This document shows, one piece after another, positions 1 through 64,000 of a DNA stretch of 64,000 nucleotides; position 1 is the stretch's first letter, and every line of letters starts with the position of its first letter. This stretch comes from a phage. The stretch lies in assembly GCA_020619395.1 (NCBI GenBank), contig GCA_020619395.1_4860.1; one strand, given 5' to 3'. Position numbers and translations under genes: made by a program. The notes under the pieces were generated by a model. It was not told where the DNA came from, ran no database searches, and saw nothing but the letters and a program-made list of their open reading frames with translations.

Positions 1-3000
1 CTAATGGCTCTGTTGTGTTGGCGTGTGGGTATGCCGACACTACTGGAACCGCCCGGTTTATGGAGTGGAAAGCAGGCAACAATACATTACGTATTGAGTC
101 GACTGGCAGTGCCTTGGGGATGGATAAGCTGACGCTTAATGGTACGACGTTACTGACCACAACTGCTCTCATGGGCTATCAACAAGACCCTGGTACCGGC
201 GGTGGTACCGTTGACCCGGATGACAACAAACTGTACATTAGCGGGGTGAACGGCATTACTTTCACGGGTAAAGGGTCAAAAGCCGATCCCGTCACCGGGA
301 AGGTCACAGCCAAACCCGCGACGACCTCTGAACCTGGCGTTGTGACGCTGACTGATAAGCCGAGCGATGTAGTCAAGGGACAAGCAGTCACCCCAGCTTC
401 GCTCTTACCGTACGAGGGTGATCTGTCTTCGTACGTCAGGAAAACAACGCTGCTGAATAACCAGCCGATGGACACTGGTAGCCGAACGCTAACGAAAAAG
501 GATTTGGGTCTGGACTTGGCTGATAACACAGCTGACGTCGATAAACCACTTTCTGATGCGTTGGCAGAAGCAGTTACCGGTCTTAGTGATAAAGATCACC
601 ATCACAACTTCGCCGATTTACAGATCCCAACGGCTTCTCAAACAGTTCCCGGTATCGCTCGATATTCTACCAACCTAAACGGCTTGTCGGATAATCGCGG
701 CGTTACCCCGAACGTTCTGAACGATTTGTCAAAACGTTTAGACGTAGTTGCAGCTGCGCTAGCAAACGCGAAAGAGGATTCCGTGACCGATTTTGCCGCT
801 GTGCGCGGTAAGACTTGGACTGTGGGATCTACACGTACCACCCTCGCCGTAACGGATTTGAATTATTTCTATCTGTTAAATGGTGCACGTAAAGAGGGGA
901 CGGTATCTGGTTCGATAGACTTGCAAACCACCCCGATGTTCCAGTGGTTCTCTCCAGATAACCGTATGGAAAGAACGTGGCAGAACGCGGTAATTAATAC
1001 CGGTGCCGGTATTGATTTTAGTGGGTTTGAGGTTGCCGTCCCGGAAACGAACTACGGTGCGCAGATTGGGTTAACGACAACCGGAATGGGTGATTTGTCG
1101 GTCGTTAACCTCTTGGCGAAAACGTGGGTTCGTTGCGACTCTGGTAAGCTGCGGATTTGGGTTCGTGGCGGTGGTGCTGTTTCTGTTTATCTGGACGGTG
1201 AAATTATCGGTGCGGGTATTACAGAAGCGGGGTATCTGGAGGCGAAGGTCAAGGAGGGGTGGAAGCAACACTGCTTAGCATTCCGTGCCGAGTGTAACGA
1301 TAGCGCTAAAGCAGCCGCAATTCGTTTCACAATTTACGACGGTGACTTTGCGGTTGGGGCCTCGGATAAAAACACCAAAGTTGCCCGCCTGCAGGAGTTT
1401 GTTAAGACGCCGAACGGTTTAAGGCATTACCTTTACGTGAACATGATAACCGATGCGTTATATTCGCGCGCCGAACCTATTGTGGACACGGAAGGTATTA
1501 ACCTGGAACGTGGGTATATCGGCCACATTGATGTCCCTGACGCGGGATTGGTTGCAGGCACGACTTACGAGTTTGAAACGACGTTTGATTTTGGCATGGC
1601 GTCCGAACTTAAACGGCACTTCGAAACACGTCTAGCACACGGGGTGAGTAACACCGACTGGTCGTTGACGGATAACCCGAAAATGCTGCCGTTGAATAAG
1701 GTTGATCCATTACCTAAACAATGGCTGTATGCGTATCCAACTAACCCGTCTGTTTCTGGGGATAACCTCGTTCGTTTAGATCGTGGGTTATTTGATTATA
1801 AATTCGTAAGTGCCACCTCGCTTAGGATTCTTCTTGCGGCGGTTGTTTCCACTGAAAACGCGTCCCCGTATTGCTGGTTTACACCAAGCAACCCGAAAGA
1901 AAATGGTATGGCGACATTCGAGGGTTCGGTGGTAATCGACACTGATTATCCTGAAGTCCCAAAAACCTCGGACGTCGAAGTTTCATTAAACTTCATGACC
2001 CCTTCTGCTGATGGGAAAGGTAAAACCAGAGTCCTGCGGTGGAGTAACACCAAGACCAGTTTAAATTGTGGCTTTATTGCCGCGCCGTACGATAAACCAA
2101 CCGGAAGAATTGCCAGCACACAATCCAGCGTTACTAATACGCTGGTTGATGCTCCTCGTGTAATCAAGAGCGTGGATGTTCAGTCGCCTGACTGTTTAGA
2201 CTATCTCCCGGTTTCAATCGCTAGCGAGTTCGCAGCCATTGGTTCGCGCTGGCTTATTCGTTATCGCTATATTGTTGATACGCAGATACTGCGAATATCG
2301 ACGATTAGTAAGATAGGTGGCCAGGCTTCGGCAACTGTTCGTGAGATAGAATACGACGTTCCGTTTGACGCGATTGATTATTTTAAAGGTGGCGCTTTAT
2401 CGATTAGTGTTACTGGCATCGAAACTGGTGAAGGCGTCACAATCAACCACGGTTTGATGGACCCCTCCACAACAGAAGTAGATTTAAATCGTTTCCATTA
2501 TCTACGCTCACTATTTGAGTCGTATATTGAGCGTTCTCCAGACAGCCAGTCTTCTGGGCATGAGGAGATGTCGATATCAACCGTCACGTTCGCGAACTTT
2601 GGAGATAACGTCGATAACCCGGTTACGGAATACATCACGATGTCTGCTGCAAGTGAGGGTTATCCGGAACTTGCACCGAACGGTAAACTCCCCGCACCGT
2701 TTTACAAAGGGCTGCAGAAACGTGGTGCTCCGCTACTTGAGTCGGCTCCTGCAGACTATACGTCTAACGGTGGTGAATGGAAGTACGGCTTTATGCGGGC
2801 TTATCGCCCAACTCAAAATGAGCGTTTTGTGTCGGTAAATGGGACAATGCTCTCTAACTACCCTGGATATATCATCGTGGGTAGTGAGAAAATTCCGGGT
2901 AATGTTATACCTTTCAGTGCATCGACAACAGCTGTTCAGATATCTGGGACTCTTGCCCGCACGAAACCGATGCAGCCAATTCACATCGTGTTCGTGCCTC

Positions 3001-3242
3001 CGGAAGGTTCTGTGCCGCCGCTGCAAGCGAAGTTCACTATTAATGGCGTGGGCAGTAGTGGTAATCCGATGTTCGTGATTACTGAAACGACACCGGTGGA
3101 ACTTCGCACTGGTGGCGAGACGATTCTCATTGAGAAGCGTAATCCATTCCACATCCCCACCAGGACATGGGATTGGATTTTACAAACGTTGGATACTGAA
3201 CGTAGAAACGAAGGCAACAACTCGGGTGAGTGGGCCTCTTAG
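1..3242 (+). CDS. Large tail fibre protein, 5' end probably outside window
   Basis: ORF open to window edge (no in-frame stop from nt 3; tracked GTG at 15 has no SD). 1075 codons. DKDHHHNFADL..TVPGIARYS motif recurs in the next gene. Fibre call is by size, composition and context. Confidence 0.6.
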   Translation, partial: NGSVVLACGYADTTGTARFMEWKAGNNTLRIESTGSALGMDKLTLNGTTLLTTTALMGYQQDPGTGGGTVDPDDNKLYISGVNGITFTGKGSKADPVTGKVTAKPATTSEPGVVTLTDKPSDVVKGQAVTPASLLPYEGDLSSYVRKTTLLNNQPMDTGSRTLTKKDLGLDLADNTADVDKPLSDALAEAVTGLSDKDHHHNFADLQIPTASQTVPGIARYSTNLNGLSDNRGVTPNVLNDLSKRLDVVAAALANAKEDSVTDFAAVRGKTWTVGSTRTTLAVTDLNYFYLLNGARKEGTVSGSIDLQTTPMFQWFSPDNRMERTWQNAVINTGAGIDFSGFEVAVPETNYGAQIGLTTTGMGDLSVVNLLAKTWVRCDSGKLRIWVRGGGAVSVYLDGEIIGAGITEAGYLEAKVKEGWKQHCLAFRAECNDSAKAAAIRFTIYDGDFAVGASDKNTKVARLQEFVKTPNGLRHYLYVNMITDALYSRAEPIVDTEGINLERGYIGHIDVPDAGLVAGTTYEFETTFDFGMASELKRHFETRLAHGVSNTDWSLTDNPKMLPLNKVDPLPKQWLYAYPTNPSVSGDNLVRLDRGLFDYKFVSATSLRILLAAVVSTENASPYCWFTPSNPKENGMATFEGSVVIDTDYPEVPKTSDVEVSLNFMTPSADGKGKTRVLRWSNTKTSLNCGFIAAPYDKPTGRIASTQSSVTNTLVDAPRVIKSVDVQSPDCLDYLPVSIASEFAAIGSRWLIRYRYIVDTQILRISTISKIGGQASATVREIEYDVPFDAIDYFKGGALSISVTGIETGEGVTINHGLMDPSTTEVDLNRFHYLRSLFESYIERSPDSQSSGHEEMSISTVTFANFGDNVDNPVTEYITMSAASEGYPELAPNGKLPAPFYKGLQKRGAPLLESAPADYTSNGGEWKYGFMRAYRPTQNERFVSVNGTMLSNYPGYIIVGSEKIPGNVIPFSASTTAVQISGTLARTKPMQPIHIVFVPPEGSVPPLQAKFTINGVGSSGNPMFVITETTPVELRTGGETILIEKRNPFHIPTRTWDWILQTLDTERRNEGNNSGEWAS

Positions 3243-3277
3243 GACGGACTGCCTACGGGCGGGTAGTCCGTAGGTAA

Positions 3278-3317
3278 ACCGCCCTTCCGTTATTGGGAGG
3301 GCGGTCTCCGTTTTATT
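3278..3317 (+). terminator. Rho-independent terminator after fibre gene 1
   Basis: 11-bp stem ACCGCCCTTCC/GGGAGGGCGGT, loop GTTATT, then CTCCGTTTTATT. A second hairpin (ACGGACT..AGTCCGT) lies at 3243-3273. Confidence 0.5.
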
Positions 3318-3337
3318 ACAGATTAGGAGTGTTTGCA

Positions 3338-6300
3338 ATGCCGAGAGAAGATGCGGCGCAGTTTAACGGTACCCTCAGTACCGCTACTTACCCGAACCGT
3401 TATTCGACGGTCATTCCCGTCGAAGCACCGTTCTATCGCATCGGGTTAACGTTAACCGTTACCGATAAAACAACCGGAACCAAACGCAAGTTAATAGAAG
3501 GTCTTGATTATTTCTTAGGACATTACTTCCAGGAATTAGCCGAGGCTGAGAACGATGCAATATACGGCAGCATAATGCTGCTGAACGCCACAGAGGTAGA
3601 ATACGAGTTGTTGTCGGTTGGTCGACAGTATCGCATCCCTGCTTCTGAAATCGGCAAGTATCTGGTTAAGACAGATATGAAAGACCCGCGTAACTGCGAT
3701 TGGTCTGAGCTGATGAAATATCCGCCGATTATCTCGCCAATCGACCCGCCAAAAGATCTCGAAGAAGCCATCCTTCGCGATGAGATTGTAAAGGCGCTGG
3801 AAGATATCCGACTGGGCATTTTAGAACGTGCCCACGAACTGGATGAGGCTTTTGCCGAAGTTACCGATTTGATTTATCAGAACGGTAAACAGGTGTTTGA
3901 TGACGAAATGTATCAACACCACCTGATTAAAAATGCACATGGTTACACCTGTGGCGATATCGGTGCACTCCCTGTGCTCGGTAAGGCCGTGGATGCGACT
4001 AAGGCGTTTGGACGTACACTGGCAGAGCTAGTGACGTTAATGTCTACCAGCGGCATCCAACAGAAACACGTTGACATGCTTCTGGATAATACCCTGGGTG
4101 ATTTACTGGGCCGTATGCGTGTTCTGAATAACGACGCGATTACGTTCCAAACAACGTCTGGTCACGTTATCAGCATGAAGGGTGAGAAGTTCATTATCAC
4201 CTCGACAAAACCGCTGGTATTAAAAGCTGACCAGGATAACAACGAACCGGGTATCGCTACGGAGTTCAGTGCTGGTCTGAACACGCTTTGGGTTCACTCG
4301 GGTAAAGCAGGTGACAAGTGGGGCGCTTATGATGCAGGTGTGCTTGCACCTGTATATAACAGCGTGTATCTCGTTACACCGGATATGGTTAAGATGTACT
4401 TGACCTCGGTGAAGATACTTCCAGCAAACGCCTACTTCAAGTCCAGCGACACGTTGAAGATTTACGGCTCTGGTAAAGAAACAAACAAAGTTTACATGAA
4501 TGCGGAGCTGCCTGCAGCAACCACAACTGTGCAGGGTTTGTTTGCGATTACTAACCTCTCGGCATCCGCTGCAGCGTCCACAGCGATTTCCCAAAAAGCT
4601 GTTACTGACTTGAAGAACAAACTCGACGGATATGTGGACGACACGTATACAGTCAATGGTAAAGGGTTTGTATTAGATTCAAACGGGCAGATGCATCTGA
4701 CCTTAACCGCGGCAGATTTCGGTATTGAGAAGATGAACAATACCGGACCGCTGGAGAAACCGGTTACTAATGCGTTGCGCACCGTGCTATCAGGCAAAGC
4801 GCTTACAACGCACACCCACACCATTGCAGATCTCGATAACGTGCCGTACGCATCCACGTCTGTTACAGGTTTGGCTAAACTGTGGGATGCAATCGACACT
4901 ACCTCGGATAAGATGGTCACTTCGCGTCAGGGCTTCTTGCTTGAACAAAAGATTGACACACTGAATGACAAGATTGCTACGCTGTTGCCCGCATGGACTG
5001 TCGGCGGATCATCGTACGGCAACAATAACTTCTTGCCTATACCTGTCCAGGGGAACTACGAAGGGTATACCAAAAACCAAACCTGGCAGAAAGGTTTGGC
5101 GCGTTACGAGTCTGGTAAGGTTTACTCGCTCCGTAACGGTTCTAACGGGAATCCACCAGGTGACTGGGCTATCTATTACGCCTATGCTGATGTGTCGCCA
5201 AGCAATACGCTGGAAAATATGCAGCAGACGTCCGTACGTTATCGACCCGCTGGAATGTCGGCGTATCCTGGGGTGAATCTGGTTGCTATTGTGATTACCG
5301 GTACCGATGCAATGATCTGCTTAGGCAGTGACGGTGCGTACTACCTGGTCATCTTCGATGGGACGATTGACCATGCAAAACATCATCGTGTTGTTAAAGT
5401 GGTGTTGGGTGATTACAAGAACGGTAATGGTGCGGGCACAGTAACGACAGCACCGTGGGCTCCAAACGCTTCTACAGACGATTTGATTGTTTGTAATGAG
5501 CGTGTCTACCTGTTGCGTACGGTGCTTACCTCCGGTGACTATTTCGTGAGTATGCGTAGCATCGCACTCAACGAACTTAATCCGGGTGGTAGCAACACGT
5601 TTGTGGCGGATGCGTTAACAGGCGGGATATTAACGTCGGGTGAAAACGTTTATCTACGACAGGGACAGAAACGTGCAGCTTCCGATGCGCTCCCAGCACC
5701 AGTTACACAGATCTACGCAGACGCGTTAGCGAAATGGAACAATGCAATCAACTTTGTACATGGCCCTGAGTGTAATCACGCGATTGGTGTTGATGGGCTG
5801 AAATTTCGTGTTGGTTTAACGCCAACAGTCTGGTTTGCCTCCTCCACAGGACAGACGATTAACTTTAAACAGTGGACGTCAAGCTTTGTTGTCGACTGTA
5901 GCGCATTAACGGTAACTCTGGAAGGCGCTGATCGATTCCCTATTGTGGCTGATCTTACCACGGTTCGTTATAACAGTGGTGCTGAGATTGGGATTCCGAG
6001 CCGGAAGTGGGGCGAAGGCCAAGCTAATAACAAAACCTTTGCAACATCGCAAGACAAGTATATTGTTTCGCAAGGACATGCAGGCGATCGCGACCTAATG
6101 CCTTATGTCACGATTACAACGTTAGATGACGGTGTGAGTTGGTACGAGTACCTGTCGTGCGACTACAACTTCACTGCCAGAAGTTTTAGTGCGGTAATGT
6201 TAAACCAAGGTCGTGGTTCTATCTACGAGCTGGGTATGGCGTATCCGCTGACTCTGGGAGCGAATTCCAGACTTATCTGGTTGTCACAACCGCGTTCCCG

Positions 6301-8521
6301 TTTGGCAATTGAAGTTGAGTTTGATCCGAACACCACTTACTCAGGTAAGGCGGGGTATGGCCCAACTAACAATCGTCGTGTAGTAGATTCTATCACGTAT
6401 GAGAATCTGTCGCAGATGTGCCACATTGTTACACCGGCGTCGCCTGGTACAGAGTTAAACGGCTGGTATTGCACAGGACCAGAAACATTCCCTTATCACA
6501 ACGTTTCTGGCACTTTCACGATTCATGCCGATCGGTTGACGCTGTCACAAGCCGAATGGGATAAGATGAAGCAGATGATCATCGACGGTGCACCGGCTGG
6601 CGCTGCGAATGGTTATGCTTCGGAATTTATCCTTGCCGCAAATAACGCAGGAAAGGCATTGTTCTCCGTTTGGTTCATCGGCATTGGTACGGCCACACCG
6701 CTCACGTTAGCACAAGTAGCATGTACGCGTACTGTGAACAACGTTAACGTGTTGGATATCTACTACTTTACACTGAAACCAACAATCAGCAACGGGCAGG
6801 TAACATTCCCCGCAGCGATATTGGCTTTGTTTGACTTCTATAACAACCTCGACTATGGCTTGAACTATGCTACGTTGGGTGAGATAACGGGAGGAAAAAC
6901 ACGCCGGCCGGGACAACCTACACTGGTGTCGGTAGATGGTACTCGGTTCGGGTTGTATCTTCCACACACGTTAACCTTGCGCCTGATTGGCGACTTGGGT
7001 GCGCTTAACTACGCTGTTGGTCTTACGCTGTCTAATGGTACTTGGACGCGTTCTTCTGCTCCACACGGCGTTGGACGTATGGCACCGGCACACACTCCAG
7101 TCAGTCCAGCTTATCTGGCCCATCGCGATCAAGTGATGCTACACAACTCATCTCTCGACTACGTCTACTGTGGTGGTATCGCAACGTCGTCGAGTGATTT
7201 TGTCGCGGCTCCTAATTTTAGTGGCCCGACTGAATCGGTTGTCATTGCTGGTGTGGAAACAGCTGAAGGTTGGCTGGTATATGTGACTGAGGAAGTTGAC
7301 CTGCGTTTCGGCTCGAGCACTTATAAGCTGCCTACGTGGTATATTGACCTCAGCGCAGCATTTCCAACAAACCATCAGAACCGGACATTCTACCTGCACG
7401 CCAAGGTAGAAAATGGTACACCGAAGTACGTAATGGACGTGATTCAACATCCAGACACTGAAACGGAACTCTATATCGGGTATGTTAAAACGGGCTCGTC
7501 GCGAGTCGTCGAGACTAACGTCGAACATGCTAAGCGATTAGGGGCGGTGAAACAACTGTTGGAACATGCGGCGGTTGAGAATAAGCATGATGTGGAGGTG
7601 GGAAGGGATGCAGCAACGGGCAGACTGGCACCATTGCGTAAAGAAGCGATGGGTCCTTTGTCGATCGATGCTACGAAAGGCTATCTGGATAGTCAGTTGC
7701 TTTATACCGTATCCGACGCACAGCGTCGCGGTAAAGCGATGGTGTCCAAACGTTTCGAAGGCTTGAAAACTTTGCCGGCGTTTACTCAGGCAAACAAGTC
7801 GGGGGCGTTTTGGAAACATCCTACAACAATTGCGACGGTAACGGCCGATGAGAACAGTGAAGCGACATCGTTGGGTATGGAGTGGGTAGGTATTCCAACG
7901 CCCGCTTTCGCTCCGACCTCAACAAACCTGATGGTGGTGGTGCAAAGTAAATTCGTCGTCCCAGGTACACCGGGAGTAGAAACGACCTTTAATGTCCACG
8001 TTGCCCCATGGGAGGCGGTGGATGGCTTTTTCTACAACGTCGAGGCGGAAGGTACGGATGTTAACATTGATGAAAATCCAGAAGTGTTATTGCCGTCACC
8101 ACATACCGTGCACCACAAACAGCACTCTCTGCCAGCAGGCGTGCCGTGTACCTTTACATTTGTCGCGGCGGTAAGTTCTTCAGCGCTCGAAACAGCTAAC
8201 CAGCATATTTGCTCTTGGCTTTTCACTGACGCTGGGGGACTACCAATCACCACCGATCTTTCGGATAGTAAGATTCAAATCTTACCACAGCCGGGAGAGA
8301 CCAACGGCACACCAGTTGTTCTGAACAGTCGTAGCTACACGTTTACGAATGTGACAGGTGCAATCCCGGTTGTTACCACGGGCGCTCAGGGTTTATTCCC
8401 ACCACCGATCGTGGCGTGGGATGGCGATGATCTTACGTTAACGATTGCGCACGATTGGGTGAACGAGAGGGGACGTCAACAGCCTGATGTTATCCAGGTC
8501 AATCTTATGTTCCGTACCTAA
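3338..8521 (+). CDS. Very large tail fibre protein (1727 aa)
   Basis: Start moved to ATG 3338 (AGGAG 8 nt upstream) from tracked 3293. TTHTHTIADL..SVTGLAKLW motif shared with upstream gene. Confidence 0.7.
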   Translation: MPREDAAQFNGTLSTATYPNRYSTVIPVEAPFYRIGLTLTVTDKTTGTKRKLIEGLDYFLGHYFQELAEAENDAIYGSIMLLNATEVEYELLSVGRQYRIPASEIGKYLVKTDMKDPRNCDWSELMKYPPIISPIDPPKDLEEAILRDEIVKALEDIRLGILERAHELDEAFAEVTDLIYQNGKQVFDDEMYQHHLIKNAHGYTCGDIGALPVLGKAVDATKAFGRTLAELVTLMSTSGIQQKHVDMLLDNTLGDLLGRMRVLNNDAITFQTTSGHVISMKGEKFIITSTKPLVLKADQDNNEPGIATEFSAGLNTLWVHSGKAGDKWGAYDAGVLAPVYNSVYLVTPDMVKMYLTSVKILPANAYFKSSDTLKIYGSGKETNKVYMNAELPAATTTVQGLFAITNLSASAAASTAISQKAVTDLKNKLDGYVDDTYTVNGKGFVLDSNGQMHLTLTAADFGIEKMNNTGPLEKPVTNALRTVLSGKALTTHTHTIADLDNVPYASTSVTGLAKLWDAIDTTSDKMVTSRQGFLLEQKIDTLNDKIATLLPAWTVGGSSYGNNNFLPIPVQGNYEGYTKNQTWQKGLARYESGKVYSLRNGSNGNPPGDWAIYYAYADVSPSNTLENMQQTSVRYRPAGMSAYPGVNLVAIVITGTDAMICLGSDGAYYLVIFDGTIDHAKHHRVVKVVLGDYKNGNGAGTVTTAPWAPNASTDDLIVCNERVYLLRTVLTSGDYFVSMRSIALNELNPGGSNTFVADALTGGILTSGENVYLRQGQKRAASDALPAPVTQIYADALAKWNNAINFVHGPECNHAIGVDGLKFRVGLTPTVWFASSTGQTINFKQWTSSFVVDCSALTVTLEGADRFPIVADLTTVRYNSGAEIGIPSRKWGEGQANNKTFATSQDKYIVSQGHAGDRDLMPYVTITTLDDGVSWYEYLSCDYNFTARSFSAVMLNQGRGSIYELGMAYPLTLGANSRLIWLSQPRSRLAIEVEFDPNTTYSGKAGYGPTNNRRVVDSITYENLSQMCHIVTPASPGTELNGWYCTGPETFPYHNVSGTFTIHADRLTLSQAEWDKMKQMIIDGAPAGAANGYASEFILAANNAGKALFSVWFIGIGTATPLTLAQVACTRTVNNVNVLDIYYFTLKPTISNGQVTFPAAILALFDFYNNLDYGLNYATLGEITGGKTRRPGQPTLVSVDGTRFGLYLPHTLTLRLIGDLGALNYAVGLTLSNGTWTRSSAPHGVGRMAPAHTPVSPAYLAHRDQVMLHNSSLDYVYCGGIATSSSDFVAAPNFSGPTESVVIAGVETAEGWLVYVTEEVDLRFGSSTYKLPTWYIDLSAAFPTNHQNRTFYLHAKVENGTPKYVMDVIQHPDTETELYIGYVKTGSSRVVETNVEHAKRLGAVKQLLEHAAVENKHDVEVGRDAATGRLAPLRKEAMGPLSIDATKGYLDSQLLYTVSDAQRRGKAMVSKRFEGLKTLPAFTQANKSGAFWKHPTTIATVTADENSEATSLGMEWVGIPTPAFAPTSTNLMVVVQSKFVVPGTPGVETTFNVHVAPWEAVDGFFYNVEAEGTDVNIDENPEVLLPSPHTVHHKQHSLPAGVPCTFTFVAAVSSSALETANQHICSWLFTDAGGLPITTDLSDSKIQILPQPGETNGTPVVLNSRSYTFTNVTGAIPVVTTGAQGLFPPPIVAWDGDDLTLTIAHDWVNERGRQQPDVIQVNLMFRT

Positions 8522-8568
8522 CAGATAGCGCTATGGGGCAAGGAAGCCCCAATCAAAGGAGTTTGGCA

Positions 8569-9771
8569 ATGGCCGAAATCATTTATCAGTACCCGCTTGA
8601 CCTTACCGGGACATTAACGTCGAACGCCGTTACACGGCGTATTACGTTAGGTTCTGGTAAAGTTAACCGGGCTTTTGCTTTTCCTGACGGAGCTTTCTAC
8701 GCGGATACCTTCCGCTTGGCAGCTGCGAATAAACCAGGTGTCTACCCGTACAAACGCGGCACAGACTACGAACTGATTTTTGCACATACTGCATATCAGA
8801 AAATGACCAAGAACCGCGAAGTGGTCATGGGTGTGGTGGTAACTAACTCGGCCATTCCTACTGATATCGAAGTCTCTGCGCAAGTCGTTGGTGGTTTTCA
8901 GTCCGCGAACGTCGAAGGTATCCGACAAGCGATTGCGTCGCTGAAAATTGAAGACCGTGTGGTGGACTTCAAGGATCTTCGAAACGTACCTGATACGTTC
9001 CCATCCGCCCCGACGTATAAAGACCTTGGCGATATCTACGGTTTTGAGTATATCATTACCGTACTCGCTGGGATTAAAGATGCGATTAACTCCGGCTCTG
9101 CAGTACAGCTGGAAGAAATCAAAGGTATTCTGGACGGTCTGAAAAACGACTTCCTCGATGCCTTAAATGCCCACATCAACGCCGAAGGTAACGTACACAA
9201 TCTCGACATTCATCAGGTTAATGGCCTGACGGAGACGGAGATTCGTGCTCTGATTCAAAGTGTACAGACTGCCATTGACGCCACTATCAAAGATATCGGC
9301 GACTTAAGAGCAGCAGACACGGCGTTGGGGCAACGCATCGATGCAATTGTGGCTTCGTTAGCCGCGTGGAACGACCAGCTTAATGTAGTTGCTCAAAATT
9401 ACCAGAAAATGTCGTTAGCATTAGCTAACCTTAATTCTCTGGTGTTGCAATTACAGAAGATGGTTAACGATCTTCAGTCTGCACTGAATGAAACAAATCA
9501 GCGCGTCACGGATCTTGAGAATCAGGGCAAAGACTTCCAACAGCAAATTGATAACCTGCAAGGACAAATCAACAGTCTTAAAACTCAGGTTATAAACAAC
9601 ACCAACGCAATTTCGCAGGCAAACCAGAATCTGGCGAACCATGCGGCTGCGGATAACCCACACCCGAATTACCTCCATAAACAGTATGGCGGTGTTGTGC
9701 AGGCTGCTGTTCACGTCAACAACAGCCTCACCTCGCGCGACGATGTTCAAGCTGAAGCGGGTACTAAGTAA
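8569..9771 (+). CDS. Fibre-associated protein with C-terminal coiled coil
   Basis: ATG 8569 with AAGGAG upstream (tracked start 8533). C-terminal heptad-like region LQKMVNDLQSALNETNQRVTDLENQGKDFQQQIDNLQGQINSLKTQ. Confidence 0.6.
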   Translation: MAEIIYQYPLDLTGTLTSNAVTRRITLGSGKVNRAFAFPDGAFYADTFRLAAANKPGVYPYKRGTDYELIFAHTAYQKMTKNREVVMGVVVTNSAIPTDIEVSAQVVGGFQSANVEGIRQAIASLKIEDRVVDFKDLRNVPDTFPSAPTYKDLGDIYGFEYIITVLAGIKDAINSGSAVQLEEIKGILDGLKNDFLDALNAHINAEGNVHNLDIHQVNGLTETEIRALIQSVQTAIDATIKDIGDLRAADTALGQRIDAIVASLAAWNDQLNVVAQNYQKMSLALANLNSLVLQLQKMVNDLQSALNETNQRVTDLENQGKDFQQQIDNLQGQINSLKTQVINNTNAISQANQNLANHAAADNPHPNYLHKQYGGVVQAAVHVNNSLTSRDDVQAEAGTK

Positions 9772-9784
9772 CTTGTTTACGAGC

Positions 9785-9820
9785 CGGACTATGTTTATGG
9801 ACATAGTCCGCTCGTTCTAC
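9785..9820 (+). promoter_or_regulatory. Hairpin between fibre gene and first Cys-repeat peptide gene (attenuator or terminator-like)
   Basis: CGGACTATGT/ACATAGTCCG 10-bp stem, loop TTATGG, followed by CTCGTTCTACTTTTT. Confidence 0.35.
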
Positions 9821-9836
9821 TTTTTAAGGAAGCGTA

Positions 9837-10229
9837 ATGGCGATATCTATTAAAGACGTCAGAAACCGCGTCCAGATAGTCGAAGCTAACATGGCGACAG
9901 GCCCCCGCATCGAGGCGCAAGTGGCCTCTAAAGCCCATAATGCAGCAGACCGATTTGGGGGTTGGACGAAAGCACAGCTAGATTGCGGCGGGACATGTTC
10001 TTGGACGTGCTCTAACGGTTGCTCGCATGGCTGTTCGAGCTGTTCAGGAAGCTGTTCTGCTTCTTGTATCGGTAGCTGTTCTTCGACGTGTGGCGGTAAC
10101 TGTTCTGGTTGCTCTGGTTGTTCTGGTGGTTGCAGTAGTAGCTGTACCGGTAACTGTTCAGGTGGTTGCGGCGGCTCTTGTTCCGCAAACTGCTCCGGGG
10201 CCTGCTCCGGCGGCTGTTCAGGTCGCTAA
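9837..10229 (+). CDS. Cys-repeat peptide 1 (130 aa): leader plus core with 21 Cys mostly at 4-residue spacing
   Basis: RBS AAGGAAG 5 nt before ATG. Leader MAISIKDVRNRVQIVEAN.., core CSWTCSNGCSHGCSSCSGSC... Candidate radical-SAM substrate. Confidence 0.6.
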   Translation: MAISIKDVRNRVQIVEANMATGPRIEAQVASKAHNAADRFGGWTKAQLDCGGTCSWTCSNGCSHGCSSCSGSCSASCIGSCSSTCGGNCSGCSGCSGGCSSSCTGNCSGGCGGSCSANCSGACSGGCSGR

Positions 10230-10625
10230 GGGGGATTAAATGGCAATTGGATTAAAAGAACTGAATAACCGATTAAACGCGATCGATGCAAACGCTTTAA
10301 AGAACACCACGAATGTGCAAAACTACATTCGCAATAAAGCTACGAATAACGCCGACTTGTTCGCAGGTCAAGGCCGTTCGCACTATGACTGTGGTGGCAC
10401 ATGCTCTTTTAGTTGCTCGAGTTGTTCTGGCGGGTGTACTGGGTCTGCTACGGGCGGTTGTGGGTCGACTTGTTCCGCAAACTGTGTATCGGGCTGTAGC
10501 AGTAGCTGTACGGGCTGTAGCTCTTCGTGCTCGGGTGGTTGTAGCGGAACGTGTACTGGTAACTGTTCTGGGGGTTGTGGTAAATCCTGCTCCGCAAACT
10601 GCTCCGGCGCGTGTTCTGGTGGTTG
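10000..10625 (+). repeat. Low-complexity codon repeats (TGC-TCN-GGN-GGN) within the Cys-repeat peptide genes
   Basis: Reiterated tgctctggttgctctggttgttctggtggttgc-type strings encoding C-S-G-G-C repeats; coding, not an array. Confidence 0.6.
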
Positions 10626-10641
10626 TTCAGGTCCTAACTGA
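10240..10641 (+). CDS. Cys-repeat peptide 2 (133 aa), paralog of peptide 1
   Basis: RBS GGGGGA before ATG. Leader MAIGLKELNNRLNAIDAN.., 20 Cys, CSANCSGACSGGCSG tail shared with peptide 1. Confidence 0.6.
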   Translation: MAIGLKELNNRLNAIDANALKNTTNVQNYIRNKATNNADLFAGQGRSHYDCGGTCSFSCSSCSGGCTGSATGGCGSTCSANCVSGCSSSCTGCSSSCSGGCSGTCTGNCSGGCGKSCSANCSGACSGGCSGPN

Positions 10642-10652
10642 CGGAGGCTTAT

Positions 10653-10859
10653 GTGATCAGTCTCAAGACTATTCGAAACCGTCTCGTTACGGTAGAAGGT
10701 TACATTACAACCGCACAGGCAAACAACTATATCGCTAACCAGGGCACCGTGTCGACCACAAATAACCTGGCTGGCTTACCGCTTTCTCACTATAACTGTA
10801 ATGGTGGGTGTAGCTGGTCCTGCAGCGGAAGCTGTAGCCGTGGAGCGGGGAATCGATAA
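10653..10859 (+). CDS. Cys-repeat peptide 3 (68 aa), short paralog
   Basis: GTG start with GGAGG 5 nt upstream. Homologous leader ISLKTIRNRLVTVE.., core CNGGCSWSCSGSCS (4 Cys). Confidence 0.45.
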   Translation: MISLKTIRNRLVTVEGYITTAQANNYIANQGTVSTTNNLAGLPLSHYNCNGGCSWSCSGSCSRGAGNR

Positions 10860-10881
10860 CAGAAAACGTTCGGAGTATTAA

Positions 10882-11769
10882 ATGAAAAACGATTTGCATC
10901 TTGCGTATAAAACCACATTCAACCACCCGCTGCATCTATCTTCCCCAGATTCAGTGCGTGCGCACCTTGCTGACAAAGTCAGACTGATTGCACAGATTCC
11001 TGGTGAGTGGCCAAAGGTTCGTGGTCGCTTCTTGACCGACAAGAAGAACTACACCGTAGAAAATACGTTTAAGATCCGTGATATGGTTGCAGAGGCCATC
11101 GTTATCTTTAACGGCGATGGTAACTCTCGTGGCGTGTTAGTCGACGGTAAGTATTTCTTCAGTGAAGGGATTTTGAACAACAGCGTCGATTTAGAACTGA
11201 TGTTTACACCGTTTGACGAACTTGAAGCAAAACCGATGGCGCGCCGTTGGTGGAGTCCGGACTATCTGGGCTCGTTCCCTTACTACTTTGTACTGGTACC
11301 TGCCGATACGGAAACGTATTTCGACACCGAACCGTACATCGATATCGAGGGATATAAAGAACTCGGCATCACCCGTTTAGCGGACATGATGGCGTATAGC
11401 TATAAGTTCGTGTGGGATAAAAAGCGTTCTGTCTGGTATGCGTTGACTGACGATTTTGAAATCACCAAACGTATTCGTAAGCCGTGGATGCAACACCTGG
11501 TTCAAACCCGATATGGGGATTACCCGGCGACAGAAGCGGATTTGAGTAAGCTGGTAAGCTTCCTCTTAACGAAGGTGGATTTAACGAAAGAAGAAGCAGA
11601 AGCTGTTTCTGAGATTCGTAGTCGTTCGGTAACGTTGGCCGATTTGAAACGCTTGAACGAAAGACACGCCGACCTGAACAAAATTTTAGCTGCCTATCAC
11701 GACCCGATGTTACTGGTGCCTGGCGCTAATGTAGACGAAGATCCTTTATTCGCCATTGATTATATTTAA
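10882..11769 (+). CDS. Hypothetical protein in Cys-peptide/rSAM cluster (295 aa)
   Basis: ATG with GGAG upstream. No recognisable motif; co-oriented and tightly spaced with the rSAM genes. Confidence 0.6.
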   Translation: MKNDLHLAYKTTFNHPLHLSSPDSVRAHLADKVRLIAQIPGEWPKVRGRFLTDKKNYTVENTFKIRDMVAEAIVIFNGDGNSRGVLVDGKYFFSEGILNNSVDLELMFTPFDELEAKPMARRWWSPDYLGSFPYYFVLVPADTETYFDTEPYIDIEGYKELGITRLADMMAYSYKFVWDKKRSVWYALTDDFEITKRIRKPWMQHLVQTRYGDYPATEADLSKLVSFLLTKVDLTKEEAEAVSEIRSRSVTLADLKRLNERHADLNKILAAYHDPMLLVPGANVDEDPLFAIDYI

Positions 11770-11791
11770 AAATATACTGGAGCAACCTGCA

Positions 11792-12706
11792 ATGACAGAT
11801 CAAGTAGAATCCAGGATCTCGTCTGAACTGTACGACAAACCGTCAATTCTGTCGGTTGTCGCAACTTCTAAGTGTAACTTAGACTGTAGCTTCTGTGGAG
11901 GGGCTTATTACATGGATAGAGAAGATACTTCTCGTGAGTTTCAACGCGAAGAGATTCTCTCGATTTTAGAGAAGAATCCGGATATCGGTGAGATTCATTG
12001 GACGGGCGGTGAGCCGCTGTTAGCGCAGCGTAAGATTGAAGACTTCGTGAACGAGTTGAAGGAGTCTCATCCGAACCTCCGTCATCACATGTACACCAAC
12101 GGTTTAAAGATGCGTAAATCACATCTGCCGTTGCTGAAACAGTTCGACCTTATCTTTGTGTCCATTGACGGCTACAAGAAGTCGGAACGTCCGTTTATGA
12201 ACTTTGTAAACGGTGGTAATCACGAAGCGCTGGAAGTGCTGTACGAGCTGGACAACTATTACACCTGGGGTGTGATGACGCGTGACCAGTTAGGTGATAA
12301 ACGCTGGTACGAAGATTTCATCGAGCTGCACCGAGCAATCTATCATTACCGTCCAGGTGGTGTGTCGTTGTTGTTTGATGCGATGATGCCGAAACCGTTA
12401 TCGCCAGACCACGTCATGAACTTCATGTACGGGTATTGGAAAATACTCGACAATATCGAACGCCTTAACATGCAGAACGATTCTGAATGTGGGCTCGCGA
12501 TCAGTAAAATGTTCGATACCGAGTGCAACACGTGCAGTGAAGTGCTGTGGCTTAACGCCGACGGTACGCAGGAGCAAATTCAGAACGCCCCAGAGATATT
12601 GGAAGTCGGCTGTAATCGCCTGGCGCGTTCTATCGGCGTTGATGCGTATAACTACATCAACCGTGTAATTTCTGCTAAGCGTAAACGGGCGGCGAACAAT
12701 GAGTAA
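11792..12706 (+). CDS. Radical SAM enzyme (304 aa)
   Basis: CNLDCSFCGG CxxxCxxC motif near N-terminus; additional C-terminal Cys cluster (ECNTCSE..VGC). Start moved to ATG 11792 (tracked 11756). Confidence 0.75.
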   Translation: MTDQVESRISSELYDKPSILSVVATSKCNLDCSFCGGAYYMDREDTSREFQREEILSILEKNPDIGEIHWTGGEPLLAQRKIEDFVNELKESHPNLRHHMYTNGLKMRKSHLPLLKQFDLIFVSIDGYKKSERPFMNFVNGGNHEALEVLYELDNYYTWGVMTRDQLGDKRWYEDFIELHRAIYHYRPGGVSLLFDAMMPKPLSPDHVMNFMYGYWKILDNIERLNMQNDSECGLAISKMFDTECNTCSEVLWLNADGTQEQIQNAPEILEVGCNRLARSIGVDAYNYINRVISAKRKRAANNE

Positions 12707-14027
12707 TAGCGAACAGCAAATCCAGTACACACCACGCACGTATCAGGTTGTGACTAACCTGTCATGTAACCTGGACTGCGAATACTGCTACGAGCGTAAA
12801 TATCCGCGTAACAACAAAGTAGCAGACGTGATTGATTTTATCCACGCTTGTTTCGAGCGCGATAAAGATATCCCGAACGTTGAAGTCATCATCGATATCA
12901 TCGGTGGTGAGCCGTTCATGCAGCCTAAACTTCTTTTGGCGGCCTTTGAAACCGCAGAGAAGTTATGCGCAGAACACAATCGCCCGTATATGTTCAGTAT
13001 CTCCACGAACGGTACGCTTCTGGACCGTCCGCTGAACAAAGAAATTATCGAGCGCTGGAAAGACAAACTGTCTATTGGGGTCTCCATCGATGGTTTACCT
13101 GAAGTCCATGACAAATATCGTATCTTTACCACGACGCGTGAAGGGTCGTACGAAGCTGCGGTACGCGGTTACAATTATCTGAAGAGTGTTGGCATCGCTG
13201 AACTGGGCGTAAAAGCGACGTTTACGATCGATACATTGCCGCACTATGCCGCCAGCATGAAATCGTTAATTGACATGTCCGGCGGTGGTACCATTTCTGG
13301 TAATGTAACGTACGAAGATATCCTGCCGCGCCATATGGCGTTGGATATCGCGAACCAGATGATGGACGTGATGGACTACTGGATTGAGAAGGGTCTGCAC
13401 ACCAACCCGCGTAACACGATTACACACATCATCCCGGATGGCCTGAACTTTATGGCAACTTGGGACCCGGATTGGCGTGACAAACTCTTACACGACGACT
13501 CTGTTCGTCTCGACCCAGAACGCCTGAAACCGTACTGCGGTACGTTGACGCACATGACCTGTCTCGGCTTTGATCGCAAGATTTACGGTTGTAACCGTTT
13601 CATGTCCACGGTAACTTCCCGCTCTGCTGTAGCGGAACTGGTCGGTCGTGAGTTTGTGAGTCTGGACGGTGGTAAGCTGTTAGAAGAGATTCAAACGCAG
13701 TACACCAACTACCCAGAAACCTGTTTAGGGTGTCCGATGAAACACAGCTGCGGTAGCTGCGCAGCGGCATCGTACGAAAACGGTGAAGGTACACTGGAAG
13801 ACCGTAAAGCGTATCACGCCGAGCGTCGTCAGTGTGGTTGGACTACTGCGAAGCTGATGGCGGCGGAATATTGGTATCAGAAAACTGGTACGACTCGCGC
13901 ATCAGATTTGCACGATAAATCCATGTGCTATTGTTCACGTTGTGTACGCCAACGTGCCGAAGCAGAAAAATTACAAAACGGAGCCCAGAATGAAGTCAAT
14001 ACTGATTCACAATTTTACGAAGCGTAA
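12699..14027 (+). CDS. Radical SAM enzyme with SPASM/twitch-like C-terminal Cys-rich domain (442 aa)
   Basis: CNLDCEYCYERK CxxxCxxC motif; C-terminal CLGCPMKHSCGSCAAAS..CGW..CYCSRC cluster typical of auxiliary Fe-S domains. Confidence 0.75.
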   Translation: MSNSEQQIQYTPRTYQVVTNLSCNLDCEYCYERKYPRNNKVADVIDFIHACFERDKDIPNVEVIIDIIGGEPFMQPKLLLAAFETAEKLCAEHNRPYMFSISTNGTLLDRPLNKEIIERWKDKLSIGVSIDGLPEVHDKYRIFTTTREGSYEAAVRGYNYLKSVGIAELGVKATFTIDTLPHYAASMKSLIDMSGGGTISGNVTYEDILPRHMALDIANQMMDVMDYWIEKGLHTNPRNTITHIIPDGLNFMATWDPDWRDKLLHDDSVRLDPERLKPYCGTLTHMTCLGFDRKIYGCNRFMSTVTSRSAVAELVGREFVSLDGGKLLEEIQTQYTNYPETCLGCPMKHSCGSCAAASYENGEGTLEDRKAYHAERRQCGWTTAKLMAAEYWYQKTGTTRASDLHDKSMCYCSRCVRQRAEAEKLQNGAQNEVNTDSQFYEA

Positions 14028-14556
14028 ACTGCACTTGGTCGATCGCTTCCTGCGCAAAAGCAAGCTGTACAATGTGCACGCAATTGTGGCAGGGGAAGAC
14101 TTCACTGATGAAATCCAAAGCCTGTTGATTAAATACGGGCTGAATGTGATGATCCCGGTCTACTGCGTTGAGAAAGGACACGAGTCTGTCGCGGAAATCG
14201 AAAAGCGCAACCCTGGCTTTGAGAAGCGACTGCTTGCATACCCACGCCACAAAATCGAACTGCTACGTCACTCTATTGATGAAGCCAGTCCTGAAAGTTT
14301 AGTGGCATTGGGCTTGTCATTCCCGCGGATGCGTATTCGTAACTTACGCTCCAATAACCCGGTTGACGCTTATTACACAGAACGTCAAATCTTCGAAGAA
14401 CACCTGCTCCCGCAGTTGGAAGAAGAAGAGCAACACAACATTTCTCTGTTGTGGGCCGGTAACCTCGATCAGGACTTCCAGATGCTGGACTTCGGTTTGT
14501 TGTTAGAACTTGGCCTGATTGAGGAGGACGAATGTCTGTTACTGACAAAAGCTTAA
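13990..14556 (+). CDS. Hypothetical protein, cluster member (188 aa)
   Basis: ATG 13990 with GGAG upstream (tracked start 13942 overlaps the rSAM gene). No assignable domain. Confidence 0.5.
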   Translation: MKSILIHNFTKRKLHLVDRFLRKSKLYNVHAIVAGEDFTDEIQSLLIKYGLNVMIPVYCVEKGHESVAEIEKRNPGFEKRLLAYPRHKIELLRHSIDEASPESLVALGLSFPRMRIRNLRSNNPVDAYYTERQIFEEHLLPQLEEEEQHNISLLWAGNLDQDFQMLDFGLLLELGLIEEDECLLLTKA

Positions 14557-15203
14557 CGAACGAAGAGATCCGCGCCCGTTATTTCCAGCGTGATTTGCCG
14601 ATTGATCGTCACGGTAATTTCATGGAACGAATCGGTGCGCAGGATCAGGGTCGTACCGGATTTTGTGCATTACTCCATTACCATCTCATCGAAGGGATGT
14701 CTGATAAAGAAGCCCTGGCACGCATGAAGCTGTATGAGATGTCGGAGATTGAAGCTAACTTCACATTGAAACGCACGAAAGAGTTTATTGCTAATGTGCT
14801 GGAGATTGACCTCGACGAAATTCGCGGGAATCTGAAATCTACCGCACGTTACATTTACGAAGACGTGCAGAAGATGCTGTTGGAACTCGACCACCGCTAC
14901 GAAGATGAGCGCCATGGTTATATCGAGTTTGAAGGTAGTCACTTTCAAGCCGATGAATCGTCGCGCACCATCCTCGGTCAATACATTCAGGCAGATACCG
15001 CACCAGAATACTGGCTCGATACGCTGAATACTAAGCACAGTCCGTTTACAGTAGCCCAATGTAAAGCGTTGCTGGCCGCTATTGTTGCACGTGACCAAGT
15101 GTTGCACTCAGCAATGGCAGATAACAAACGCCAAATCCGTGAGTTAGCTGAAAAGCGCGATTACACTGGATTAAAAACATTGTCCGAGTCACTCGGCATG
15201 TAA
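14532..15203 (+). CDS. Hypothetical protein, last gene of cluster (223 aa)
   Basis: GAGGAGG 4 nt before ATG; 25-nt overlap with upstream gene suggests coupling. Confidence 0.6.
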   Translation: MSVTDKSLTNEEIRARYFQRDLPIDRHGNFMERIGAQDQGRTGFCALLHYHLIEGMSDKEALARMKLYEMSEIEANFTLKRTKEFIANVLEIDLDEIRGNLKSTARYIYEDVQKMLLELDHRYEDERHGYIEFEGSHFQADESSRTILGQYIQADTAPEYWLDTLNTKHSPFTVAQCKALLAAIVARDQVLHSAMADNKRQIRELAEKRDYTGLKTLSESLGM

Positions 15204-15217
15204 GCAAAGAAAATAAA

Positions 15218-15258
15218 GGCCCTACCTCCCCGAAGGGAGGTAGGTACCTTTTATTTAT
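15218..15258. terminator. Bidirectional rho-independent terminator at convergent junction
   Basis: CCTACCTCCC-CGAA-GGGAGGTAGG hairpin flanked by A-run (left) and TTTTATTTATTT (right). Confidence 0.75.
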
Positions 15259-15284
15259 TTCTTAGAAACTACTAAGTTGTTTTG

Positions 15285-15812
15285 TTAAACGAATCCGTCC
15301 AGTTCACCGTTGGTGGTGCTCAGGTCAGTTTTAACGATTGGCTGCGTTACAGTATAAACTGCAAGGCTGGCAGGCTGGTATTTAATGTGGCCTTCTTTCA
15401 CCATAACAGTGATGATTTTCTCACCACTGTCGCCGTCCTCGCGTGAAATGGTGAGTTCAGACAATGCAAACGCATCTTCCGTTTTACCGGCGGCAATTAG
15501 ATCTGCGTTGACAAAAGCAAGCACTTCTTCATCGGTATCCCATTCTGCCTGGTCAGCGGTAACTGCTTTCGCACCGATGATGTTCAATGAATCGAGGCGG
15601 GTATAATGCAGCTCTTTCTCGCCAGTAAAGTTAGCGGATTCCGCGGTGGCAGTGATGGTGAGTTTGGAGTTGCGAGTGTCTCCAGAATCTGCTGGTGAAT
15701 AGTCAGCAACAGCGCCGAATGTAACGTCAGCAGAAGTTAACGGACTAGACAGTCCGCTGTTTGCAGCATTAAACAGCGCAACGAGTTGGTCTTTTGCAGA
15801 GATGACTGCCAT
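15285..15812 (-). CDS. Short member of fibre-module family (175 aa)
   Basis: N-terminal module (LVALFNAAN..RNSKLTITA..ELHYTRLDSL) plus C-terminal TNGELDGFV shared with C-type paralogs. Confidence 0.65.
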   Translation of the reverse strand: MAVISAKDQLVALFNAANSGLSSPLTSADVTFGAVADYSPADSGDTRNSKLTITATAESANFTGEKELHYTRLDSLNIIGAKAVTADQAEWDTDEEVLAFVNADLIAAGKTEDAFALSELTISREDGDSGEKIITVMVKEGHIKYQPASLAVYTVTQPIVKTDLSTTNGELDGFV

Positions 15813-15892
15813 GGTTGTTTCCTTATAGTAGGTTTGTGGTGCATACTAAATCGTTCTAAAAACAACATAGTGGGCTTAATATGACAGTAAAG

Positions 15893-15920
15893 TTGGCTGT
15901 TAAACGAGAAATTTTATACC
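15893..15920 (+). promoter_or_regulatory. Possible sigma70-like promoter for lipoprotein gene
   Basis: TTGGCT, 16-nt spacer, TATACC about 15 nt upstream of the RBS. Weak match. Confidence 0.25.
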
Positions 15921-15935
15921 ACTGAAAGGTACTCT

Positions 15936-16427
15936 ATGAAACGTCTATTTATCGTATTCGCGATTATAAACCTGTTGGCCGGTTGTGTTCAGTCGCCAAG
16001 CAACATAGGACAATTTAGCGCCACACCAGTAAAGAATCACGACTTGGTGATTTATACATGCACAGGGACGCAGGAGAAGTTTATAGACTACCGTCCGGTT
16101 CTGGACAATCTACAGATGATGCCGCGGTCAGTAACAGTAATGGATGTGGGTGCAAACTGGGTAGCAACGTGGGACGGTGGCAAACTAGAGTCACCGATGA
16201 TGTTTAAAGATACAATTGGCAAAATCGACGGGAATGTTAACACCACCACAGGTGAGCGTTATTACCGTATTAATAAAACCGTAAACGATAGCCCCACTTA
16301 CTCTTTTTCGGATGTGAACCCGTATACCGGCGAAGGTAAAGGGATGACATTCTTTCGCTGCAGCAGCGGGTTTATCGGTGAAGTTCCTACTCCGATTACG
16401 ATTGTTCCGTTAGAAGAAAATAAATAA
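15936..16427 (+). CDS. Lipoprotein (163 aa)
   Basis: Signal peptide MKRLFIVFAIINLLAGC with lipobox LAGC. Lone plus-strand gene between minus-strand genes, with its own terminator. Confidence 0.7.
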   Translation: MKRLFIVFAIINLLAGCVQSPSNIGQFSATPVKNHDLVIYTCTGTQEKFIDYRPVLDNLQMMPRSVTVMDVGANWVATWDGGKLESPMMFKDTIGKIDGNVNTTTGERYYRINKTVNDSPTYSFSDVNPYTGEGKGMTFFRCSSGFIGEVPTPITIVPLEENK

Positions 16428-16429
16428 TG

Positions 16430-16470
16430 CTTACCCACTCCCGTAAGGGGAGTGGGTAAGGGCTTTATTT
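16430..16470. terminator. Bidirectional terminator
   Basis: 13-bp stem CTTACCCACTCCC/GGGAGTGGGTAAG, loop GTAA, then GGCTTTATTT; A-rich on the other side. Confidence 0.7.
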
Positions 16471-16552
16471 ACCCTCTAAAACGCTCTGTAACGCTCTCTA
16501 AGCGCATTAAACGTATCAAATGATAAATGATATTACTTTTGATTAAAGTGGC

Positions 16553-17068
16553 TTAGATTTTAACTAGCTTGCTCCAATCGATGGGTTGTTGCTTAACCAC
16601 TTTAACGGTACCACGTGTCGGTGACCAGAAGGTGATATCAGGCTGGTTGCGTACGTCAACATGCAACCAGGTAATATCGCACTCGATAAAGTGAATAAAC
16701 GGAAACTCGTTAGGGTTCGCGGCAATATAGTCGTGTACTTTCTGCAACGGAGTATCAAGCATTGTTGCATCAAACGCATTACCGAATTTATGCATACTGC
16801 CTGATTCGGCGTACAGTTTGTTTGCACGAGTTTGCCAATCTCCACCCTTTGGTTTCTCTTGATTAATAAAGAACTGCAGGGTACGCAGACTACGCTGTTG
16901 CTGGGAACTGGTTAAAATCACCATCCGCCCAAAACGATTACGAATCTGTTGGAGCGAGATTAGCAGTAACGGATTAAGGAAACGAATAGCACCTTCACCG
17001 TATTTCGCGATGTACTCCTGCGGCATCAACTCTTTTAACGCGAAGTTGGCAGGATTCGGATGAAACAT
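16553..17068 (-). CDS. Peptidase M15-like (candidate L-Ala-D-Glu / D-Ala-D-Ala peptidase, endolysin-type)
   Basis: SMHKFGNAFD (H-x6-D) and WLHVDV (second His) resemble zinc-ligand motifs of M15/VanY peptidases. AAGGAG RBS. Confidence 0.5.
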   Translation of the reverse strand: MFHPNPANFALKELMPQEYIAKYGEGAIRFLNPLLLISLQQIRNRFGRMVILTSSQQQRSLRTLQFFINQEKPKGGDWQTRANKLYAESGSMHKFGNAFDATMLDTPLQKVHDYIAANPNEFPFIHFIECDITWLHVDVRNQPDITFWSPTRGTVKVVKQQPIDWSKLVKI

Positions 17069-17077
17069 TTTTTCTCC

Positions 17078-17719
17078 TTAAGGGGCAGTCAGGAACGCAC
17101 GTTTGATATTCAAATACTGCACGTTTACCGGTTGCCCATTAGTAATGTCAACACGTTCGTGTTCAGGAATCGCTAACGTACGAGATGTTCTAAAGAACAG
17201 GTAGTTGCGATTATAGGACAACGTCTTTTCTACCGGCCGGCTATAAACCACCTTAGAGTTATCGTCTACATAGGACGGCCAACCAAACTCGTGAACGGCA
17301 TGGTAGAAGGACTTACGAATAAAGGTGTCAACGCCTAATGCCTCCATGATGCGTAAGAACATCAGGTCAGCGAATGTTTTGTCACATGCACGAGATAGAT
17401 TACCTTCGACAGTGTCAGGGTAAAAGCCTACCGATGAACGTTTCTGGTAAAACAAATCATGCACACAAGCGGCAGCGGCCCAAGGCCCATCCGGATGCAG
17501 GATAGGACGTAACGCTTCTGGAATGCTTGCCAGGTCCGTCACAAATCCTCTCGGTACCGTTACCCATAACGGGGTATCCGGATGCACACCTGCTAATGCT
17601 ACCATCGCATCCATTCCGGTCTGTTCACGATAGAGGCTGCGCAACGTAAACTCGAAATGGAAATCATCCGTGAGGATAAACCACGGCTTCTCTAACAACG
17701 TATACTTAAGTGCTTCCAT
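17078..17719 (-). CDS. DUF1353-like protein
   Basis: VPRGFVTDLASIP..AAACVHDLFY matches the DUF1353 signature as recalled. Confidence 0.5.
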   Translation of the reverse strand: MEALKYTLLEKPWFILTDDFHFEFTLRSLYREQTGMDAMVALAGVHPDTPLWVTVPRGFVTDLASIPEALRPILHPDGPWAAAACVHDLFYQKRSSVGFYPDTVEGNLSRACDKTFADLMFLRIMEALGVDTFIRKSFYHAVHEFGWPSYVDDNSKVVYSRPVEKTLSYNRNYLFFRTSRTLAIPEHERVDITNGQPVNVQYLNIKRAFLTAP

Positions 17720-17782
17720 ACTGACCTCACGTCATATAACGCACGAGCATCGTGAGGACCATTAATCCCAGTAAAATGGACA

Positions 17783-17935
17783 TTAAGCCTTTCGGCCAGT
17801 CGTCGTTGTCGTATTGCATGGCTTTACCCTCCGACAGAAGATCGCGCGTAATAGTTTGAAGAACCCAGAATCGTAATACGTTTCCGGAACGGTTTGTACT
17901 TCGGGGAACTTAGGCGGAGTTGGACGGTGGGTCAT
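17783..17935 (-). CDS. Small hypothetical protein (50 aa)
   Basis: ATG with AAGGAG 9 nt upstream; below ORF-track size cutoff. Followed by an 18-codon hydrophobic micro-ORF (17727-17783) overlapping via TAATG. Confidence 0.3.
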   Translation of the reverse strand: MTHRPTPPKFPEVQTVPETYYDSGFFKLLRAIFCRRVKPCNTTTTTGRKA

Positions 17936-18007
17936 TACGTTTTCTCCTTGCGGCAAAAACAAGGGCGCGCCAGATAGCTTTCATTAAGGCAGCAAACCAA
18001 TTCTGTT

Positions 18008-18625
18008 TCATTTGCACATCCCCAACTTAGCCACGTAGTCTGGCATTTCCTGATAGACGCGGCCATACCAGCCGTAAGTAAACTCTTCGTTATCCTCACG
18101 CCCTTCACTGATTTCCGTGTAGTACGCAACCTGATGACAGGTTAAAGCGAACATCAGTCGATTCAGGCCCTCTTCCCCACGGGCTTTGATGAAGCCTTCT
18201 AACGCTGTTAACGTACGTGGCCCGATACCACCATCGGCATCGATATCATCGTATAGTTTACCCTGACGGTTTAATACGTTCAGAATACGTTGCAGGGACT
18301 TGATACAGTTACCGCGTCCTGCGTTGATGCCGAAATCAAACATTCGGTCAGCTAGCAGGACATTCATTTTCATAATCTGGTCTAAACGCATCCGCTGCCA
18401 CCAGAGCTTGTTGTAAATGTCTAACGCGATTTCTAAGCTCAGGTCACGCATATCCCCTTTATAGCCATATTCGCGCGCAGTGAGTTCGGTGACACCACGG
18501 TTCGTTGCTTTGCCCAAATCTTTCGGGTTATTAACGTAACCGGCTTCGATGTTTACTTTGGCACGAATAATGCCCTCTTTACTCCAACGATCGACCACGA
18601 TAACCTCCTGAGTTGATAGGGTCAT
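18008..18625 (-). CDS. GH108-like muramidase with peptidoglycan-binding domain (endolysin or virion lysozyme)
   Basis: EAGYVNNPKDLGKATNRGVT matches the GH108 EGGYVNDPxDxGGxTxxGIT signature; C-terminal DGGIGPRTLTAL region PG-binding-like. Start uncertain: ATG 18625, or GTG 18598 with AGGAGG 5 nt upstream. Confidence 0.6.
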   Translation of the reverse strand: MTLSTQEVIVVDRWSKEGIIRAKVNIEAGYVNNPKDLGKATNRGVTELTAREYGYKGDMRDLSLEIALDIYNKLWWQRMRLDQIMKMNVLLADRMFDFGINAGRGNCIKSLQRILNVLNRQGKLYDDIDADGGIGPRTLTALEGFIKARGEEGLNRLMFALTCHQVAYYTEISEGREDNEEFTYGWYGRVYQEMPDYVAKLGMCK

Positions 18626-18657
18626 AAAAAGAAAGCCTCTTCCCCGTGGGGAAGAGG
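18623..18657 (-). terminator. Hairpin with U-tract after 725-aa gene (leaky terminator or attenuator)
   Basis: CCTCTTCC..GGAAGAGG stem then CTTTCTTTTTAT on minus strand; overlaps the possible lysozyme start. Confidence 0.4.
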
Positions 18658-18703
18658 GCATGGGTTATCTTCAGGCTTTAAACCCGTCAAGTTCCTCGTT
18701 AAA

Positions 18704-20881
18704 TTACGATAACGGTATCGTTGGCCGCACCCACGGTTTAGGGGCAGATTTGGTATACGGATTACATTCCATCATTTTACCGAGATACGCATCGTAATAC
18801 ACGAAGCGATCGACATAGAACCTCTCCACCGGTGTACTACTGGTAGCCGATTTCACCCGGTTGCGTTCCACAGCGAGGCCAATCACCCCGGTAGGCGCGG
18901 GTTTTAGGGTGAACATTACCGCACGGTTGTAACGCCAAGTGTCGTGCACAATATCAAACTCCGATACACTGTGTGCCATGATACCAAACAATGTGGTGGC
19001 TGGTAAGTTGGCTACAGCATCGCCGTATGGTGTTCCCACCAAACCGCCGGGTATGTTTTGCTTTTTGAACAGCGTACCTGAAATAATCGTACCTAAGAAC
19101 TCCACAACTACAGGTTTGGTTGGGTCGGTGACTTTATCTATCCCATCCGCACTGGCCAATCGGTTGGCATCTAAATCTGCGAGGTAGTCGAGGAACTCTT
19201 GGTACTCGTCGGTGACATTCGGTTTCACCGTTCCGACGGATACCCAGTTGACGATACTTTTATTCCCACCGACGGCTTCGCCTGCCATCCCAGGGCGAGT
19301 CCATGACATCCCGTCTTCACGACCGTAGACATAGACCGGCGAGCCGGTAGCCGGGGTGTTCCATTGCTCGAACGCTGTATATCGTCCCGGCTGGCCCCAA
19401 TCGCCACCAGGACCGCCATAGTAGCGACTCTGGTAGCCGGTAAATTGTGCGACGACTAACTGGGTAGCACCGCCTTTGTCACGGGACCCAGCTAAGCCGT
19501 TACGGTTATTGGTGCCGCTGGGTACCGCCGCGCCTGGCCCGAGAGGCGCACCACCAGCTCCACCGATCTTGGTGGTGCTAAACGCATAGTAGTCGCCCCC
19601 ACCCCCACCTCCGGCGATGGTGCCGTAGTTTTCGATGGTGACTTTGCCGCGGAAGGCATCGGTAATGTGGATTGCGTCAGCTCCGTCTGCTGATGTGTTC
19701 GCAGGCAGAGAATAGACCATACCCGAACCACCACGACCAAGAATGGTTCCCCGGTTAACGAAGTTCCAAACCACCTCGCCAATTTGCGGCAATTCGTCGA
19801 TAACGAACGTCGGTTTCAGGTTGCTGTCGCGATAAACGAAAGCCCCCGCATCTACGGTCACGTTAACAAACAAACGCCCGCACGCCGCATGGTTGGTCAA
19901 CGTCGTGGCCCAGTAGCTGTCCGAAACTTGCGACGTAGTTGTGTAGTTCAGGTTAAGGGTTTGCTCGTTATCTTGATAGCGTGCCACATTCAACGTGGCA
20001 CTGCCCATGACTTTGTACGAACCCTCCACAGGTGCCAATTGCACTTGTCTTGGCCACTCGCCTGCCAGGTCCTCTACGGGAGCAATTTCGTTTACATCAA
20101 AAACACTCCGAATGCCGAGTGTCTCGATGGCCAGAGCATCATGCAGGCTACCGGTGAAATCATCCGGGACGTATGTGGTTTTGCCTGCATATGTCTCGAG
20201 TTTGTTACGTGAAAAGAACACATACTTCGTTCCAAACATCCCGCTCCCCGGTCTAGCGGTCAAAGCCACGACGCTGTTATACGCAGAGGTTTGGCCTATA
20301 TCCTCCGGGGACATCGGGGCGCTGACATCGACTTTATCAAGATCCACGATCCGTTTGGTTGCATTAGAGTAGAAGTTAATCCACTGCTGTTTATTCGCAG
20401 CCTTTAGCGTGAGAATGATGTTGGTAACAGTGTAGACGGTGTTGATATCCACGTCACCGTTTATCACATCTAGCGTTTGGCTGCCGTACCAGACAAGACT
20501 TGTCTGTTTCGCCTGGAACGTGATGCGCGCAGCATTGTTTGTCCAAGTGATAGGCAGGTCTTCAAAGTCGTCGGTTAAAAAGGTAATCCCCAGTAAAGTG
20601 TCTAAATGCGGCAACAGTTCGTGAATGGATGCACAAGTGGGAATGGCATCCAACTTAACCTTAGCGAAATAATCAGCAATATTTTGCTTCGTGACTTGGG
20701 CCGTAATTTGACCGTAATTTGAATACCCCGGACCCCCTGTCAGTGTGACGTCTAGGGTTTTTTCGTCACGATGCGCCACGGACACCAGGCGTACGTTAGC
20801 GGGGTCTACTGCTTTGGCGACCGCGTTTTTACGGTTGAGCGACCGAATCACGGTCGCCACTAAATCGGGAGTGTAGGACAT
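18704..20881 (-). CDS. Fibre-module family protein with Gly-rich region (725 aa), candidate receptor-binding protein
   Basis: N-terminal family module (RKNAVAKAVDPANV..YGQITAQV); AGGGGGGDYY..GGAGGAPLGPG Gly-rich block; C-terminal NPYTKSAPKPWVRP shared with 20896-22215. Confidence 0.65.
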   Translation of the reverse strand: MSYTPDLVATVIRSLNRKNAVAKAVDPANVRLVSVAHRDEKTLDVTLTGGPGYSNYGQITAQVTKQNIADYFAKVKLDAIPTCASIHELLPHLDTLLGITFLTDDFEDLPITWTNNAARITFQAKQTSLVWYGSQTLDVINGDVDINTVYTVTNIILTLKAANKQQWINFYSNATKRIVDLDKVDVSAPMSPEDIGQTSAYNSVVALTARPGSGMFGTKYVFFSRNKLETYAGKTTYVPDDFTGSLHDALAIETLGIRSVFDVNEIAPVEDLAGEWPRQVQLAPVEGSYKVMGSATLNVARYQDNEQTLNLNYTTTSQVSDSYWATTLTNHAACGRLFVNVTVDAGAFVYRDSNLKPTFVIDELPQIGEVVWNFVNRGTILGRGGSGMVYSLPANTSADGADAIHITDAFRGKVTIENYGTIAGGGGGGDYYAFSTTKIGGAGGAPLGPGAAVPSGTNNRNGLAGSRDKGGATQLVVAQFTGYQSRYYGGPGGDWGQPGRYTAFEQWNTPATGSPVYVYGREDGMSWTRPGMAGEAVGGNKSIVNWVSVGTVKPNVTDEYQEFLDYLADLDANRLASADGIDKVTDPTKPVVVEFLGTIISGTLFKKQNIPGGLVGTPYGDAVANLPATTLFGIMAHSVSEFDIVHDTWRYNRAVMFTLKPAPTGVIGLAVERNRVKSATSSTPVERFYVDRFVYYDAYLGKMMECNPYTKSAPKPWVRPTIPLS

Positions 20882-20895
20882 GGTGACACCTTAGT

Positions 20896-22215
20896 CTATA
20901 GCGGTGGATACCAAGGGACCGGGGCGGTTTTGCTATATGGACTGTAGACCATATAGCCGCCTTTGCTTGGGTCGTAATAGATGAAATAGTTACAGTAATT
21001 CGAGTAAATGCTCGTCATTTGTTTGGATTGGTATCCGTTACGGTATAGTCCCTGGTAAGTAATAGCTGATGTCGTGGTGGTGTAAGCAGTGTGGTACAGT
21101 ACCCGACGCCGGTTAGCAATACTTTCTTGGAACATTTCTTCGGTCGGAAACGCGTGTTGCATCAGCCGTCGAATACTCCCGGTACAGTATCGAGTGCCAT
21201 ACGGGGAACCCGTTAAATCATCCGCAGTTTCAGGCGATTCTGCCCGAGTCAACACGTACTCGTTTTGATACAACGTGACGCTCATCGAATTTGGGCTGGT
21301 TTCCCGGAAACTCATGTAACGCGCATAACGTTCGACGTCCTCTTCCTGCGCCAAATAGGCCACGTTATTTTTCGGACCAAAGTGCAAGAAGAACGGACGG
21401 CGGAGATTACCCATATCCTCAGGTGGCGTCAACTTCACGCAGTAATTGTACTCCCCACGCATATCAGGGTCTAAGCCTGGGTTGTTATTGCGTGTAGCGA
21501 CATACCCATAGAGGTCATACGGGTTATCAGTAGCAGCATTACCGATAGTGAACGGGATGCCCGACCATGCCGACAGCGCCGCGATGAACTGGGTCATGTA
21601 CGAGTTACTGTTTAGTCGCAGCGGGGTACCCATCGGGATATTGATTATCTGTTGGGTGTACATGCTCCAGTCGAGTCGATAGACCGTGCTGTAAACATCC
21701 ATGGGTTCCCAAGCTCCGGTTTCGGTGGTGTGGTACAAGTCGGCAAAGCTGGGCTCTTCACGAATAAAGCTAATAGGAATGTGACCCGTGAATGCGGGGT
21801 TATCCGATTTAATCGCCACCGTCCGATCGCCCGTTGCCACAGTGATCATTGCAAACTGGCTGTCAGGATACGTTAAATCGTCAGCAGTAAGCACCAGCCC
21901 ACAAGCTGCGGAAATCCGGTCGATGATGTCGCGGTAGGACGTCGCCCGATAAGGTACTTTAACCGGTACGCTGACGCCTTTAAAATACTGCGAAAGGTTT
22001 AAGCGGTCGTAGTAGATGTCCATCTTACCGCTGTAACCGCCACCCTGTAATCCGTTTACCACTATACGGCTGTTGCGGCCATCGCGCAAGGCATTGGTTA
22101 AAGGACCTTGTAATAACGCCACGTTGGTTGCGTTGAGTGGTTTCTTGAGCTGCGGGTTATCACGATTAATCTGATCCCAAACCAGCTGCATGACAGGTTT
22201 GTTATAGTTGATCAT
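20896..22215 (-). CDS. Fibre-module family protein (439 aa)
   Basis: N-terminus MINYNKPVMQLVWDQINRDNPQL..RNSRIVVNG..IYYDRLNLSQYF; C-terminal SPYSKTAPVPWYPPL. Confidence 0.65.
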   Translation of the reverse strand: MINYNKPVMQLVWDQINRDNPQLKKPLNATNVALLQGPLTNALRDGRNSRIVVNGLQGGGYSGKMDIYYDRLNLSQYFKGVSVPVKVPYRATSYRDIIDRISAACGLVLTADDLTYPDSQFAMITVATGDRTVAIKSDNPAFTGHIPISFIREEPSFADLYHTTETGAWEPMDVYSTVYRLDWSMYTQQIINIPMGTPLRLNSNSYMTQFIAALSAWSGIPFTIGNAATDNPYDLYGYVATRNNNPGLDPDMRGEYNYCVKLTPPEDMGNLRRPFFLHFGPKNNVAYLAQEEDVERYARYMSFRETSPNSMSVTLYQNEYVLTRAESPETADDLTGSPYGTRYCTGSIRRLMQHAFPTEEMFQESIANRRRVLYHTAYTTTTSAITYQGLYRNGYQSKQMTSIYSNYCNYFIYYDPSKGGYMVYSPYSKTAPVPWYPPL

Positions 22216-22225
22216 TGCAACGTCC

Positions 22226-22262
22226 TAAAAAAAGAAAATAGGCCCTTCAGGGCCTATTTTTA
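22226..22262. terminator. Bidirectional terminator
   Basis: TAGGCCC-TTCA-GGGCCTA hairpin flanked by A-run and TTTTT. Confidence 0.6.
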
Positions 22263-22289
22263 GCTGTTATGGTGAAGTACGCTATCCCT

Positions 22290-22382
22290 TTAACTCCAGC
22301 TGATTCGACCTGCGTGTTGGGGATTATCCCGCTGAATGAGCCGACACAACAGCTCAAGTGCAGTGGATGAGTAAAACCCCAT
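22290..22382 (-). pseudogene. 30-codon remnant of a C-type fibre-module gene
   Basis: Translates to MGFYSSTALELLCRLIQRDNPQHAGRISWS*, matching the N-termini of the C genes (MGLYSAPELELLCQQVVRDNPELAGRIS..). AGGAG RBS retained; stop after codon 30. Confidence 0.6.
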
Positions 22383-22393
22383 ATTAGCTCCTG

Positions 22394-23296
22394 TTAGCTA
22401 AGAACCAGTTCGATAACGTGGACTACCGACGCGCTATTGGTCGAAGAGGTGTACGATGGTGTGTCTGGTGAGTTGCTGCGATAGTACCAGGGGGTGGCGT
22501 TGTCATAACCGTTGGCAAACAATGTTGCGCTTGAATCGGTTGGACTACCGCCGGAGCGCGCCGGTAAGTCGCCAAAACGTCTTACGACGCCCGCGTAGCG
22601 GAACAAGCTTGCGAACGTGTTGTGCCACTCGCCATCTTGAAAATAACCACCGCTGCTTAGGTAGGTGCTGTGCCCATAACTGTAGTCTCCGAGTCGAGGC
22701 AAACGTACCACATACTCGTAACCGTCTTTATTAAATGTCCGACGCTGGTTAGTGGTAGCGACGCCCCGTGGCGGGAAACCGTAGTCATCTGTTCCCCAGG
22801 CCAGACCTTGCTGGTATTGTTCGTTCCACGTCGTCCCTAAACGGGTCACCGTGTCAGGAATGAACAGAATGCGTCCTTTGAAAACGAATTTATGGAACAA
22901 TGTTGGAGCTTGGTTCCAGGCATTAAAGCCAATTAAACCATTCAGCTCGGCATGGTTAAGAATAAATTCTTCGTTTGTCAGTGTGCCAAAGTAGCCACGA
23001 TGCCAATCGCCACGAATAAGTTCCTGTGGGCCGGGCCCTGTCATTGGAAAGTCGCCCTGTACAATCGGCAGCCCCATAACCTTTTCAGTGCCCTTTACCG
23101 CCACGATGCGATATTGATACGTTTTATACGCCTCGGTGGTCGTGTCCTCGTACGTCGTTGTGTTACCTGGTAGTGTTACAATAGGTTCCCCCGGTGCTAC
23201 TGGGTTAACACTTTGTCTGGGGTTGTCGTAACGATAGATTTCAATGGAATCTAAAGTCTGACCTGGCTGTTGTTTCCAGTTTAAGATAATCGACAT
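22394..23296 (-). CDS. Fibre-module paralog type A, triad 3 (300 aa)
   Basis: FN3-like N-terminus (TTYEDTTTEAYKTYQYRIVAV) and central GPGPQELIRGDWHRGYFG..ELF..HKFVFKGRILF domain. Confidence 0.7.
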   Translation of the reverse strand: MSIILNWKQQPGQTLDSIEIYRYDNPRQSVNPVAPGEPIVTLPGNTTTYEDTTTEAYKTYQYRIVAVKGTEKVMGLPIVQGDFPMTGPGPQELIRGDWHRGYFGTLTNEEFILNHAELNGLIGFNAWNQAPTLFHKFVFKGRILFIPDTVTRLGTTWNEQYQQGLAWGTDDYGFPPRGVATTNQRRTFNKDGYEYVVRLPRLGDYSYGHSTYLSSGGYFQDGEWHNTFASLFRYAGVVRRFGDLPARSGGSPTDSSATLFANGYDNATPWYYRSNSPDTPSYTSSTNSASVVHVIELVLS

Positions 23297-23299
23297 GTT

Positions 23300-24298
23300 T
23301 TACTCCACTAACTCGATAACGAATGCGTACAAACCGACCTTCTCAGCACTGTCAATTAACGTAACTTGGGAGAGGTTACGTTTCGACGTATTGGTTATGC
23401 TTGAATCGATAGGCGCAGACCCGCGAACCAGAACTAATCCCGATTCAGGATCACGTTCTTGGCACAAGAAACCTTTGCCTTGGTAAGCGCTACCGCTCCC
23501 ATAAATGGACGCTGGACTAATATTAGTCCAGTTAGGGAGCATTTGTTTGTTAGGGATACAATCTCCGAACGGATAAACAAAATCGTTATATTCGCAGCGA
23601 CCATATTCCAAGTCATCATGGTCTGCGTTTCGCAACGATTCATCCAATGTCATTACTGTCGGTTCGTCCCCGTCGGTTAAACCGCGCAGCAATCGCATCC
23701 GATAGGTGTCGCCTTGCCATTCAAACAACCCACTCTGGTCAACACCTGCCAAATCCCCACGTCCGTTATCAGGACCAAATCCATCAACACCGTACACAAG
23801 CCCCGCGTTATAAATGTCATTCCACGAGTAAAGTGTAGAGTTAAATCGTCCGCCGCTGTTCATCATGTAGTAAACTTTACCATGTCGATAAAACTTGTTC
23901 ATGATTAGCGTGCCCGTGCCCGATATCCCTGTTAATGCACGAAAGCCTGCAGGCAACGCGTCATAGGTCATCTGTTCTTCGAACGGCAACTGCCCCAGAA
24001 ACGCCAAGTCGTCAGTATCGGAATAGTTAATCTGGTCGACGCCACCCACACCACGACGGTTTTTAATGACAATGGATTTTTGTGGACTACCTACGGTACG
24101 GCCGTTAACAGTTACTGTTAAAAGATACCAGTAACGGGTGTTAAGAATAACGGTTTCGTCCGTCCATTCCGTTTCGCCATTACTTAAAGTTGCAATAGGG
24201 GCTGGTAATGCGGCTGTATTTATTTTAGCCGTGCCCCGATAAATGTTAACAATTGAACCTGCCGGATTTTCATTTTTCCAGCGTAGTGTGAATGCCAT
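23300..24298 (-). CDS. Fibre-module paralog type B, triad 3 (332 aa)
   Basis: MAFTLRWKNENPAGSIVNIYRG.. N-terminus; AAGGAG RBS; 3-nt gap to A gene. Confidence 0.7.
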   Translation of the reverse strand: MAFTLRWKNENPAGSIVNIYRGTAKINTAALPAPIATLSNGETEWTDETVILNTRYWYLLTVTVNGRTVGSPQKSIVIKNRRGVGGVDQINYSDTDDLAFLGQLPFEEQMTYDALPAGFRALTGISGTGTLIMNKFYRHGKVYYMMNSGGRFNSTLYSWNDIYNAGLVYGVDGFGPDNGRGDLAGVDQSGLFEWQGDTYRMRLLRGLTDGDEPTVMTLDESLRNADHDDLEYGRCEYNDFVYPFGDCIPNKQMLPNWTNISPASIYGSGSAYQGKGFLCQERDPESGLVLVRGSAPIDSSITNTSKRNLSQVTLIDSAEKVGLYAFVIELVE

Positions 24299-24308
24299 CT
24301 GTTACTCC

Positions 24309-25751
24309 TTAGAAGCCGTTCAACTCACCGTTCGCGGTTGCTAAATCTGTTTTAAGTGGAGGTTCTGCCTGAGTAGGCGGTAGTGGACGCGGTGCGTCGA
24401 CGTGTGGTTCAAGTACAACCATCGGCCTAACTGTACCTACGCTGTTCGACACTGTCGATAACGGCAGCGCAGTATCGACGTTTGGTTCACCCACCACAAT
24501 CGGGCTGATAGGTTCTTCCACCTGTTCCGCAGTTGTTGCTAGAGGTCTCGGCGCATCTGTTGTCGCAACCTCGACTGCAAGAGGGCGAATGCTATCAGGT
24601 TGTGGTGATGGTACATTAGGAATAACCCTAACGCGCCACACAACATCCCCTTCCACATCAGCTAAAGATAAGACGATGTCGTCCTTATTGATTTCCTCTA
24701 AAACAGGCCACCAGTAAGTGGTATCTGTAAGGGTTACCCATTCAACTGAGCCACCGCGCATATTGCAACGTTGTACTTTAACAGGGTTACCCCCGGTTAA
24801 CAGTTGTTGCGTGAAGAAGACGGTGGTTCTGGTTAACGTGGTGTCATTTGCCCAGTCGCCGCCCGTAGAACCGTCACCGAGTTGTGAAATAAGCCACAAC
24901 GGTGTGGCCTTTGATAAATCAGGGCTAACCGGAACGGAGACGCGGTAATAATGCGTCTTGTTATTCTCAGTTTTCGTGACAATCAAAGCCTGGTCAACAG
25001 GTTCGATACCGTCTGGATACGGACCAGTGTCACCTGTACCGAAAATGGCACCCGCTTGATAAAGGGCCGTCCAGGTTGCTGTTAACGTTCCGGTAGTCGG
25101 TAGATAAACAATCTTACCATCCTTGAAAAATTTCAACCATTCGAAAGTCATTTTCGTTGGGGCAACATCAGGACGAATTAGGTTGTTTAGTTCAGCAAAG
25201 GTAAATAACTCTTGCTGAGAAACGTGGCCGAAGTATCCGTTTGTGCTGTCCCCTGCCAACAAATATTTATTGCCTGGCCCAGAATCTGGATAGTAGCCCA
25301 CGGCTTCATTCAAATAATCGACCGGGATATAGCCGCGATAGCATACGCTATTATACGCGGTTAAATTAATACGTGTTGGCGTTGCCAGCGATTTGATAGG
25401 CGCGTCTACCGACTGTACACTGCTATCAGATAACCAAACACCGTATAAATCGCGTAGAGCTGGGAGAAGATCCCGCACGGTCTTGGCCGTTTGTGGTACG
25501 TAGACGCGCGGAGCTATTTTAAATAGATCTGATAATGTTAAACGGTCGTAATAAACCGTGCACTCCCCAGAGAAACCTTTACCGGGTTTACCTACCAACG
25601 TAATTACCGTGTTACGACCATTCTTAGTGGTCTCGGCAGGAATACCCCTCACCCCAATCGAATCAGCGCTGATTCTTCCTGCGAGTTCAGGGTTATCCCT
25701 TACGACTTGTTGGCAGAGCAATTCCAGTTCGGGTGCGCTATACAATCCCAT
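24309..25751 (-). CDS. Fibre-module paralog type C, triad 3 (480 aa)
   Basis: N-terminal family module (VRDNPELAG..GRNTVITLVGKPGKGF..VYYDRLTLSDLF), central GPG..GYFG..ELF domain, DAPRPL repeats, C-terminal TANGELNGF. Confidence 0.7.
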   Translation of the reverse strand: MGLYSAPELELLCQQVVRDNPELAGRISADSIGVRGIPAETTKNGRNTVITLVGKPGKGFSGECTVYYDRLTLSDLFKIAPRVYVPQTAKTVRDLLPALRDLYGVWLSDSSVQSVDAPIKSLATPTRINLTAYNSVCYRGYIPVDYLNEAVGYYPDSGPGNKYLLAGDSTNGYFGHVSQQELFTFAELNNLIRPDVAPTKMTFEWLKFFKDGKIVYLPTTGTLTATWTALYQAGAIFGTGDTGPYPDGIEPVDQALIVTKTENNKTHYYRVSVPVSPDLSKATPLWLISQLGDGSTGGDWANDTTLTRTTVFFTQQLLTGGNPVKVQRCNMRGGSVEWVTLTDTTYWWPVLEEINKDDIVLSLADVEGDVVWRVRVIPNVPSPQPDSIRPLAVEVATTDAPRPLATTAEQVEEPISPIVVGEPNVDTALPLSTVSNSVGTVRPMVVLEPHVDAPRPLPPTQAEPPLKTDLATANGELNGF

Positions 25752-25762
25752 GAAGTCTCCTG

Positions 25763-26662
25763 TTAAGGCAGAACGAGTTCAAGTACCGCAATGGAGCGTA
25801 TTGTAGTGGTACCGTAGTTACTCCATGCCGGCGACTCAGGGTAAGGTGGACGGTTGTACCACTGACTGGACGTGTTATTCATAGCCGCAAAGAATGCAGA
25901 TTGTTGGGCAGTAACCGAATCGATTGAACCGACCGGAAGGTCGTCAAAGCGCGGAAACTGCCCACTGTAGTTGTACAGGCGCGCGAAGGTGTTAAACCAC
26001 TCACCGTCGAGATACAACTCAGTGTTACCGCTTCCAACGTAAGACGTCCAGTATTTGTAGTCGAACAAATACGGCAAGCGCACCACGTATTCGTAACCGT
26101 TCTTCGCCACCGTGCGGCGTTGGTTACGTGCAGTAGCCCAGCCCGGTACATATCCATTGCCATCCTGGCCGTACATCATCCCCTGGTTATAAATGAACTG
26201 CGGGCTAGCGTTTATTATCGAGTTATCGGACATAAACAGAATACGGTTTTTGTAAATGAATTTATGCCAGGCACCAACGGCGGAACTGAACATATTCACC
26301 ACGAGGCCGTTCAGTTCCGTGTTAGTGAATAACTCTGCTGGCGTTACTGTTCCAAAGTATCCAGCGTGCCAGTCGCCGTATAACAGTTTCTGGGGGCCAG
26401 GCCCGGTGTCTAAAAAGAACCCTTGGGCGGTAGGGGTGTTGAAGACACGCTCACCGTCTTTAACCGCAGCTATCCAATAACGGTAAGTGGTGTTGTTTTC
26501 CACAGCGTTGTCTTCGTACGATGTAGCGTCACCCGGAAGGGTTGCCAGAGGCGTTCCCGGTGCATTAACATCAATTGTGGCGTTGCCCGGCGTCTTGCGA
26601 TAGATTTCGATGTTATCGAGCGCCTGTGGCTTCCGTTGTGCAAAGTGTAATGTAATAGGCAT
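25763..26662 (-). CDS. Fibre-module paralog type A, triad 2 (299 aa)
   Basis: Start set to ATG 26662 (MPITLHF..), 2 nt after upstream stop; tracked 26698 start overlaps. About 60% identity to the other A copies in the central domain. Confidence 0.7.
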   Translation of the reverse strand: MPITLHFAQRKPQALDNIEIYRKTPGNATIDVNAPGTPLATLPGDATSYEDNAVENNTTYRYWIAAVKDGERVFNTPTAQGFFLDTGPGPQKLLYGDWHAGYFGTVTPAELFTNTELNGLVVNMFSSAVGAWHKFIYKNRILFMSDNSIINASPQFIYNQGMMYGQDGNGYVPGWATARNQRRTVAKNGYEYVVRLPYLFDYKYWTSYVGSGNTELYLDGEWFNTFARLYNYSGQFPRFDDLPVGSIDSVTAQQSAFFAAMNNTSSQWYNRPPYPESPAWSNYGTTTIRSIAVLELVLP

Positions 26663-26664
26663 GA

Positions 26665-27654
26665 TTAATCCTCGATAAGCTCGATTACTGGAATCCAAAT
26701 ACCGCCCACGGTCGCACCAGGGACATGTTGTATACGCTGGAGGTTATCCACGGTATCAGTGGAATCCGCCGCCGCCAATCCGCGCGTCAGCCCCAACTTA
26801 CGTTCTGGGTCAAACTCCTGACAATGCGCCCCACGGCCTGCCACCAGCGATCCATTTCCGAATATGCTGGAGTTCGACCACTTTATCAGGGACATCACTT
26901 TTTTCTTTTCTGGGAACCAGCTACTTATCCCATAGATGAGTCGGTTGTATTCGCTATCGGCAGTATACGGTGACGCGTCATGGAGTTTACCGTCCCACTG
27001 TGCATCGAGTGTCATGACCGGGCTTTCACTGTCGAGTGTTAAACCGCGCAGCAGGCGCATCCGATAGCGGTCACCCAACCACGTAAACTCCCCAGCCTGG
27101 TCAACGTCAGGTAAATCGCCATGACCGCCTTCCGGACCAGGTCCCGCCACACCGTACAGCAAACCCGCGTTATAAATCGCATCACGGCTATACAGCGTGT
27201 TGCCGTTCACACGAAGACCACTAAACAGATACAGAATTTTACCGTCTAGCTGGAACTTCATCAAGCCCGGCTTAACAGTTGGGTCGTATCCAGAAAGGGC
27301 CACAAACCCTGGCGGATAATCACCCGCGCTAGGTAATTCACCGTACGCCACGTACCCGTAATACGCAAAGCGGTCATCACCGTACTGTGGAGCCACGATG
27401 CCGATACCGCGACGGTTCTGAATTAGAATTGATTTCTGCGGACTGAACAGTGTCCGACTTCCCACTGTCACGGTGGTCATGTAGTAATACGTTGTCCCCA
27501 GTATCGCTGTTCGGTCAGTATACTCAGTTTCCCCGTTAGTGAACGTTGCCAGGGGTTCAGGTAATGCCGTACGCACCAGAGGTTTGGTGTCGCGGTACAG
27601 CTTCACGGTCGAAGCCCCAGGGTTATTGTTCGTCCAACGAATTGTAAAAGCCAT
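26665..27654 (-). CDS. Fibre-module paralog type B, triad 2 (329 aa)
   Basis: MAFTIRWTNNNPGASTVKLYRD.. homologous to the other B copies. Confidence 0.7.
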   Translation of the reverse strand: MAFTIRWTNNNPGASTVKLYRDTKPLVRTALPEPLATFTNGETEYTDRTAILGTTYYYMTTVTVGSRTLFSPQKSILIQNRRGIGIVAPQYGDDRFAYYGYVAYGELPSAGDYPPGFVALSGYDPTVKPGLMKFQLDGKILYLFSGLRVNGNTLYSRDAIYNAGLLYGVAGPGPEGGHGDLPDVDQAGEFTWLGDRYRMRLLRGLTLDSESPVMTLDAQWDGKLHDASPYTADSEYNRLIYGISSWFPEKKKVMSLIKWSNSSIFGNGSLVAGRGAHCQEFDPERKLGLTRGLAAADSTDTVDNLQRIQHVPGATVGGIWIPVIELIED

Positions 27655-27666
27655 TGTCGTTACCTC

Positions 27667-29163
27667 TTATTGGAATCCATCCAACTCACCGTTAGTATCG
27701 CCCAGAGTAATTTTTGAAGGTTGGGCGATTTGGTCAGTCGTGAGAATAATCGGTCTAATCTTAACGCTAGCCATGCCTGTTACCGCGACGGAATATGCAC
27801 GTTCATCATTGTCCGTCGTGGCAAGCAGAGGACGTGGTGAGTCTGATGACGCTTCCCGCAGCCAGGCAGGGGTGGCAGTTTCGGTGTTGTCGGTGTTGAA
27901 AACTAACGGACGTGGATTCGCTGCGGCGGAGGTTTCCGTAATAGGCACCACACGAAGCGATTCATTTTGGTCGATGTCCGTCAGAGTAACCACGGACGGT
28001 GCCCATGTTAGCTCTGCACCTTCGTCAATCAACGGCACAGGTTCATTGGCAACATCAAACATCTCCAGGATTGGCCAAAAGCCAGAAGAGGTGTAGATGT
28101 AGGTGTTTGAACGATAGCTCGCGCTGATAGACTGGTAATACGCTTGGTCGGCACCGAACTGGTGTCGTAACCACACGTAATCCAGGAAGTTAGCATCAGT
28201 CGTGCTAAGAGTTCCCCACTCCCCATATACGTTCACCGACCCCAATTTGCTGGTCAGTGACAGGATAGAGGTGATTGACGGCGGTTTACTCCAATCAGGC
28301 GCGGCGGCGTTCTCGGTGTAATACGGGATAGACATTCTGAAATAATGCGTTCCTTCATCATCCCGTTTTACCATGTATTTCAACTGTTCAACATCGACAG
28401 GTGTGTAAGTCGACTTCGGGCGAGGTCCTGCGTCTCCGGAATCAAATATTGCACCCTTGTTGTACAGGTCTGCCCAGGTAACGTTGCAAATCGCACGGGT
28501 CGGAACAAACACTACCGCCCCATTCAGAAAGAATTTGAGCCACTTGATAGCGTAGCGGTTAGGCCAGTTGGTGCCGTTATAAAGGGCATACACCATTTCA
28601 TCAGATGTGAATAACTCTTCCGCGCTTACCAGCCCAAAGAATCCGTATAACTCATTACCAGCCATTAATCCTTTTGGCCCAGGACCCGACTTCGGATACA
28701 TCGCAATCGGTTCGTAAACATAGGTCATCTTGCATGACCCGGTATAGCACAAGGAGTTAGCGTGCGCCGTCAGAGTTACAGTTTCCGGCGTAGCGTATTT
28801 CATTAATGCAACGTTTGGACTGGTGATATCACTCGCGGTTAAGTTCAACCCGTTCAATTCATTGAACGCCGGTAACGCTTCCGCATGGGTTTGTGCGCTA
28901 CGTGGAATACTCACCATATTCGGGCCAGACTTAAATAGACTGGCCAGATTCAACCGGTCGTAATATACCGTTATTTCCCCAGCAAATCCTTTACCGGGTT
29001 TTCCTACCAACGTAATCTGAGTGTTTCGTCCGTTAACGTTTTTCGCAACAGGAACACCCCTGACCCCAATGGAGTCAGGGGTGATTTTTCCTGCTAAACC
29101 GGGATTGTCACGCACAATTTGTTGGCAGAGCAGTTCCATTGAAGGTTCTGTATACAACCCCAT
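27667..29163 (-). CDS. Fibre-module paralog type C, triad 2 (498 aa)
   Basis: N-terminus about 75% identical to the triad-3 C copy; NPRPL/SPRPL repeats; C-terminal TNGELDGFQ. Confidence 0.7.
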   Translation of the reverse strand: MGLYTEPSMELLCQQIVRDNPGLAGKITPDSIGVRGVPVAKNVNGRNTQITLVGKPGKGFAGEITVYYDRLNLASLFKSGPNMVSIPRSAQTHAEALPAFNELNGLNLTASDITSPNVALMKYATPETVTLTAHANSLCYTGSCKMTYVYEPIAMYPKSGPGPKGLMAGNELYGFFGLVSAEELFTSDEMVYALYNGTNWPNRYAIKWLKFFLNGAVVFVPTRAICNVTWADLYNKGAIFDSGDAGPRPKSTYTPVDVEQLKYMVKRDDEGTHYFRMSIPYYTENAAAPDWSKPPSITSILSLTSKLGSVNVYGEWGTLSTTDANFLDYVWLRHQFGADQAYYQSISASYRSNTYIYTSSGFWPILEMFDVANEPVPLIDEGAELTWAPSVVTLTDIDQNESLRVVPITETSAAANPRPLVFNTDNTETATPAWLREASSDSPRPLLATTDNDERAYSVAVTGMASVKIRPIILTTDQIAQPSKITLGDTNGELDGFQ

Positions 29164-29176
29164 GGTATTTACTCCA

Positions 29177-30100
29177 TTACGGTAAGACTAATTCAAAAGC
29201 AAAGAATATCGTGGCCGAGTTCCCGACACCTGCGGTGTTACTAATCCCCATAGGCACGGTGCCATACGCATAAGCGAATATGTTGTTGCTCCACAAAGGA
29301 GCTAATACAGCGGCACCTGACTCATTCGGCTGCGCAGTCGCGCCTTGTCTTTCAAGTGAGTCAATCGCACCAAGACCGAGGGCTGCGTACTGTGCACCGA
29401 CAGGATACAAACGGCCCATTGTGTTTCGCCATTCACCGTTGTTGTAATCCTGTCCTGAGAGTGCCGCGTCGTACGGGACTGCGTAAGGTAATCGGATACG
29501 GTACGTACGACCATCCTTCGTGACCTTACAATCTTGTTTAGTCGCCGTGGCTCCCTGCGGAACAATACTTCCGACATCATCGGTCCCGTACATCATGCCG
29601 TACTGATACGCCATTTGTACCGAGTTGCTTTTCGAATGCATCGTCGCTGGGAAGAAGACAATTCGCCCACGGAAAATAAACTTGTGCCATTCCTGAGGGT
29701 CGTAAGTAAACATGTTTCCCTGCTGCGCGGTTAACATGAGTTTTAACTCGGCAGTATTAAAGAACTCGGTATTAGATACCGTACCGAAATAGCCTGACGC
29801 CCAATCGCCACGCAAAATAGTTTGTGGCCCCGGTCCAGTGTCCGGATAGAACCCTTGCGTAATCGGATTGCCGATAAGTCGTTCACTATCTTTCACAGCA
29901 GCTACCCAGTAACGATAAGTTGTATTCTTCGTCAGGGTATCGATATTATCTACGAACTCTACCGCGCTACCGGATAAGGTGGCGTGGGGTGTACCTGGGT
30001 TGTAAACGTCGATTGTTGCGTTCCATCCTTCCTTGCGGTAGATTTCAATCGCGGTAAGACCTTTGCTGGCTTGGGACGGCCAGCTTAACCGTATAGTCAT
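29177..30100 (-). CDS. Fibre-module paralog type A, triad 1 (307 aa)
   Basis: GPGPQTILRGDWASGYFG..EFF..HKFIFRGRIVFF central domain; AAGGGG RBS. Confidence 0.7.
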   Translation of the reverse strand: MTIRLSWPSQASKGLTAIEIYRKEGWNATIDVYNPGTPHATLSGSAVEFVDNIDTLTKNTTYRYWVAAVKDSERLIGNPITQGFYPDTGPGPQTILRGDWASGYFGTVSNTEFFNTAELKLMLTAQQGNMFTYDPQEWHKFIFRGRIVFFPATMHSKSNSVQMAYQYGMMYGTDDVGSIVPQGATATKQDCKVTKDGRTYRIRLPYAVPYDAALSGQDYNNGEWRNTMGRLYPVGAQYAALGLGAIDSLERQGATAQPNESGAAVLAPLWSNNIFAYAYGTVPMGISNTAGVGNSATIFFAFELVLP

Positions 30101-30109
30101 GACTGCCCC

Positions 30110-31108
30110 TTACTCGACCAGTTCAAAGATAGGGTAGTAGCGCCCTTTCGTGGTGGGTGATAAATAGTTTATACGCTGAATCGTGGATACGGGTGTTCCA
30201 CCGGCATTGTTAAAAATACCACGATGGAGCACACGGTCTTCCGCGGTATCGTGTTCCATACAGAGAACACCACCGCCGAAATACTGTGCCAAGGTTCCCA
30301 AAGTACCTTGCCCCAGATAAGTATAACCGATTGTTGCCCAGTTAGCCCAACGCTGTTTCTTCGGCACCTCGTTAACCATCGTGTAAAGTAAATCGTTATA
30401 CTCACACGGGTTGGTTAGAGAAGCGATTTCATCATGGGTTTTCCCATTATAGTCAGCTACGAAAGGATACGCAGGAGGCTCGCTAGACATCGTCAGGCCG
30501 CGAGGAAGACGCATGATGTACGTATCCCCTTTGTGGACTATCTTAGCGTCTTGTGGAGTGGCCGGTAGCGTTCCATGGCCGTTCTCTGGACCAGCATCGC
30601 CCGTACCATAGACTAAACCAGCTTGATAGAGGGAAGCCCAGTCCACAGGCGTATTCGGGAACTGCGACGTGCTAGATAGCATGTAATAGATCTTCCCGTT
30701 TCGGGTAAATTTATACAACGCCACACGATCGGTTAGTAGGTTAGGGAACATCGCCAAAAATGCAGGTGGCATTTGCGACGGAAGCCACTGTTCGTCGTAA
30801 GGAACCGCACCCATAAACCCTAAACGGTCGTCACCGTTTAGAATAGTCATTGGACCGATCCCACGCTTTATCTCAATGGTGTATTTCTGGCTAGACGATG
30901 CCACTGTTTTACCGTTGGCGGTTACCGTCAGAAGGTAATAATAGGTTGCGCCTGGTGTGGCGGTGGTATCACGCCATTCTGTCTCGCCATTTGAGAGCGT
31001 TGCAATCGGTTCAGGCAAAGCGCTTGGTGTGATATCTTTAACATCACGGTAGATTTTTACTACCGTAGGGATTACGTTTGGATTTTTCCAACGCAAAGTA
31101 AAAGACAT
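30110..31108 (-). CDS. Fibre-module paralog type B, triad 1 (332 aa)
   Basis: MSFTLRWKNPNVIPTVVKIYRD.. homologous to the other B copies. Confidence 0.7.
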   Translation of the reverse strand: MSFTLRWKNPNVIPTVVKIYRDVKDITPSALPEPIATLSNGETEWRDTTATPGATYYYLLTVTANGKTVASSSQKYTIEIKRGIGPMTILNGDDRLGFMGAVPYDEQWLPSQMPPAFLAMFPNLLTDRVALYKFTRNGKIYYMLSSTSQFPNTPVDWASLYQAGLVYGTGDAGPENGHGTLPATPQDAKIVHKGDTYIMRLPRGLTMSSEPPAYPFVADYNGKTHDEIASLTNPCEYNDLLYTMVNEVPKKQRWANWATIGYTYLGQGTLGTLAQYFGGGVLCMEHDTAEDRVLHRGIFNNAGGTPVSTIQRINYLSPTTKGRYYPIFELVE

Positions 31109-31119
31109 AGATGATACCT

Positions 31120-32532
31120 CTACTTAAAGCCGTCCAGTTCACCGTTAAGAGACGTTAACGTTGTCTTGTCAGGGGGCGTATACATTTCAGCGGTAGCCGC
31201 AATAGGTTGGAAGTCGACTGTCTTCGGCAGCATTAAAGCAGGCGGATGCAGTGCGAAACTGTTTTCTGAAGTAACAACTACCGGTTCGAAATCGGTAGTA
31301 TCCGGATTACCGAGCACTAACGGCTTGAGACTAAATGTGTTTTCTGCGGACACGCTGCACGGTTGGAGACTGTAATCTGCCGTACCGTGGATATCTTCTA
31401 AACCCAAGGTAACTGTGGACTTATCCACCAACTCCAGCACCGGGAACCAGTAGTAGTTGCCCGCACTCGATGATTTTTCTAAGTTTGTCCAACTTGCTCC
31501 AGACAACGTCGCCATGCGATGATTGGCGACGTTGGTCTTCAGTGTATCTTTCAATAAACAGAACAGCGTCCAGTAACTGTTAATCGGTTTGTCCCACGTT
31601 CCATTATACAGAAAGTTGAACATCTCAAACTCACTACCTGCTAACTCAGCGGCAGTTGGGGTGCCGCTGACGTATGGGTCTTTCCCGGCACTAGGTAGAC
31701 GAACGCGGAAGTAAAACCTTTTGTTGTCTGCGCCTGTAAAGCTAATGATGCGTCCCTGGTTAACGGGCGTCGCCGCAGGGTATTTACCATTATCGTCTGT
31801 TCCGTAAACGAGTCCGTTTGTATATAACGTATTCCAGGAGATGGAGCTAGCGACAGGACTGATCGGAAGGTAAATAACCCTACCCTGGTAAAAGAACTTG
31901 TACCAACCTTCGGCACCAGAATGTACCGGTGGTAACGCACCGGCCGATATAGTGGCATTAAGAAGTTGAGAGTGTGTAAACAACTCTGCAGTTCTGGTTG
32001 TTCCGAAATAACCCGCGATAGTGTTACCTTGCAGCAACGTTTTAGGGCCAGGTCCAGAATCGGGGTAAATTGCACCACTCGGGACGGTATAACGTATCGT
32101 TAAGCTGCCTGTAAACGCAGGGCAATTGCCTGAGATATTTAATTTCAACGTCTGCGGCGAAACGCTCGGTTTAGGTAAACTTGCGTCAGGTGACTGCAAA
32201 TCAGAAGCAACTAATGTAAGCCCCAATGCGTCGTTTATTGCAGGTAGCGCGTCTCGTACCGTTAAGACTGTATCTTTGATAGCCACAGTCGGCACAAAAT
32301 TAAATAAAGTGGCCAGGTTAATCCGGTCGTAGTACACGGTAACATTACCTTGTACACCTGTCCCTGGATACCCGGTGAAAACAGCTTTGGTGTTACGTTG
32401 GTTTAACGTAACTGAAGTTGGGCCACTGGTTAAAGCAGCGATAGCCGGCGTCAGCTTAACAACTAAATCAGGGTTATCCCGATTGACTTGGTCGTATACA
32501 AGCAGTGCCGACTCCTTCGAGTAAAATAGCAT
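31120..32532 (-). CDS. Fibre-module paralog type C, triad 1 (470 aa)
   Basis: VNRDNPDL..RNTKAVFTGYPGTG..VYYDRINLATLF N-terminal module; C-terminal LNGELDGFK. Confidence 0.7.
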   Translation of the reverse strand: MLFYSKESALLVYDQVNRDNPDLVVKLTPAIAALTSGPTSVTLNQRNTKAVFTGYPGTGVQGNVTVYYDRINLATLFNFVPTVAIKDTVLTVRDALPAINDALGLTLVASDLQSPDASLPKPSVSPQTLKLNISGNCPAFTGSLTIRYTVPSGAIYPDSGPGPKTLLQGNTIAGYFGTTRTAELFTHSQLLNATISAGALPPVHSGAEGWYKFFYQGRVIYLPISPVASSISWNTLYTNGLVYGTDDNGKYPAATPVNQGRIISFTGADNKRFYFRVRLPSAGKDPYVSGTPTAAELAGSEFEMFNFLYNGTWDKPINSYWTLFCLLKDTLKTNVANHRMATLSGASWTNLEKSSSAGNYYWFPVLELVDKSTVTLGLEDIHGTADYSLQPCSVSAENTFSLKPLVLGNPDTTDFEPVVVTSENSFALHPPALMLPKTVDFQPIAATAEMYTPPDKTTLTSLNGELDGFK

Positions 32533-32545
32533 AGGGACTCCGCAT

Positions 32546-32576
32546 CGCCAAAAGAGGGGGGCTCCGAAGAGCCCCT
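32546..32576 (-). terminator. Hairpin terminator between short-paralog genes and triad 1
   Basis: Minus-strand GGGGCTC-TTCG-GAGCCCC followed by CCTCTTTTGG. Confidence 0.45.
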
Positions 32577-32580
32577 ACAC

Positions 32581-33408
32581 TTAGCTGTTATAGTGGTAGT
32601 ACGCCACGCCTTTCACGCCTTCCTCATCGATACCCGTTTGGATAACCACGCGGTCGTACGATTTGTTAGCGAACTGAGCGGTGGATGTCGGCACATCCTG
32701 AACGGTGTTACTGTTCAGTGGCCCCGCGTAGTTCGGAATACCCAGGTCATCCAACACCTTACGCAAACCAGCCCACTGCGGTAGGCCAGAAGCATCTACT
32801 GTCAGTAGGTTTTTATACGCGGTAAAGTCAATACCGTACGTCAACAAATCAATACACTTCTTACCGAGAGACGGTGAAATAGGCTCTTGAATCGCATTCA
32901 AGACATCTGATTTCACCGAAGTGTCTAGTACCGGTAAACCACGGTTATAACGCAACGTCGCAGAACCGATATAAGCCGGAGATGTCGATAGCGCTGCAAT
33001 GGTCTGTGTATTGGTGTAATTTGGGGTATTGGCACCAAACAGTGAGTAGTTTTGGATATCGATTGCGGAGAAGTTTACTCCGTAAGTATCCAAGAGCACC
33101 GAAAAGGCTGAGTGGAGGTTGGGCGCGTCAAACGTGACGAACTGCGCCTGGACAGAAGGACCCCACGGCAATAACCGCGCTAAGTTCACACGGTCGTAGT
33201 AAACGGTGATTGCGTCTCGAAATCCGGAACCCTGAATACCGCGCAAGCGTGCCGACGTATTGCGGTTGTTGGAAGCTGCATTAACGGGAACCTGCGTCAC
33301 TTTCTCCACGTAGCAGTTTGCCGGCGACGCTTTAATAGGTAGGTTTGGGTTATCCCGGTTAATGAGGTCAAAGACCAACTCGTTTGACGGCTTAGCATAG
33401 TTGATCAT
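32581..33408 (-). CDS. Fibre-module family short paralog (275 aa)
   Basis: ATG 33408 (tracked TTG 33411). N-terminal module INRDNPNL..RNTSARLRGIQGSGF..VYYDRVNLARLL; C-terminal YYHYNS. Confidence 0.65.
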   Translation of the reverse strand: MINYAKPSNELVFDLINRDNPNLPIKASPANCYVEKVTQVPVNAASNNRNTSARLRGIQGSGFRDAITVYYDRVNLARLLPWGPSVQAQFVTFDAPNLHSAFSVLLDTYGVNFSAIDIQNYSLFGANTPNYTNTQTIAALSTSPAYIGSATLRYNRGLPVLDTSVKSDVLNAIQEPISPSLGKKCIDLLTYGIDFTAYKNLLTVDASGLPQWAGLRKVLDDLGIPNYAGPLNSNTVQDVPTSTAQFANKSYDRVVIQTGIDEEGVKGVAYYHYNS

Positions 33409-33411
33409 CAA

Positions 33412-34299
33412 TTATACCTCGCTTGGATCGTCCAGATCGTTGAACTGGAGATACAACGTTCCGACGATGGTGGTACAGGTAACAGGCAGTTTCAACACCA
33501 GCGCATACTTGTACTTCGCGTTTGTCGGCATTGCAACAGGGTCATTCAGACCAACGCTGATAACCTCCGCGCCCGCCAAACCGTAGGAAGCGGAGGTGGT
33601 CGCTACCCATGCAGTACCCGTGATATCTTTCAGCAGGTTAACCATATCCGTTAACGGCTGTCCGGACAGAATACCCGGCACGTATGCCAGCAACTCATCA
33701 CGGTATTTGGTGAAGTTGTACGGGTAGGAATAAACCTCTGCAATGACCGCAGTAACGGTTTCGGAACCCATCTGACCGTTCGGGTATTTCAGACCGGTCA
33801 GGACGTTAGTGGTGACCGCAGAGACTAACGACTCATCGCCTTTCACGACTTTAAATGTCGCCTGTCCAACCCAACCGATAGACTCAGGATGTGCAACAAC
33901 ACGCACAGTTCCTTCGGTCTTATCACCGTTCCATTCGATATCTGCGTCCTGCAGGTCAGCTTCTTCCAGAACAAAACCGTAACGTTGGTTCAGTCCAGGA
34001 ATGGCCGCATACAAGGTTTCGTTGGATGGGCCGATCGCCAACGTGTCACCAATCAGCACTAACAAGTCTTCGATTTTCATGCGGTTGTAGAAGACATTTT
34101 TCTTACCCGACCAGGTAGAGCCCGTTACCCCATCTGCCGTAATTTTAATTTGCGTGTTACGGTTAGTCAGCGTTTCCTTCTCCGTACCACGGATGTCCTT
34201 TGGCGAGGACCAGATGATGTCAGTCATCTTAACAGCAAGCGAGTTCTGTGCGTTCACTGCTGCCAACAGGACGTCTTTAGAAGGTTGATAAATAGCCAT
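33412..34299 (-). CDS. Fibre-module family short paralog (295 aa)
   Basis: N-terminal module (NRNTQIKITADGVTG..FYNRMKIEDLL); C-terminus LYLQFNDLDDPSEV. Confidence 0.65.
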   Translation of the reverse strand: MAIYQPSKDVLLAAVNAQNSLAVKMTDIIWSSPKDIRGTEKETLTNRNTQIKITADGVTGSTWSGKKNVFYNRMKIEDLLVLIGDTLAIGPSNETLYAAIPGLNQRYGFVLEEADLQDADIEWNGDKTEGTVRVVAHPESIGWVGQATFKVVKGDESLVSAVTTNVLTGLKYPNGQMGSETVTAVIAEVYSYPYNFTKYRDELLAYVPGILSGQPLTDMVNLLKDITGTAWVATTSASYGLAGAEVISVGLNDPVAMPTNAKYKYALVLKLPVTCTTIVGTLYLQFNDLDDPSEV

Positions 34300-34309
34300 T
34301 CGCTAATTC

Positions 34310-35149
34310 CTAGTTGTTGTAGTGCAACATACACTCGCCGATTACTTTCGGGTCGTTCTGAATGCCGGTAATCAGCAATACGTTATCGTACGCTTTATTG
34401 GCGGTCGCCAACTCACTCGTTTTGTAGCGGGTAATTGTGCAGTTCGTCGGATCAAACGACGGTACCCCACGTGCGACCAATGTGGCCATCAGATTGGACG
34501 TGTAACCCAAATCAAAGTTACTTCCTACGTCCATTCGCCCGTTCTTAAACGAGGCCATAACCTGCACTTCATCAGTAAAGTCTTCCCCGTACGTCAAGAA
34601 GCCCATGTATTTCTTACCAGTGCTTGCTGCTGCAGGGTGGTTCAAAGCCGACAAGATGTCGTTTACCACGAGGTCTTCGAGACTATTCTTACCCCGGATA
34701 GACATAAAGGTGATGCTGCCAGTGTATTGGATACAGCTAGCGTTAATGCGCATCGTGTTGTTTACGTTCAGATAAACGTATTGTTCTGGGATATCGTCTG
34801 CAACCAGGTTTAATCCATAACGACCGTTCAGGTTCTGCGCAAACGCAGTACGTTTCGACTCCACGTTCAACCAACCGTAGGCATTCGGTGCAGTTACCTG
34901 AGGTGTCATGTTCTTAAATAAGTCGTTCAGCGACAAGCGCTTATAACGGAACGTCTGAGGACCGATATAGCCACGACCTTGACGACCACGAATGATAATC
35001 TCAGTATTGGCACCGCTTGCTGTCGGTGTGATTGCTTTCGGCGTACCGATGATAGCATTGTCTAAACCCATCGGTAGAACAGCATCCGGGTTTTCGGCAT
35101 TAATCGCATCGTACAGATATTGTCGCTGAGACAGACTATATAAAGCCAT
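34310..35149 (-). CDS. Fibre-module family short paralog (279 aa)
   Basis: ATG 35149 (MALYSLSQ..) with GAGGAGG 5 nt upstream; tracked 35167 start would translate the RBS. C-terminal MLHYNN. Confidence 0.65.
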   Translation of the reverse strand: MALYSLSQRQYLYDAINAENPDAVLPMGLDNAIIGTPKAITPTASGANTEIIIRGRQGRGYIGPQTFRYKRLSLNDLFKNMTPQVTAPNAYGWLNVESKRTAFAQNLNGRYGLNLVADDIPEQYVYLNVNNTMRINASCIQYTGSITFMSIRGKNSLEDLVVNDILSALNHPAAASTGKKYMGFLTYGEDFTDEVQVMASFKNGRMDVGSNFDLGYTSNLMATLVARGVPSFDPTNCTITRYKTSELATANKAYDNVLLITGIQNDPKVIGECMLHYNN

Positions 35150-35167
35150 AATAGCCTCCTCGGCCAA

Positions 35168-35206
35168 AAAAGAAAGGAGTAGCCAGGAGGAGGATTTCCT
35201 CCTCCC
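35168..35206 (-). terminator. Hairpin terminator-like element
   Basis: GGAGGAGG-ATTT-CCTCCTCC stem-loop; U-run begins 9 nt downstream on minus strand. Confidence 0.35.
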
Positions 35207-35218
35207 AGCGAGGCCTAA

Positions 35219-36130
35219 TTAGGCATTAAAGTGCAGGTACATGACGCCCTGGAAGTTGGTGCACAGAGTGTCATCCAGCTGCAGCAGCAGAACCTGGTTG
35301 TAAGCAGTGTTTGCACCTTCAACCGGTTTCTTAGGATCGTCGCCTGAAGCAGTGCCATCGTCAGTAGTAGAACCAACGTACAACACGTTAGCACCTTTCA
35401 GGTTATAATCCGCAGGCTCATCAGATGCAACCCACAGTTCCGGCACAACTTTATTCAGCTCAACCGGGAATGCAGAGTCGCCAGCGATAACACCTTTCGC
35501 CTGTACTTTCAGGAATGCTGCGATTGCTGTGCAGTCTACACCGTAAGAGTAGATGTAGCCCTGACCCTTCGCTTCGCTTGGACCATCTGGGTAAACCAGG
35601 CCGTCGAGCTTGGTTTGTGTTACCACCAGACTCAGACGTTCACCAACCTGAGGCTTAGCACCGATTTTAACCGGGATGCTGCCCAGATATGCGTAGCAGT
35701 CTTCTTTGAAGGTAATGACATGGTCAACCGGTGCTGGGTCCGGATCGTTCGGGTTAGTCAGCGGCGGGTTGGTATTTTCCGGAATAGCCGCCGGAACGAT
35801 ATCGTCTTCGGTCAGCTTCAATCCATATTGGTTGTTCAGGGTCGTCAGCAGGTCTGTGGTGGTTTTCGGCAGTTTAACGTCGAGGTATGCTGTTACGTTA
35901 CGGAACAGCGCACCGCCTTCCAGGCGATTATAAGTCACGTCCTGAGTACCGATGTACCCGGAGTTCTTTTTCGCAGTCAGGGTCATGCTGGTATTGCGAT
36001 CGGCACCTCCATCGATAATAGGGGTCGGTGTGCCGAGCGTTATTTTAGAAAGTTCCAGTTCTGCGTCTGGGTTTTTCTCATTAATAAAATCCAGAACCAG
36101 CTGATCGGACGTTTTGTTTAAAGGTTTCAT
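35219..36130 (-). CDS. Fibre-module family short paralog (303 aa)
   Basis: N-terminal module (INEKNPDAEL..DRNTSMTLTAKKNSGYIG..TYNRLEGGALF); C-terminal MYLHFNA. Confidence 0.65.
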   Translation of the reverse strand: MKPLNKTSDQLVLDFINEKNPDAELELSKITLGTPTPIIDGGADRNTSMTLTAKKNSGYIGTQDVTYNRLEGGALFRNVTAYLDVKLPKTTTDLLTTLNNQYGLKLTEDDIVPAAIPENTNPPLTNPNDPDPAPVDHVITFKEDCYAYLGSIPVKIGAKPQVGERLSLVVTQTKLDGLVYPDGPSEAKGQGYIYSYGVDCTAIAAFLKVQAKGVIAGDSAFPVELNKVVPELWVASDEPADYNLKGANVLYVGSTTDDGTASGDDPKKPVEGANTAYNQVLLLQLDDTLCTNFQGVMYLHFNA

Positions 36131-36151
36131 TCTTACTTCCTTTACTCAGGA

Positions 36152-36997
36152 TTAATCAGGGTCGTTGTAGTGCAAATACAAACGCCCGCCAAAATTCAGA
36201 CAGTACAACGACAGCTCCACAATCAGCACGTTGTCGACTGCTGGGTTGGTTGGTAATTCCGCTTTGTTACGCCCGTTATAGACGACGACGGCTTCACGAA
36301 GGTTAAAGTCGATTGGGTTACGGTACGTTGTCCAGTTATCACCGGTGACCGTTTTGAGAATCTGTGCCAGACGTTCTGCGGTTATCGCAGCACCTAGTCG
36401 TTGAAATTCCTCCGCGAAATTATCAAAGCGCCAGGGATACGAATAAACTGCACCTTGACCGACCTTGATGTTAAAATACGGATACTCGTAAGGTGTTACT
36501 GTTAAGGGTTCGAAGTTTGCAGGAAGCAACGCATCGCCTGGTAACAGCTGTACCTGTTGTTGCCCTATCCAACCTAAAGAAGTGGGCGTGGCAATCAGAT
36601 CCACACGCCATGTCTTCCTGTCGATTTCGGTATTCACCACATCTGCAGGTTTAAGGCTGAGACCGTAATACTGGTTAATTAACCCGACCACGTCATGCAT
36701 CTGGTAAACGGCATCGAGACGTGCAGGAACACGTAGAGGTTGAATCCCGTCTGGGTCGGTAAACATGTCTGCGAAGTCAACACGATCGTAATACACGGTA
36801 GTGGCACCGATAGCATTAGCGGTGGCCAATGCCTGAATGCGCACCATCGCGTTATGACCATTGGCTTTTGCCAGGTCTTCGTCAGACGTCGGAATCGCAG
36901 GGACACCGAAAACCACATCTTCGACTTTTAAATCGAGATTGTTTTCGACGTTAACCTCCGCGATAATAATCTTTTCAGCAGTGGCTAAAAGTGGCAT
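36152..36997 (-). CDS. Fibre-module family short paralog (281 aa)
   Basis: Divergent N-terminal module ..TTVYYDRVDFADMF; C-terminal LYLHYNDPD. Confidence 0.6.
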   Translation of the reverse strand: MPLLATAEKIIIAEVNVENNLDLKVEDVVFGVPAIPTSDEDLAKANGHNAMVRIQALATANAIGATTVYYDRVDFADMFTDPDGIQPLRVPARLDAVYQMHDVVGLINQYYGLSLKPADVVNTEIDRKTWRVDLIATPTSLGWIGQQQVQLLPGDALLPANFEPLTVTPYEYPYFNIKVGQGAVYSYPWRFDNFAEEFQRLGAAITAERLAQILKTVTGDNWTTYRNPIDFNLREAVVVYNGRNKAELPTNPAVDNVLIVELSLYCLNFGGRLYLHYNDPD

Positions 36998-37007
36998 GTC
37001 AAAATCC

Positions 37008-37850
37008 TTATATCGGGAGATAGTGAAGGATGAGATTACCGGCGTAGTTGCTGTCCGCAGCTAGCTTGATAATCGCCACACGCTGATAATCGGGGTTGTA
37101 ACTATCGTTCGGTGTGACTGAAGTTATCCCCATAAATCGCGCACCTTGGAGTGCAATTTGTTCAGGTTGCGCAGTCGCCCCCGTCACATATGCAAACTTT
37201 AATGGCACCACTTCGTTCAGCAATTCAACATCCGCCGCGGTGATTGCGCGGTTGTAAGCCCAATCGGTAGTGAACTGTTTTTGCAGTTCAGTCCAATCGT
37301 AACCATACGCCACATACTCAGCCTGTGGTTTACTAGCAACCACGAACGGCGCGATAATTGCGCTGAGGTCAACATCCGTCACCACATCCGCCAAGTTCGG
37401 GAAGAACTTCGCAAAGCGTAAACGGAAACCACCTTGCCAGGCCAAGCAACCAGGCTTAATAGTCACATCGATTAACCAGCTTTCTCCCAAATCTTTTACT
37501 GACTGGTCAACGATATCGTCGGCAACTAAAGACAAGCCGTATTTCGCATTCAGAAACGGCAACAACTCAGAGAGTTTATTTACCGGGTCGGCAACGACTA
37601 CCGGTATTACGTTCCTGAACAGAATTTCCATTTCGATACGGTCGTATTCGAGCGTAACGTTGCCTTTGTAGCCCTTGCCGTTCAACCCGTATAAGAGCAC
37701 ACGCGTATTCCGGTCAGCGCCAGGCGTTTGGACAGACTCAGGGAAGCCAGTTGCAACCTGCTCCCATGTGAGTGGATTGGCCGTTAATCCGTTCTGTCGG
37801 TTAATAGCATCTAACAACATCTCTTTCGAGGGCTTATCGTAAATAGACAC
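37008..37850 (-). CDS. Fibre-module family short paralog (280 aa)
   Basis: GTG start with AGGAGG 8 nt upstream. INRQNGL..DRNTRVLLYGLNGKGYKG..EYDRIEMEILF; C-terminal LILHYLPI. Confidence 0.65.
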   Translation of the reverse strand: MSIYDKPSKEMLLDAINRQNGLTANPLTWEQVATGFPESVQTPGADRNTRVLLYGLNGKGYKGNVTLEYDRIEMEILFRNVIPVVVADPVNKLSELLPFLNAKYGLSLVADDIVDQSVKDLGESWLIDVTIKPGCLAWQGGFRLRFAKFFPNLADVVTDVDLSAIIAPFVVASKPQAEYVAYGYDWTELQKQFTTDWAYNRAITAADVELLNEVVPLKFAYVTGATAQPEQIALQGARFMGITSVTPNDSYNPDYQRVAIIKLAADSNYAGNLILHYLPI

Positions 37851-37860
37851 CTATACCCTC

Positions 37861-38658
37861 CTAGTTGTTAAAGTGTAGGTTGAGGCTGCCCTGGAAGTTC
37901 GTACATTTATCGGTCAGTTGCACTGACACGACTTTCGCGAACGCCGTATTTGCTCCCGGCAAGTCTGCAGGTACGCCGTCGAATACGACAGTGGCACCAC
38001 GCAGGTTATACGGGGATGGGGTATCTTCAGCTACCCAAATCTCAGGAACACATTTGTTGAGTTCGATTGCCAACGCCGTGTCATCTACCTCGATACCGAC
38101 CGCTAAGAGGCTCAGGAAACGAGAGATGTGGCTACAATCGATGTCACGCGAATAGATATACGCCTGACCCAACTGGATGTCCTGGTGATCCGGGTACAGA
38201 AGACCGCTCAACTCTGTATTGGTTACTACTTCTGCCAGAGGTGTAGCAGGTTTCAGCTCGATGACCGCTTGACTTCGCCACTCGTGGGAAGTTTCAACAG
38301 CAACGACTGTGTGCGTCTGTCCATCAATGGGGTTATCTTCGATATCCTCAGGTAAGATAGACAGATTAAAACGCTCGTTAATCGCCGCGAGTAAGTCGTG
38401 CGTGGTTTGCACGTCCTCGTCTCCAAAGGCAACATCGCCTTTAAGGTAGTCCTCTAATGGACGACGATGGTAGTCCACAATCACTTGCGTACCTTCATCA
38501 CCGCGCATCTTCGAGGTAAGGACTACCTCCGAATCACGACCGTCTACTGACACAACCTCCGGCAGTCCGATATCAACATCGTCAAAGGTAAGCGGTGGGC
38601 TTATCTTATTCTCTTCGTTGATGAGTTTTAGCAGATTCTGTTTTGAAGTAAAAGACAT
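37861..38658 (-). CDS. Fibre-module family short paralog, first gene of array (265 aa)
   Basis: ATG 38658 preceded by palindrome TTAACTCGAGTTAA and no clear SD; C-terminal LNLHFNN. Confidence 0.6.
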   Translation of the reverse strand: MSFTSKQNLLKLINEENKISPPLTFDDVDIGLPEVVSVDGRDSEVVLTSKMRGDEGTQVIVDYHRRPLEDYLKGDVAFGDEDVQTTHDLLAAINERFNLSILPEDIEDNPIDGQTHTVVAVETSHEWRSQAVIELKPATPLAEVVTNTELSGLLYPDHQDIQLGQAYIYSRDIDCSHISRFLSLLAVGIEVDDTALAIELNKCVPEIWVAEDTPSPYNLRGATVVFDGVPADLPGANTAFAKVVSVQLTDKCTNFQGSLNLHFNN

Positions 38659-38760
38659 CGCGTTAACTCGAGTTAAGGGATTATTGAGGTCGTAAGATTT
38701 TTAGACCCCCTGCCAGCATATTAAAAGCGTAGTGCGTACCAGAATCTGAACAAGAGCAAA

Positions 38761-38810
38761 CAAAAAAAAAGAAAAGGAAACAAAAAAAGAAGGGGAGCCG
38801 AAGCTCCCTT
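38761..38810 (-). terminator. Strong rho-independent terminator upstream of the paralog array
   Basis: Minus-strand GGGAGC-TTCG-GCTCCC hairpin followed by a long T-rich run (CTTCTTTTTTTGTTTCCTTTTCTTTTTTTTT). Confidence 0.7.
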
Positions 38811-38814
38811 TTCT

Positions 38815-39246
38815 TCACGACTTCGACTGCTCCCATTCAGGATAGACGAAGTTTCCATTGTGTTCTTTGTAGTGTTTGTAGAGTTCCTGGACAAGATCAG
38901 AAATCTTATCCCCGCAATCATGAAACCAACTATCCCAGCAAAAGTGCGGGAAGTCGTTCCACGAATAAGATACCTTGTCATTGAAAGCTTCCCAACTGAC
39001 ATACCACCAATAGCCCTTCTGCAGTTCATAGGCATCCCAGAACTTATACCCACTAGACGTTTCGTATACCACGATAATCCATTTGACATCGTTCGTCCCT
39101 TCGTCGCAGATACCGAATGCGTGGTCGGTGGTGTCGAACGTGTAGTCCGTCTTATAGGGTTTGTTTTTGTTGTTTATCCGAATACGTGCACCCTTCGGCA
39201 TCAGAGCATGGAAAGTATCGCCGTTCAGCTTTTTGATTACGTTCAC
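38815..39246 (-). CDS. Hypothetical protein (143 aa), Trp/Tyr-rich
   Basis: GTG start with GAGGA 9 nt upstream; no recognisable domain. Confidence 0.5.
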   Translation of the reverse strand: MNVIKKLNGDTFHALMPKGARIRINNKNKPYKTDYTFDTTDHAFGICDEGTNDVKWIIVVYETSSGYKFWDAYELQKGYWWYVSWEAFNDKVSYSWNDFPHFCWDSWFHDCGDKISDLVQELYKHYKEHNGNFVYPEWEQSKS

Positions 39247-39267
39247 GACTTTATCCTCAATCGTCGA

Positions 39268-39486
39268 TTAACAGACCCACACAAGGCCGTTATTCTTTGG
39301 GCGGTCTTTAACACCGTAGGTTACTTCAACATTGTCAATCATTTTATCGCCGTCTTTCATTGTTTTCATGAAAGCTTTGGCTTCTGCTGCAGACATTTTC
39401 AGCAGCAGGTCAATCATGTCAGGCTTACGTTTGGCGGTGGTTTCAACAACAGGTTTGATTTCAGATTTGGAGAAGAGGTTGCGCAT
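39268..39486 (-). CDS. Hypothetical small protein (72 aa)
   Basis: ATG with AAGGA 9 nt upstream. Confidence 0.45.
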   Translation of the reverse strand: MRNLFSKSEIKPVVETTAKRKPDMIDLLLKMSAAEAKAFMKTMKDGDKMIDNVEVTYGVKDRPKNNGLVWVC

Positions 39487-39547
39487 GGGATATTCCTTTT
39501 TTGTAGATTGCAGGTTGATTGGCGGGACTTTGCCCGCCGAGTTATTA

Positions 39548-39994
39548 TTAGTGTACTTCTTTTTCTAAACGCAGGCGATGTGTTGCTAAGGCAACCGCGC
39601 GGTTTTCGAATTCAAGACTGAATGGGCTGATTTGTGCCATGTATTTCTTTACGATGTCGTCAGAGACAACTTGACGACGATAATCACGAATCATTTCAGC
39701 AAAGCTGCTAGTAGGAAGTTCATCGTATTCGATTTCCATACCACGTCTATTGATGTAGTACGAAGCAACCATGTCGTTAAACATTACATCGCCGGCTTCA
39801 CCTAGGGGGAACTCGTCGCGGGTAGGTTCTGTGGTCTGGAACGTGGCTTCTTTGGCGTTAGCGATAATCTCTTCGAAGACCTCAGTAGTGAATTCGCTAG
39901 GGTCTTGTTTGTTGGCCGCCATCACGATTAGGAAAGAAATCATAATCGGGTTTTTGCTAGCGTACTTAGTAAGTTCGTTATTCAGAATGTACAT
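39548..39994 (-). CDS. Hypothetical protein (148 aa)
   Basis: AAGGAG 8 nt before ATG; preceded by the conserved leader cassette. Confidence 0.6.
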   Translation of the reverse strand: MYILNNELTKYASKNPIMISFLIVMAANKQDPSEFTTEVFEEIIANAKEATFQTTEPTRDEFPLGEAGDVMFNDMVASYYINRRGMEIEYDELPTSSFAEMIRDYRRQVVSDDIVKKYMAQISPFSLEFENRAVALATHRLRLEKEVH

Positions 39995-40025
39995 GTTAAA
40001 ACTCCTTAAGATAATGGTCGAGTAA

Positions 40026-40072
40026 GAGAGTTAATGGTTAACTCTCACCTAAGTAATATATATCTGAAAATT
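40026..40072 (-). promoter_or_regulatory. Conserved upstream motif plus leader hairpin (copy 1 of duplicated leader cassette)
   Basis: Plus-strand AACTCTCACCTAAGTAATATATATCTGAAAA and hairpin GAGAGTTAA-TGG-TTAACTCTC; about 75 nt near-identical to 58103-58180. Confidence 0.45.
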
Positions 40073-40087
40073 ATTGTAATCGGACTA

Positions 40088-40127
40088 GACAAAAAAAGAA
40101 GAAACCCTACTCCCGAAGGAGTAGGGT
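40088..40127 (-). terminator. Rho-independent terminator
   Basis: Minus-strand CCCTACTCC-TTCG-GGAGTAGGG followed by TTTCTTCTTTTTTTG. Confidence 0.7.
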
Positions 40128-40167
40128 GCTGCTTTATTGACCGCTTTTGGGATAAGTGCCTCTCAAG

Positions 40168-40608
40168 TCAATCGGCCACGTAATCACGTAAGAGTTTCCG
40201 GGCTGCTACTGTAGCAGAAACTTGCTCTTTATTAGCGTTAATGCCGATACCATTAAAACGTTTTAGTTTGTCTAAGAAAACGCTAATGTTTTCTTTCGGC
40301 ATAGGGCGTGGGAACTTACGCAGAAAATAAAGTTGTTCGCGGCCAGGCACCCAACTGAGTACCCAGCACGCTTTCAGTGTACGGAAGATATCACGGTAGG
40401 GTTTCTTCTCTTGAAAGAAGTCCCCTTTTAACTGACAACGGTCTTCAACCATTGCCTGGAGTTGAGTGGCTACGTTGGCCATTGCCGGCCAGGTGATAAG
40501 ACGACTACGGTGTTTACCCACGTAGAGACGTCCACCTGTAATACGACGAGACTGTGGATGTACTATTTTGACAAACTGTAATCTTTTCTGTTTGCGTGGC
40601 TTTAACAT
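40168..40608 (-). CDS. Hypothetical basic protein (146 aa)
   Basis: AAGGAG 8 nt before ATG; Lys/Arg-rich; no confident domain. Confidence 0.55.
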   Translation of the reverse strand: MLKPRKQKRLQFVKIVHPQSRRITGGRLYVGKHRSRLITWPAMANVATQLQAMVEDRCQLKGDFFQEKKPYRDIFRTLKACWVLSWVPGREQLYFLRKFPRPMPKENISVFLDKLKRFNGIGINANKEQVSATVAARKLLRDYVAD

Positions 40609-40635
40609 TTAAATACTCCTTAAGGGGCTATGACA

Positions 40636-40968
40636 CTACGGCCGTACAGTTAACATTTCTCTCAGATCGGTCACATCGAGCTTAGCAATCATGGGTGACG
40701 TCGTGATGTGTGCGCAACGAGGCTGTACTCGGTACGCCTCAAGTGGAAAAGGTTTGTTAAATGCTTTTATCTGGTCGCGGCGGAGCTTCTCCATCGCACG
40801 TTTGGCTAATGTCCTTTTTAAAGGTGACCACTTCGCTGCTAAACCGAGAATGATAACATCGACGATTAGCTGGTTCTCTTGATACTCGAATGTACCAATG
40901 AGTTTCTTACCTTTATAGAGTCGCGCACGTCCCTGCTGGAACACGACTGACGTTCGTTTCGTTTTCAT
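40636..40968 (-). CDS. Hypothetical protein (110 aa)
   Basis: ORF in operon orientation; weak RBS. Confidence 0.45.
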   Translation of the reverse strand: MKTKRTSVVFQQGRARLYKGKKLIGTFEYQENQLIVDVIILGLAAKWSPLKRTLAKRAMEKLRRDQIKAFNKPFPLEAYRVQPRCAHITTSPMIAKLDVTDLREMLTVRP

Positions 40969-41011
40969 TGCTTGTGGTTTCCATGGTTAAAGGGAAAACA
41001 AACTGTTATTT

Positions 41012-41413
41012 TTACTCATCTTTTACCTCGAAACCGTGACTACGAAAATACTCGATGGCCGCAGAACGTCTACCTACGCAGGAGAGTTTTTCATAGAGTA
41101 ACTCAAGGAGTGTCTTTGGTTCCCAACGCTGCTCTATGAAATAGATTAGGGCACCCAGGTTCCATCCCAACATCTTATCACGCAGATCCGCATCTCGTCG
41201 GGCATCTCGTAGCTCGTCTTCGAGTTTCCGGTTCTTAGACTGTTCCTCAGAAAGTAATCGTGTAAGCTTACGGCGTTCTTCGAAAGATTCATCGAGATTT
41301 CTCTTCCACGCTTCTTTCGAAATTTCCAACTCAGTCTTTGAGAGGCTGAGTTCCAATTCCAGTATTTCTAATTGGCGACGCAATTGTTTTTTCTCCTGAA
41401 ACAGGCCGAACAT
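41012..41413 (-). CDS. Hypothetical coiled-coil protein (133 aa)
   Basis: ATG 41413 with AAGGAG 7 nt upstream (tracked 41428). Heptad-rich LRRQLEILELELSLSKTELEISKEAWKR. Confidence 0.55.
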   Translation of the reverse strand: MFGLFQEKKQLRRQLEILELELSLSKTELEISKEAWKRNLDESFEERRKLTRLLSEEQSKNRKLEDELRDARRDADLRDKMLGWNLGALIYFIEQRWEPKTLLELLYEKLSCVGRRSAAIEYFRSHGFEVKDE

Positions 41414-41478
41414 GTTTTCTCCTTGCAATAGCTCTATCGATTCTGTTACGAACTTCTGCTAACGATAATGGTTCCCAC

Positions 41479-41799
41479 TTAAAATCCATTGCGACCTCCC
41501 TGTGCGATGTATAACGCACATTTCGCATTGAGTGCTTCGATATTAGCGATAAGTATCATCACCCCGCCGAGTGTGCGCGGTACGCGAACTGCTTCGTATT
41601 CACGCCCTTGCGTGCGGACACAATATTCATCGCCCAGGAACGCGATTTCGTAATACTCAGCACGTAACGGTACAAATGACTGTAGCAACATATCTGCGGT
41701 TTGATAGTCGTCAGTCAGTTTCCCGCCCTCGAGTAAATATTTCTGAATCTCGTGAATGGTCAATCCCTGTAATGAAATAGACACCGGCTTCTCCTTCAT
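41479..41799 (-). CDS. Hypothetical protein (106 aa); start uncertain
   Basis: Overlaps upstream ORF by 89 nt in a different frame; no SD at either candidate start. Confidence 0.35.
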   Translation of the reverse strand: MKEKPVSISLQGLTIHEIQKYLLEGGKLTDDYQTADMLLQSFVPLRAEYYEIAFLGDEYCVRTQGREYEAVRVPRTLGGVMILIANIEALNAKCALYIAQGGRNGF

Positions 41800-42136
41800 G
41801 GTCGATTAATAACAGTTCAGGTGGCACGTCATAGTCGATGGGTGCGGACTCCTCCATCGCGCTATATAATCGCTGATAGAACTCTCTGGAAGTTTCCAGG
41901 TGCCCTCTTGACACATGTCTGACATGCGGTATGTTAGGATGATAAAACTCGCCGTAGGTTATCGCTAACTCAACAAACCATAGACACAGTTCTCTTGGCC
42001 CGTACCGGTTATAAAACTTTATCACCCCAACATCAAACATCTTGTTGTAATGCGGTAAATCACGATAACGAAGTTTTAGTGTACCTACGCCGATGCGTTG
42101 AAGCTCGATAGAGATAGCTACGTCTATGGTTACCAT
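41711..42136 (-). CDS. Hypothetical protein (141 aa)
   Basis: ORF with weak AAGGG RBS. Confidence 0.45.
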   Translation of the reverse strand: MVTIDVAISIELQRIGVGTLKLRYRDLPHYNKMFDVGVIKFYNRYGPRELCLWFVELAITYGEFYHPNIPHVRHVSRGHLETSREFYQRLYSAMEESAPIDYDVPPELLLIDHEGEAGVYFITGIDHSRDSEIFTRGRETD

Positions 42137-42159
42137 TCACAATTACCCTTATCTACCGA

Positions 42160-42543
42160 TCAGTTAAATCCGGTATATTCGTTGATGCTACCGTCCTTGA
42201 TATACACGCCTGGCGTCAGTGCAACTTTACGTGGATCGTTATCAGCACGCTCGCCGTTACACTGAACGTTCCACTCGTTGACTAAGCGCTCCATTTCGCG
42301 CGATGCATATAGGCGCACGTCTGTAACCAGCTCGCTGGCCTCACCCAGATGCGTTGCGTGAAGCACGCTATTCTCCAGGCCGTAGAGTTTAGCGAGCAGG
42401 ATTTTGTTAAGTTCTAACGCTGCTTTTGCAACGAGCGCGTACCCTTGACGTTGTCCATCTATGTCTGCGTTCAGTAACGTCAGCTGATGATTTTTCATGT
42501 GCTCGATAGCCAGTGCTAAATCGGTGTTCGGTGGTGTTTCCAT
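42160..42543 (-). CDS. Hypothetical protein (127 aa)
   Basis: Start overlaps upstream stop (TAATG coupling). Confidence 0.55.
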   Translation of the reverse strand: METPPNTDLALAIEHMKNHQLTLLNADIDGQRQGYALVAKAALELNKILLAKLYGLENSVLHATHLGEASELVTDVRLYASREMERLVNEWNVQCNGERADNDPRKVALTPGVYIKDGSINEYTGFN

Positions 42544-42863
42544 TAGTCTTTATCCTCACGTTTACTAAATTCTTCTAACATCTCGTCGTACGCACTCCTG
42601 GTATCTTTTAATCCCTGAACGGCCGCGTCATAGGCACGCCGCGCAGGGGACGTAAGATGGTAGTGCCCAATACGTTCGATAATGTCGTGACAGCGACTTA
42701 TGTGCGTGCAGAGCCTACTCGCATTAACGCCCAGTTCCGCGAGGTCGTGTCTTAACTGCAAGTTATCGGCCTGTACACGACGGTTAGCGGCAGCTAATTC
42801 TCGGTTTTCTTCGTACAGTTGTTTTTGTCGCTTGTTAATCAGCGCCAGTAACCAGTTCAACAT
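42543..42863 (-). CDS. Hypothetical coiled-coil protein (106 aa)
   Basis: AAGGGGGA RBS before ATG. Confidence 0.55.
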   Translation of the reverse strand: MLNWLLALINKRQKQLYEENRELAAANRRVQADNLQLRHDLAELGVNASRLCTHISRCHDIIERIGHYHLTSPARRAYDAAVQGLKDTRSAYDEMLEEFSKREDKD

Positions 42864-42873
42864 CCTGTCCCCC

Positions 42874-43392
42874 TTAACGCTTCAGATAGATAACGTTATG
42901 GTTTTCGTACTTCGCGTCTACCCAGGAAAATTCCCAGTAATGTCTCGGACGATCGGCGATTTTCATGTCCAGTTCCAGTATACCGTCCATAGGTACCTGT
43001 CTGAGCACCTCTACGATGCTCTGCAGCTCGTTACGAGGCCGGTCGTGGATTAGCTCCAGATAACGCTCCAAACGCGCAGGCGTCGCTACAGTGCGAATAT
43101 GAGTACGTTTATCATCGTCGTGCAGGTAAAGGAAGTTTGGTGTGCGTGGAACGTACCAGTGCCAGGTACCGATATACGGACCAGGCTGATAATCAGACAG
43201 TTGTTTGATTGCATTTAATACCGACGAACAACGGAAATACCAGATGTCCCATTCATCACGAGGGAACAGTTCCGCGACTTTCACTTTCAATGGGTCGATA
43301 CTAATATCCCCCGCAGCCAATACTTCCGGGGCAACGCCAGATTCTAAAACGTTACGTTCCCGTTTGGTATACAGGTTCATGATAATATTCAC
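42874..43392 (-). CDS. Hypothetical protein (172 aa)
   Basis: GTG 43392 with AAGGAG 8 nt upstream. Confidence 0.55.
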   Translation of the reverse strand: MNIIMNLYTKRERNVLESGVAPEVLAAGDISIDPLKVKVAELFPRDEWDIWYFRCSSVLNAIKQLSDYQPGPYIGTWHWYVPRTPNFLYLHDDDKRTHIRTVATPARLERYLELIHDRPRNELQSIVEVLRQVPMDGILELDMKIADRPRHYWEFSWVDAKYENHNVIYLKR

Positions 43393-43419
43393 TTAATGCT
43401 CCTTAGGATTTAAAATAGC

Positions 43420-43704
43420 TTACTGTTTAGCCCAGTATTCGGCTAACGTTTGGTCACCTTTACCGATGCGAGCATGAATGCCCATTTTACGCAGCCGGTA
43501 CAGTTCAAGGGACATGGTGTTTAGTTTGATAAGATTTACGTCTGTTGGACTCTTAAGGCAATCGTCTAATACATTAACGAATTTATCCAGCGCCTCTTGC
43601 GGAACTTTACCTTCTGGGTAGTCGTACAGTGTTATCACTTTAAAGGTGTAACCGTCGATATTCGACAACTGTTTTACAGCTTCACCGATATCACGATTTA
43701 TCAT
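43420..43704 (-). CDS. Hypothetical protein (94 aa)
   Basis: ATG 43704 with AGGA 7 nt upstream chosen over tracked 43773, which overlaps the upstream gene. Confidence 0.4.
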   Translation of the reverse strand: MINRDIGEAVKQLSNIDGYTFKVITLYDYPEGKVPQEALDKFVNVLDDCLKSPTDVNLIKLNTMSLELYRLRKMGIHARIGKGDQTLAEYWAKQ

Positions 43705-43747
43705 TGGTGTCCTATTGAGACGCATTGGTCTGGCAACACCGATTACT

Positions 43748-44080
43748 CTACTCATTGACCACCCCCAAACCACTTACAGTGGATGCTGCGGGGACATCCA
43801 GGTTATTCATCCATAGCGACAGCTTGTTCATCTTCGCTGCGGTCTCTGGGCTAGGGTTATTGCGCAATTCACTTAAAGCCATCGCATACTGGGTTGCCAG
43901 TATTTGACTGCCGTAGAAAGCACCACGGCTTACAGGCAGCGCTTCGAAGCGTGCATCGAAATTGTTTGCTTGGTTAAGTTCTTTAACAGTGCTCAGAATG
44001 GCTTCTTGCATTCGAAGTTCACCGTCGCCTTCAAGGTCAGTTGCCTGACGCAATACCGCAATGTGATAGACTTTAGACAT
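43748..44080 (-). CDS. Hypothetical protein (110 aa)
   Basis: AAGGAG RBS; preceded by conserved upstream motif and terminator. Confidence 0.6.
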   Translation of the reverse strand: MSKVYHIAVLRQATDLEGDGELRMQEAILSTVKELNQANNFDARFEALPVSRGAFYGSQILATQYAMALSELRNNPSPETAAKMNKLSLWMNNLDVPAASTVSGLGVVNE

Positions 44081-44140
44081 TTTAATTGCTCCTTAATACA
44101 TGACATAAGTTCTGATTGAAACGTAAATTTCAGAGGTTCA

Positions 44141-44162
44141 CTGAGATAACATCTATCTGAAA
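44141..44162 (-). promoter_or_regulatory. Conserved upstream motif (GAGATAACATCTATCTGAAA class)
   Basis: Plus-strand CTGAGATAACATCTATCTGAAA 60-80 nt upstream of the ATG at 44080; same core at 51581, 59856, 40040, 58148. Confidence 0.4.
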
Positions 44163-44202
44163 TAAAATAAAGCGTACCAGCCACCCCGAAGGATAGCTGG
44201 TA
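44163..44202 (-). terminator. Rho-independent terminator
   Basis: Minus-strand CCAGCTATCC-TTCG-GGGTGGCTGG (two G-U pairs) followed by TACGCTTTATTTTATTT. Confidence 0.6.
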
Positions 44203-44207
44203 TACAC

Positions 44208-45020
44208 TTAGTTAGTTTCGAGTGGATCGTCTGGAATAGTAAACGTTATATCAAGTGAAGCTGTTGTGTGGTTGGGGATTGCCAAGTCGTGATAGATATC
44301 ATGCCCTGCACCATGTTCTTTATAGAGGAGATACAACCCGATTGCACGCATCGCTTCCCCGGTATAAAACCCAAAGGCTTGACCGTTATCCGTAGTAGGG
44401 TTTGCCCACGGAGACCAGGCACCGTTAATGGCTTTTCCTGGAATGTCTGTGACGGTGAAGTTGTCACCCATCTCTTTCATCCCCATATCCATAATTCGGT
44501 CTAACCCATCCACCGTACAACCGGCCATTGCTGCGTAAGCACTGCCTGCTATCCAGAGCGCACACATATGTGCTGTGAAATCATTCTCTACCCATACCGG
44601 TTTATTTGGTGCCGTAGGGAATTCATTCGGGGTGTGGTTGTCAAAGCGGTCTAAGAACCCTACGAGCCACTTAGCCCAATTTTCAACGTACACTACTAGC
44701 TCAGGTGGAACCTCTTTACCACGCACCACCAACTCGTACCAACAACGCGCAGCGGCGTTATACGCGCGCGGCTGATAACCTGCCCACGGATGTCCATCGC
44801 CCCAATGGAACGTTGTCCACGTATCTGCCGGACCGTAAGGGTAGTTATCCCAACGGTTCCAAATATACGCCGCACAACCTGGACCTAACTCACCTATCTG
44901 CGTTTGGTAGTTGGTTTGTGAATCGTGCATAAACCGAATCTGATTTAAGAGCCAGTCTTTGTAGCGATCATCGGTGTGTATGGTGTACATAAACGGATAC
45001 TGATAGCCGGGATACGGCAT
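44208..45020 (-). CDS. Hypothetical protein (270 aa), Trp/His-rich
   Basis: Long ORF in operon orientation; no assignable motif. Confidence 0.55.
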   Translation of the reverse strand: MPYPGYQYPFMYTIHTDDRYKDWLLNQIRFMHDSQTNYQTQIGELGPGCAAYIWNRWDNYPYGPADTWTTFHWGDGHPWAGYQPRAYNAAARCWYELVVRGKEVPPELVVYVENWAKWLVGFLDRFDNHTPNEFPTAPNKPVWVENDFTAHMCALWIAGSAYAAMAGCTVDGLDRIMDMGMKEMGDNFTVTDIPGKAINGAWSPWANPTTDNGQAFGFYTGEAMRAIGLYLLYKEHGAGHDIYHDLAIPNHTTASLDITFTIPDDPLETN

Positions 45021-45034
45021 CCCGTGCCATGCAC

Positions 45035-45313
45035 CTAGCTGATACGTTCCTTCCGAATAAATGTTCGAGAACGGTATCGTACCTGGACAATACGCGAGCG
45101 AGTCAAGACGGTAATCTTCTTACCGTTAGGTTTACGTGCTTTCGCAATGTACGCTTGCGAGGTACGGGCACTTTCAACACCTAAGTCGATTGGCCCTACT
45201 CCGCTTATCACAATCTCGTCAGGCGATAATGACAAGCCGTTATCGTGATTAATCAACGCCACGACAAGCGCTTTCGACGAGAGTGTTAGGTCGGGCTGAT
45301 AGCGGTCTGCCAT
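45035..45313 (-). CDS. Hypothetical protein (92 aa)
   Basis: ATG 45313 with GGAGG 6 nt upstream, immediately after a terminator; tracked 45349 start lies inside the hairpin. Confidence 0.45.
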   Translation of the reverse strand: MADRYQPDLTLSSKALVVALINHDNGLSLSPDEIVISGVGPIDLGVESARTSQAYIAKARKPNGKKITVLTRSRIVQVRYRSRTFIRKERIS

Positions 45314-45326
45314 TAACGCCTCCAGA

Positions 45327-45370
45327 AACAAAAAAAAATAAGCTACCACACATATGATCGTGTGGTAGCC
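45327..45370 (-). terminator. Rho-independent terminator
   Basis: Minus-strand GCTACCACAC..GTGTGGTAGC 10-bp stem followed by TTATTTTTTTTTG. Confidence 0.75.
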
Positions 45371-45383
45371 TACTCGTACGGTG

Positions 45384-45779
45384 TTAGTGCAGTGTAGCGC
45401 TGTGCACTACAGTTAACCCGCGACGTCCGATTTCATCCGCGATGGATTGCAACAGCTTATCGTAACCCACCTTTACAAATTCAGGTAAGCCGCGGTCAAC
45501 CATCTCCATCTCGGTGATTTCTTCACGGAAAACTTGACAACAGCCTTCTAAATAACGTTTAGCTTCTGTCACGTCATCGACATACCGCGCATAACTCAGG
45601 GCGATCGCGTAACCTTCTGCAATAAACGCATACTTCATGAAGACTTCAGGGTCGAGTTCTTCAACTGCCACGTCTAGACGTGAAGCGGTCTGACGTACAG
45701 AGTTACGTAATGATTCAGAAAACAGTGTAGTCGTAACCATATCCTGATTAGGAACGGTTTTAGGCATAATCAATTTCAC
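45384..45779 (-). CDS. Hypothetical protein (131 aa)
   Basis: GTG start with AAGGAG about 9 nt upstream. Confidence 0.55.
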   Translation of the reverse strand: MKLIMPKTVPNQDMVTTTLFSESLRNSVRQTASRLDVAVEELDPEVFMKYAFIAEGYAIALSYARYVDDVTEAKRYLEGCCQVFREEITEMEMVDRGLPEFVKVGYDKLLQSIADEIGRRGLTVVHSATLH

Positions 45780-45790
45780 GAGGACTCTCC

Positions 45791-46174
45791 TTACGATAAC
45801 TCGCCCATGTAAATTACTTCATAACCGAACCACTCACCGATTTCAATAAGGTAAGAAACTAGCAAGTGGCGATGACAGAATTTCCCCGGTGGGCAATAGC
45901 ACATTAGTACGACCTCGCCCTGGCGGAGAATCTCTATCAACTTATCAGTGTCTTCATCAAACAACCGACTAAGTTTCTGCAGGTAGCGTTTGGTATACGC
46001 AGCTTCTGCGTCGGGGCCTTTGTCAGACTTCTTGTAGTCCATCAGAAAGTCCCAGTCAGGTGCCAAATATTTCAGCCCCGACTTAACCGTTATATCCAGC
46101 TTTGGCAAATTCCGTTTTTCAGCTATCCGCCACTTCGCCAGTTGGAGCGTCCACAGCTTTACTTGCTTTGGCAT
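45791..46174 (-). CDS. Hypothetical protein with CYCPPGKFCHRH motif (127 aa)
   Basis: Start set to ATG 46174 (MPKQVKLW); Cys/His cluster near C-terminus; overlaps 3' end of upstream gene by 56 nt. Confidence 0.45.
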   Translation of the reverse strand: MPKQVKLWTLQLAKWRIAEKRNLPKLDITVKSGLKYLAPDWDFLMDYKKSDKGPDAEAAYTKRYLQKLSRLFDEDTDKLIEILRQGEVVLMCYCPPGKFCHRHLLVSYLIEIGEWFGYEVIYMGELS

Positions 46175-47126
46175 TTTTCGCTCTCTCTTTTTCTTTCTCC
46201 TGAAGCGCTTTAAAATGCGGTGCATATTCGCACCACTCTTCTGCTGTAAATGACGTGATAAACAGTCTTTCGGTATCTTCAGTTACCGTAAAGGTTGTGT
46301 GATTTCTTTTCGGGTCCTTAAAGTTAGCAAAAGTCGGTACGTCCAAACCCATAGCAGAAATAGCACCACCAAGAGCAGAGCACCATACCCGTCTGTAAGC
46401 ATCGTTGATTTTAATCTCCCATCCCACAGACGGTGTAATACCAAGACTACGATAATTCTGCGACTTTGCCGACGGATGGGCATAAACGATGAGCATGTTA
46501 TTCTCACGGTCTATCGCGAATTCGTAGTTGTTGTAGTTACTGACCTGCACCAATCTACGAATGTCTTCCGGCAACTCCTGCCACATTTCCAGTTTCTCTT
46601 TATCCCACGCAGGTGTTAGAAGCGGTGGAACGCGGCCGGCATGATCTTGGAAATACATCAGTTCGCTATAAAGGTTCTTTAAGCGAGCGTACTCGTCTAA
46701 TGTCCAATCTCCCAGCTCTAGACTATTCTCCAACGCATCTAGCTTATTCCAGCCAACAACTGCATAGGCGTGGTGCTGTTTGCGTGTAATGTCGCACATC
46801 AGTTTAGCGAGACCGTTAACAACATTGCCTTGCTGAACCAGAGGCGACCAGCCGTTAGCGTAGCCGGCGCTAACGACAGGCGGAAAGTTCTCTTCCCCGA
46901 GCACCGCCCATGTAACACGATCGGTTTGTGCGTGGTATCTGTCCATTAACCGTTCAACAATGGCCACACTACAAAGAATTTCCATGAAGTTCGCGTTACC
47001 TCCATTCCACATGGAGAAATATGCAGGACGGACATGTCGCGCTTCATTGGCCGGTGCTTTGCACAACAGCTGATACATTATCCAGGTGGAATCCAACCCT
47101 GCTGAAAACGAAACGAGCTTCGTCAT
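46119..47126 (-). CDS. PP-loop superfamily ATP pyrophosphatase-like enzyme (335 aa)
   Basis: N-terminal SFSAGLDST resembles the SGGxDS PP-loop (QueC / PAPS-reductase-like families); GAGG RBS. Confidence 0.55.
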   Translation of the reverse strand: MTKLVSFSAGLDSTWIMYQLLCKAPANEARHVRPAYFSMWNGGNANFMEILCSVAIVERLMDRYHAQTDRVTWAVLGEENFPPVVSAGYANGWSPLVQQGNVVNGLAKLMCDITRKQHHAYAVVGWNKLDALENSLELGDWTLDEYARLKNLYSELMYFQDHAGRVPPLLTPAWDKEKLEMWQELPEDIRRLVQVSNYNNYEFAIDRENNMLIVYAHPSAKSQNYRSLGITPSVGWEIKINDAYRRVWCSALGGAISAMGLDVPTFANFKDPKRNHTTFTVTEDTERLFITSFTAEEWCEYAPHFKALQEKEKERAKNAKASKAVDAPTGEVADS

Positions 47127-47134
47127 CCTTTACC

Positions 47135-47467
47135 TCACTTTTGTTTCTGTTTTTCTTCACGCATCAACTTAGCGTTCAGGTCGACCATGTAACCCGGTTT
47201 TTCCATCACCTGCACTTCTTCCCAGTTGCTTCCCACCGTCATTTTGAGTGTTCCTTGACGTACCGCGATTTCTTTTGCAGTGTCACGGCAGACCTCTAAC
47301 GCTTCGTCCAAATCGTTAAAGGTTGTCTTCTGTGGTCCGTTAAAGGTTTTAGCGCATTCCAGGAATACACGTTCGTAAACATCCTGGTCGAGTAAGAGTG
47401 GTTTGTCCGCAGCGTGGGCAACCATAGGCGCAACGAGTGCGCCTAACAGAACTAAAACTTTCTTCAT
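47135..47467 (-). CDS. Secreted/periplasmic small protein (110 aa)
   Basis: Start set to ATG 47467: MKKVLVLLGALVAPMVAHA signal peptide with AHA-A cleavage-like site. Confidence 0.55.
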   Translation of the reverse strand: MKKVLVLLGALVAPMVAHAADKPLLLDQDVYERVFLECAKTFNGPQKTTFNDLDEALEVCRDTAKEIAVRQGTLKMTVGSNWEEVQVMEKPGYMVDLNAKLMREEKQKQK

Positions 47468-47557
47468 TGTTTCACCGTGCGTATAAGTTGATAACGTAGG
47501 GTTAAAATTAAATCCATGTAACCTAGGGTCAATAGCGCACATGCGGCGCTATTAGCA

Positions 47558-49318
47558 CTATGCTTTCTCTGTCCAAGCGTGACCACGCAGCGTTTCACCA
47601 CGTATGTCGTATTGCTTATATTTCGAAGAGTCGTAAGACGCAGGTAAGAAGATCTGATGAACAATATCCGCCAGTCGACGAGCACCAAGGTTCTCTACAG
47701 CATTGGCTTCCATTGTTTTCTCAGCGATGAACGTATAGGTGTCCATGTCGTACTGCGTTTCCACCCCTTCGGTTTTCAACAACTTAATCATGCCGTGGAA
47801 CTCACTGTTATCCAACTTACAGATAGCAATCAGTGCCTCGGTATCCAGCGAAGACATTTTCGCCCTTAACGGAAAACGTCCCTGGAGTTCTGCCATGAGT
47901 TTAGAAACAGGCGCTTGAGCAAACGACCCAGCAGCGACAAAAAGCACATTGGTTGTGTCAACGCCATGATAAATACCTCCTTCAACCATTTTCAACAAGC
48001 TACGCTGCACACCACTACGGGATACACGTGCAGAGTGTTGCGTGTCAACCTCGATAAGTTTGTCAAACTCATCCAGGAACACCACCGCAAAGTTCTCAAC
48101 GAAATCATGCCCATTACAGTTGGGTAGTTTCTTGAGGTCTTTGCGGCTGACTGTTTCTTTTTCTGGTGCAACTGTTTCAGGTATCTCGTAATGCCAGAGT
48201 CGTTCATCAGCGTATTTGGTAAATTCTGGAGAACCTTCGAACACGTCATCCCACCAACGACACCACTTCTCAGGATCTTCCAAACGAGACAACATGCGAA
48301 TAGTAAACGCTGCAGCGTCGATCGGGAACCAATTAATGCCCACCGGCTCGGCGTCCTCGTCGTCGCCGTTAAACGTGTCGAACAAATCGTAGAAATCTGA
48401 GCCATCGGCACATGAGAGCGGAAGGTTATTCGACATCAACTTTTGACCAGCATCAACGTATAAGTCAATCTGTTCGCCTAAAGCCATCAGCGACATAAAC
48501 TCACCCATATACCCAATCGTGCCCGGTATATCGCCACCCATTAACTCATCGACTTGACTTTCAAGTTCTTCACTATTTAACAGTTCAGAAATTGACGAGA
48601 CACCGAGCAGACTCCTTGCGATTTCCGACATCTTATCTATCCATTCCTGCACAGTACGACCACCGAGCGCAACAGAATAAATATCGAAGTCTTCGTAGGT
48701 TAAATTATGTTGACGGCAATAGCCAACCATAAACGCGCGAAGACAATAGATGTCTTGGTATTCTTCGTACAACTCCTTCGGATCGAGTATACCCTGACGC
48801 CGTAATAGTTCGGTGTGTTCACGTTTAGCTTGATACCGCAGCTGGCGCTCAGCGGCGCGCTCGTCTAGTTCACGTTCAACTTCCTTGCGGGATTCACGCT
48901 CCCACTCTTCTCGAGTAAGACGATTACCGTCTACTTCCGACTCGACACGACGTTTGGTACGCAGTTCGATATACCAGTCGGGCAATTCGACAGAACGCGC
49001 TAAGTCGGCTAAGTCCTTGCCGATTGATGTAACTTCCCGGCCTACGTAGCCCGATTCTGTAAACGCGGTCATGTCGAGTTCCAGTACGGGTAAACCGAAT
49101 TTAGTTTTCAGTACCCGCATCAACGCCGTTTTACCCGTGCCTGTTGGACCTTCTATTAAAAGGTTCTGTTTGTGGACCGACATACGGTCCACTACGTTGA
49201 GTTTGTTGGCACGATATCGATTACGTAGCGCAATCGCCAGCATTTTCTTTGCCTGCGTTTGTCCGTATACGTAACGGTCGAATAGCGCCACTATCTCAAT
49301 CGGCGTAAGGTTTTCCAT
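47558..49318 (-). CDS. HslU/ClpX-family AAA+ ATPase (586 aa)
   Basis: N-terminus TPIEIVALFDRYVYGQTQAKKMLAIALRNRYR..LIEGPTGTGKTALMR..FTESGYVGREV and C-terminus VFLDEFDK..GVQRSLLKMVEG..ENLGARRL parallel E. coli HslU block by block (from memory). Confidence 0.75.
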   Translation of the reverse strand: MENLTPIEIVALFDRYVYGQTQAKKMLAIALRNRYRANKLNVVDRMSVHKQNLLIEGPTGTGKTALMRVLKTKFGLPVLELDMTAFTESGYVGREVTSIGKDLADLARSVELPDWYIELRTKRRVESEVDGNRLTREEWERESRKEVERELDERAAERQLRYQAKREHTELLRRQGILDPKELYEEYQDIYCLRAFMVGYCRQHNLTYEDFDIYSVALGGRTVQEWIDKMSEIARSLLGVSSISELLNSEELESQVDELMGGDIPGTIGYMGEFMSLMALGEQIDLYVDAGQKLMSNNLPLSCADGSDFYDLFDTFNGDDEDAEPVGINWFPIDAAAFTIRMLSRLEDPEKWCRWWDDVFEGSPEFTKYADERLWHYEIPETVAPEKETVSRKDLKKLPNCNGHDFVENFAVVFLDEFDKLIEVDTQHSARVSRSGVQRSLLKMVEGGIYHGVDTTNVLFVAAGSFAQAPVSKLMAELQGRFPLRAKMSSLDTEALIAICKLDNSEFHGMIKLLKTEGVETQYDMDTYTFIAEKTMEANAVENLGARRLADIVHQIFLPASYDSSKYKQYDIRGETLRGHAWTEKA

Positions 49319-49527
49319 TATTTTTCCTCTTTCAATATCTCAGCAACCGCTTTGCGACACGCGTTCACCGCGTCAGGATAAGTGCTATTGTTCGGGTCTA
49401 CTCGATCAATACACATTCTGAACGTACTGGTTGCGGTCTCGCGACGTTCTGCAGTGCGGGTACTGGTACTGACGGCGATATAAATACAGAACAACACAGC
49501 AGCTGCAATCGGCCAACGTAAGTTCAT
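49318..49527 (-). CDS. Small membrane-anchored protein (69 aa)
   Basis: Hydrophobic N-terminus WPIAAAVLFCIYIAVS; start and stop overlap neighbours by TAATG-type coupling. Confidence 0.45.
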   Translation of the reverse strand: MNLRWPIAAAVLFCIYIAVSTSTRTAERRETATSTFRMCIDRVDPNNSTYPDAVNACRKAVAEILKEEK

Positions 49528-50225
49528 CAGTAATCCCCCGTTGCCCCTATCGCAGTCGCTACTTTACTGGCAACCTCGTCAACCGGAAGCACCACCTCGT
49601 CTTTCTTGCTCACAATCTCTGGCACTTCTTTGACATGTTCAACGGTCACGTCAAATTTCCGAGTATAACCAACAAGTAACTTTGCCATTTCTGCACGACT
49701 AACGAACTGTTGTTCTTCTGACAGATGCAACGACGTATCAAGTAGTCCGGAATGCATGAAGTTTTCAATGAGTTGGTCTTCTTCTGCTTTGAAGTCGTAC
49801 CGCTCGTTCGGTGCAGCCACAAATGCATAACCGAAATACTTCCCCTCTTCCTGTTCAGGGCGTAACGATTTAACTAACTCCTCAGCGTGTTCACAGAAGT
49901 CCGCCAAAGTATAATCGTCAAGTGTGGCAACTGCGGTTTCTGTTACAATTTCACCGCTGTCGAGTTCGGTGAGGTGCATCACCCACAGGTGCCATGGGCG
50001 CGGTTGGTCGAACAGCCCACCGACTAACATGTCTGTGGCGATAGCACGAATACGTGGACTTGCTGTAAAGTGAAAACCGCGGCCCGCGTACGGGCCGAGA
50101 CGGCGAATGGAGCTGCCAATAAAGGTGATGCGGTTCAGCGCGTTTTCAGCGATGGTGTGCGCTGTACGCTCTGTAGCAGCTTTTGGGTTATACTTTTTGT
50201 TACGGGGTTTCTTTTGCTTAGCCAT
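49527..50225 (-). CDS. Hypothetical protein (232 aa)
   Basis: ORF directly upstream of the HslU-like gene; no HslV-like motifs. Confidence 0.55.
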   Translation of the reverse strand: MAKQKKPRNKKYNPKAATERTAHTIAENALNRITFIGSSIRRLGPYAGRGFHFTASPRIRAIATDMLVGGLFDQPRPWHLWVMHLTELDSGEIVTETAVATLDDYTLADFCEHAEELVKSLRPEQEEGKYFGYAFVAAPNERYDFKAEEDQLIENFMHSGLLDTSLHLSEEQQFVSRAEMAKLLVGYTRKFDVTVEHVKEVPEIVSKKDEVVLPVDEVASKVATAIGATGDY

Positions 50226-50695
50226 TACTTAAAAACCTTTTTGCAAACTGTGTGGAATACTTTACGAATTTCACGAAGGGATTGTTCGGTGTGCAGATAA
50301 CGATACGTTATCTTCCACGCGTTATACGTGTTTTTCAGGGTGATTTCGCTGAGGTCATAAACGAAATCATCATCAGGGTACATGAGTCTCGCCATGGATA
50401 AATCCCACAATGGTGGAATATCCGCTTTCATTAACTCAGCGACAAGCTCATGTGCTTTGTGTTCAAAGCCGATGCCAAGAACGAACACCACATGAAATTC
50501 CCCCGGTGTGTTCTTTTTAGAATATGGTCCGTGTCCATGACACGACCAGATTGTCGTGGCACCAGGATAACTACAAATGACCTCACACGCATCCCGTACG
50601 CCTTTCTCAACCCAACCGTTTACGAGCGCCTTAGACGTTCGTAGTTTAAACCGACCCAGAACATCCAGGTCCACGCCACCGTATAAAACTGGCAT
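50225..50695 (-). CDS. Hypothetical protein (156 aa)
   Basis: AAGGAG RBS; no assignable domain. Confidence 0.55.
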   Translation of the reverse strand: MPVLYGGVDLDVLGRFKLRTSKALVNGWVEKGVRDACEVICSYPGATTIWSCHGHGPYSKKNTPGEFHVVFVLGIGFEHKAHELVAELMKADIPPLWDLSMARLMYPDDDFVYDLSEITLKNTYNAWKITYRYLHTEQSLREIRKVFHTVCKKVFK

Positions 50696-50723
50696 CTTTA
50701 ATTCTCCTTAAGGGTGTCTTCAT

Positions 50724-51176
50724 TTAATGGTTATGTTCTGTAAAAATTGCGAGTGCGAGCCAGTGCTCCATCACTCTTTCCATCACATCCGGGTCAGGTC
50801 GATAGTTGAGTCTAAACGTCCAGCTTGGATAACAGAGGTTCGCGTTGCCTTCTTGACGCAGCCAAGTAAAGTTTAACTGAAAACGTTTCCCGTATTCGTG
50901 CGGCTGCCATCCTTCTAATAAATGATTAATGTCTTTAAGACCCGCCTCGGTTGCCACAAATGTTAAGCTGTGGTGTCTACGTGTACGAAGCTTGTCTCCG
51001 TCTTTGCGAACTTCTCCCGTGAATGCCCAAACGGTTGCGATATTCGGCCATTCGCTAAATGCCCTAATGATTGCACGCGTTTTAACATCGACTGGTTTTT
51101 CAGCATCCAGCGCCCGGATTGTGCGCTGCTTGTACGCGGCCAATTCCGCATCATTGACGACTGAACATTGAAACAT
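50724..51176 (-). CDS. Hypothetical protein (150 aa)
   Basis: ORF with G-rich RBS. Confidence 0.5.
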   Translation of the reverse strand: MFQCSVVNDAELAAYKQRTIRALDAEKPVDVKTRAIIRAFSEWPNIATVWAFTGEVRKDGDKLRTRRHHSLTFVATEAGLKDINHLLEGWQPHEYGKRFQLNFTWLRQEGNANLCYPSWTFRLNYRPDPDVMERVMEHWLALAIFTEHNH

Positions 51177-51196
51177 GGTATACCCCCCAAAGGGTT

Positions 51197-51237
51197 AAAA
51201 ATAAAAAGAACCCTACCTAACCGAAGTTAGGTAGGGG
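51197..51237 (-). terminator. Rho-independent terminator
   Basis: Minus-strand CCCTACCTAAC-TTCG-GTTAGGTAGGG followed by TTCTTTTTATTTTT. Confidence 0.75.
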
Positions 51238-51242
51238 ACTAC

Positions 51243-51548
51243 TTAAGCGACAGCGCGTTTGCGTTTATCGACGACTTTCTTGGTTGCTTTCGCTGCCTTC
51301 TTACTGGCAGGGATAGTATCAACCGGGGTGTCGGCTACCAAGGCACGCTCTACACCGTCTGCACGTACGACGCGCAGATTCTTCGCCTGTGGTAAGCCTT
51401 TGAAAGTGATGGTCAAACCCGCGCGGAGACCTTGATACAGAAACCCTTGCAGGTTCAGTTTCTTGGCGGTTGCAGTGTTCTCACAACCTTTCTCCACGTA
51501 CAGCAGAGTCGTACCTGCGCGTTTAACAATTGTGTATTGTTTAGCCAT
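51243..51548 (-). CDS. Small basic protein (101 aa), possible nucleic-acid-binding
   Basis: Lys-rich C-terminus KKAAKATKKVVDKRKRAVA; preceded by conserved upstream motif. Confidence 0.55.
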   Translation of the reverse strand: MAKQYTIVKRAGTTLLYVEKGCENTATAKKLNLQGFLYQGLRAGLTITFKGLPQAKNLRVVRADGVERALVADTPVDTIPASKKAAKATKKVVDKRKRAVA

Positions 51549-51580
51549 CTACTTTTTCCTTTCTTTACAGTTAGGTTCAG

Positions 51581-51602
51581 TAAAATAACATCTATCTGAA
51601 AA
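51581..51602 (-). promoter_or_regulatory. Conserved upstream motif
   Basis: Plus-strand TAAAATAACATCTATCTGAAAA about 35-55 nt upstream of the ATG at 51548. Confidence 0.4.
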
Positions 51603-51610
51603 GTCGTGCG

Positions 51611-51943
51611 TTAGACCATCATCTCTAAGCGCACATACTCTTTACGGCTAGGATGTACCTGCGCCATAATCCGATGATGTACACGGTCGATGAGCAGCGT
51701 TTCGTTTACGCGCGGAATAAACCGAAATACGTTTAACGGTAACGTGAACTCAACACCCGTCACAATATTAGACAGTGTCATTAGTTCTTCGCCGATACCT
51801 TTAACTTCTGCAACCACGGAACGATCGTGTACCTCACCACCTAACGGGGGTGTGAACGCCCGAATAAAGCGGACGTGCAGTTCCTGGTGCGTCAGTGTGG
51901 GCTCAATGGGGTTTAGGTTCGACATGAAGCTGTCCTGGGGCAT
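51611..51943 (-). CDS. Hypothetical protein (about 110 aa); start uncertain
   Basis: Tracked 183-aa ORF overlaps 51903-52220 in another frame; only the C-terminal part looks protein-like. Start at MPQDSF (51943) or MSNL (51925). Confidence 0.35.
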   Translation of the reverse strand: MPQDSFMSNLNPIEPTLTHQELHVRFIRAFTPPLGGEVHDRSVVAEVKGIGEELMTLSNIVTGVEFTLPLNVFRFIPRVNETLLIDRVHHRIMAQVHPSRKEYVRLEMMV

Positions 51944-52220
51944 ACGCGGTACCTTTTTCATTGGTTGTGTTAGCAACGCACCACATCCACTGTTTAGTTT
52001 CTTTGTCTTGCCAAGAAAACAAGATAGAACCCTCGCGGATTTCAGACGCATCAACTTCGGGATGGAATAACATGAATTCGTTTTCATCGTTGTCCACCAC
52101 GACATACTGCCCTTCTTCCATACGGTCGAAGTTAGCGACACCAACGGTAATCGGTTCCGCATCGACAGAAAGAGTCACTTCACGTTTTGGCAGGTCACGA
52201 TGAATAGCACTTAACCACAT
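51903..52220 (-). CDS. Hypothetical acidic protein (105 aa)
   Basis: AGAGGA RBS; downstream of terminator. Confidence 0.5.
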   Translation of the reverse strand: MWLSAIHRDLPKREVTLSVDAEPITVGVANFDRMEEGQYVVVDNDENEFMLFHPEVDASEIREGSILFSWQDKETKQWMWCVANTTNEKGTAYAPGQLHVEPKPH

Positions 52221-52271
52221 TCTCTTAATTCCTCTTTACGTGGGTTGTTTCACATAAGTTAGTGGACTGAT

Positions 52272-52310
52272 GTAAATAAAAAGGGACCTCCTTACCCGTG
52301 GGCAAGGAGG
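52272..52310 (-). terminator. Rho-independent terminator
   Basis: CCTCCTT..AAGGAGG interrupted stem followed by TCCCTTTTTATTT on minus strand. Confidence 0.55.
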
Positions 52311-52316
52311 CAAACC

Positions 52317-52799
52317 TTACAGTTGGTTTTCTTCGCGGTCGTCTGTCAGGACGGCTGCGCAGATAAAGCGCGCGAGTTTCAATTTCGCAGCCGCCGTCTC
52401 CTCTGCAGTCGGATTCGGGTCAACCGGCGCAGCCAAATCGACATCTGCCAGCTCTTCCGCGTATTTCTCAGCAGCTTCATCGAAGCCTGCACGGATACCT
52501 GCCAGAAGGTCTTGTACTTCATCGCTTGGCACAGGACCATCGATAAGAATCTTCTGAGCGTCAGACGGCTCTACATCGGCAAAGTTCATTTCGTTCAACA
52601 TGCCAATGCGTTCTGCGTTAGAGGTGATGAGTTGTGCCAACAGTTTTTCAAAACGGTTGATGTGTTCATCGTCCAACGGTTGACCGGTCAGTAGCTCGTA
52701 GTAGCGGGCCATAAGTGTGTTCGCGTCGGCCCCTTCCTCATGACGCACGCCTAAATCAAAATCGTGCTGAGGGAGCTGACCTAATTCGATCATATCCAT
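52317..52799 (-). CDS. Hypothetical highly acidic protein (160 aa)
   Basis: ATG 52799 with GAGG 7 nt upstream (tracked TTG 52811). Asp/Glu-rich. Confidence 0.55.
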   Translation of the reverse strand: MDMIELGQLPQHDFDLGVRHEEGADANTLMARYYELLTGQPLDDEHINRFEKLLAQLITSNAERIGMLNEMNFADVEPSDAQKILIDGPVPSDEVQDLLAGIRAGFDEAAEKYAEELADVDLAAPVDPNPTAEETAAAKLKLARFICAAVLTDDREENQL

Positions 52800-52839
52800 A
52801 GTTAACCTCAACGGTGTTTAAGGGTCATACAATGGCGAA

Positions 52840-53118
52840 TTACGCCGTTACCGGAACAGGGGTGATTAACAGCTCCCCTTCCACCTCACGTAACTGATAA
52901 CCGTACATAACGTTGTAGGATTTAATGCCGTCGCGTTGTTTGGCTTTCGCGACGAGCTTTTCCAACACGCGGCTATGTGCGCGAGTCATTTCTTCTTTCG
53001 AATAAACGACTTGGAGTACGTGCTGTTCGTCAATAACGGCACGGAACTGCATTACGTCGCCGTCCTCAACGTTGTAAACGACTTCTTTAGACTTCGACAC
53101 TGTACGATTAATTTGCAT
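52840..53118 (-). CDS. Hypothetical protein (92 aa)
   Basis: ATG 53118 with GGAG 8 nt upstream (tracked 53130 lacks SD). Confidence 0.5.
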   Translation of the reverse strand: MQINRTVSKSKEVVYNVEDGDVMQFRAVIDEQHVLQVVYSKEEMTRAHSRVLEKLVAKAKQRDGIKSYNVMYGYQLREVEGELLITPVPVTA

Positions 53119-53920
53119 TATTTTCTCCATTAGTAGTTTTCAGGGCACGTCCGTACACATAACTTTCGGGTAGCCAACCATTTTCTAATAACCACATTGC
53201 GGCTGGTCCCCCAGTATATTGGTGGTAAGTGTAAACTAATTCATCCCCCACCGGTAATTCAGACTGGATACAGTGCATCAACAGTCCGAACTCCTCTCGA
53301 GTTAGAGTAACCACCCCTTCTGCGGTAAACCATCCACCAATAACCCAGCGTCGTCCACGATGTGAGAGCACTGTCAGTTTGTAACTATCGCTGCTCCGCC
53401 ATGACATCATCCTCCCGCCCATGACAAGCGTTGAGTAGATAGAGCTTGTACCGTAAAGCATCCTAACCCAATCCAAGAACGCTTTCTTACTATCGAACAA
53501 CGAACTGACATCCCCACAGAAATCCTCATCGTGGCTAGGCACCGATGTATTAATTTTGCGGTAGTTTATCGTTTCGCAACAAAAGCCCATGCGCGAATAT
53601 TCGTCCCCTTCCGAACGAGTAAAATGCATCGCGTAGTTACACCCCGCTGAGCGGAGTAAAGCATCCGCAAGCGAGGTTAACTGGGCGTCTAAAGCACGAA
53701 CCATATTGATAACTTCTAACATGTATCCGTGGTCCAGACAGAGCACGATCGCATCAGGCGCAACTGTGTCCCGACTGAATACTTCAAAGATTCGGTAGTA
53801 AAGACGACGTTCATCTTGTAACGTGGAAGGATCGATATCATTTAACAACGATAACGCTTTACGGTCTTCCAACCACGTTCGGTCCAGAATCCTCTCCGTG
53901 CGTTCGATAACTCTCAGCAT
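53108..53920 (-). CDS. Hypothetical protein (270 aa)
   Basis: AAGGAGAG RBS. Confidence 0.6.
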   Translation of the reverse strand: MLRVIERTERILDRTWLEDRKALSLLNDIDPSTLQDERRLYYRIFEVFSRDTVAPDAIVLCLDHGYMLEVINMVRALDAQLTSLADALLRSAGCNYAMHFTRSEGDEYSRMGFCCETINYRKINTSVPSHDEDFCGDVSSLFDSKKAFLDWVRMLYGTSSIYSTLVMGGRMMSWRSSDSYKLTVLSHRGRRWVIGGWFTAEGVVTLTREEFGLLMHCIQSELPVGDELVYTYHQYTGGPAAMWLLENGWLPESYVYGRALKTTNGENNAN

Positions 53921-53929
53921 ATTCTCTCC

Positions 53930-54733
53930 TTACGCAAGGGTGTAGTGATGCGTGATTACACGATACTCTAACCCTTCGATAGAAGGAAACTCGTGCTCTA
54001 TCGCAACGCCCATGTTGACCTTCTTACCTTTCTGTCCCGCCAAATGCAAAATGGCGTGGTAGTGTTTTAGAAACTCTACCGAGTAGGCAATCGGGTCAAA
54101 ACTTTGGCAGCAGAATTGCTCAGTAATGATGCTCTTCGGGAACTCCTTATAGAGCATTAATGAAAACGGTTTCTGGCCGTGTAACCCTACAAACGCGGAA
54201 ACAAAACCATTTGCTAATTCACCCAACATCTCACGCGTTCCTGCGTCTTTTAGCGTGGGCCGCATTAGATAGCAAACATCTTGGGTTTGTTCTAATGACA
54301 ATGTCTCCAACGGGACAACTGATGGGTCTGACGTAAAGCCGTATTTCGGACTAACAGTAATCTCCACACGCTTCGTTACAGCTTCGAACCCCAGACGTTG
54401 GTACAATGCCGCATGTTCGGTGTCATGCGGAAAACAGGTAATATCAAGCATCTGCACTTCCAGGAGTCGCGTTAAACGCTTCCACTCGTGGAACAGGGGC
54501 TCGGAAAGCACGTGCAACTCGTAGATGTAGTAAACAATACCTGAACGACATCCACGAAAATACATTTGCGCACGACCGCTATTGCTCAACACTAACCAAT
54601 GATCATCTTCTTGGTCTGCGACGGGTCGCAAATCTTGAATCCGTTCACGGAGTTGCCCCAAGGTGGTCAATCGACCACTAAACTCTACGGTCAGGTCATT
54701 ATTGTCCATACCGTATAGATTAAATAGTTGCAT
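53930..54733 (-). CDS. Hypothetical protein (267 aa)
   Basis: ORF tightly packed in operon. Confidence 0.6.
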   Translation of the reverse strand: MQLFNLYGMDNNDLTVEFSGRLTTLGQLRERIQDLRPVADQEDDHWLVLSNSGRAQMYFRGCRSGIVYYIYELHVLSEPLFHEWKRLTRLLEVQMLDITCFPHDTEHAALYQRLGFEAVTKRVEITVSPKYGFTSDPSVVPLETLSLEQTQDVCYLMRPTLKDAGTREMLGELANGFVSAFVGLHGQKPFSLMLYKEFPKSIITEQFCCQSFDPIAYSVEFLKHYHAILHLAGQKGKKVNMGVAIEHEFPSIEGLEYRVITHHYTLA

Positions 54734-54743
54734 GTAAGGTACC

Positions 54744-55562
54744 TTATAAGGTGCCGATTAGCTCTGTCACTGATTTACGTTTATTCGCGTCGGCGGACAT
54801 ATATCGACCTACCTGAACTTCACGCCAGGTAAAACCGTAGTAGATGTCACGTGTGAGTAACGTATCTGCGTTTGACAGAACGACCTTATTGCCATCGGCA
54901 GCTTGTTGTTTTAAAAGTTTCGCTAACTCGCGGTGGTCAGCTTGTGAAAATTCCTTGCTGTGATACTGCGCATGTTTAGCCGTATCCGAAAGTGGGATGT
55001 ATGGCGGGTCAGCGTATATCACTGCGTTAGATGGGCACTTATTTAGGATGTCGCGGAAGTCGGCGCAGAGCAGCTCGACGTTGGTTTCCGAACAACGTTT
55101 TGCCCACGCCAGAATTTCCTCTTCAGGGAAATAGACACCGTTCGGATGTTGACCATAGGGCACGTTAAACCCACCCGACCGATTGTATCTGCACAAGCCG
55201 TTGTAACCATGACGTGTAAGATACAGGAACATCGCAGCGCGCTGGAGATTAGGTTTCCCCGTGGTTGTCTCGCTGTTAAATTCCTCACGCCGTTTCATGT
55301 ACAGACCGCGGTCCAGCCCATTTGCAAAGAGCGCCTTTGCTTCCAGTATCAACGCCTCCGGACGATCACGCGCCATGGTCAATAACTCGATTAAGTCCGG
55401 GTTCGTGTCGCCGAGAATATAGTTCGGGTATTTAGTGTTTAAAAACACTGACCCTGCACCCACAAACGGTTCAACGAAATACTCAGCATCCGGAAGCACC
55501 TGTAGAAGCTCGGGCAGTACACGACTCTTACCACCCATCCATTTTAAAATTGGTCTTATCAC
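54744..55562 (-). CDS. dam: DNA adenine methyltransferase (Dam family, GATC-type N6-adenine MTase)
   Basis: LKWMGGK, VEPFVGAGSVFLNT, FLYLTRHGYNGLCRYNRSGGFNVPYG, DPPYIPLS: near-collinear with E. coli Dam motifs (from memory). GTG start. Confidence 0.85.
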   Translation of the reverse strand: MIRPILKWMGGKSRVLPELLQVLPDAEYFVEPFVGAGSVFLNTKYPNYILGDTNPDLIELLTMARDRPEALILEAKALFANGLDRGLYMKRREEFNSETTTGKPNLQRAAMFLYLTRHGYNGLCRYNRSGGFNVPYGQHPNGVYFPEEEILAWAKRCSETNVELLCADFRDILNKCPSNAVIYADPPYIPLSDTAKHAQYHSKEFSQADHRELAKLLKQQAADGNKVVLSNADTLLTRDIYYGFTWREVQVGRYMSADANKRKSVTELIGTL

Positions 55563-55565
55563 CCG

Positions 55566-56567
55566 TTAGCATCCTCTCATGCCAGATTGAAACATGTCAT
55601 TAATCGTTGGTCTGGGGTTGGTCTCCACCGGGAGGCTAGGTTCTTCTTTCAGCACTCGGTCGGCGCGGTTCCCTTTTACGCGTTTCCAGCTAATAAGCTC
55701 AGGGTCGCGTTTCAACGTTAGTGTACGCAGTACCTGTTTGCAACGTAGGATGTTGCCATACAGGTGATTTGCTGGATTATTATCAGCAGCTGTTTCAATA
55801 TAGACTTGGTCGGAATGACGTTGTGCGAAATCGAATAGCGCGCCCATTAACCGGCGACCAATGTCACGTTTACGATGCGTAGGTGCAACCGTCAAGCCAG
55901 AAAGTTCAACGACGCCTGGTGTAACCAAGCGCATCTGGGCAATACCGACGATATCGCGGCCGTCTCGCCAAATTGCAGTCTCCACATTAGCGTGCTGAAT
56001 TCTTGCTATTACTGTTTCTGCTAACGGACCAATGTGCGTATAGTGGCCGCGCACATCGTACTCTAGCTCTTCGCAAATTGCACCACTGACCAGATTCAGG
56101 ATAACGTCTTTGTCGTCCTTGGAAAGTTCTGCGTATGCGTCACCAGAAATAATCTTGATTTCCGATGCAGTTATTACTTTATCAAACAGTTTAGAATGAC
56201 ATGCCCAGACGATATCTGAAAGAACAAACCCTTTTTCGACCAGTTTTTGTTCAACATCGTCAGTAGGTGCTGGACATGACATATATTCGAATCCGGTATG
56301 GTCTAGCACAAGGGATAAACCAACTTTATCGAATGCCCCAGGTACAAACTCCTCAAAATAGTGACAGGTTAGTGTGGGGTCACCGTGTCGATAAGTGGCC
56401 ACTAAATAACCCTCCCAGGTTTCTTTATTCTGTACCACGTAAACAGAATAAGTCTCGTCCTTTAGAAACTCTTTTAGGCGGCGTGCTCGTACAGTATCGG
56501 TACCGACGTTATTTTGGAACTCGGCAGAGCGAATGCTGCTGCGGAACAATTTAGCCACAGTTTTCAT
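55566..56567 (-). CDS. GNAT-family acetyltransferase-like protein (333 aa)
   Basis: ATG 56567 with GAGGG 8 nt upstream (tracked GTG 56597 lacks SD). C-terminal VELSGLTVAPTHRKRDIGRRLMGALFDFA resembles GNAT acetyl-CoA motif A. Confidence 0.6.
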   Translation of the reverse strand: MKTVAKLFRSSIRSAEFQNNVGTDTVRARRLKEFLKDETYSVYVVQNKETWEGYLVATYRHGDPTLTCHYFEEFVPGAFDKVGLSLVLDHTGFEYMSCPAPTDDVEQKLVEKGFVLSDIVWACHSKLFDKVITASEIKIISGDAYAELSKDDKDVILNLVSGAICEELEYDVRGHYTHIGPLAETVIARIQHANVETAIWRDGRDIVGIAQMRLVTPGVVELSGLTVAPTHRKRDIGRRLMGALFDFAQRHSDQVYIETAADNNPANHLYGNILRCKQVLRTLTLKRDPELISWKRVKGNRADRVLKEEPSLPVETNPRPTINDMFQSGMRGC

Positions 56568-56613
56568 TGTAATGCCCTCAAAAGGTAATGCTGTCACAAC
56601 ATGAGGATAACGC

Positions 56614-56654
56614 GTAAAAAGACAAAAAATTAAGGGGTCCGAAGACCCCTTAAT
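56614..56654 (-). terminator. Rho-independent terminator
   Basis: Minus-strand TTAAGGGGTC-TTCG-GACCCCTTAA followed by TTTTTTGTCTTTTT. Confidence 0.75.
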
Positions 56655-56656
56655 GA

Positions 56657-57313
56657 TTACAGTTCAGGTTTGGAGACAAGCGCCGTCCAAGTTTCAGAAT
56701 GTTTGACACTGACGTGCGCCAAGCGATTCACCATGAACGCAAATTTGTCCATATGCTTCTGCACTTCGTTATCAGTCAGATTACCAGCGATAACTTTACC
56801 GTCTTTGGTCAGCACGATATAACCGTGGTTGTTGTCTACCGTAGTAAACGCCACGTCAATCGTAACTGGGTACAGTTTCACCAGCGTCGGCAGAATATGA
56901 CCAACACGATCCGCCATACCCGCAAGCTGACCACAAAGGTCGGCTTTATCCTGCATAAACAAACGCAACATCGCTACTGCAAACACCGGATAGATGTTTT
57001 CGATTTGCGTGTCGTAACGAGACAGACCGATAACTTCATCACCACGTGTTAGCACCATGTTGTTCAGATGCGCGCCTTTATAGATGGTAAAGCGTACGTC
57101 GCTACCAAGGTTAACCGCAACGATTTCCTGACCAAGGTCAATCGGATATTCGCGCTCGATGTGAATTGTTTTCAGACGTTCACTGATTGGTACAATTACA
57201 TCCGGTTTAGGAATGGTAGGTGAACGCGGAGATTCGGTAGTACGCGTTTTTGTGGCTTTAATCGCGTTGCTTGCCATTGAATCTTTTGCTACAGTTTTAG
57301 GGGCCTTCGCCAT
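56657..57313 (-). CDS. Hypothetical protein (218 aa)
   Basis: ATG 57313 with AAGGAG 7 nt upstream (tracked 57391 overlaps upstream gene). Confidence 0.55.
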   Translation of the reverse strand: MAKAPKTVAKDSMASNAIKATKTRTTESPRSPTIPKPDVIVPISERLKTIHIEREYPIDLGQEIVAVNLGSDVRFTIYKGAHLNNMVLTRGDEVIGLSRYDTQIENIYPVFAVAMLRLFMQDKADLCGQLAGMADRVGHILPTLVKLYPVTIDVAFTTVDNNHGYIVLTKDGKVIAGNLTDNEVQKHMDKFAFMVNRLAHVSVKHSETWTALVSKPEL

Positions 57314-57335
57314 GATATACTCCTTAAGGGTTATA

Positions 57336-57725
57336 TTAGTTATCCCAGAAAGCTGCTTCTGGAAAGTCGTGTTCAAATGCCCGACGGTCATTCTCTACAC
57401 GGTTTAAATGTGTCGGTAAAGACACGCAGTTATTACAGATACAAAGTTCTTTATCCCCTTGACTGGGGTCAAAGTCGTACCATTTCCACTCAACAGTATC
57501 CCGTTTCGGGAAGGTACCTTTGCAATCGTCGCAGACCACTTCTTCAGCTGCAATTTCAGCCTGCAGCTTTTCCCAGCAGTTCTCGCACATGTAATACGTT
57601 TCGCGGCCCCATGGGTCGCACTCTGCCGTATAACGTGGAGCTATAGACCCCACTTTAAGATGTTTACATCGATCATCCTCTTCCGTCATTACACGACGGG
57701 TGATACCATTTACAAACCAATTCAT
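57336..57725 (-). CDS. Cys-rich zinc-ribbon-like protein (129 aa)
   Basis: Paired Cys motifs CENCWEK, CDDCKG, CICNNC. Confidence 0.55.
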   Translation of the reverse strand: MNWFVNGITRRVMTEEDDRCKHLKVGSIAPRYTAECDPWGRETYYMCENCWEKLQAEIAAEEVVCDDCKGTFPKRDTVEWKWYDFDPSQGDKELCICNNCVSLPTHLNRVENDRRAFEHDFPEAAFWDN

Positions 57726-57736
57726 ACGTTTGCTCC

Positions 57737-58102
57737 CTACATCACTGCAGAAGGTTTACGTGCCATGACTTTAAGTCCTGTTTCTCGTACCCGGATAGGA
57801 CAGTTATTCATGTAGTCGATGCAGGATTCAATTTTGAAGCTATGGCGGCATTTGCCGTTGATGGAACGGTAAACGATTTCGTAATTCAGGCGCAGTGTAT
57901 CGGCAACACGCATCAGAGTTTCGATAGTCACGGCTTTCTCGCGTTCATTTTTAATCGCAGAGATTTGTGACGGTGAGCAGCCTACCAACAATGCAATGTC
58001 TTTCTGCGTAACATCCTTCGCAGTGACACGAGTAATAATGTAAGAGAGACGAACCAGAAATGCTTTCTTTGCCAACACAACAGTTTGATGTTTAAAACGC
58101 AT
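57737..58102 (-). CDS. HTH (XRE-like) transcriptional regulator
   Basis: KDIALLVGCSPSQISAIKNEREKAVTIETLMRVADTL fits helix-turn-helix_3 pattern; AAGGAG RBS; first gene after the conserved leader cassette. Confidence 0.65.
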   Translation of the reverse strand: MRFKHQTVVLAKKAFLVRLSYIITRVTAKDVTQKDIALLVGCSPSQISAIKNEREKAVTIETLMRVADTLRLNYEIVYRSINGKCRHSFKIESCIDYMNNCPIRVRETGLKVMARKPSAVM

Positions 58103-58133
58103 TAGAATACTCCTTTAGATTAATAGTCGATTA

Positions 58134-58177
58134 GAGAGTTTAACGACAACTCTCACTAAGGTAATATATATCTGAAA
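58134..58177 (-). promoter_or_regulatory. Conserved upstream motif plus leader hairpin (copy 2 of duplicated leader cassette)
   Basis: Hairpin GAGAGTT-TAACGAC-AACTCTC and AACTCTCACTAAGGTAATATATATCTGAAA; 58103-58180 near-identical to 39995-40072. Confidence 0.45.
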
Positions 58178-58217
58178 TTTAGTGGACTGGAAGCAAAAAG
58201 CATAGGACTGTTCTGAT

Positions 58218-58259
58218 CTGTAAAAAAGACAATGCCCTCTTACCCGAAGGTAAGAGGGG
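58218..58259 (-). terminator. Rho-independent terminator
   Basis: Minus-strand CCCTCTTACC-TTCG-GGTAAGAGGG followed by CATTGTCTTTTTTACAG. Confidence 0.7.
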
Positions 58260-58264
58260 TACAA

Positions 58265-58888
58265 CTAACCTGCCAGAATACGTTCAACGATACGGGCGGC
58301 CTGTAACGCCATATCGTCGTCTGCTGTAATTCGCATCAGTGGAAACTTATCACCACCGTCTGTAGTGATGTGGAACGCAAAACGGTAATGGTCGCGTAAG
58401 GCGTCCCAATCGGTCTGTGAGCGCAGATACTTCGCTGTCAGTACCTCATCATCCCAGTGCTTACCTTGTGCTTCTACGCGCTTCTTAAAGCGTTCTGTGG
58501 CGGTTTCGTAAGATACATCGGTTGCCACGTAAAGCTTTGGTGCGTTAATGTGGTCTAATACTCGCGAACGGAAAACTTCCCCTTTACCATCTACGCCCTG
58601 GTAGACAATGGTCGATTGACAAAAACGGTCAAAAATAACGACATCGTGCTCTGGTACAACGAAATCCATTGTATATTGGAAATCCAGACACATCGCTTTG
58701 GCAATACGTTCATTAGAGGCGTGCTGGATAACCAGAGAGCGTGCACTAATACCGGCTTCAGTGGTATTCGTCGGGTGATTGACGATGGTGACATTAACGC
58801 CAGCGGAGCGCAACATCGCTTGAATCATTTTCGCGAGTGTTGATTTGCCAGAAAAGTCCGGACCATCCAGCGCCACTGAGTTTAACAT
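58265..58888 (-). CDS. tmk: Thymidylate kinase-like dNMP kinase (207 aa)
   Basis: P-loop ALDGPDFSGKST and DRFCQSTIVYQG (DRY..AYQG-like) typical of dTMP kinases. ATG 58888 with GGGGAAG upstream (tracked GTG 58930 lacks SD). Confidence 0.65.
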   Translation of the reverse strand: MLNSVALDGPDFSGKSTLAKMIQAMLRSAGVNVTIVNHPTNTTEAGISARSLVIQHASNERIAKAMCLDFQYTMDFVVPEHDVVIFDRFCQSTIVYQGVDGKGEVFRSRVLDHINAPKLYVATDVSYETATERFKKRVEAQGKHWDDEVLTAKYLRSQTDWDALRDHYRFAFHITTDGGDKFPLMRITADDDMALQAARIVERILAG

Positions 58889-58948
58889 TTTATTCTTCCC
58901 CAAAAGTTTAATTAATTGTAGTGGTGTCACAATATAGCGAGCATACGT

Positions 58949-58986
58949 AAAGAAAAAAAATAATAGGCACTCCGAAGAGTGCCTAG
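58949..58986 (-). terminator. Rho-independent terminator
   Basis: Minus-strand TAGGCACTC-TTCG-GAGTGCCTA followed by TTATTTTTTTTCTTT. Confidence 0.75.
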
Positions 58987-58991
58987 CTTAC

Positions 58992-59756
58992 TTAGAAGTC
59001 AACTCGCGTTTTCGATTTTTCCTCAATGCCTTCTGGCCATGAATCAATCCACGCCTGCAGCACCGCAGCTACACGGGGCTCAGCTAAGAACTTCTTCAAC
59101 AACGGCCATGACTGGAGAGGATATAAAAACTTCAACGAAACTTGACCTGGGTCAAACTCATTCCGAACAGTAAACGGTAAACGGAAATCATAAGTTACCT
59201 GAACAACTGGCTCACTGAAAGGCTGGCCAAAGAAACTCAGGTTCCGAGTTACCGAAAGGACGTGCCCTGCAAACTCACCCCGAATCAGTTCGCTGCTCTT
59301 AACGGAGACAAACGAATAACCGTCGGTGTTCGGCTTACGCAGTCGTTCGGTTTTCATCACGTTAGCGAAGAAGTTATCAATCACTTCTTCGACCAATACG
59401 TAATTCAGACACTCCCCACGCAACGCCTCGAGATTGTGTTGAGACCATGCATCCCATAGCGCCGGTTTTCTGGCAATCAGCTTAAAGAACAGACGTGCAG
59501 AAACCGCCCGGAGTTCGCCGAGCATTTTCTTGGTCAGTTCAGTTTGATCCCAACTAGGGGCACAAAAGATTGTCCTTCCGCCGGAACCTACTAAGGTGGC
59601 ACCGGTCACGCTGTTAATCAGTTTGTGACTTAACATGTGCGGAATACCTTTTGGTGTCAGGTCATTTTCGTTATACGTGAATACGTAGCGATACTGACCA
59701 TCTGCGGTAGGTACGGAAAGCCATTCTTTGGTTGCTGCTTTATTGAGTTTTGACAT
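58992..59756 (-). CDS. Hypothetical protein (254 aa)
   Basis: ORF following conserved upstream motif. Confidence 0.55.
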   Translation of the reverse strand: MSKLNKAATKEWLSVPTADGQYRYVFTYNENDLTPKGIPHMLSHKLINSVTGATLVGSGGRTIFCAPSWDQTELTKKMLGELRAVSARLFFKLIARKPALWDAWSQHNLEALRGECLNYVLVEEVIDNFFANVMKTERLRKPNTDGYSFVSVKSSELIRGEFAGHVLSVTRNLSFFGQPFSEPVVQVTYDFRLPFTVRNEFDPGQVSLKFLYPLQSWPLLKKFLAEPRVAAVLQAWIDSWPEGIEEKSKTRVDF

Positions 59757-59855
59757 TTTGTTTACTCGCTTTTAAGTTTAAGTTGGTGAGTTTTAACCGA
59801 CTCACAACGGCTTCTAGCATATGCTAAGGATGAAACGTAATTTTTGCACGTCTCC

Positions 59856-59879
59856 CTAAGATAACATCTATCCAAAAAA
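59856..59879 (-). promoter_or_regulatory. Conserved upstream motif
   Basis: Plus-strand CTAAGATAACATCTATCCAAAAAA, with TGAAACGTAATTT shared with the 44101-44140 copy. Confidence 0.35.
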
Positions 59880-59880
59880 G

Positions 59881-59913
59881 AATAGAGTCGACCCACTCCC
59901 GAAGGAGTGGGTA
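59881..59913 (-). terminator. Rho-independent terminator
   Basis: Minus-strand ACCCACTCC-TTCG-GGAGTGGGT followed by CGACTCTATTCTTTTTTGG. Confidence 0.6.
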
Positions 59914-59917
59914 TAAC

Positions 59918-60514
59918 TCACTGATGATCAACTGTCGGTTCAGACCACTCGGGAACTGTCGGAAGTTTAATATCAGCTGCGTATTCTGAAGGTACTGCAA
60001 GTGTGGTAAATCCACGACATGCTAAATAGTGCTGCATTCGTGCTGCCTGGTTTGGTGTGTCAGTAATCACCAAATGGGTCTTACGCATAAGTGCGAGTAC
60101 CGCCTGTCCTTCTTGCGGTGTAGGCGTACGTGGATGCTTACTGATAATGCTCATTAACCAGTCACGTGCAATACCACCTACATTACAACTGGCCTCACGC
60201 AAATCAACCACACCTTCTCCCTCACCGACCACCTGTTTGGTGGAGTTAGGATAAAAGCGATACGGTGCACGACGACGCTTACGACGTACTTCTGAAATAG
60301 CACGCCCGAGTATCATCTGTGCATGTTTAACGCTACAGCCTTCCACCGGTCTACGCATGTTCGTTACTAAACAGGCAATCTCTAGTACCTTACCGATTTG
60401 ATAACGACGCTTAAAGCCATGACGACTTATGTCTACGTATTCTGGAAGATTGCCGTTTTTATTGATGTTTGCAACCGTAATCAAAAACAGCGAATCGAGA
60501 ATCATCTCAGACAT
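59918..60514 (-). CDS. Hypothetical protein (198 aa)
   Basis: ATG 60514 with AAGGGGAG 6 nt upstream. Confidence 0.55.
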   Translation of the reverse strand: MSEMILDSLFLITVANINKNGNLPEYVDISRHGFKRRYQIGKVLEIACLVTNMRRPVEGCSVKHAQMILGRAISEVRRKRRRAPYRFYPNSTKQVVGEGEGVVDLREASCNVGGIARDWLMSIISKHPRTPTPQEGQAVLALMRKTHLVITDTPNQAARMQHYLACRGFTTLAVPSEYAADIKLPTVPEWSEPTVDHQ

Positions 60515-60526
60515 CACAGTCTCCCC

Positions 60527-60898
60527 TTAAAACCCCGCAACGACTGCAGCCATAAAGTCATGCACGACTTTACGTTGTTCTGCAAGCGGGTAGCCAAATT
60601 TAGTAATGTCGTGCATCCACCGAACCCGGTGAGTCCGACCATCGTGACTGAATGTGGAGCGCAGTACCAGGAAATAATCCGCACTGACTCGAAAATGTAA
60701 CGAGCAGCTGCCATGTTTGGCTCGCACGGTCAACTGAATACGCTTTACACCGCCGCCTAAATACTTAGCGTCGATGTCGACCTGGTCAACCTCCGACACA
60801 GCCCGTAAGGCTTGCGCGACGTCTTCCAGGTCCCCGTTCTTGCTCACATTAGCGCCATGGAGCGCTGCGGTACAGAGTTGAAGCTCTCGATAGAACAT
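60527..60898 (-). CDS. Hypothetical protein (123 aa)
   Basis: AGGAGA RBS; 55-nt overlap with upstream gene. Confidence 0.5.
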   Translation of the reverse strand: MFYRELQLCTAALHGANVSKNGDLEDVAQALRAVSEVDQVDIDAKYLGGGVKRIQLTVRAKHGSCSLHFRVSADYFLVLRSTFSHDGRTHRVRWMHDITKFGYPLAEQRKVVHDFMAAVVAGF

Positions 60899-61452
60899 CC
60901 TTCTAGTCTCCTGTCCCTCCCATAGTTCAAGGGATTTTTATAATACCAATCTTCATGCACAGGAGTCACGCGGATATACCGGCTGTAAAACAACAAGTAT
61001 TTGTAGAAGGTATCAATACTGACGTCTTTGTCTACCGATAGAAAGTAGTTTAAAGACGGGTCGTCTGGGAACGACACAAAGATACCGGTGAAGTACGCAT
61101 CGGCATAGGGGCCATTAAACGGCGTCACTTCACACCTCAGGCAAGGTAAGCCAACCTGAAACGCGTTCTGTCCTGTCCAGTAAATTCCACGTGTGGTTGC
61201 ATCGCGTGTTTTCCCATCGGGACGACAAACAACCCCTGCTATAAAACTGGACCGTTGACTTGGGTCAGCCGCATTTAAGAACTGGGCTATTCTGTCTACT
61301 GAAAAATATTTTAACGTGCCGGGCGGTAATTGCCAGAACTGTCCCATCGCACGTACCACCTTCCAACCAGGGCGATTTCTTGCCCCAAAACGCTTTACAC
61401 AAAAAGTATATCGCGAGCCAGTCTGATGTGGCACGCTGCGGACAGCTACCAT
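60844..61452 (-). CDS. Hypothetical protein (202 aa)
   Basis: ORF coupled to upstream GNAT gene. Confidence 0.55.
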   Translation of the reverse strand: MVAVRSVPHQTGSRYTFCVKRFGARNRPGWKVVRAMGQFWQLPPGTLKYFSVDRIAQFLNAADPSQRSSFIAGVVCRPDGKTRDATTRGIYWTGQNAFQVGLPCLRCEVTPFNGPYADAYFTGIFVSFPDDPSLNYFLSVDKDVSIDTFYKYLLFYSRYIRVTPVHEDWYYKNPLNYGRDRRLEGCSIESFNSVPQRSMALM

Positions 61453-61453
61453 G

Positions 61454-61921
61454 TTAAAGCTCCTTTACCATATCCTGGTATTCAGTTCGGAATCCGAAAC
61501 GTTCATAAAACGCAATAGCACGGTCGTTATTACCGAGCACGTTAAGCTGCATCCATGCGCAGCCTTTTGATTTGCCATAGTTCTCTACGGCTTCGATCAG
61601 TTCATGACCAACGCCTTGTGAACGAACCGATTCATCTACAAAAAAGTTATATACCCAGAGGAAACGTTGTCCCTTTTTGGTGTAGCCAAAGGTGATGAAG
61701 CCAACAGCCACATCACGGTCATCAACGGCGCAAGCGCACAGCGTACCTTCACCCCAAACCTCCTCCAGTTTTGAGATTTGATTAAACCCTTCACGACCGT
61801 TTAAGTCGGCAAGTTTTATTTTCTGATCGTCGTATAACTTGTTGTGTAGTCCTAACAAGTCGGCGTAATATTTCTTTCCATACGGAGAGTTGGGCTTGGT
61901 GACAAAAACAATTTTCATCAT
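61454..61921 (-). CDS. GNAT-family N-acetyltransferase (155 aa)
   Basis: FFVDESVRSQGVGHELIEAVENYGKSKGCAWMQLNV..AIAFYERFGF matches GNAT motifs A/B. Confidence 0.75.
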   Translation of the reverse strand: MMKIVFVTKPNSPYGKKYYADLLGLHNKLYDDQKIKLADLNGREGFNQISKLEEVWGEGTLCACAVDDRDVAVGFITFGYTKKGQRFLWVYNFFVDESVRSQGVGHELIEAVENYGKSKGCAWMQLNVLGNNDRAIAFYERFGFRTEYQDMVKEL

Positions 61922-63051
61922 TTCACCTCAGCCAACGATTGCTTCGTCCACTCCATTAGACCCTCCGCCACACGTACCAACGCCGTGGTGAAAGCGTCTT
62001 CCATCGCCATTGCATTACGGTAACGTAACGTGGCCTCCTTCAGCTCATCCCCTTCTAGGTTCTTAAGCTCGGACTTCATCGCTTCCACTTCTTCGTAAAT
62101 GCCGGTGTAGCCCACAACACGGTTCTTTGTTCCACGTGCAGCAATAGATTTGATAAGTGCTTCCACAGCCTCTATTGCTTTCCCACACTGATGCATATCC
62201 AGCGATTTAATGGTTTCACCATACTCACCGTCACGCGCAATTGCCCAACTGACCTTACCACTATGGTGCTCAACCACAACGATATTTCCAGGGACAGGAA
62301 AAGCTTCCACCTTTTTAAAGGGATCGATGATGCCAAGCAACCCAGCAGCACGCTTAACTGCCCAGTTCGTGGACTTGCTGATTTGTTTTAAGCCCGGCCC
62401 TTCGAATGCTTTGCTTTTCTTCAGAGCGGTGCGTGTGTAAACCGTGTACTTTTGCACGACGCCTTCGTACGCATTTGTTTGTTTAGAAAACTTAACACAC
62501 GCTTCAAAATCGGGTCGATCTTCAAAGCAAATTTTAGACGTCCAGCTACTCGTGTGAACGTCGACCGCAGCGAGTGTTTTGTGGTCATCTAACAGCGACA
62601 TTCGCGTTTTAAGCTTATTGAGCTTACGTTCCATGAAAGCAGCTTTCGAAGTTATTTCTTTCAAACGGTCGGCTTGTTCTTTCGCTAGCGCTTCCGCGAA
62701 ATCGTAAAAGCGTAATGCGAGCTTTTTCGAAAGTTTACCCGCGCCCTTTGCGGTTGCACCTAGTCCAGCACCCACTAACTTTCCAGTACCTTTAACAGCT
62801 TTCGCAGTAATGCGCCCTGCTGCGCGATGGATGCCAGCCCGCGGGTCAGTATCAGTCATAAACTGAGCACGCTCCATCGCTTCGCGCGATTCACGAGCAA
62901 CCAACATATCTTCACCGTCGTCGGTTAAGCACCAACGCTGACGAATCGCGCAAACCGCAGGGAAGTCGGGCTTAACTCCCAGACCTTCGAGTGCGACCAG
63001 GCGATCGTAGTCGTCAGTCAGGACTTCTAAATCTAAATCGAGCGTCGACAT
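61918..63051 (-). CDS. Hypothetical protein (377 aa)
   Basis: Long ORF; Lys/Ala-rich central segment. Confidence 0.55.
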   Translation of the reverse strand: MSTLDLDLEVLTDDYDRLVALEGLGVKPDFPAVCAIRQRWCLTDDGEDMLVARESREAMERAQFMTDTDPRAGIHRAAGRITAKAVKGTGKLVGAGLGATAKGAGKLSKKLALRFYDFAEALAKEQADRLKEITSKAAFMERKLNKLKTRMSLLDDHKTLAAVDVHTSSWTSKICFEDRPDFEACVKFSKQTNAYEGVVQKYTVYTRTALKKSKAFEGPGLKQISKSTNWAVKRAAGLLGIIDPFKKVEAFPVPGNIVVVEHHSGKVSWAIARDGEYGETIKSLDMHQCGKAIEAVEALIKSIAARGTKNRVVGYTGIYEEVEAMKSELKNLEGDELKEATLRYRNAMAMEDAFTTALVRVAEGLMEWTKQSLAEVK

Positions 63052-63061
63052 CCCCTGCTCC

Positions 63062-63334
63062 TTACATCTGCGTCAAAGTATAGTAGTAGTTGCGATGTGG
63101 CCATCGAACACACAAGGCAAATATCTCTCCCGTATCCGGCGTGGTGTAAACTGTCTGAATTGGGTCATTTTCTTGTGGTGCGACTTTCGAATCAAAACCG
63201 TGGCGTTCCAGGTAATCGAAGAACTCATCCTCGGAGCCTGGGAACAAGCGAAGGCTAGTCACCTTCTTAATCGGTTTTGACGGCGTAGGGAAGAATGCTT
63301 CCCACAAACGACGAGCTAAACTGGTAGTTTGCAT
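63062..63334 (-). CDS. Hypothetical protein (90 aa)
   Basis: ORF in operon orientation. Confidence 0.5.
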   Translation of the reverse strand: MQTTSLARRLWEAFFPTPSKPIKKVTSLRLFPGSEDEFFDYLERHGFDSKVAPQENDPIQTVYTTPDTGEIFALCVRWPHRNYYYTLTQM

Positions 63335-63364
63335 AATAGCGACCTCTGATTAAAGGCAACGTGG

Positions 63365-63964
63365 TCATAATAAGCACAAGCTCTCAAGCCACAGATGTCC
63401 TTCAAGCGCATGGTGGTAACAAGGAATACCACACTGCTTAGCGTATTTCACGCCCATGGCAGTACCGCCGGTCGGATTACCTTGTTTATCTAAAGGCGCA
63501 GAGTAATAAACTGCGTCTACAGGCGTTGCTAAATCATCGCCCATAATTATATTCAGATTACGGCCATGAAGCGCCCAGGCGAACTCCTGGAGCTTTTCTG
63601 GCGCGGGATGAAGCTTACCTACTATCTCACGATAGCGGTCATCCTGAGGGATTACACGGAACTCTACGTTGGGATTCTGTTTCTTGAGCCAGAGCTTTTT
63701 CTCATCGGGTAGGTAACAAATGAACTCATCATCCCACACCACTTTCTTGCCGGTATCTTGGTCGATTGTATTCGCCCACTGTCGGGCAAATCGGAATTGC
63801 AATTGGTCTGGACCACACCAGCAGCCGCCAGAGGAAAAATGAATCGTGTAATCTTTGGCGTGCAGCGCATTAAACCCACGTAACAGTCGCATGTACATTT
63901 CAGACATGGTATCTTCATCAGTCTTCCGAGAACCGATTACCGCAATTTTATAAATCTTTTTCAT
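63365..63964 (-). CDS. Hypothetical protein, possible Rossmann-like nucleotide-binding fold (199 aa)
   Basis: N-terminal KIAVIGSRKTDE..FSSGGCWCGPDQ pattern; fold assignment tentative. Confidence 0.4.
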   Translation of the reverse strand: MKKIYKIAVIGSRKTDEDTMSEMYMRLLRGFNALHAKDYTIHFSSGGCWCGPDQLQFRFARQWANTIDQDTGKKVVWDDEFICYLPDEKKLWLKKQNPNVEFRVIPQDDRYREIVGKLHPAPEKLQEFAWALHGRNLNIIMGDDLATPVDAVYYSAPLDKQGNPTGGTAMGVKYAKQCGIPCYHHALEGHLWLESLCLL

Positions 63965-64000
63965 GGACTTACCTCCTATACGGAGTGGACGATTCGTAAG

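Follow-up and report, generated by a model that had tools for sequence, protein, structure and literature searches.

Genes 154 and 155 of a Seoulvirus jumbo phage as a putative adhesin cassette of the DUF7941 virion-filament family

SPN3US is a genetic model for the nucleus-forming jumbo phages, and its largest paralog family has been labelled 'head' since 2016 without an assigned function. The locus described here raises the question of what two larger members of this array do on the virion. The window, i.e. the whole stretch of 64,000 nt that was analysed, belongs to a Seoulvirus (SPN3US-like jumbo phage) and is 98–99.6% identical to Seoulvirus genomes in the region of the gene pair. The two ORFs correspond to SPN3US gp155 (725 aa) and gp154 (439 aa), gene numbers confirmed by the masses published for these proteins (78.3 and 50 kDa, respectively); gp154 displays 98–99% identity to SPN3US ACQ60_gp112, while ACQ60_gp111 is the gp155 counterpart.

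The gene pair and its DUF7941 domains

Both ORFs are found on the minus strand where a preliminary description of this DNA had placed them, with the C-terminal ends (...MECNPYTKSAPKPWVRPTIPLS in gp155 and ...YMVYSPYSKTAPVPWYPPL in gp154) and the glycine-rich stretches it had reported. The location it gave, between a paralog array and cell-wall hydrolase genes, was also recovered: the array encodes DUF7941 proteins, and the 3' neighbours of the pair encode a GH108/PG_binding_3 endolysin, a DUF1353 protein and an M15-like lysin homologue. The two genes co-occur in every case; in CR5, L012 and L004 they lie next to each other with their order unchanged, and the pair is present twice in one metagenomic relative (L011).

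20896..22215, minus strand: gp154 homologue, 439 aa, ATG start; a full DUF7941 protein with a C-terminal LCCL-like domain
21766..22215, minus strand: gp154 DUF7941 N-terminal domain, aa 1–150 (Pfam PF25613, E 1.5e-26 over aa 1–169; paralog HMM, E 1.4e-27)
21355..21765, minus strand: gp154 equivalent of the DUF7941 linker and C-domain, aa 151–287 (phrog_1037)
18704..20881, minus strand: gp155 homologue, 725 aa, ATG start; two DUF7941 N-domains followed by a Gp38-like adhesin module and then an LCCL-like domain
20423..20851, minus strand: gp155 DUF7941 N-domain 1, aa 11–153, followed by a conserved INGDVDINTVY linker (Pfam, E 5.2e-23; paralog HMM)
19970..20356, minus strand: gp155 DUF7941 N-domain 2, aa 176–304 (paralog HMM, i-E 2.2e-6)

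The paralog HMM was built from the seven full-length DUF7941 paralogs of the window. With phrog_1037, aa 1–287 of gp154 align to profile positions 3–289 of 290 (E 1.7e-66). The DUF7941 linker and C-terminal domain are thus complete in gp154 and are missing from gp155, because other modules take their place: two tandem N-domains are followed by the Gp38-like and then by the LCCL-like module. In the gp155 model the order of helices and strands is the same in the two N-domains, the first of which is modelled with a pLDDT of about 88–93, and G142, D143, D145 and Y150 are invariant. Foldseek matched the gp155 model with a 150-residue chain of the phiKZ outer peripheral baseplate (9xqd_0, E 2e-5; the aligned N-domain is not specified).

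The DUF7941 family, which comprises Goslar gp22/gp23, phiKZ gp126/gp127 and the SPN3US 'paralog family B', has lately been proposed to form host-recognition filaments. In the Goslar preprint purified gp22 forms filaments, head-to-tail docking is predicted, and some DUF7941 proteins are fused to carbohydrate-binding, glycoside-hydrolase or LRR domains. The N-terminal domains of gp154 and gp155 are alike in sequence and fold to those of this family, whose members are virion-associated; the siblings carry NGELDGF-type donor motifs, and elaborate members are present in low copy beside very abundant short ones. However, gp155 differs from the proteins of the preprint by its two tandem N-domains and its Gp38-like and LCCL-like payloads, undescribed there, and it is not in the family B list of the SPN3US papers. 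By SPN3US mass spectrometry, gp155 was detected with 28 peptides (60% coverage) and gp154 with 19. Their SC/M values are 0.70 and 0.90, respectively, next to 0.93 for the portal (12 copies) and 8.84 for the sheath (~264 copies), which would correspond, as a rough estimate, to about a dozen copies of each per virion; gp160 and gp141 are very abundant in the SPN3US virion, as are gp23 and gp22 in Goslar.

The glycine-rich module of gp155

19223..19963, minus strand: gp155 Gp38-like adhesin module, aa ~307–553, with its polyglycine-II part at aa 373–553 (Pfam, phrog_2056, PDB sequence and fold)

The glycine block of gp155 had been described as reminiscent of phage adhesins, and the resemblance proved to be homology. 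Pfam GP38 (PF05268) matches aa 373–553 with a score of 66 bits (cut-off 25; E 5.7e-18), over profile positions 61–214 of 218, and phrog_2056 ('tail fiber protein; host specificity') matches the module with an E of 2.7e-19. Among PDB sequences, phmmer retrieved the gp38 of S16 (6f45_D) and of PP01 (9v85, chain 9v85_A), and in its alignment the motifs GRGGxG, IAGGGGGG, GGxGGxPxGxG and YYGGxGGxWGQPG follow each other in the same order in the three proteins. Structure prediction, suggested in the preliminary description as a check, agrees with this, since Foldseek matched the gp155 model to 6f45_D and 9v85 with a probability of 1.0 and E values of 8.8e-7 to 3.4e-5. The glycine motifs are also shared, in alignment, with two Gp38-family proteins of 261–269 aa (P0034 and P0035). 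The glycine block is a true Gp38-type polyglycine adhesin module, homologous to the T-even tail-fibre adhesin Gp38; with Pfam, PDB sequence and Foldseek all supporting this homology, the predicted receptor-binding role of the 725-aa gp155 is therefore well grounded. To our knowledge, every characterised Gp38 (PF05268) domain is an extracellular receptor binder at a fibre tip. Of the earlier reading of both proteins as a possible distal receptor-binding tip, receptor binding is thereby supported for gp155, whereas the distal position and a tail association are conjectural for both; gp154 has no glycine-rich adhesin module.

Whereas gp155 is like the Gp38 of T2-like phages, S16 and PP01 (PF05268; 6F45, 9V85) in the order of its glycine motifs and in predicted fold, its context is different. 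Known Gp38 is a stand-alone protein of ~250 aa, which caps the trimeric gp37 fibre and is encoded beside gp37, while the gp155 version is an internal module of a 725-aa chimallivirus protein, set between the DUF7941 N-domains and the LCCL-like domain, and its gene neighbours encode DUF7941 paralogs and the endolysin. The alignment behind the gp155 model is shallow and the polyglycine part is modelled with low confidence (pLDDT <50 at aa 431–528), which counts against the cassette proposed below. A profile search with the Gp38 region gave 6 proteins only, the candidate list being probably saturated by glycine-rich words. When Seoulviruses isolated from Salmonella, E. coli and Proteus are compared, hypervariable hot spots are absent from the Gp38-like part (8 sites nonsynonymous, 19 synonymous-only), an absence that we also counted against the cassette. 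That a true Gp38-type module is part of a member of the array speaks directly, from sequence, for a host-facing family.

The shared C-terminal domain

20908..21282, minus strand: gp154 LCCL-like domain, aa 312–436 (phrog_6409, E 1.7e-18)
18725..19213, minus strand: gp155 phrog_6409 module, aa 557–719, made of an N-terminal helix (YQEFLDYL) and the LCCL-like domain

The preliminary description had noticed a PYxKxAPxPW C-terminus common to both proteins. This resemblance is real and longer than noted: BLASTP aligns gp155 614–720 with gp154 334–438 (E=6e-8), and phrog_6409 matches both, in gp155 with an E of 2.3e-7; the likeness is far beyond chance. With a profile of the shared region, gp154 and gp155 are the sole matching ORFs in the window. 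The motif does stand at the shared end, but it is not a short adhesin signature, since it forms the last stretch of an unannotated LCCL-like domain, with P708 invariant and P714 89% conserved among 66 family members. The core motifs are strongly conserved in gp154, gp155 and 443 relatives, and the domain types of gp154 and gp155 are about 25% identical to each other. A fragment-based alignment was used, as a combined alignment of the full-length gp154 and gp155 families smeared gp154 over the Gp38 region. A reading of the shared C-terminus as the DUF7941 C-domain was dropped, the paralog HMM giving no match. The top matches of the domain search, P0036 (an Ig_7/CHU_C repeat protein), P0059 and P0139, were taken as repeat artefacts in which only profile positions 88–113 matched, many times.

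The shared domain is predicted to have an LCCL-like fold, its closest structures being cochlin and then the Rxt3 scaffold subunits, and phrog_6409, an unannotated family with hundreds of members, is hereby given a predicted fold. Pfam LCCL (PF03815) gave no match to any of the 66 members at a threshold as loose as E 10, the PDB sequence search with the domain profile gave no match, and the gp154 sequence and profile retrieved nothing useful from PDB sequences. In hhalign, the comparison with a cochlin sequence gave a P of 0.005 and a probability of only 7%. Conserved cysteines are absent, no column of the 66-member alignment exceeding 30% Cys. LCCL domains such as that of cochlin (PDB 1JBI) are known from secreted metazoan proteins, whereas that of gp154 and gp155 is on a phage virion. 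Two published observations count against the cassette: the isolated cochlin LCCL domain did not bind glycosaminoglycans, and Rxt3, which has an LCCL-like domain, employs the fold within a nuclear complex. Besides, stand-alone phrog_6409 proteins of ~165 aa are encoded by other jumbo phages (Erwinia RAY gp282/gp283, Serratia PCH45, PhiEaH1 and Cronobacter PBES 02). These proteins correspond to the module over its full length, N-terminal Y..FL.YL helix included, but their genes lie outside fibre clusters, while gp154 and gp155 are DUF7941 virion proteins that carry the module as a C-terminal fusion.

The domain of gp154 evolves fast and is exchanged, as one module, among proteins that are 99% identical elsewhere. 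A relative (P0014) is 99% identical to gp154 over aa 1–290 and 30–41% identical in the LCCL-like domain, and across 8 Seoulviruses this domain has 14 nonsynonymous versus 9 synonymous-only sites. A modular swap of this kind is typical of host-range determinants, and it is likewise evidence for a host-facing family. We also sought the locus tags of genes 154 and 155 in the supplements on published Seoulvirus positive-selection clusters and did not find them there.

Could the shared domain instead be a protein-protein docking or assembly module, which pairs gp154 with gp155 or fixes both to a virion site, host contact being made by the Gp38-like module only? The strong conservation of the core motifs, the constant company of the two genes and the place of Rxt3 scaffold subunits as nearest folds after cochlin would fit such a role, as would the donor tail that follows the domain in gp155 homologues, so that the domain is not necessarily terminal. 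We consider it unlikely: the gp154 domain is swapped and is the fastest-evolving part, which a conserved docking interface would not be expected to do unless its partner changed along with it, and the low identity between the two domain types speaks in the same direction.

Loss of the donor tail and a candidate adhesin cassette

18671..18706, minus strand: TAA stop of gp155, then an in-frame relic tail F-N-E-E-L-D-G-F-K-A-stop (sequence)

According to the published head-to-tail model, the donor linker of one DUF7941 subunit would dock on the N-domain of the next; the model consists of AlphaFold predictions in the preprint, which counts against the cassette. In the present proteins, motifs that may take part in such docking are the NGELDGF tails, INGDVDINTVY of gp155 and the relic tail. 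The motif NGEL[DN]GF occurs four times in the window, always C-terminally (0.005 occurrences expected by chance), and is similar to VVTNTELSGLLYP, the linker in the middle of the full-length paralogs. An NGELDGF tail is in frame in the gp155 homologues P0002, P0003, P0005 and P0012 and in the second L011 copy, and in Seoulvirus gp155 this conserved tail is cut off by the TAA. The stop and the relic tail are the same in 8 Seoulvirus genomes, with F replaced by V in the SPN3US clade; in Lh1B the stop comes even earlier, though within a low-quality stretch. Programmed readthrough was judged unlikely, as the stop is followed by T (UAAU), the key Phe is Val in the SPN3US clade and Lh1B stops before this point; UAAU is a strong terminator context in enterobacteria.

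On balance, we find it probable that gp154 and gp155 form a bicistronic adhesin cassette, which would belong to the DUF7941 virion-filament family of chimalliviruses. The N-domains of both proteins would plug them into filaments of abundant paralogs (gp160, gp141 and others). Having lost its NGELDGF donor tail to the TAA, Seoulvirus gp155 could only accept a subunit and would therefore be positioned at the filament end, where the cell surface would meet its Gp38-like and LCCL-like modules; for gp154 we envisage the role of an adaptor or partner of gp155, or else of a second tip. The filaments would be attached at the peripheral baseplate or at the head/neck, and the cassette may be one among several alternative host-recognition tips, another kind being the upstream three-gene unit that is repeated thrice. 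The receptor reported for SPN3US is the flagellum (PMC11428620), which suits long flexible fibres. These data suggest that the large 'head' paralog family of SPN3US-like phages is really host-recognition fibre material, and they support the 2026 'DUF7941 fibre cloud' proposal from a different phage and by a different kind of evidence. Genes 154 and 155 may bear on host finding by a flagellotropic jumbo phage and on what sets the host range of therapeutic Seoulviruses. A bolder form of the proposal is tentative and, to us, doubtful as a whole: the shared C-terminal module would be an LCCL-like specificity domain, the first such fold on a bacterial virus, which binds a host surface component and is traded between phages; gp154 and gp155 would be exchangeable distal tips of micron-scale DUF7941 filaments, and the 17–20 'head' paralogs of SPN3US would not be head proteins but would make up a host-capture apparatus with multiple tips.

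Where such filaments sit bears on two further readings. Purified tailless 64(am27) particles of SPN3US, which are filled with DNA and have neither tail tube and tape-measure proteins nor the baseplate candidates gp168–170, contain gp138–155 and gp160, and the published 'Head' assignment follows from this. The proteomics of these particles counts against a tail location of gp154 and gp155. Adhesive capsid or collar fibres, anchored at the head or neck instead of the baseplate, would reconcile it with the adhesin domains, and a review describes capsid-borne fibres in other jumbo phages, while Goslar has collar filaments. Yet the only solved position of a DUF7941 domain is the outer peripheral baseplate of phiKZ, and no head-fibre density is reported for SPN3US in the literature examined, so that we regard this placement as improbable. 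That the published view of gp154 and gp155 as head components is right, the two being internal or ejected proteins or decorating the capsid, with structural or intracellular modules and no adsorption role, is very improbable in our view: the tailless particles and the non-structural neighbourhood of the RAY stand-alone phrog_6409 genes (which adjoin a DNA polymerase gene, carry no virion annotation and also count against the cassette) would agree with it, but characterised Gp38 domains are not known to act other than as extracellular receptor binders at fibre tips, the solved peripheral baseplate of phiKZ includes a modelled DUF7941 N-domain, the gp154 C-domain is swapped as host-range determinants typically are, and purified Goslar gp22 self-assembles into filaments, which may co-purify with heads.

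Finally, genes 154 and 155 form one unit bracketed by intrinsic-terminator hairpins, in line with the adhesin cassette that we favour.

22225..22260, minus strand: intrinsic-terminator hairpin and T-run just upstream of gp154 (11-bp stem, -16.1 kcal/mol)
18626..18657, minus strand: intrinsic-terminator hairpin and T-run just downstream of gp155 (9-bp stem with 6 GC pairs, -16.9 kcal/mol)
22260..22382, minus strand: relic junction at which the 5' end of a gp148/gp151-type gene runs into a gp144-type 3' end (translations)

CR5, L011 and L012 likewise have a hairpin at the upstream position, though with stems that differ. The relic junction translates as MGFYSSTALELLCRLIQRDNPQHAGRISWS* and KGIAYF..HHNS*, to be compared with MGLYSAPELELLCQQVVRDNPELAGRIS in gp151 and ...KGVAYYHYNS* in gp144, and it is identical in SPN3US.

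Domain architecture of gp154 and gp155

The 3.5-kb region encoding gp154 and gp155 is 97.6-99.6% identical to Seoulvirus genomes, the SPN3US-like, nucleus-forming jumbo phages whose hosts are Salmonella, E. coli and Proteus; the SPN3US annotation was matched to the published numbering via gene 168 (5.2 kb) and masses of 78.3, 50 and 18.5 kDa. Both ORFs, their C-termini and their glycine stretches are exactly as quoted in the preliminary description, and the pair does lie between a paralog array (gp138-153, the SPN3US "paralog family B", upstream) and the cell-wall hydrolase genes gp156 and gp158 (downstream).

18704-20881, minus strand: gp155, 725-aa ORF
20896-22215, minus strand: gp154, 439-aa ORF
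16553-17068, minus strand: gp158, 171 aa, matching the endolysin PHROG phrog_894 (E 2.8e-26) and, weakly, Peptidase_M15_3

Downstream of gp155 are the endolysin gp156 with GH108 and PG_binding_3, the DUF1353 protein gp157, whose annotation reads tail assembly chaperone, then the M15-like gp158, and gp160. According to published SPN3US data gp158 is present in virions and absent from tailless particles, which makes it a candidate tail-associated lysin. Two adjacent radical SAM domain proteins are also annotated in SPN3US (11756-14027 of the window, plus strand; L001 13208-15323), and such a gene pair occurs near the same fibre-gene cluster in CR5 and in L012, a CR5-like contig.

A paralog HMM built from seven window paralogs of 265-303 aa matches gp155 twice (aa 11-153 and aa 176-304), and the gp155 model repeats one helix/strand order twice with a pLDDT of about 88-93; on these two grounds gp155 carries two tandem DUF7941 N-domains. 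Between them sits INGDVDINTVY, with key positions invariant. The model also matches 9xqd_0 (E 2e-5), a 150-residue chain from the solved structure of phiKZ's outer peripheral baseplate; going by the description in the Goslar preprint, this chain is the gp127 N-domain. In gp154, the match to the 290-position profile phrog_1037 covers aa 1-287; gp154 is therefore a complete DUF7941 protein with an appended LCCL-like domain.

The glycine-rich stretch of gp155, which had been noted as reminiscent of phage adhesins, lies in a region (aa 373-553) that scores 66 bits (cut-off 25) against Pfam GP38, the "phage tail fibre adhesin" family. By phmmer it matches gp38 of S16 (6f45_D) and PP01 (9v85) in the PDB, with collinear glycine-rich motifs, and by Foldseek the predicted fold of full-length gp155 matches both structures (E 8.8e-7 to 3.4e-5), while the central polyglycine part of the model is poor (aa 431-528, pLDDT below 50). 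Because of the Pfam, phmmer and Foldseek matches, the module is a true Gp38 homologue. Its setting is unusual, as it forms an inner part of a 725-aa protein and has no gp37 partner. Any Pfam scan would reveal the match, and automatic annotation had already put the GP38 label on one SPFM genome; what is new is the fusion of two N-domains with a Gp38-like and an LCCL-like module.

The shared C-terminal domain

The common C-terminus of the two proteins, first noticed as a 10-residue motif, extends to a full domain: gp155 614-720 aligns with gp154 334-438 by BLASTP at E 6e-8, and both match phrog_6409, a 171-position family without known function (gp155 557-719, E 2.3e-7; gp154 312-436, E 1.7e-18). 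Orthologues of gp154 and gp155 as distant as ~30% identity preserve G(T/S)P(Y/W)G … (Q/A)H..P … RN(G)Y.S … F(I/V)YYD … NP … P..W, and a profile search of the window found no copy beyond these two.

Against 1.84 billion cluster representatives, the domain profile retrieved 443 proteins at E ≤ 1e-3, among which no Pfam family for the domain was found. The majority are stand-alone proteins of 155-180 aa with the pattern MLE.L…Y..FL.YL…MWGTPYG…QHAFP…RNGYTS…FIYYD…NP…P..W/F, whereas in some, other DUF7941+GP38 fusions among them, the domain is the C-terminal part of a larger protein. Isolates with the stand-alone form include the Erwinia phages RAY (gp282/283) and relatives, PhiEaH1 and Kaldavass, as well as Serratia PCH45, Salmonella SPLA10, a Burkholderia jumbo phage and Cronobacter PBES 02 (BFVD).

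The model of the gp155 module (aa 557-725, 66-sequence alignment) is confident, with a pLDDT of 88.8 and a pTM of 0.84. Pairing the domain by hhalign with cochlin gave P 0.005 and a probability of 7%, with YG, S..A.H and NG(Y/I).S falling in the expected order; the family alignment holds no conserved cysteines. Since the sequence link is thin and conserved cysteines are absent, we name the domain LCCL-like and place it outside the LCCL family proper. This predicted fold for phrog_6409 is new, and none of the papers found in our literature search describes a phage protein with an LCCL domain. The fold by itself gives the domain no function; one study saw no glycosaminoglycan binding by the LCCL domain of cochlin in isolation.

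Donor tails and virion location

The DUF7941 filament idea comes from the Goslar preprint, which reports that purified Goslar gp22 forms filaments and proposes that head-to-tail filaments are built by docking of the mid-protein linker of one subunit onto the N-domain of the following one; in the phiKZ map, its authors fit a gp126-gp127 heterodimer with the gp127 N-domain facing the baseplate. In the window, NGEL(D/N)GF lies at most one residue from the C-terminus of gp145, gp148, gp151 and gp160 (four seen versus 0.005 expected by chance), and it resembles the mid-protein linker of full-length paralogs, e.g. VVTNTELSGLLYP. Non-Seoulvirus homologues of gp155 (P0002, P0003, P0005, the CR5-like P0012 and, in the 237-kb metagenomic phage L011, the second copy) end in …PWVRP…(N/G)GELDGF….

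18671-18706, minus strand: relic tail, the gp155 TAA followed in frame by F-N-E-E-L-D-G-F-K-A-stop
15285-15812, minus strand: gp160, 175 aa, N-domain and NGELDGF tail
35219-36130, minus strand: gp141, 303 aa, full DUF7941

The TAA and the in-frame tail are common to all eight Seoulvirus genomes checked, with the key Phe replaced by Val in the SPN3US clade. We read this post-stop segment, a truncated donor tail not described before, as a dead relic of the NGELDGF tail. Should the docking model hold, gp155 of Seoulvirus would be able to accept a donor but not to donate and, lacking the tail, would end the filament chain. Two other members of the gp155 family depart from the full architecture: P0005 (423 aa, from an 11-kb metagenomic contig) lacks part of the second N-domain and the whole Gp38-like module and retains the LCCL-like domain and tail, while P0038 (137 aa) consists of the latter two only; they may be genuine modular variants or assembly or gene-calling artefacts.

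SPN3US virions contain gp155 (28 unique peptides, 60% coverage) and gp154 (19 peptides, 68% coverage), both at an abundance near that of the 12-copy portal. By the same mass spectrometry gp160 and gp141 are about as abundant as the tail sheath, mirroring gp23 and gp22 of Goslar, from which its filaments are proposed to be built. The whole family was also detected in purified tailless SPN3US particles without baseplate candidates, and the SPN3US authors therefore count it as part of the head. A head assignment is at odds with both the Goslar filament model and the position in the phiKZ baseplate; the preprint on Goslar makes no mention of SPN3US, Gp38 or this conflict. Self-assembled free filaments co-purifying with heads would reconcile the data, as would attachment of the family to head or neck.

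The receptor-binding tip suggested in the preliminary description is partly supported: a putative receptor-binding role of gp155 is well founded by homology, and a distal position can reasonably be inferred from the lost donor tail and low copy number. The sole direct localisation data point to the head fraction. The reported SPN3US receptor is the flagella.

Cassette organisation and evolution

In CR5 (Cronobacter), L012 and L011, 7-9 genes of ~280 aa are followed by a pair (~437 and ~720 aa) and a triple (~490, ~330 and ~300 aa); each has one triple, and L011 has two pairs. The window has three triples, then one pair. The first protein of each window triple is a DUF7941 protein of ~470-498 aa ending in NGELDGF, and the ~330 aa and ~300-311 aa proteins share a central domain with it (phrog_1062, phrog_3589).

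22394-32532, minus strand: three tandem three-gene units, gp145-147, gp148-150 and gp151-153
22260-22382, minus strand: junction relic of two genes in the 178-nt gp153-gp154 gap, identical in SPN3US
22225-22260, minus strand: strong intrinsic-terminator hairpin directly before gp154
18626-18657, minus strand: strong intrinsic-terminator hairpin directly after gp155

The junction relic joins the first 30 codons of a gp148/gp151-type gene to the frameshifted last codons of a gp144-type gene, and looks like what an unequal crossover duplicating pair and triple would leave behind. The hairpin before gp154 keeps its position in CR5, L011 and L012, with different stems. The one after gp155 falls within a 217-aa ORF (18008-18661), so that the true endolysin start is probably the second ATG (MTLSTQ…), as in the SPN3US annotation. 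Both this conserved, duplicating two-gene cassette bracketed by terminators and a modular swap of the gp154 C-domain are new. Over aa 1-290, P0014 and gp154 share 99% identity; in the spacer and LCCL-like domain they share just 30-41%. Within the gp154 LCCL-like domain, nonsynonymous sites outnumber synonymous-only ones 14 to 9 among eight Seoulviruses; in the gp154 N-domain the counts are 2 and 4, while gp155 evolves evenly and conservatively. By these sequence comparisons, the gp154 C-domain behaves more like a specificity determinant than the Gp38-like module does.

Several SPFM GenBank proteins of these genes (P0006-P0011, P0021-P0026, P0032-P0033) have high HMMER scores while BLASTP aligns only 3-18% of them, and Ns occur in the Lh1B record, along with an additional stop in gene 155; these anomalies look like sequence-quality problems of the deposited records.

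Follow-up and report, generated by a model that had tools for sequence, protein, structure and literature searches.

Among the T-even phages, gp37/gp38 cassettes are swapped, an exchange of virion and receptor-binding modules by illegitimate or short-homology recombination. Gene stubs that arise by illegitimate recombination are classical in phage genetics, and the deletion spectra of T4 rII and E. coli lacI are known for deletions between short direct repeats, formed by replication slippage or short-homology recombination. In phage SPN3US, gps 83, 138-154, 161 and 237 make up the "paralog family B" (Ali et al. 2017, PMC5694885). These proteins are regarded as head proteins since they were found by mass spectrometry in a tailless mutant, and it was noted in general terms that the number of family members is plastic between phages (PMC5694885). 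Indels have also been reported in a "virion structural protein" region between phages SPLA1a and SPLA5c (PMC10949491). Seoulvirus genomes have been reported in large number from Salmonella assemblies (PMC12768965).

We analysed a stretch of phage DNA of 64,000 nucleotides, here called the window, which belongs to Seoulvirus, the SPN3US-like jumbo phages. Its identity to Salmonella phage 1252 is 100% and to SPN3US 98.8%, and its similarity to SPLA3, Lh1B, EC001 and JN03 breaks at or inside a short ORF between the genes A3 and D. All relevant genes of the array around this ORF are on the minus strand (Table 1), and the locus tags SPN3US_0138-0154 map to P1-P7, three sets of C, B and A genes, and D. 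C3, D, gp155 and P7 all fall into Pfam DUF7941 (PF25613) through a common N-terminal region, and the A and B genes are both in phrog_1062. A recent and homogeneous repeat array does not agree with our comparisons: the triads are old paralogues, with ~30-48% amino acid identity to each other and with one-to-one orthologues in other genera (T1 of the window with Phobos gp146-148, T3 with Phobos gp149-151 and with T2 of pEa), and only two patches are repeated between them at the nucleotide level, 234 nt at 73% in the 5' ends of C2 and C3, and 145 nt at 74% in B2 and B3. As we will argue, the 30-codon ORF is very probably a non-functional recombination scar from the replacement of a cassette, and not a gene.

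Table 1. Coordinates of the paralogue array and of the parts of the scar locus in the window
Feature	Coordinates	Strand	Evidence or remarks
P array, seven ~280-aa paralogues P1-P7	38658-32581	-	SPN3US gp138-144
Triad 1: C1, B1, A1	32532-29177	-	triads = SPN3US gp145-153
Triad 2: C2, B2, A2	29163-25763	-	triads = SPN3US gp145-153
Triad 3: C3, B3, A3	25751-22394	-	triads = SPN3US gp145-153
C3, gp151 homologue	24309..25751	-	5' end recombined with scar in SPLA3, Lh1B/EC001 (three-way junction alignments)
A3, SPN3US gp153 homologue, 300 aa, last intact gene of triad 3	22394..23296	-	ORF list, SPN3US annotation, phrog_1062
A-to-C intergenic spacer with Shine-Dalgarno CAGGAG (22393-22388)	22383..22393	-	sequence
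Short ORF and hairpin	22382-22227	-	between A3 and D
30-codon chimeric scar ORF	22290..22382	-	sequence, ORF list, BLASTP
Scar segment 1, codons 1-22, 5' end of type-IV C gene (fourth triad)	22317..22382	-	62/66 nt as JN03 C4
Scar segment 2, codons 23-28 (HAGRIS), C3-like	22299..22316	-	15/18 nt as C3
Scar segment 3, last ~13 codons of P7/gp144-type (DUF7941) gene, out of frame	22260..22298	-	alignment to P-gene 3' ends
Hairpin (22260-22235) and T-run (22234-22227), intrinsic-terminator-like, came with P7-type fragment	22227..22260	-	terminator scan, MFE hairpin
D, SPN3US gp154 homologue, 439 aa, DUF7941, first gene of putative replacing block	20896..22215	-	PF25613, 1.5e-26
gp155 homologue, 725 aa, DUF7941 N-domain and Gp38-adhesin-like domain, second block gene	18704..20881	-	Pfam
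Endolysin	downstream of 18704	-	after gp155 homologue

The ORF is exactly where the earlier note had placed it, and the ribosome binding site described there is intact. It starts with an ATG at 22382, ends with a TAA at 22292-22290 and its product reads MGFYSSTALELLCRLIQRDNPQHAGRISWS. The Shine-Dalgarno sequence stands 5 nt ahead of the ATG, and the resulting layout, TAA-CAGGAG-N5-ATG, is also that of the A2-to-C3 junction; the spacer of the A3'-C4 junction in JN03 matches the one between A3 and the short ORF as well. The 3' end and stop codon of A3 form the left flank of the scar, 11 nt away from the ORF, and on the other side 29 nt separate the stop codon of the ORF from a hairpin. In BLASTP the ORF shared 18/28 residues with C3 (E = 1e-11) and 22/24 with the full-length C4 of JN03 (E = 3e-14), which bears out the homology to the N-termini of the C genes that had been claimed for it, and its DNA matched JN03 at 94% over 89 nt (blastn, E = 8e-31). 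With these E-values a chance ORF could be rejected. An assembly artefact could be ruled out as well, since about 30 Seoulvirus genomes, each assembled independently, contain the sequence, 25 at an identity of 99% or more (blastn). No gene is annotated for it in the records of Salmonella phage 1252, SPN3US and SPFM7.

The 28 C-derived residues align with residues 1-28 of the C-type proteins gp145, gp148 and gp151 (phrog_3589) and of JN03 QNI20851.1, and they correspond to the most conserved N-terminal motif of the family (..LL...I.RDNP). Judged by this homology, the short ORF is the 5' stub, or pseudogene, of a DUF7941 C-type gene. Its ribosome binding site and ATG would survive because they are located in the untouched spacer between A3 and the C gene, and the stub peptide may well be translated. 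Inside the SPN3US clade the ORF is 99-100% conserved, but the flanking DNA is conserved equally, and the conservation within this clade is therefore uninformative.

A comparison of the site in related phages supported the view that the ORF is what is left of a fourth C gene. In JN03 the ATG homologous to that of the stub opens a C gene of 504 aa, followed by a B gene (326 aa), an A gene (298 aa) and the endolysin, and the JN03 genome is without D and without gp155. Upstream of this C4 the last ~110 nt of A3 and the spacer are as in the window, and after A2 there is a dead C3::A3 fusion, in which ~380 nt from the start of C3, containing an in-frame TAA, are joined to this A3 remnant. The similarity between the window and JN03 breaks off at ~22312 and is found again from 18668 on, ahead of the endolysin, where 18668-17000 of the window corresponds to 15539-17207 of JN03 at 94.4% (BLAST map). 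The C4, B4 and A4 genes of JN03 are orthologous to triad 4 of the Erwinia phage pEa_SNUABM_4 (59, 61 and 54% amino acid identity), and C4 is also orthologous to Phobos gp152 (57%). Four intact triads are found in pEa_SNUABM_4 and in the ChrisDB-like Erwinia phage L012. Since triad 4 of JN03 is orthologous to the Erwinia and Phobos genes, the fourth triad would be ancient and ancestral, a polarity obtained by parsimony on few taxa with JN03 as the only Seoulvirus that has triad 4. On this comparison the stub in the window is the remnant of an ancestral fourth triad, and the earlier note was right in its suggestion that the array once had a further unit.

The stub is not of one piece (Table 1). 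Over its first 66 nt it follows the start of JN03 C4, compared with identities of 36/66 to C3 and 41/66 to C2, and it has a signature, CRLI.RDNPQ, that is common to the type-IV C genes of Phobos (gp152), pEa_SNUABM_4 and L012. At nt 67-84 it instead follows C3, as compared to 8/18 identities with JN03 C4, and this second segment holds the left copy of an 11-bp repeat, GTCGAATCAGC, at 22309-22299. In SPLA5c the C3-type part extends further and agrees with the resident C3 in 45/54 nt (83%), the two lying at corresponding positions of the gene. The C4/C3 hybrid is one possible hint of an exchange between paralogues in the past of the stub, and gene conversion, an unequal crossover or a foreign allele may be its source. 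The third segment provides the W-S-stop of the ORF (22298-22290), and the old P7-type stop codon, TAA, persists at 22262-22260. Here the sequence after codon 28, TGGAGTTAAAGGGATAGCGTACTTCACCATAACAGCTAA, aligns column by column with the last codons and stop of Phobos gp143, CR5_142 and the P7 gene of the window itself, and the last two codons of the ORF and its stop are an out-of-frame reading of the 3' end of another gene. The position after triad 3 and before a terminator was correctly described, but what follows codon 28 belongs, like the terminator, to the 3' end of this other gene. By its composition the 30-codon ORF is a chimera of C4, C3-like and P7-type sequence, which points to at least two successive rearrangements.

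SPLA5c appears to represent an earlier state of the scar than the window. Its scar, known from one short-read assembly, contains an ORF of 91 codons, MGFYSSTALELLCRLIQRDNPQHAGRISADSIG-ECTIYYD-ESLNSNTVADVTTASNSFANKAYGRVVIQTDVEAAGVKGIAYF..., which is composed of a C N-terminus (33 aa), the residues ECTIYYD and a P7-type C-terminus of ~50 aa (...LNSNTVADV..ANKAYGRVVIQT..AAGVKGIAY..). At the nucleotide level, SPLA5c 11645-11778 is 73% identical to P7 of the window at 32715-32581 (blastn). The window is without exactly 140 nt of the SPLA5c form, and in SPLA5c this segment is bounded by two 11-bp imperfect direct repeats, GTCGAATCAGC and GTCGAAGCAGC, which lie 140 nt apart and of which the window retains one copy. 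Not being divisible by 3, the loss of 140 nt shifts the reading frame to W-S-stop. The C-type sequence in SPLA5c stems from two places in the gene, nt 67-99 and nt ~187-207, which implies that a C gene once extended over ~207 nt or more here and was trimmed by an internal deletion. We looked for a full-length hybrid-C parent by means of the SPLA5c-type continuation, GGTCGAATCAGCGCAGATTC: the pattern had no match in the genome contigs, and the scan of metagenomes gave one unrelated 1.2-kb contig (L014) with a chance 20-mer. In IMG/VR, A3 retrieved only SPN3US, a ChrisDB-sized Erwinia phage and Phobos, all of which are already sequenced.

The P7-type fragment (P7') is followed by a hairpin with a T-run, by D and by the gp155 homologue, and the block ends at ~18669. 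The hairpin has an 11-bp stem with 5 GC pairs, a 4-nt loop and then CTTTTTTT; these are the sequence features of a Rho-independent terminator, and it is predicted to be one. The terminator scan found 19 candidates, as compared to 13.1 +/- 3.4 in shuffled sequences, so that the count alone is not above the shuffles. Phobos and CR5 have a hairpin and T-run at the same place behind their last P gene, and so does the window behind P7, with stems that differ; the loop varies (TGAA/TTCG/TTCA), and there is one swap of T-A to A-T between the window and Phobos. SPN3US is transcribed by its own multisubunit RNA polymerases. From the T-run to the start codon of D there are only 12 nt, and because this leaves no room for a promoter, expression of D and gp155 would depend on read-through of the hairpin in both Seoulvirus and Derbicusvirus.

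Outside Seoulvirus, homologues of D were found only in the Derbicusvirus phages Phobos and CR5 (~50%), directly behind the P array. The gene order in these phages is the last P gene, the terminator, D, the gp155 homologue, and only then the triads. Given this order, the block in the window would still drag a piece of its former left neighbour with it. The P7' fragment is only 55-64% identical in amino acids to any sequenced P7-type C-terminus, and in our tblastn search for its donor every match was to the last P-array gene of relatives, within that same range. The D block may have come by horizontal transfer or may be of ancient intragenomic origin. Sequence searches of the PDB gave no matches for C3 and A3, and for gp155 only weak gp38 matches (E ~5e-3).

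From the homologies, junctions, repeats, variant states and gene orders we infer the following direction and order of events. The ancestor would have had P1-7, four C-B-A triads (T1-T4) and then the endolysin, an arrangement that is seen partly in JN03 and fully in the Erwinia relatives. In the SPN3US lineage, a double recombination would have swapped C4 (from ~nt 200), B4 and A4 for P7'-terminator-D-gp155. The replacing block may have been foreign or translocated, would have come from a genome with a Derbicusvirus-type order, and would have brought with it ~150 nt from the 3' end of a P7/gp144-type gene. It is likely that the left joint was illegitimate and linked this P7-type end to a C 5' end that by then was a C4/C3-type hybrid, and that the right joint was made in the spacer ahead of the endolysin. 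Small deletions within the chimeric ORF would then have led to the SPLA5c state with 91 codons, and a deletion of 140 nt between GTCGAATCAGC and GTCGAAGCAGC to the present 30-codon ORF in the lineage of the window. Triad 3 would have been lost later, in SPLA3 and in Lh1B/EC001. This history departs from the proposal that the unit was lost by recombination between repeats: a heterologous block would have replaced it, and the deletion at the 11-bp repeats would have come afterwards.

The array had also been thought to be both expanding and contracting, and we could confirm the contraction only. Five independent deletions were found within one genus, at short homologies of 8-14 nt and with one repeat copy kept. 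Besides the 140-nt deletion of the SPN3US type at its 11-bp imperfect repeat, they are the loss of triad 3 in SPLA3, which joined the 5' end of C3 to the scar (8 nt, GAATCAGC), the loss of triad 3 together with the scar in Lh1B/EC001 (9 nt with one mismatch, ATAGCGYAC), the C3::A3 fusion of JN03 (imperfect, ~14 nt, CAACGCCAnCnCnT), and a B2::B3 fusion in SPLA5c (14 identical nt, ATTTATAACGCGGG, inside the 74% patch). The junctions of SPLA3 and of B2::B3, two of the five, lie at equivalent positions of the paralogues, and those of Lh1B/EC001, of C3::A3 in JN03 and of the 140-nt deletion at non-equivalent ones. Phages of the SPN3US type have three triads, SPLA3 and Lh1B/EC001 have two, and JN03 and SPLA5c have two along with fragments. 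Among ~40 related genomes there was no extra or near-identical triad, and the sole duplication was one of 82 nt in the hybrid B of SPLA5c; this tandem duplication disrupts the hybrid gene, and the same phage has a 78-nt in-frame deletion in C2. A site-specific cassette system was also considered and rejected, since no two deletions share a junction and the region contains just one inverted repeat, a weak 31-nt pair (74%).

The length of the short ORF differs between the phages: SPLA5c has 91 codons, SPLA3 and the SPN3US type both have 30, and Lh1B/EC001 have 11. In SPLA3 it has 28 codons derived from C3, with 10/28 residues different, and the same WS-stop tail. In Lh1B and EC001, which are viable and infect E. 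coli, codon 5-6 of C3 is fused to the P7' fragment at ATAGCG(C/T)AC. That these two phages manage with an 11-codon relic implies that the stub peptide is dispensable, and the series of lengths is consistent with the opinion in the earlier note that the ORF is a product of decay and not a conserved micro-gene.

The fourth unit could, however, have been lost in another way. In a dynamic tandem array, which expands and contracts, it would have disappeared by unequal homologous recombination, and the varying copy number among close relatives, the crossovers of SPLA3 and SPLA5c at equivalent positions of the paralogues, and the C4/C3 hybrid in the scar, which could record an unequal crossover, all agree with this. 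But the 3' partner of the stub is then unexpected, as it is a P7-type 3' end with D and gp155 and no triad gene. The triads also have separate orthologues in other genera and share only ~30-48% amino acid identity, their nucleotide repeats are just 145-234 nt long at 73-74%, the identical stretches at the crossovers are merely 8-14 nt, and no genome shows the gain of a triad. We consider such an array improbable, and as a model for the loss of triad 4 it is largely refuted by the sequences. It is also conceivable that the stub was never a full gene at this site, and that a local duplication or patch transfer brought in the 3' end of an A gene along with the spacer and the start of a C gene. 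Its C-type part combines two C types, a mosaic structure that short conversion patches can also have. In JN03, however, the same sequence, from the 3' end of A3 through the spacer into the start of the C gene, runs on into a complete orthologous triad 4, and the C-type sequence in SPLA5c comes from two positions of the gene, which disfavours a patch copy to the point where we find it hardly credible.

A function of the ORF would be another objection to the scar. It could be a conserved micro-gene whose product mimics the N-terminal helix of DUF7941, for instance as an assembly competitor or an adaptor. The length and sequence of the ORF vary too much across the genus for this (11, 30 and 91 codons, and the divergent residues of SPLA3), it is absent from the viable Lh1B and EC001, its final two codons and stop are read out of frame from another gene, and its conservation in the SPN3US clade is no higher than that of the flanks. 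Against these observations stand a good ribosome binding site and ATG, an ORF unchanged in ~25 genomes, and 28 residues that are the most conserved N-terminal motif of the family, and we believe that a micro-gene is extremely unlikely. Alternatively, the ORF could act in cis as an upstream ORF, whose translation modulates the hairpin and hence the read-through into D and gp155. The short distance from the T-run to D, which makes D dependent on read-through, would suit such a role, as would the stop codon (TGA) of the SPLA5c ORF, which lies in the hairpin loop, a place at which ribosomes would melt the 5' arm. In the window 29 nt lie between the stop codon and the hairpin, too far for a terminating ribosome to reach, the hairpins of Derbicusvirus and of P7 in the window follow a normal gene stop without any short ORF, and Lh1B and EC001 get by with their relic, so that regulation by this ORF seems very unlikely to us. 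Our preferred reading is still that of a recombination scar left by the replacement of triad 4.

The scar gives base-level proof that family B, with 20-21 proteins the largest group of paralogues in the SPN3US virion, is remodelled by module within one genus. A whole C-B-A triad would have been exchanged for a D-gp155 module with a domain like the Gp38 adhesin of T-even phages, and triad 3 was deleted independently in at least four lineages, including two isolates that infect E. coli. Triads 3 and 4 are thereby marked as dispensable, and the comparisons suggest that one genomic slot can hold either triad 4 or D-gp155. JN03, SPLA3, SPLA5c and Lh1B/EC001 are natural "knock-outs" in which the role of family B can be studied. 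They may also be useful for understanding differences in host range and virulence among Seoulviruses, such as those between SPLA1a and SPLA5c (PMC10949491). A more speculative idea, which we think is very unlikely, is that the scar, with its spacer, ribosome binding site and C 5' end, is a standing homology "landing pad" for repeated exchange, loss and return of C cassettes in co-infection. If this were true, the C3/scar crossover of SPLA3 and the C4/C3 hybrid would be its traces, including those of a past unequal crossover that duplicated a triad, and the locus would be a hotspot of cassette swapping that tunes the family-B modules of the virion, triads versus gp155 with its Gp38 domain.

In the literature that we searched there was no description of the scar, of the swap between triad 4 and D-gp155 or of the deletion series, and in the text of the proteomics supplement of PMC10052503, as far as it was available, entries for gp144-155 were absent. 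The stub resembles the DUF7941 C-type genes in its upstream spacer and ribosome binding site and in its position behind an A gene. Unlike them, it has 28 of their ~470-500 codons, is a hybrid of two subtypes and has a P7-type end that is read out of frame. It is thus, by all appearances, a relic of the family and no member protein, and on its own it is too short for the family thresholds. The stretch 22298-18704 in turn resembles Phobos gp143-145 and CR5_142-144 of Derbicusvirus, with the same succession of P 3' end, stop, hairpin and T-run, AGGACGTTGCAATG start region, D and gp155. It differs from them in that the P-type remnant is reduced to ~13 codons (~50 in SPLA5c) and that the unit lies behind the triads and not before them, and the identity between the genes of the block and those of Derbicusvirus is only ~38-62%.

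As in the swaps of gp37/gp38 in T-even phages, a non-orthologous module is found at the same locus, a gene fragment is left at the joint, and the boundaries lie near a conserved N-terminal sequence and in an intergenic spacer. Unlike gp37/gp38, the SPN3US modules come from a family that has been placed in the head (PMC5694885), and they are not proven tail fibres. The deletions are similar to those of rII and lacI, with endpoints in identical or nearly identical direct repeats of 8-14 nt and one copy kept, but the evidence here comes from natural isolates and not from selected mutants, and the phage is phiKZ-like and nucleus-forming. A gene stub that arises by illegitimate recombination is an ordinary phenomenon in phages, and this one is an unusually well-documented example of it.

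The triads, the three C-B-A gene sets of this DUF7941 paralog family, are rearranged in several Seoulvirus relatives (see the table). The dead fusion in JN03 consists of about 380 nt from the 5' end of C3, with an in-frame TAA inside, followed by the final ~110 nt of A3. The two genes are joined at an imperfect 14-nt microhomology, and in the JN03 record the fusion sits within an unannotated "gap" of about 500 bp. In SPLA5c an in-frame stretch of 78 nt is missing from C2, and B2 is fused to B3 at ATTTATAACGCGGG, with A2 and C3 gone as a result. An 82-nt tandem duplication disrupts the hybrid B, whose annotation is split into two ORFs (196 and 132 aa). SPLA5c and SPLA1a differ in virulence and gtrB sensitivity (PMC10949491), and the SPLA1a locus is of the window type. 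The GenBank record of Lh1B has ambiguous bases (N) exactly at its triad-3 deletion junction (L002, ~11997-12006), which may come from low coverage or heterogeneity there; the near-identical EC001 is unambiguous at this junction.

Nucleotide repeats of substantial size between triads were limited to two, both between triads 2 and 3. A clear one-to-one orthologue of triad 2 was not found in Phobos or pEa_SNUABM_4, and triad 2 may be an older, Seoulvirus-specific duplicate of the triad-3 type.

Features at the triad locus and its surroundings
Feature	Location	Strand	Description
gp155 homologue	window 18704-20881	minus	DUF7941 N-terminal region and Pfam GP38 domain
Terminator T-run to D start	window 22215-22234	minus	short gap; also seen at L007 12045-12087
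Resident P7 (gp144 homologue) hairpin and T-run	window 32558-32575	minus	GC-rich, GGGGCTCTTCGGAGCCCC, before C1
Triad 2/3 repeat	window 25519-25752 / 28931-29164		234 nt at 73%
Triad 2/3 repeat	window 23676-23820 / 27038-27182		145 nt at 74%
Dead C3::A3 fusion	L003 (JN03) 11637-12112		C3 5' end and A3 3' end
Rearranged triad 2/3 region	L005 (SPLA5c) 8093-10598		C2 deletion, B2/B3 fusion, tandem duplication

Exact 20-mer scans over very large collections are unspecific when used alone. One 1.2-kb metagenome contig (OFKW01003391.1), matching a 20-mer of the SPLA5c scar, the remnant of a fourth C gene, was unrelated and the match due to chance. Elsewhere in the window, a plus-strand gene pair (~11756-14027), annotated as radical-SAM-domain proteins in SPN3US relatives, lies a few kb past the endolysin and tail-assembly-chaperone genes.

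The T-run ends about 12 nt from the start codon of D, which leaves no space for a promoter, and judging from this layout D and gp155 would have to be expressed by read-through of the upstream hairpin. Instead of acting as a full stop, this hairpin may then attenuate transcription or contribute to RNA stability. The resident P7 has its own hairpin, different from the one before D; thus the predicted structured element 3' of the last P gene is conserved across genera by position, not by sequence.

The gp155 homologue also carries a domain of the T-even tail-fibre adhesin GP38 (Pfam, E = 5.7e-18), in which glycine runs are abundant, and its PDB matches to gp38-type receptor-recognition proteins are weak. 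Such an adhesin-type domain is unexpected in the DUF7941 family, which has been reported as head-located in SPN3US.

Follow-up and report, generated by a model that had tools for sequence, protein, structure and literature searches.

The window that we analysed, a 64,000-nucleotide stretch of DNA, belongs to an SPN3US-like jumbo Salmonella phage. Its DNA identity to SPN3US and relatives is 98-99% (98.1% over the whole block), and the genes map one-to-one. At positions 22394-32532, nine minus-strand ORFs form three successive units of a C, a B and an A gene (Table 1). The sequence-only reading had described this order with a spacing of 2-13 nt, which the ORF coordinates confirm; the gaps between successive genes are 11, 9, 13, 12, 2, 11, 10 and 3 nt. 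The true start of A2 is the ATG at 26662 (MPITLHF...) and not the upstream TTG at 26698, because the N-terminus published from mass spectrometry (MS) shows processing by methionine aminopeptidase, with Pro at P1' (Table S6); RefSeq agrees. The beta-prime triad type is an extra copy specific to Seoulvirus.

Table 1. Features of the triad array and its surroundings in the window.
Feature	SPN3US orthologue	Position	Strand	Description
gp160		15285-15812	-	175 aa, highly abundant; DUF7941 N-domain and tail ending TNGELDGFV
gp155		18704-20881	-	DUF7941 N-domain and Pfam GP38 tail-fibre-adhesin domain (residues 373-553)
gp154		20896-22215	-	DUF7941 N-part and unrelated C-domain
Hairpin		22225-22260	-	intrinsic-terminator-like, 11-bp stem and T-run; closes triad transcription unit
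Stump of fourth unit		22290-22382	-	unannotated; RBS and ATG, reads MGFYSSTALELLCRLIQRDNPQHAGRISWS*
A3	gp153	22394-23296	-	300 aa
B3	gp152	23300-24298	-	332 aa
C3	gp151	24309-25751	-	480 aa, triad type beta
A2	gp150	25763-26662	-	299 aa
B2	gp149	26665-27654	-	329 aa
C2	gp148	27667-29163	-	498 aa, triad type beta-prime
A1	gp147	29177-30100	-	307 aa, C-terminus ELVLP
B1	gp146	30110-31108	-	332 aa, C-terminus ELVE
C1	gp145	31120-32532	-	470 aa, triad type alpha
GC hairpin		32558-32575	-	terminator-like, between gp144 and C1; upstream edge of triad block
gp144 to gp138		32581-38658	-	seven full-length DUF7941 genes, 265-303 aa

The array is bordered by the stump of a fourth unit and, on either side, by DUF7941 genes (18704-22215 and 32581-38658). 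The stump represents a delta-type C gene, of which it retains the 5' end; the gene is intact in phage JN03 (94% identity). Downstream of the stump, a DUF7941 C-terminus has left a remnant in a different frame (GVKGIAYFTITAKNRP*). The gp138-gp144 genes, of which gp141 and gp143 encode abundant members, have an N-domain of ~150 aa in common with the C genes.

C proteins consist of a DUF7941 N-domain, a putative C-type-lectin-like domain and a disordered tail ending in NGELDGF. In C1 these parts span residues 1-150, ~150-375 and 378-470 (ending NGELDGFK), and in the predicted model the N-domain is confident while residues 378-470 have a pLDDT below 50. The Pfam DUF7941 profile (PF25613) scores 110, 105 and 79 bits for C1, C2 and C3, respectively, against a curated gathering score of 27 bits, and the matches cover profile positions 1-153 of 276, the N-domain. 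In the A and B proteins Pfam gave no DUF7941 match, even at E<=1. These proteins combine an FN3 N-domain (1 to ~80 in A1) with the same putative lectin-like domain, of which the copy in B1 is diverged. Both domain claims made earlier hold: the N-termini of A and B are seven-strand beta-sandwiches superposable on FN3 domains, and one domain is shared by all three types, as seen in profile-profile comparisons (A vs B, E=2e-41, hhalign 2.3e-41; C vs A, E=1e-28). The lectin-like domain alone links A and B to C.

In Pfam searches, the lectin-like domain had no sequence matches to Lectin_C, FGE-sulfatase or DUF1566. An annotation as glycosyl hydrolase, given in Proteus phage 7 and in MET_P1_082_240, was rejected, as neither a family nor a fold of glycoside hydrolases was matched. 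The shared domain occurs in 1,821 representative clusters, and elsewhere it is found fused in 2-8 tandem copies. Its fusion partners in other phages are Laminin_G_3, Gly_rich_2, Big_6 and Kelch-like modules, that is, ConA-like lectin, glycine-rich adhesin-type, Ig-like and Kelch-like domains. Since between two and eight copies of the domain occur in the fused relatives, there is no need to assume a complex of exactly three parts. The NGELDGF motif occurs four times in the window, always C-terminally, in the three C proteins and in gp160, the only other window protein with this ending; the end of the C tail is homologous to the gp160 tail (z=7-13).

Within each type, paralogy is far above chance (BLASTP E=1e-53 to 1e-97). 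Full-length identities among the copies are 37-46% for A, 38-47% for B and 30-38% for C (BLASTP). In 30-residue windows, identity is highest in the N-terminal third, where it peaks at 50-63%, and drops to 15-40% in the C-terminal half, while terminal conservation is limited to a motif of 4-7 residues (ELVLP in A, ELVE in B and NGELDGF in C). This contradicts the initial impression of 60-75% identity at the module ends around a divergent centre; instead, the anchor part is conserved and the distal half is variable. At the DNA level, the triads resemble each other only in patches of 66-79% identity with a period of ~3.36-3.41 kb, and the same array is found in more than 17 independent genomes, which rules out assembly error as the source of the paralogy. 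Between 18000 and 39000 there are no long near-identical repeats, the paralogue patches being the best, and a diversity-generating retroelement target was thus rejected. All nine genes are under purifying selection (dN/dS vs SPN3US 0.08-0.40), with no sign of gene-wide ongoing diversifying selection in this comparison.

The trees of A, B and C are congruent and define four orthologous triad types, and the triad is inherited as a block. As a comparison of copy number across related phages confirmed, the number of triads per genome varies from one to four, the natural variants being CR5, EC001, SPLA3, SPN3US and pEa_SNUABM_4. Near-identical phages differ in triad presence, and units have been lost in close relatives by recombination between paralogous genes. 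Since EC001 and SPLA3 naturally lack one triad, individual triads are dispensable. The amplification took place before Seoulvirus, Erskinevirus, Machinavirus and Derbicusvirus separated. The cassette had been called amplified and diversifying; it is amplified, though anciently, while the dN/dS values give no gene-wide sign of ongoing diversification.

That the products are virion proteins is borne out by published MS of SPN3US, which concerns the orthologues and not the isolate of the window: all nine (gp145-153) were detected in virions, with coverages of 39-87%. They are not cleaved by the prohead protease and are low-copy, with spectral counts per kDa at about portal level (in the order of ten copies per particle). 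The head/WT ratio of normalised PSMs (Table S2 of the SPN3US MS data) is 1.06-1.67 for gp145-153 and at most 0.013 for the true fibre proteins gp167-171, and two independent tailless mutants agree on the retention of the family. For SPN3US we therefore rejected a classical tail fibre or baseplate protein, as gp145-153 are kept in tailless heads and gp167-171 are lost. A peripheral-baseplate anchor as in the Goslar model was rejected as well, since the family stays in tailless particles that lose the baseplate proteins. The suggested host-recognition or virion-surface cassette thus does not stand, in SPN3US, in the sense of a tail fibre or baseplate. As a role it is plausible, judging from the FN3 and putative lectin-like domains and the adhesin-type fusions elsewhere.

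Where DUF7941 proteins are anchored is disputed, as SPN3US proteomics points to the head or neck and the work on phiKZ and Goslar to the baseplate. In phiKZ, the DUF7941 protein gp127 has been assigned to the outer baseplate, and according to the proposal of the Goslar authors DUF7941 is anchored at the baseplate universally (bioRxiv 10.64898/2026.04.21.720040). The SPN3US authors tentatively labelled the abundant members of their family B 'Head ejection?'.

We tentatively propose that the triads are lectin-bearing units of DUF7941 host-recognition filaments, anchored on the head/neck side in SPN3US. The nine genes could well be three diverged copies of one three-protein module in the DUF7941 filament system of chimalliviruses. 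According to AlphaFold models in the Goslar preprint, DUF7941 polymerises head-to-tail in such a way that each disordered linker docks onto the N-domain of the following subunit; purified Goslar gp22 forms filaments, and DUF7941 proteins were proposed as host-recognition fibres (bioRxiv 10.64898/2026.04.21.720040). In its predicted model, C1 has this layout of a globular N-domain followed by a disordered linker. Because of the head-to-tail polymerisation described in that preprint, we envisage that a C protein would plug, as subunit or cap, into filaments composed largely of gp141, gp143 and gp160 and would display its putative lectin-like domain there. The cognate B and A proteins may join C to give a multi-lectin adhesive unit, and several divergent triads would then provide several weak binding specificities per virion, with which the phage would first and reversibly touch the surface or flagellum of its host. 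SPN3US is flagellotropic, using flagella as its receptor, and capsid fibres make the first contact in flagellotropic phages. The SPN3US structures stay with tailless DNA-filled heads, and the anchor would therefore be on the head/neck side and not on the tail. In a bolder version, which we consider rather unlikely, head/neck DUF7941 filaments and exchangeable three-gene 'cartridges' (a C plug with two FN3-lectin partners) would form a second, tail-independent adsorption organelle, reshuffled by unequal recombination, whose combinatorial weak adhesins might catch, for example, rotating flagella or surface glycans.

The head association of the triad proteins can also be read differently. Their filaments might radiate from the outer baseplate as a fibre cloud, so that the triad proteins in DUF7941 filaments would functionally be tail-associated fibres, and self-assembled filaments adhering to or co-banding with tailless heads would explain their presence in the SPN3US 'head' fraction. 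This is unlikely in our view, even though in the outer baseplate of phiKZ the gp127 N-domain was modelled where the gp139 band ends, density left unexplained at this place can be fitted by a gp126-gp127 dimer, and purified Goslar gp22 self-assembles without the virion. The array also adjoins the baseplate/fibre genes gp167-170, tail-assembly-like genes and the endolysin gene, and the family B head/WT ratios (0.89-1.67) have a mean slightly below those of core head proteins (1.4-1.65). However, two tailless mutants purified by step and buoyant-density CsCl gradients keep every family member at full level, whereas all known tail proteins fall 20- to 200-fold, and filaments of protein alone would not be expected to band together with heads that are filled with DNA. 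Moreover, the phiKZ placement consists of predicted models docked at ~4.4 A, and DUF7941 density is absent from the Goslar baseplate map.

The same head fraction would suit proteins that are packaged with the DNA and injected, like the PF12699 proteins gp53 and gp54, and such a role would agree with the 'Head ejection?' label and with the more than 40 MDa of internal protein in SPN3US heads. We regard it as improbable, because FN3, lectin-like and GP38-adhesin-type domains are modules for extracellular binding, and the fusion partners of the shared domain's relatives are of the ConA-like lectin, Ig-like and glycine-rich adhesin types. DUF7941 furthermore makes long filaments and lies on the outside of phiKZ, and the triad proteins escape the prohead protease, unlike most core and ejection proteins. 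Least probable of all are passive capsid decorations, either Hoc-like ornaments or vertex stabilisers without host binding. Head association, the frequency of FN3/Ig-like domains in decoration proteins and a low-resolution SPN3US map with unassigned Hoc-like density per hexamer and extra vertex densities are consistent with them. On the other hand, about ten copies are far below the 260 hexamer sites, no relative turned up among the ten ordered phiKZ minor capsid proteins, and variable presence among near-identical phages would be odd for a structural cement; filament-forming DUF7941 and the disordered tail favour flexible appendages.

This family, on record since 2016, accounts for more than 20 virion proteins of SPN3US and thereby for about a quarter of its virion proteome. 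Our analysis breaks the '17-member paralog family' down into proposed functional parts, namely filament subunits, plug-in subunits that bear the lectin-like domain, and partners of the FN3-lectin type, and connects family B with the DUF7941 filaments recently proposed for host recognition. The analysis also exposes an unnoticed conflict in the literature between SPN3US proteomics (head/neck) and phiKZ and Goslar cryo-EM (baseplate). If the tail-independent organelle were real, universal baseplate anchoring of DUF7941 fibres would be wrong, at least in the SPN3US-like lineage. The natural series of one to four triads could be used to study host range and adsorption rate, which is relevant to phage-therapy and biocontrol candidates among these phages.

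The protein family itself is already known, as SPN3US 'paralog family B' (gps 83, 138-154, 160/161 and 237; Thomas et al. 2016; Ali et al. 2017; Viruses 2023;15:723). These are the same genes, the nine of the window being orthologues of gp145-153, found uncleaved in tailless heads, and the family B papers treat gp138-154 as a single 17-member PSI-BLAST family of unknown function, without triad substructure. New are the periodic C-B-A order, the finding that the N-termini are of two unrelated kinds (DUF7941 or FN3), the lectin-like domain common to all three types, the orthogroups of triads, the variation in copy number and the stump. Like the C proteins, members of the Goslar DUF7941 'fibre cloud' start with a globular domain, after which comes a disordered segment; in some of them the N-domain is followed by carbohydrate-binding domains, and host recognition is proposed for both. 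However, C proteins have a putative lectin-like domain and a gp160-type tail instead of the DUF7941 C-terminal globular domain, and they lie in a three-gene cassette present one to four times, with partners A and B that lack DUF7941. In addition, the SPN3US family goes with heads and not with tails; the preprint does not treat SPN3US. In phiKZ, PF25613 matches both gp126 and gp127 (PDB 9xqd; phiKZ structural atlas 2026), as it does the C N-domains, but gp127 is a full DUF7941 protein without the lectin-like domain, of which the outer baseplate holds six copies, and the phiKZ family has two to three members, while that of SPN3US has more than 20.

C-type-lectin-fold variable proteins (Bordetella phage Mtd, Treponema TvpA and Thermus TaqVP) are among the closest known systems. 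T4 Hoc and its kin also carry FN3/Ig-like domains on non-essential head proteins and are thought to be weakly adhesive, but Hoc sits on every hexamer (155 copies) and lacks the lectin-like domain, whereas the triad proteins, at about ten copies, are linked to a filament module. The capsid fibres of 7-7-1 and phiCbK are head-associated, flexible and low-copy and make the first flagellum contact, with no known sequence or fold relationship to the triads; those of 7-7-1 emerge one per vertex, whereas fibres on SPN3US heads have never been reported.

The window derives from a SPN3US-like jumbo phage (Seoulvirus, Chimalliviridae) and shares 98-99% identity with several deposited genomes. Nine close-packed genes separated by gaps of 2-13 nt repeat the order C-B-A three times, essentially as the sequence-only reading had described, and C1 through A3 map one-to-one to SPN3US gp145 through gp153. 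The copies are true paralogues: BLASTP among copies of one type gave E values of 1e-53 to 1e-97, and over their full length the copies share 37-46% (A), 38-47% (B) and 30-38% (C) protein identity. The same reading had placed 60-75% identity at the module ends around a divergent centre, which was wrong: identity is highest in the N-terminal third (50-63%) and drops to 15-40% toward the C-terminus, where only short terminal motifs are conserved. At the DNA level, similarity between triads is reduced to patches of 66-79% with a period of 3.36-3.41 kb, so the repeat is old and does not come from misassembly. Assembly error, raised earlier as a possible source of the identity, and recent amplification are both ruled out by the 30-47% protein identity between copies, the almost complete loss of DNA similarity and the presence of the array in many independent genomes. 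For A2, the ATG at 26662 (299 aa) is supported as start codon by published N-terminal peptides (MAP-processed, P1'=Pro).

Coordinates of the triad genes and of other features of the window
Feature	Coordinates	Strand	Remark
Array	22394-32532	minus	nine genes
C1	31120-32532	minus	triad 1
B1	30110-31108	minus	triad 1
A1	29177-30100	minus	triad 1
C2	27667-29163	minus	triad 2
B2	26665-27654	minus	triad 2
A2	25763-26662	minus	triad 2
C3	24309-25751	minus	triad 3
B3	23300-24298	minus	triad 3
A3	22394-23296	minus	triad 3
A2, mechanical ORF	25763-26698		TTG start, 311 aa, 34-nt overlap with B2
Hairpin in 5' part of C2 CDS	29055-29083	coding	perfect 13-bp stem, CACCCCTGACTCC-ATT-GGGGTCAGGGGTG
Terminator-like hairpins flanking the nine genes	32558-32575 and 22235-22260	coding
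Gap after A3	22216-22393	minus	178 nt
Stump of fourth C gene	22290-22382	minus	30 codons
gp155	18704-20881		725 aa
gp160	15285-15812		short DUF7941 protein
Intervals between DUF7941 block and gp167-170	11756-14027, 14532-15203, 17078-17719

In every C protein, Pfam recognised DUF7941 (PF25613) over the N-terminal ~150 residues; a Pfam search of the A and B proteins found no match. Profile-profile comparison confirmed the domain shared by the three types, predicted to be lectin-like (C 145-373 against A 68-303, E=1e-28), and aligned A with B across the N-terminal FN3 and the first half of the shared domain (E=2e-41). Searches of the PDB with single sequences and profiles returned nothing significant, and none of ten ordered phiKZ minor capsid proteins was related to the triad proteins. 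Between orthologues, conservation falls from 53-80% in the N-terminal module to 45-67% and 27-56% in the first and second halves of the shared domain; judged from these alignments, the profile is that of phage binding proteins, with a conserved anchor and a variable tip. The 'glycosyl hydrolase' annotation of A and B genes in two GenBank records (MT679221, Proteus phage 7, and OQ383623) is supported neither by Pfam nor by fold. The former record states a 'Proteus' host, yet is 98.8% identical to Salmonella phages.

In the model of C1, residues 1-377 are confident and 378-470 disordered. The disordered C tails terminate in NGEL(D/N)GF, a sequence that occurs four times in the six frames of the window (C1, C2, C3 and gp160), each time 0-1 residue before the stop. 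Its fuller form, K-x-x-L-x-x-x-NGEL(D/N)GF, is common only to these four proteins and may serve as a docking peptide when filaments assemble. The C tails align with the tail of gp160 (z=7-13), an abundant short DUF7941 family member present in >300 copies per virion, and with that of no other DUF7941 protein. A resemblance to the linker of the full-length DUF7941 proteins gp138-144 was rejected (z<3), and the NGELDGF terminus is absent from phiKZ gp126, gp127 and gp143.

The shared domain is widespread. A word-indexed search returned ~100 clusters, almost all of them ~300-aa proteins on jumbo-phage-size contigs and lacking Pfam annotation, and an exhaustive profile search found it in 1,821 representative clusters. 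Single chains of metagenomic proteins (P0194-P0216) carry 2, 3, 4, 6 or 8 tandem copies, which weakens the idea of an obligate C+B+A heterotrimer of three lectin-like domains; we retain from that idea only a 'multi-domain adhesive unit'. A conserved M(F/Y/I)E(L/I)LL opens many of the metagenomic proteins with the domain and resembles the terminal ...LEL(V/M) strand of the domain.

Copy number in related phages, a comparison proposed earlier, varies from one triad (CR5) through two (EarlPhillipIV, EC001, Lh1B, SPLA3) and three (SPN3US group, JN03, phiEaH2, Caitlin, Phobos) to four (pEa_SNUABM_4). The C, B and A trees (neighbour-joining, 22 proteins each) are congruent, so that the triads are inherited as blocks, and resolve four orthologue types, alpha, beta, gamma and delta. 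All four are found in this order in pEa_SNUABM_4. The window carries one alpha and one beta triad plus, between them, a duplicate of beta specific to Seoulvirus (beta-prime), and JN03 has alpha, beta-prime and delta. The single triad of CR5 (L007, locus-internal 14001-17474) is a mosaic with a delta-type C and gamma-type B and A, which suggests recombination between triads or weak tree placement. An RBS and the first codons of a fourth C gene lie in the 'intergenic' gap that follows A3; this stump matches, at 94% identity, the 5' end of the delta-type C gene that is intact in JN03. A different frame of the gap encodes the end of a DUF7941 C-terminal domain (GVKGIAYFTITAKNRP*), and a strong terminator comes next. 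These remnants were annotated in none of the records seen. In SPLA5c, the stump is longer (91 codons) and terminates in a match to the C-terminal end of a gp144-like protein.

Units are gained and lost, and four independent rearrangements could be mapped in near-identical relatives. EC001/Lh1B have deleted 22286-25732 at an ATAGCG(C/T)AC microhomology, an in-register crossover of the 5' end of C3 with the stump has removed precisely one unit from SPLA3, SPLA5c carries a prematurely terminated B2/B3 chimera and lacks A2 and C3, and triad 3 of JN03 is reduced to ~500 nt. The records of SPFM1, SPFM5-10, 12, 14, 15 and 20 (LR5359xx) cover only 25% of the region, in ~40 short matches at 99% identity, and their proteins are fragmented, which looks like indel-ridden assembly and not biology. 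Compared with SPN3US, the nine genes show purifying dN/dS values of 0.08-0.40, close to those of flanking genes and based on small substitution counts, which speaks against positive selection. A repeat search found no template repeat of a DGR. The suggestion that the cassette is diversifying was not borne out.

The array is flanked by seven full DUF7941 genes (gp138-144) on one side and by gp154 and then gp155 on the other. In the latter, a DUF7941 N-domain is joined to a tail-fibre-adhesin domain of Pfam family GP38 (residues 373-553, with glycine-rich motifs; 66 bits, cutoff 25), and the last ~110 residues are homologous to the gp154 C-terminus. SPN3US proteomics places gp155 among head proteins (ratio 0.89) despite its 'phage tail fibre adhesin' domain. 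Genes resembling gp154 and gp155 are found on the upstream side of the triads in Derbicusvirus phages (Phobos, L008; CR5, L007) and on the downstream side in SPN3US, and are missing in phiEaH2, Caitlin, pEa_SNUABM_4 and JN03; the pair appears to be a separately mobile two-gene unit. In phiEaH2, an annotated EPS depolymerase (L005, locus-internal 12836-14653) is located immediately upstream of the DUF7941 array, consistent with a host-surface-interaction module. The three intervals before the large baseplate/fibre genes gp167-170 hold two adjacent radical-SAM genes, gp161 (DUF4376) and gp157 (DUF1353, annotated tail assembly chaperone).

All nine orthologues were found by published mass spectrometry of purified SPN3US virions (39-87% coverage), in agreement with the earlier proposal that these are virion proteins. 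Tailless particles of the tail-tube mutant 255(am107) contain them at 1.06-1.67 times the wild-type level (ratio of normalised PSMs), compared to 1.4-1.65 for core head proteins and <=0.013 for the baseplate/fibre candidates gp167-170, and the assignment was the same with another tailless mutant, 64_112(am27). The authors place such proteins 'in the head or neck'. A fibre of the tail or baseplate is thereby contradicted in SPN3US, the sole phage tested. The prohead protease cleaves none of the nine. Their spectral counts per kDa in heads (3.2-12.4) are near the value of the 12-copy portal (6.6), which implies an order of ten copies each.

Our tentative preference is for external filaments retained with the head or neck. 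The C proteins would be gp160-like DUF7941 filament subunits bearing the lectin-like domain, B and A may be their partners, and together they could form adhesive units on flexible filaments for initial host contact. It is unlikely that the proteins instead belong to a baseplate 'cloud' that co-purified into the head fraction. Such an anchor has been proposed for relatives: the phiKZ atlas (2026) docks the N-domain of gp127, which like gp126 is a DUF7941 protein by Pfam, at the outer baseplate, and the Goslar preprint (April 2026; bioRxiv 10.64898/2026.04.21.720040) proposes a baseplate-anchored 'fibre cloud' for host recognition, extended to all chimalliviruses, to which it finds DUF7941 restricted. 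Its AlphaFold predictions show head-to-tail DUF7941 polymers in which a disordered linker docks on the N-domain of the next protomer, purified gp22 formed filaments, and carbohydrate-binding, glycosidase or LRR domains occur in some members.

Retention with heads would also be expected of internal or ejected proteins. This role is quite improbable, because the fusion partners of the shared domain (Laminin_G_3/ConA-like lectin, Gly_rich_2, DUF285, nine Big_6 Ig-like domains, a Kelch-like propeller) are the typical company of extracellular adhesins. Passive decoration of the particle we consider very improbable. The sequence-only reading was essentially right as an observation and half right as an interpretation: a virion-surface or host-recognition role is plausible, and 'fibre' fits only in the sense of a DUF7941 filament.

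The gene family itself was already known; new are the triad organisation, the predicted lectin-like fold, the candidate docking-type terminal motif, the stump, the copy-number series and the head-versus-baseplate conflict, of which no prior mention was found in the searchable literature. The Goslar preprint does not cite SPN3US. Flagella are the receptor of SPN3US, and other flagellotropic phages use head fibres for flagellar contact, a likeness that is an analogy and not evidence. The SPN3US proteomics and the phiKZ and Goslar data are in conflict on the anchor point: in SPN3US the whole family stays with tailless heads, whereas for Goslar and phiKZ a baseplate anchor is proposed.
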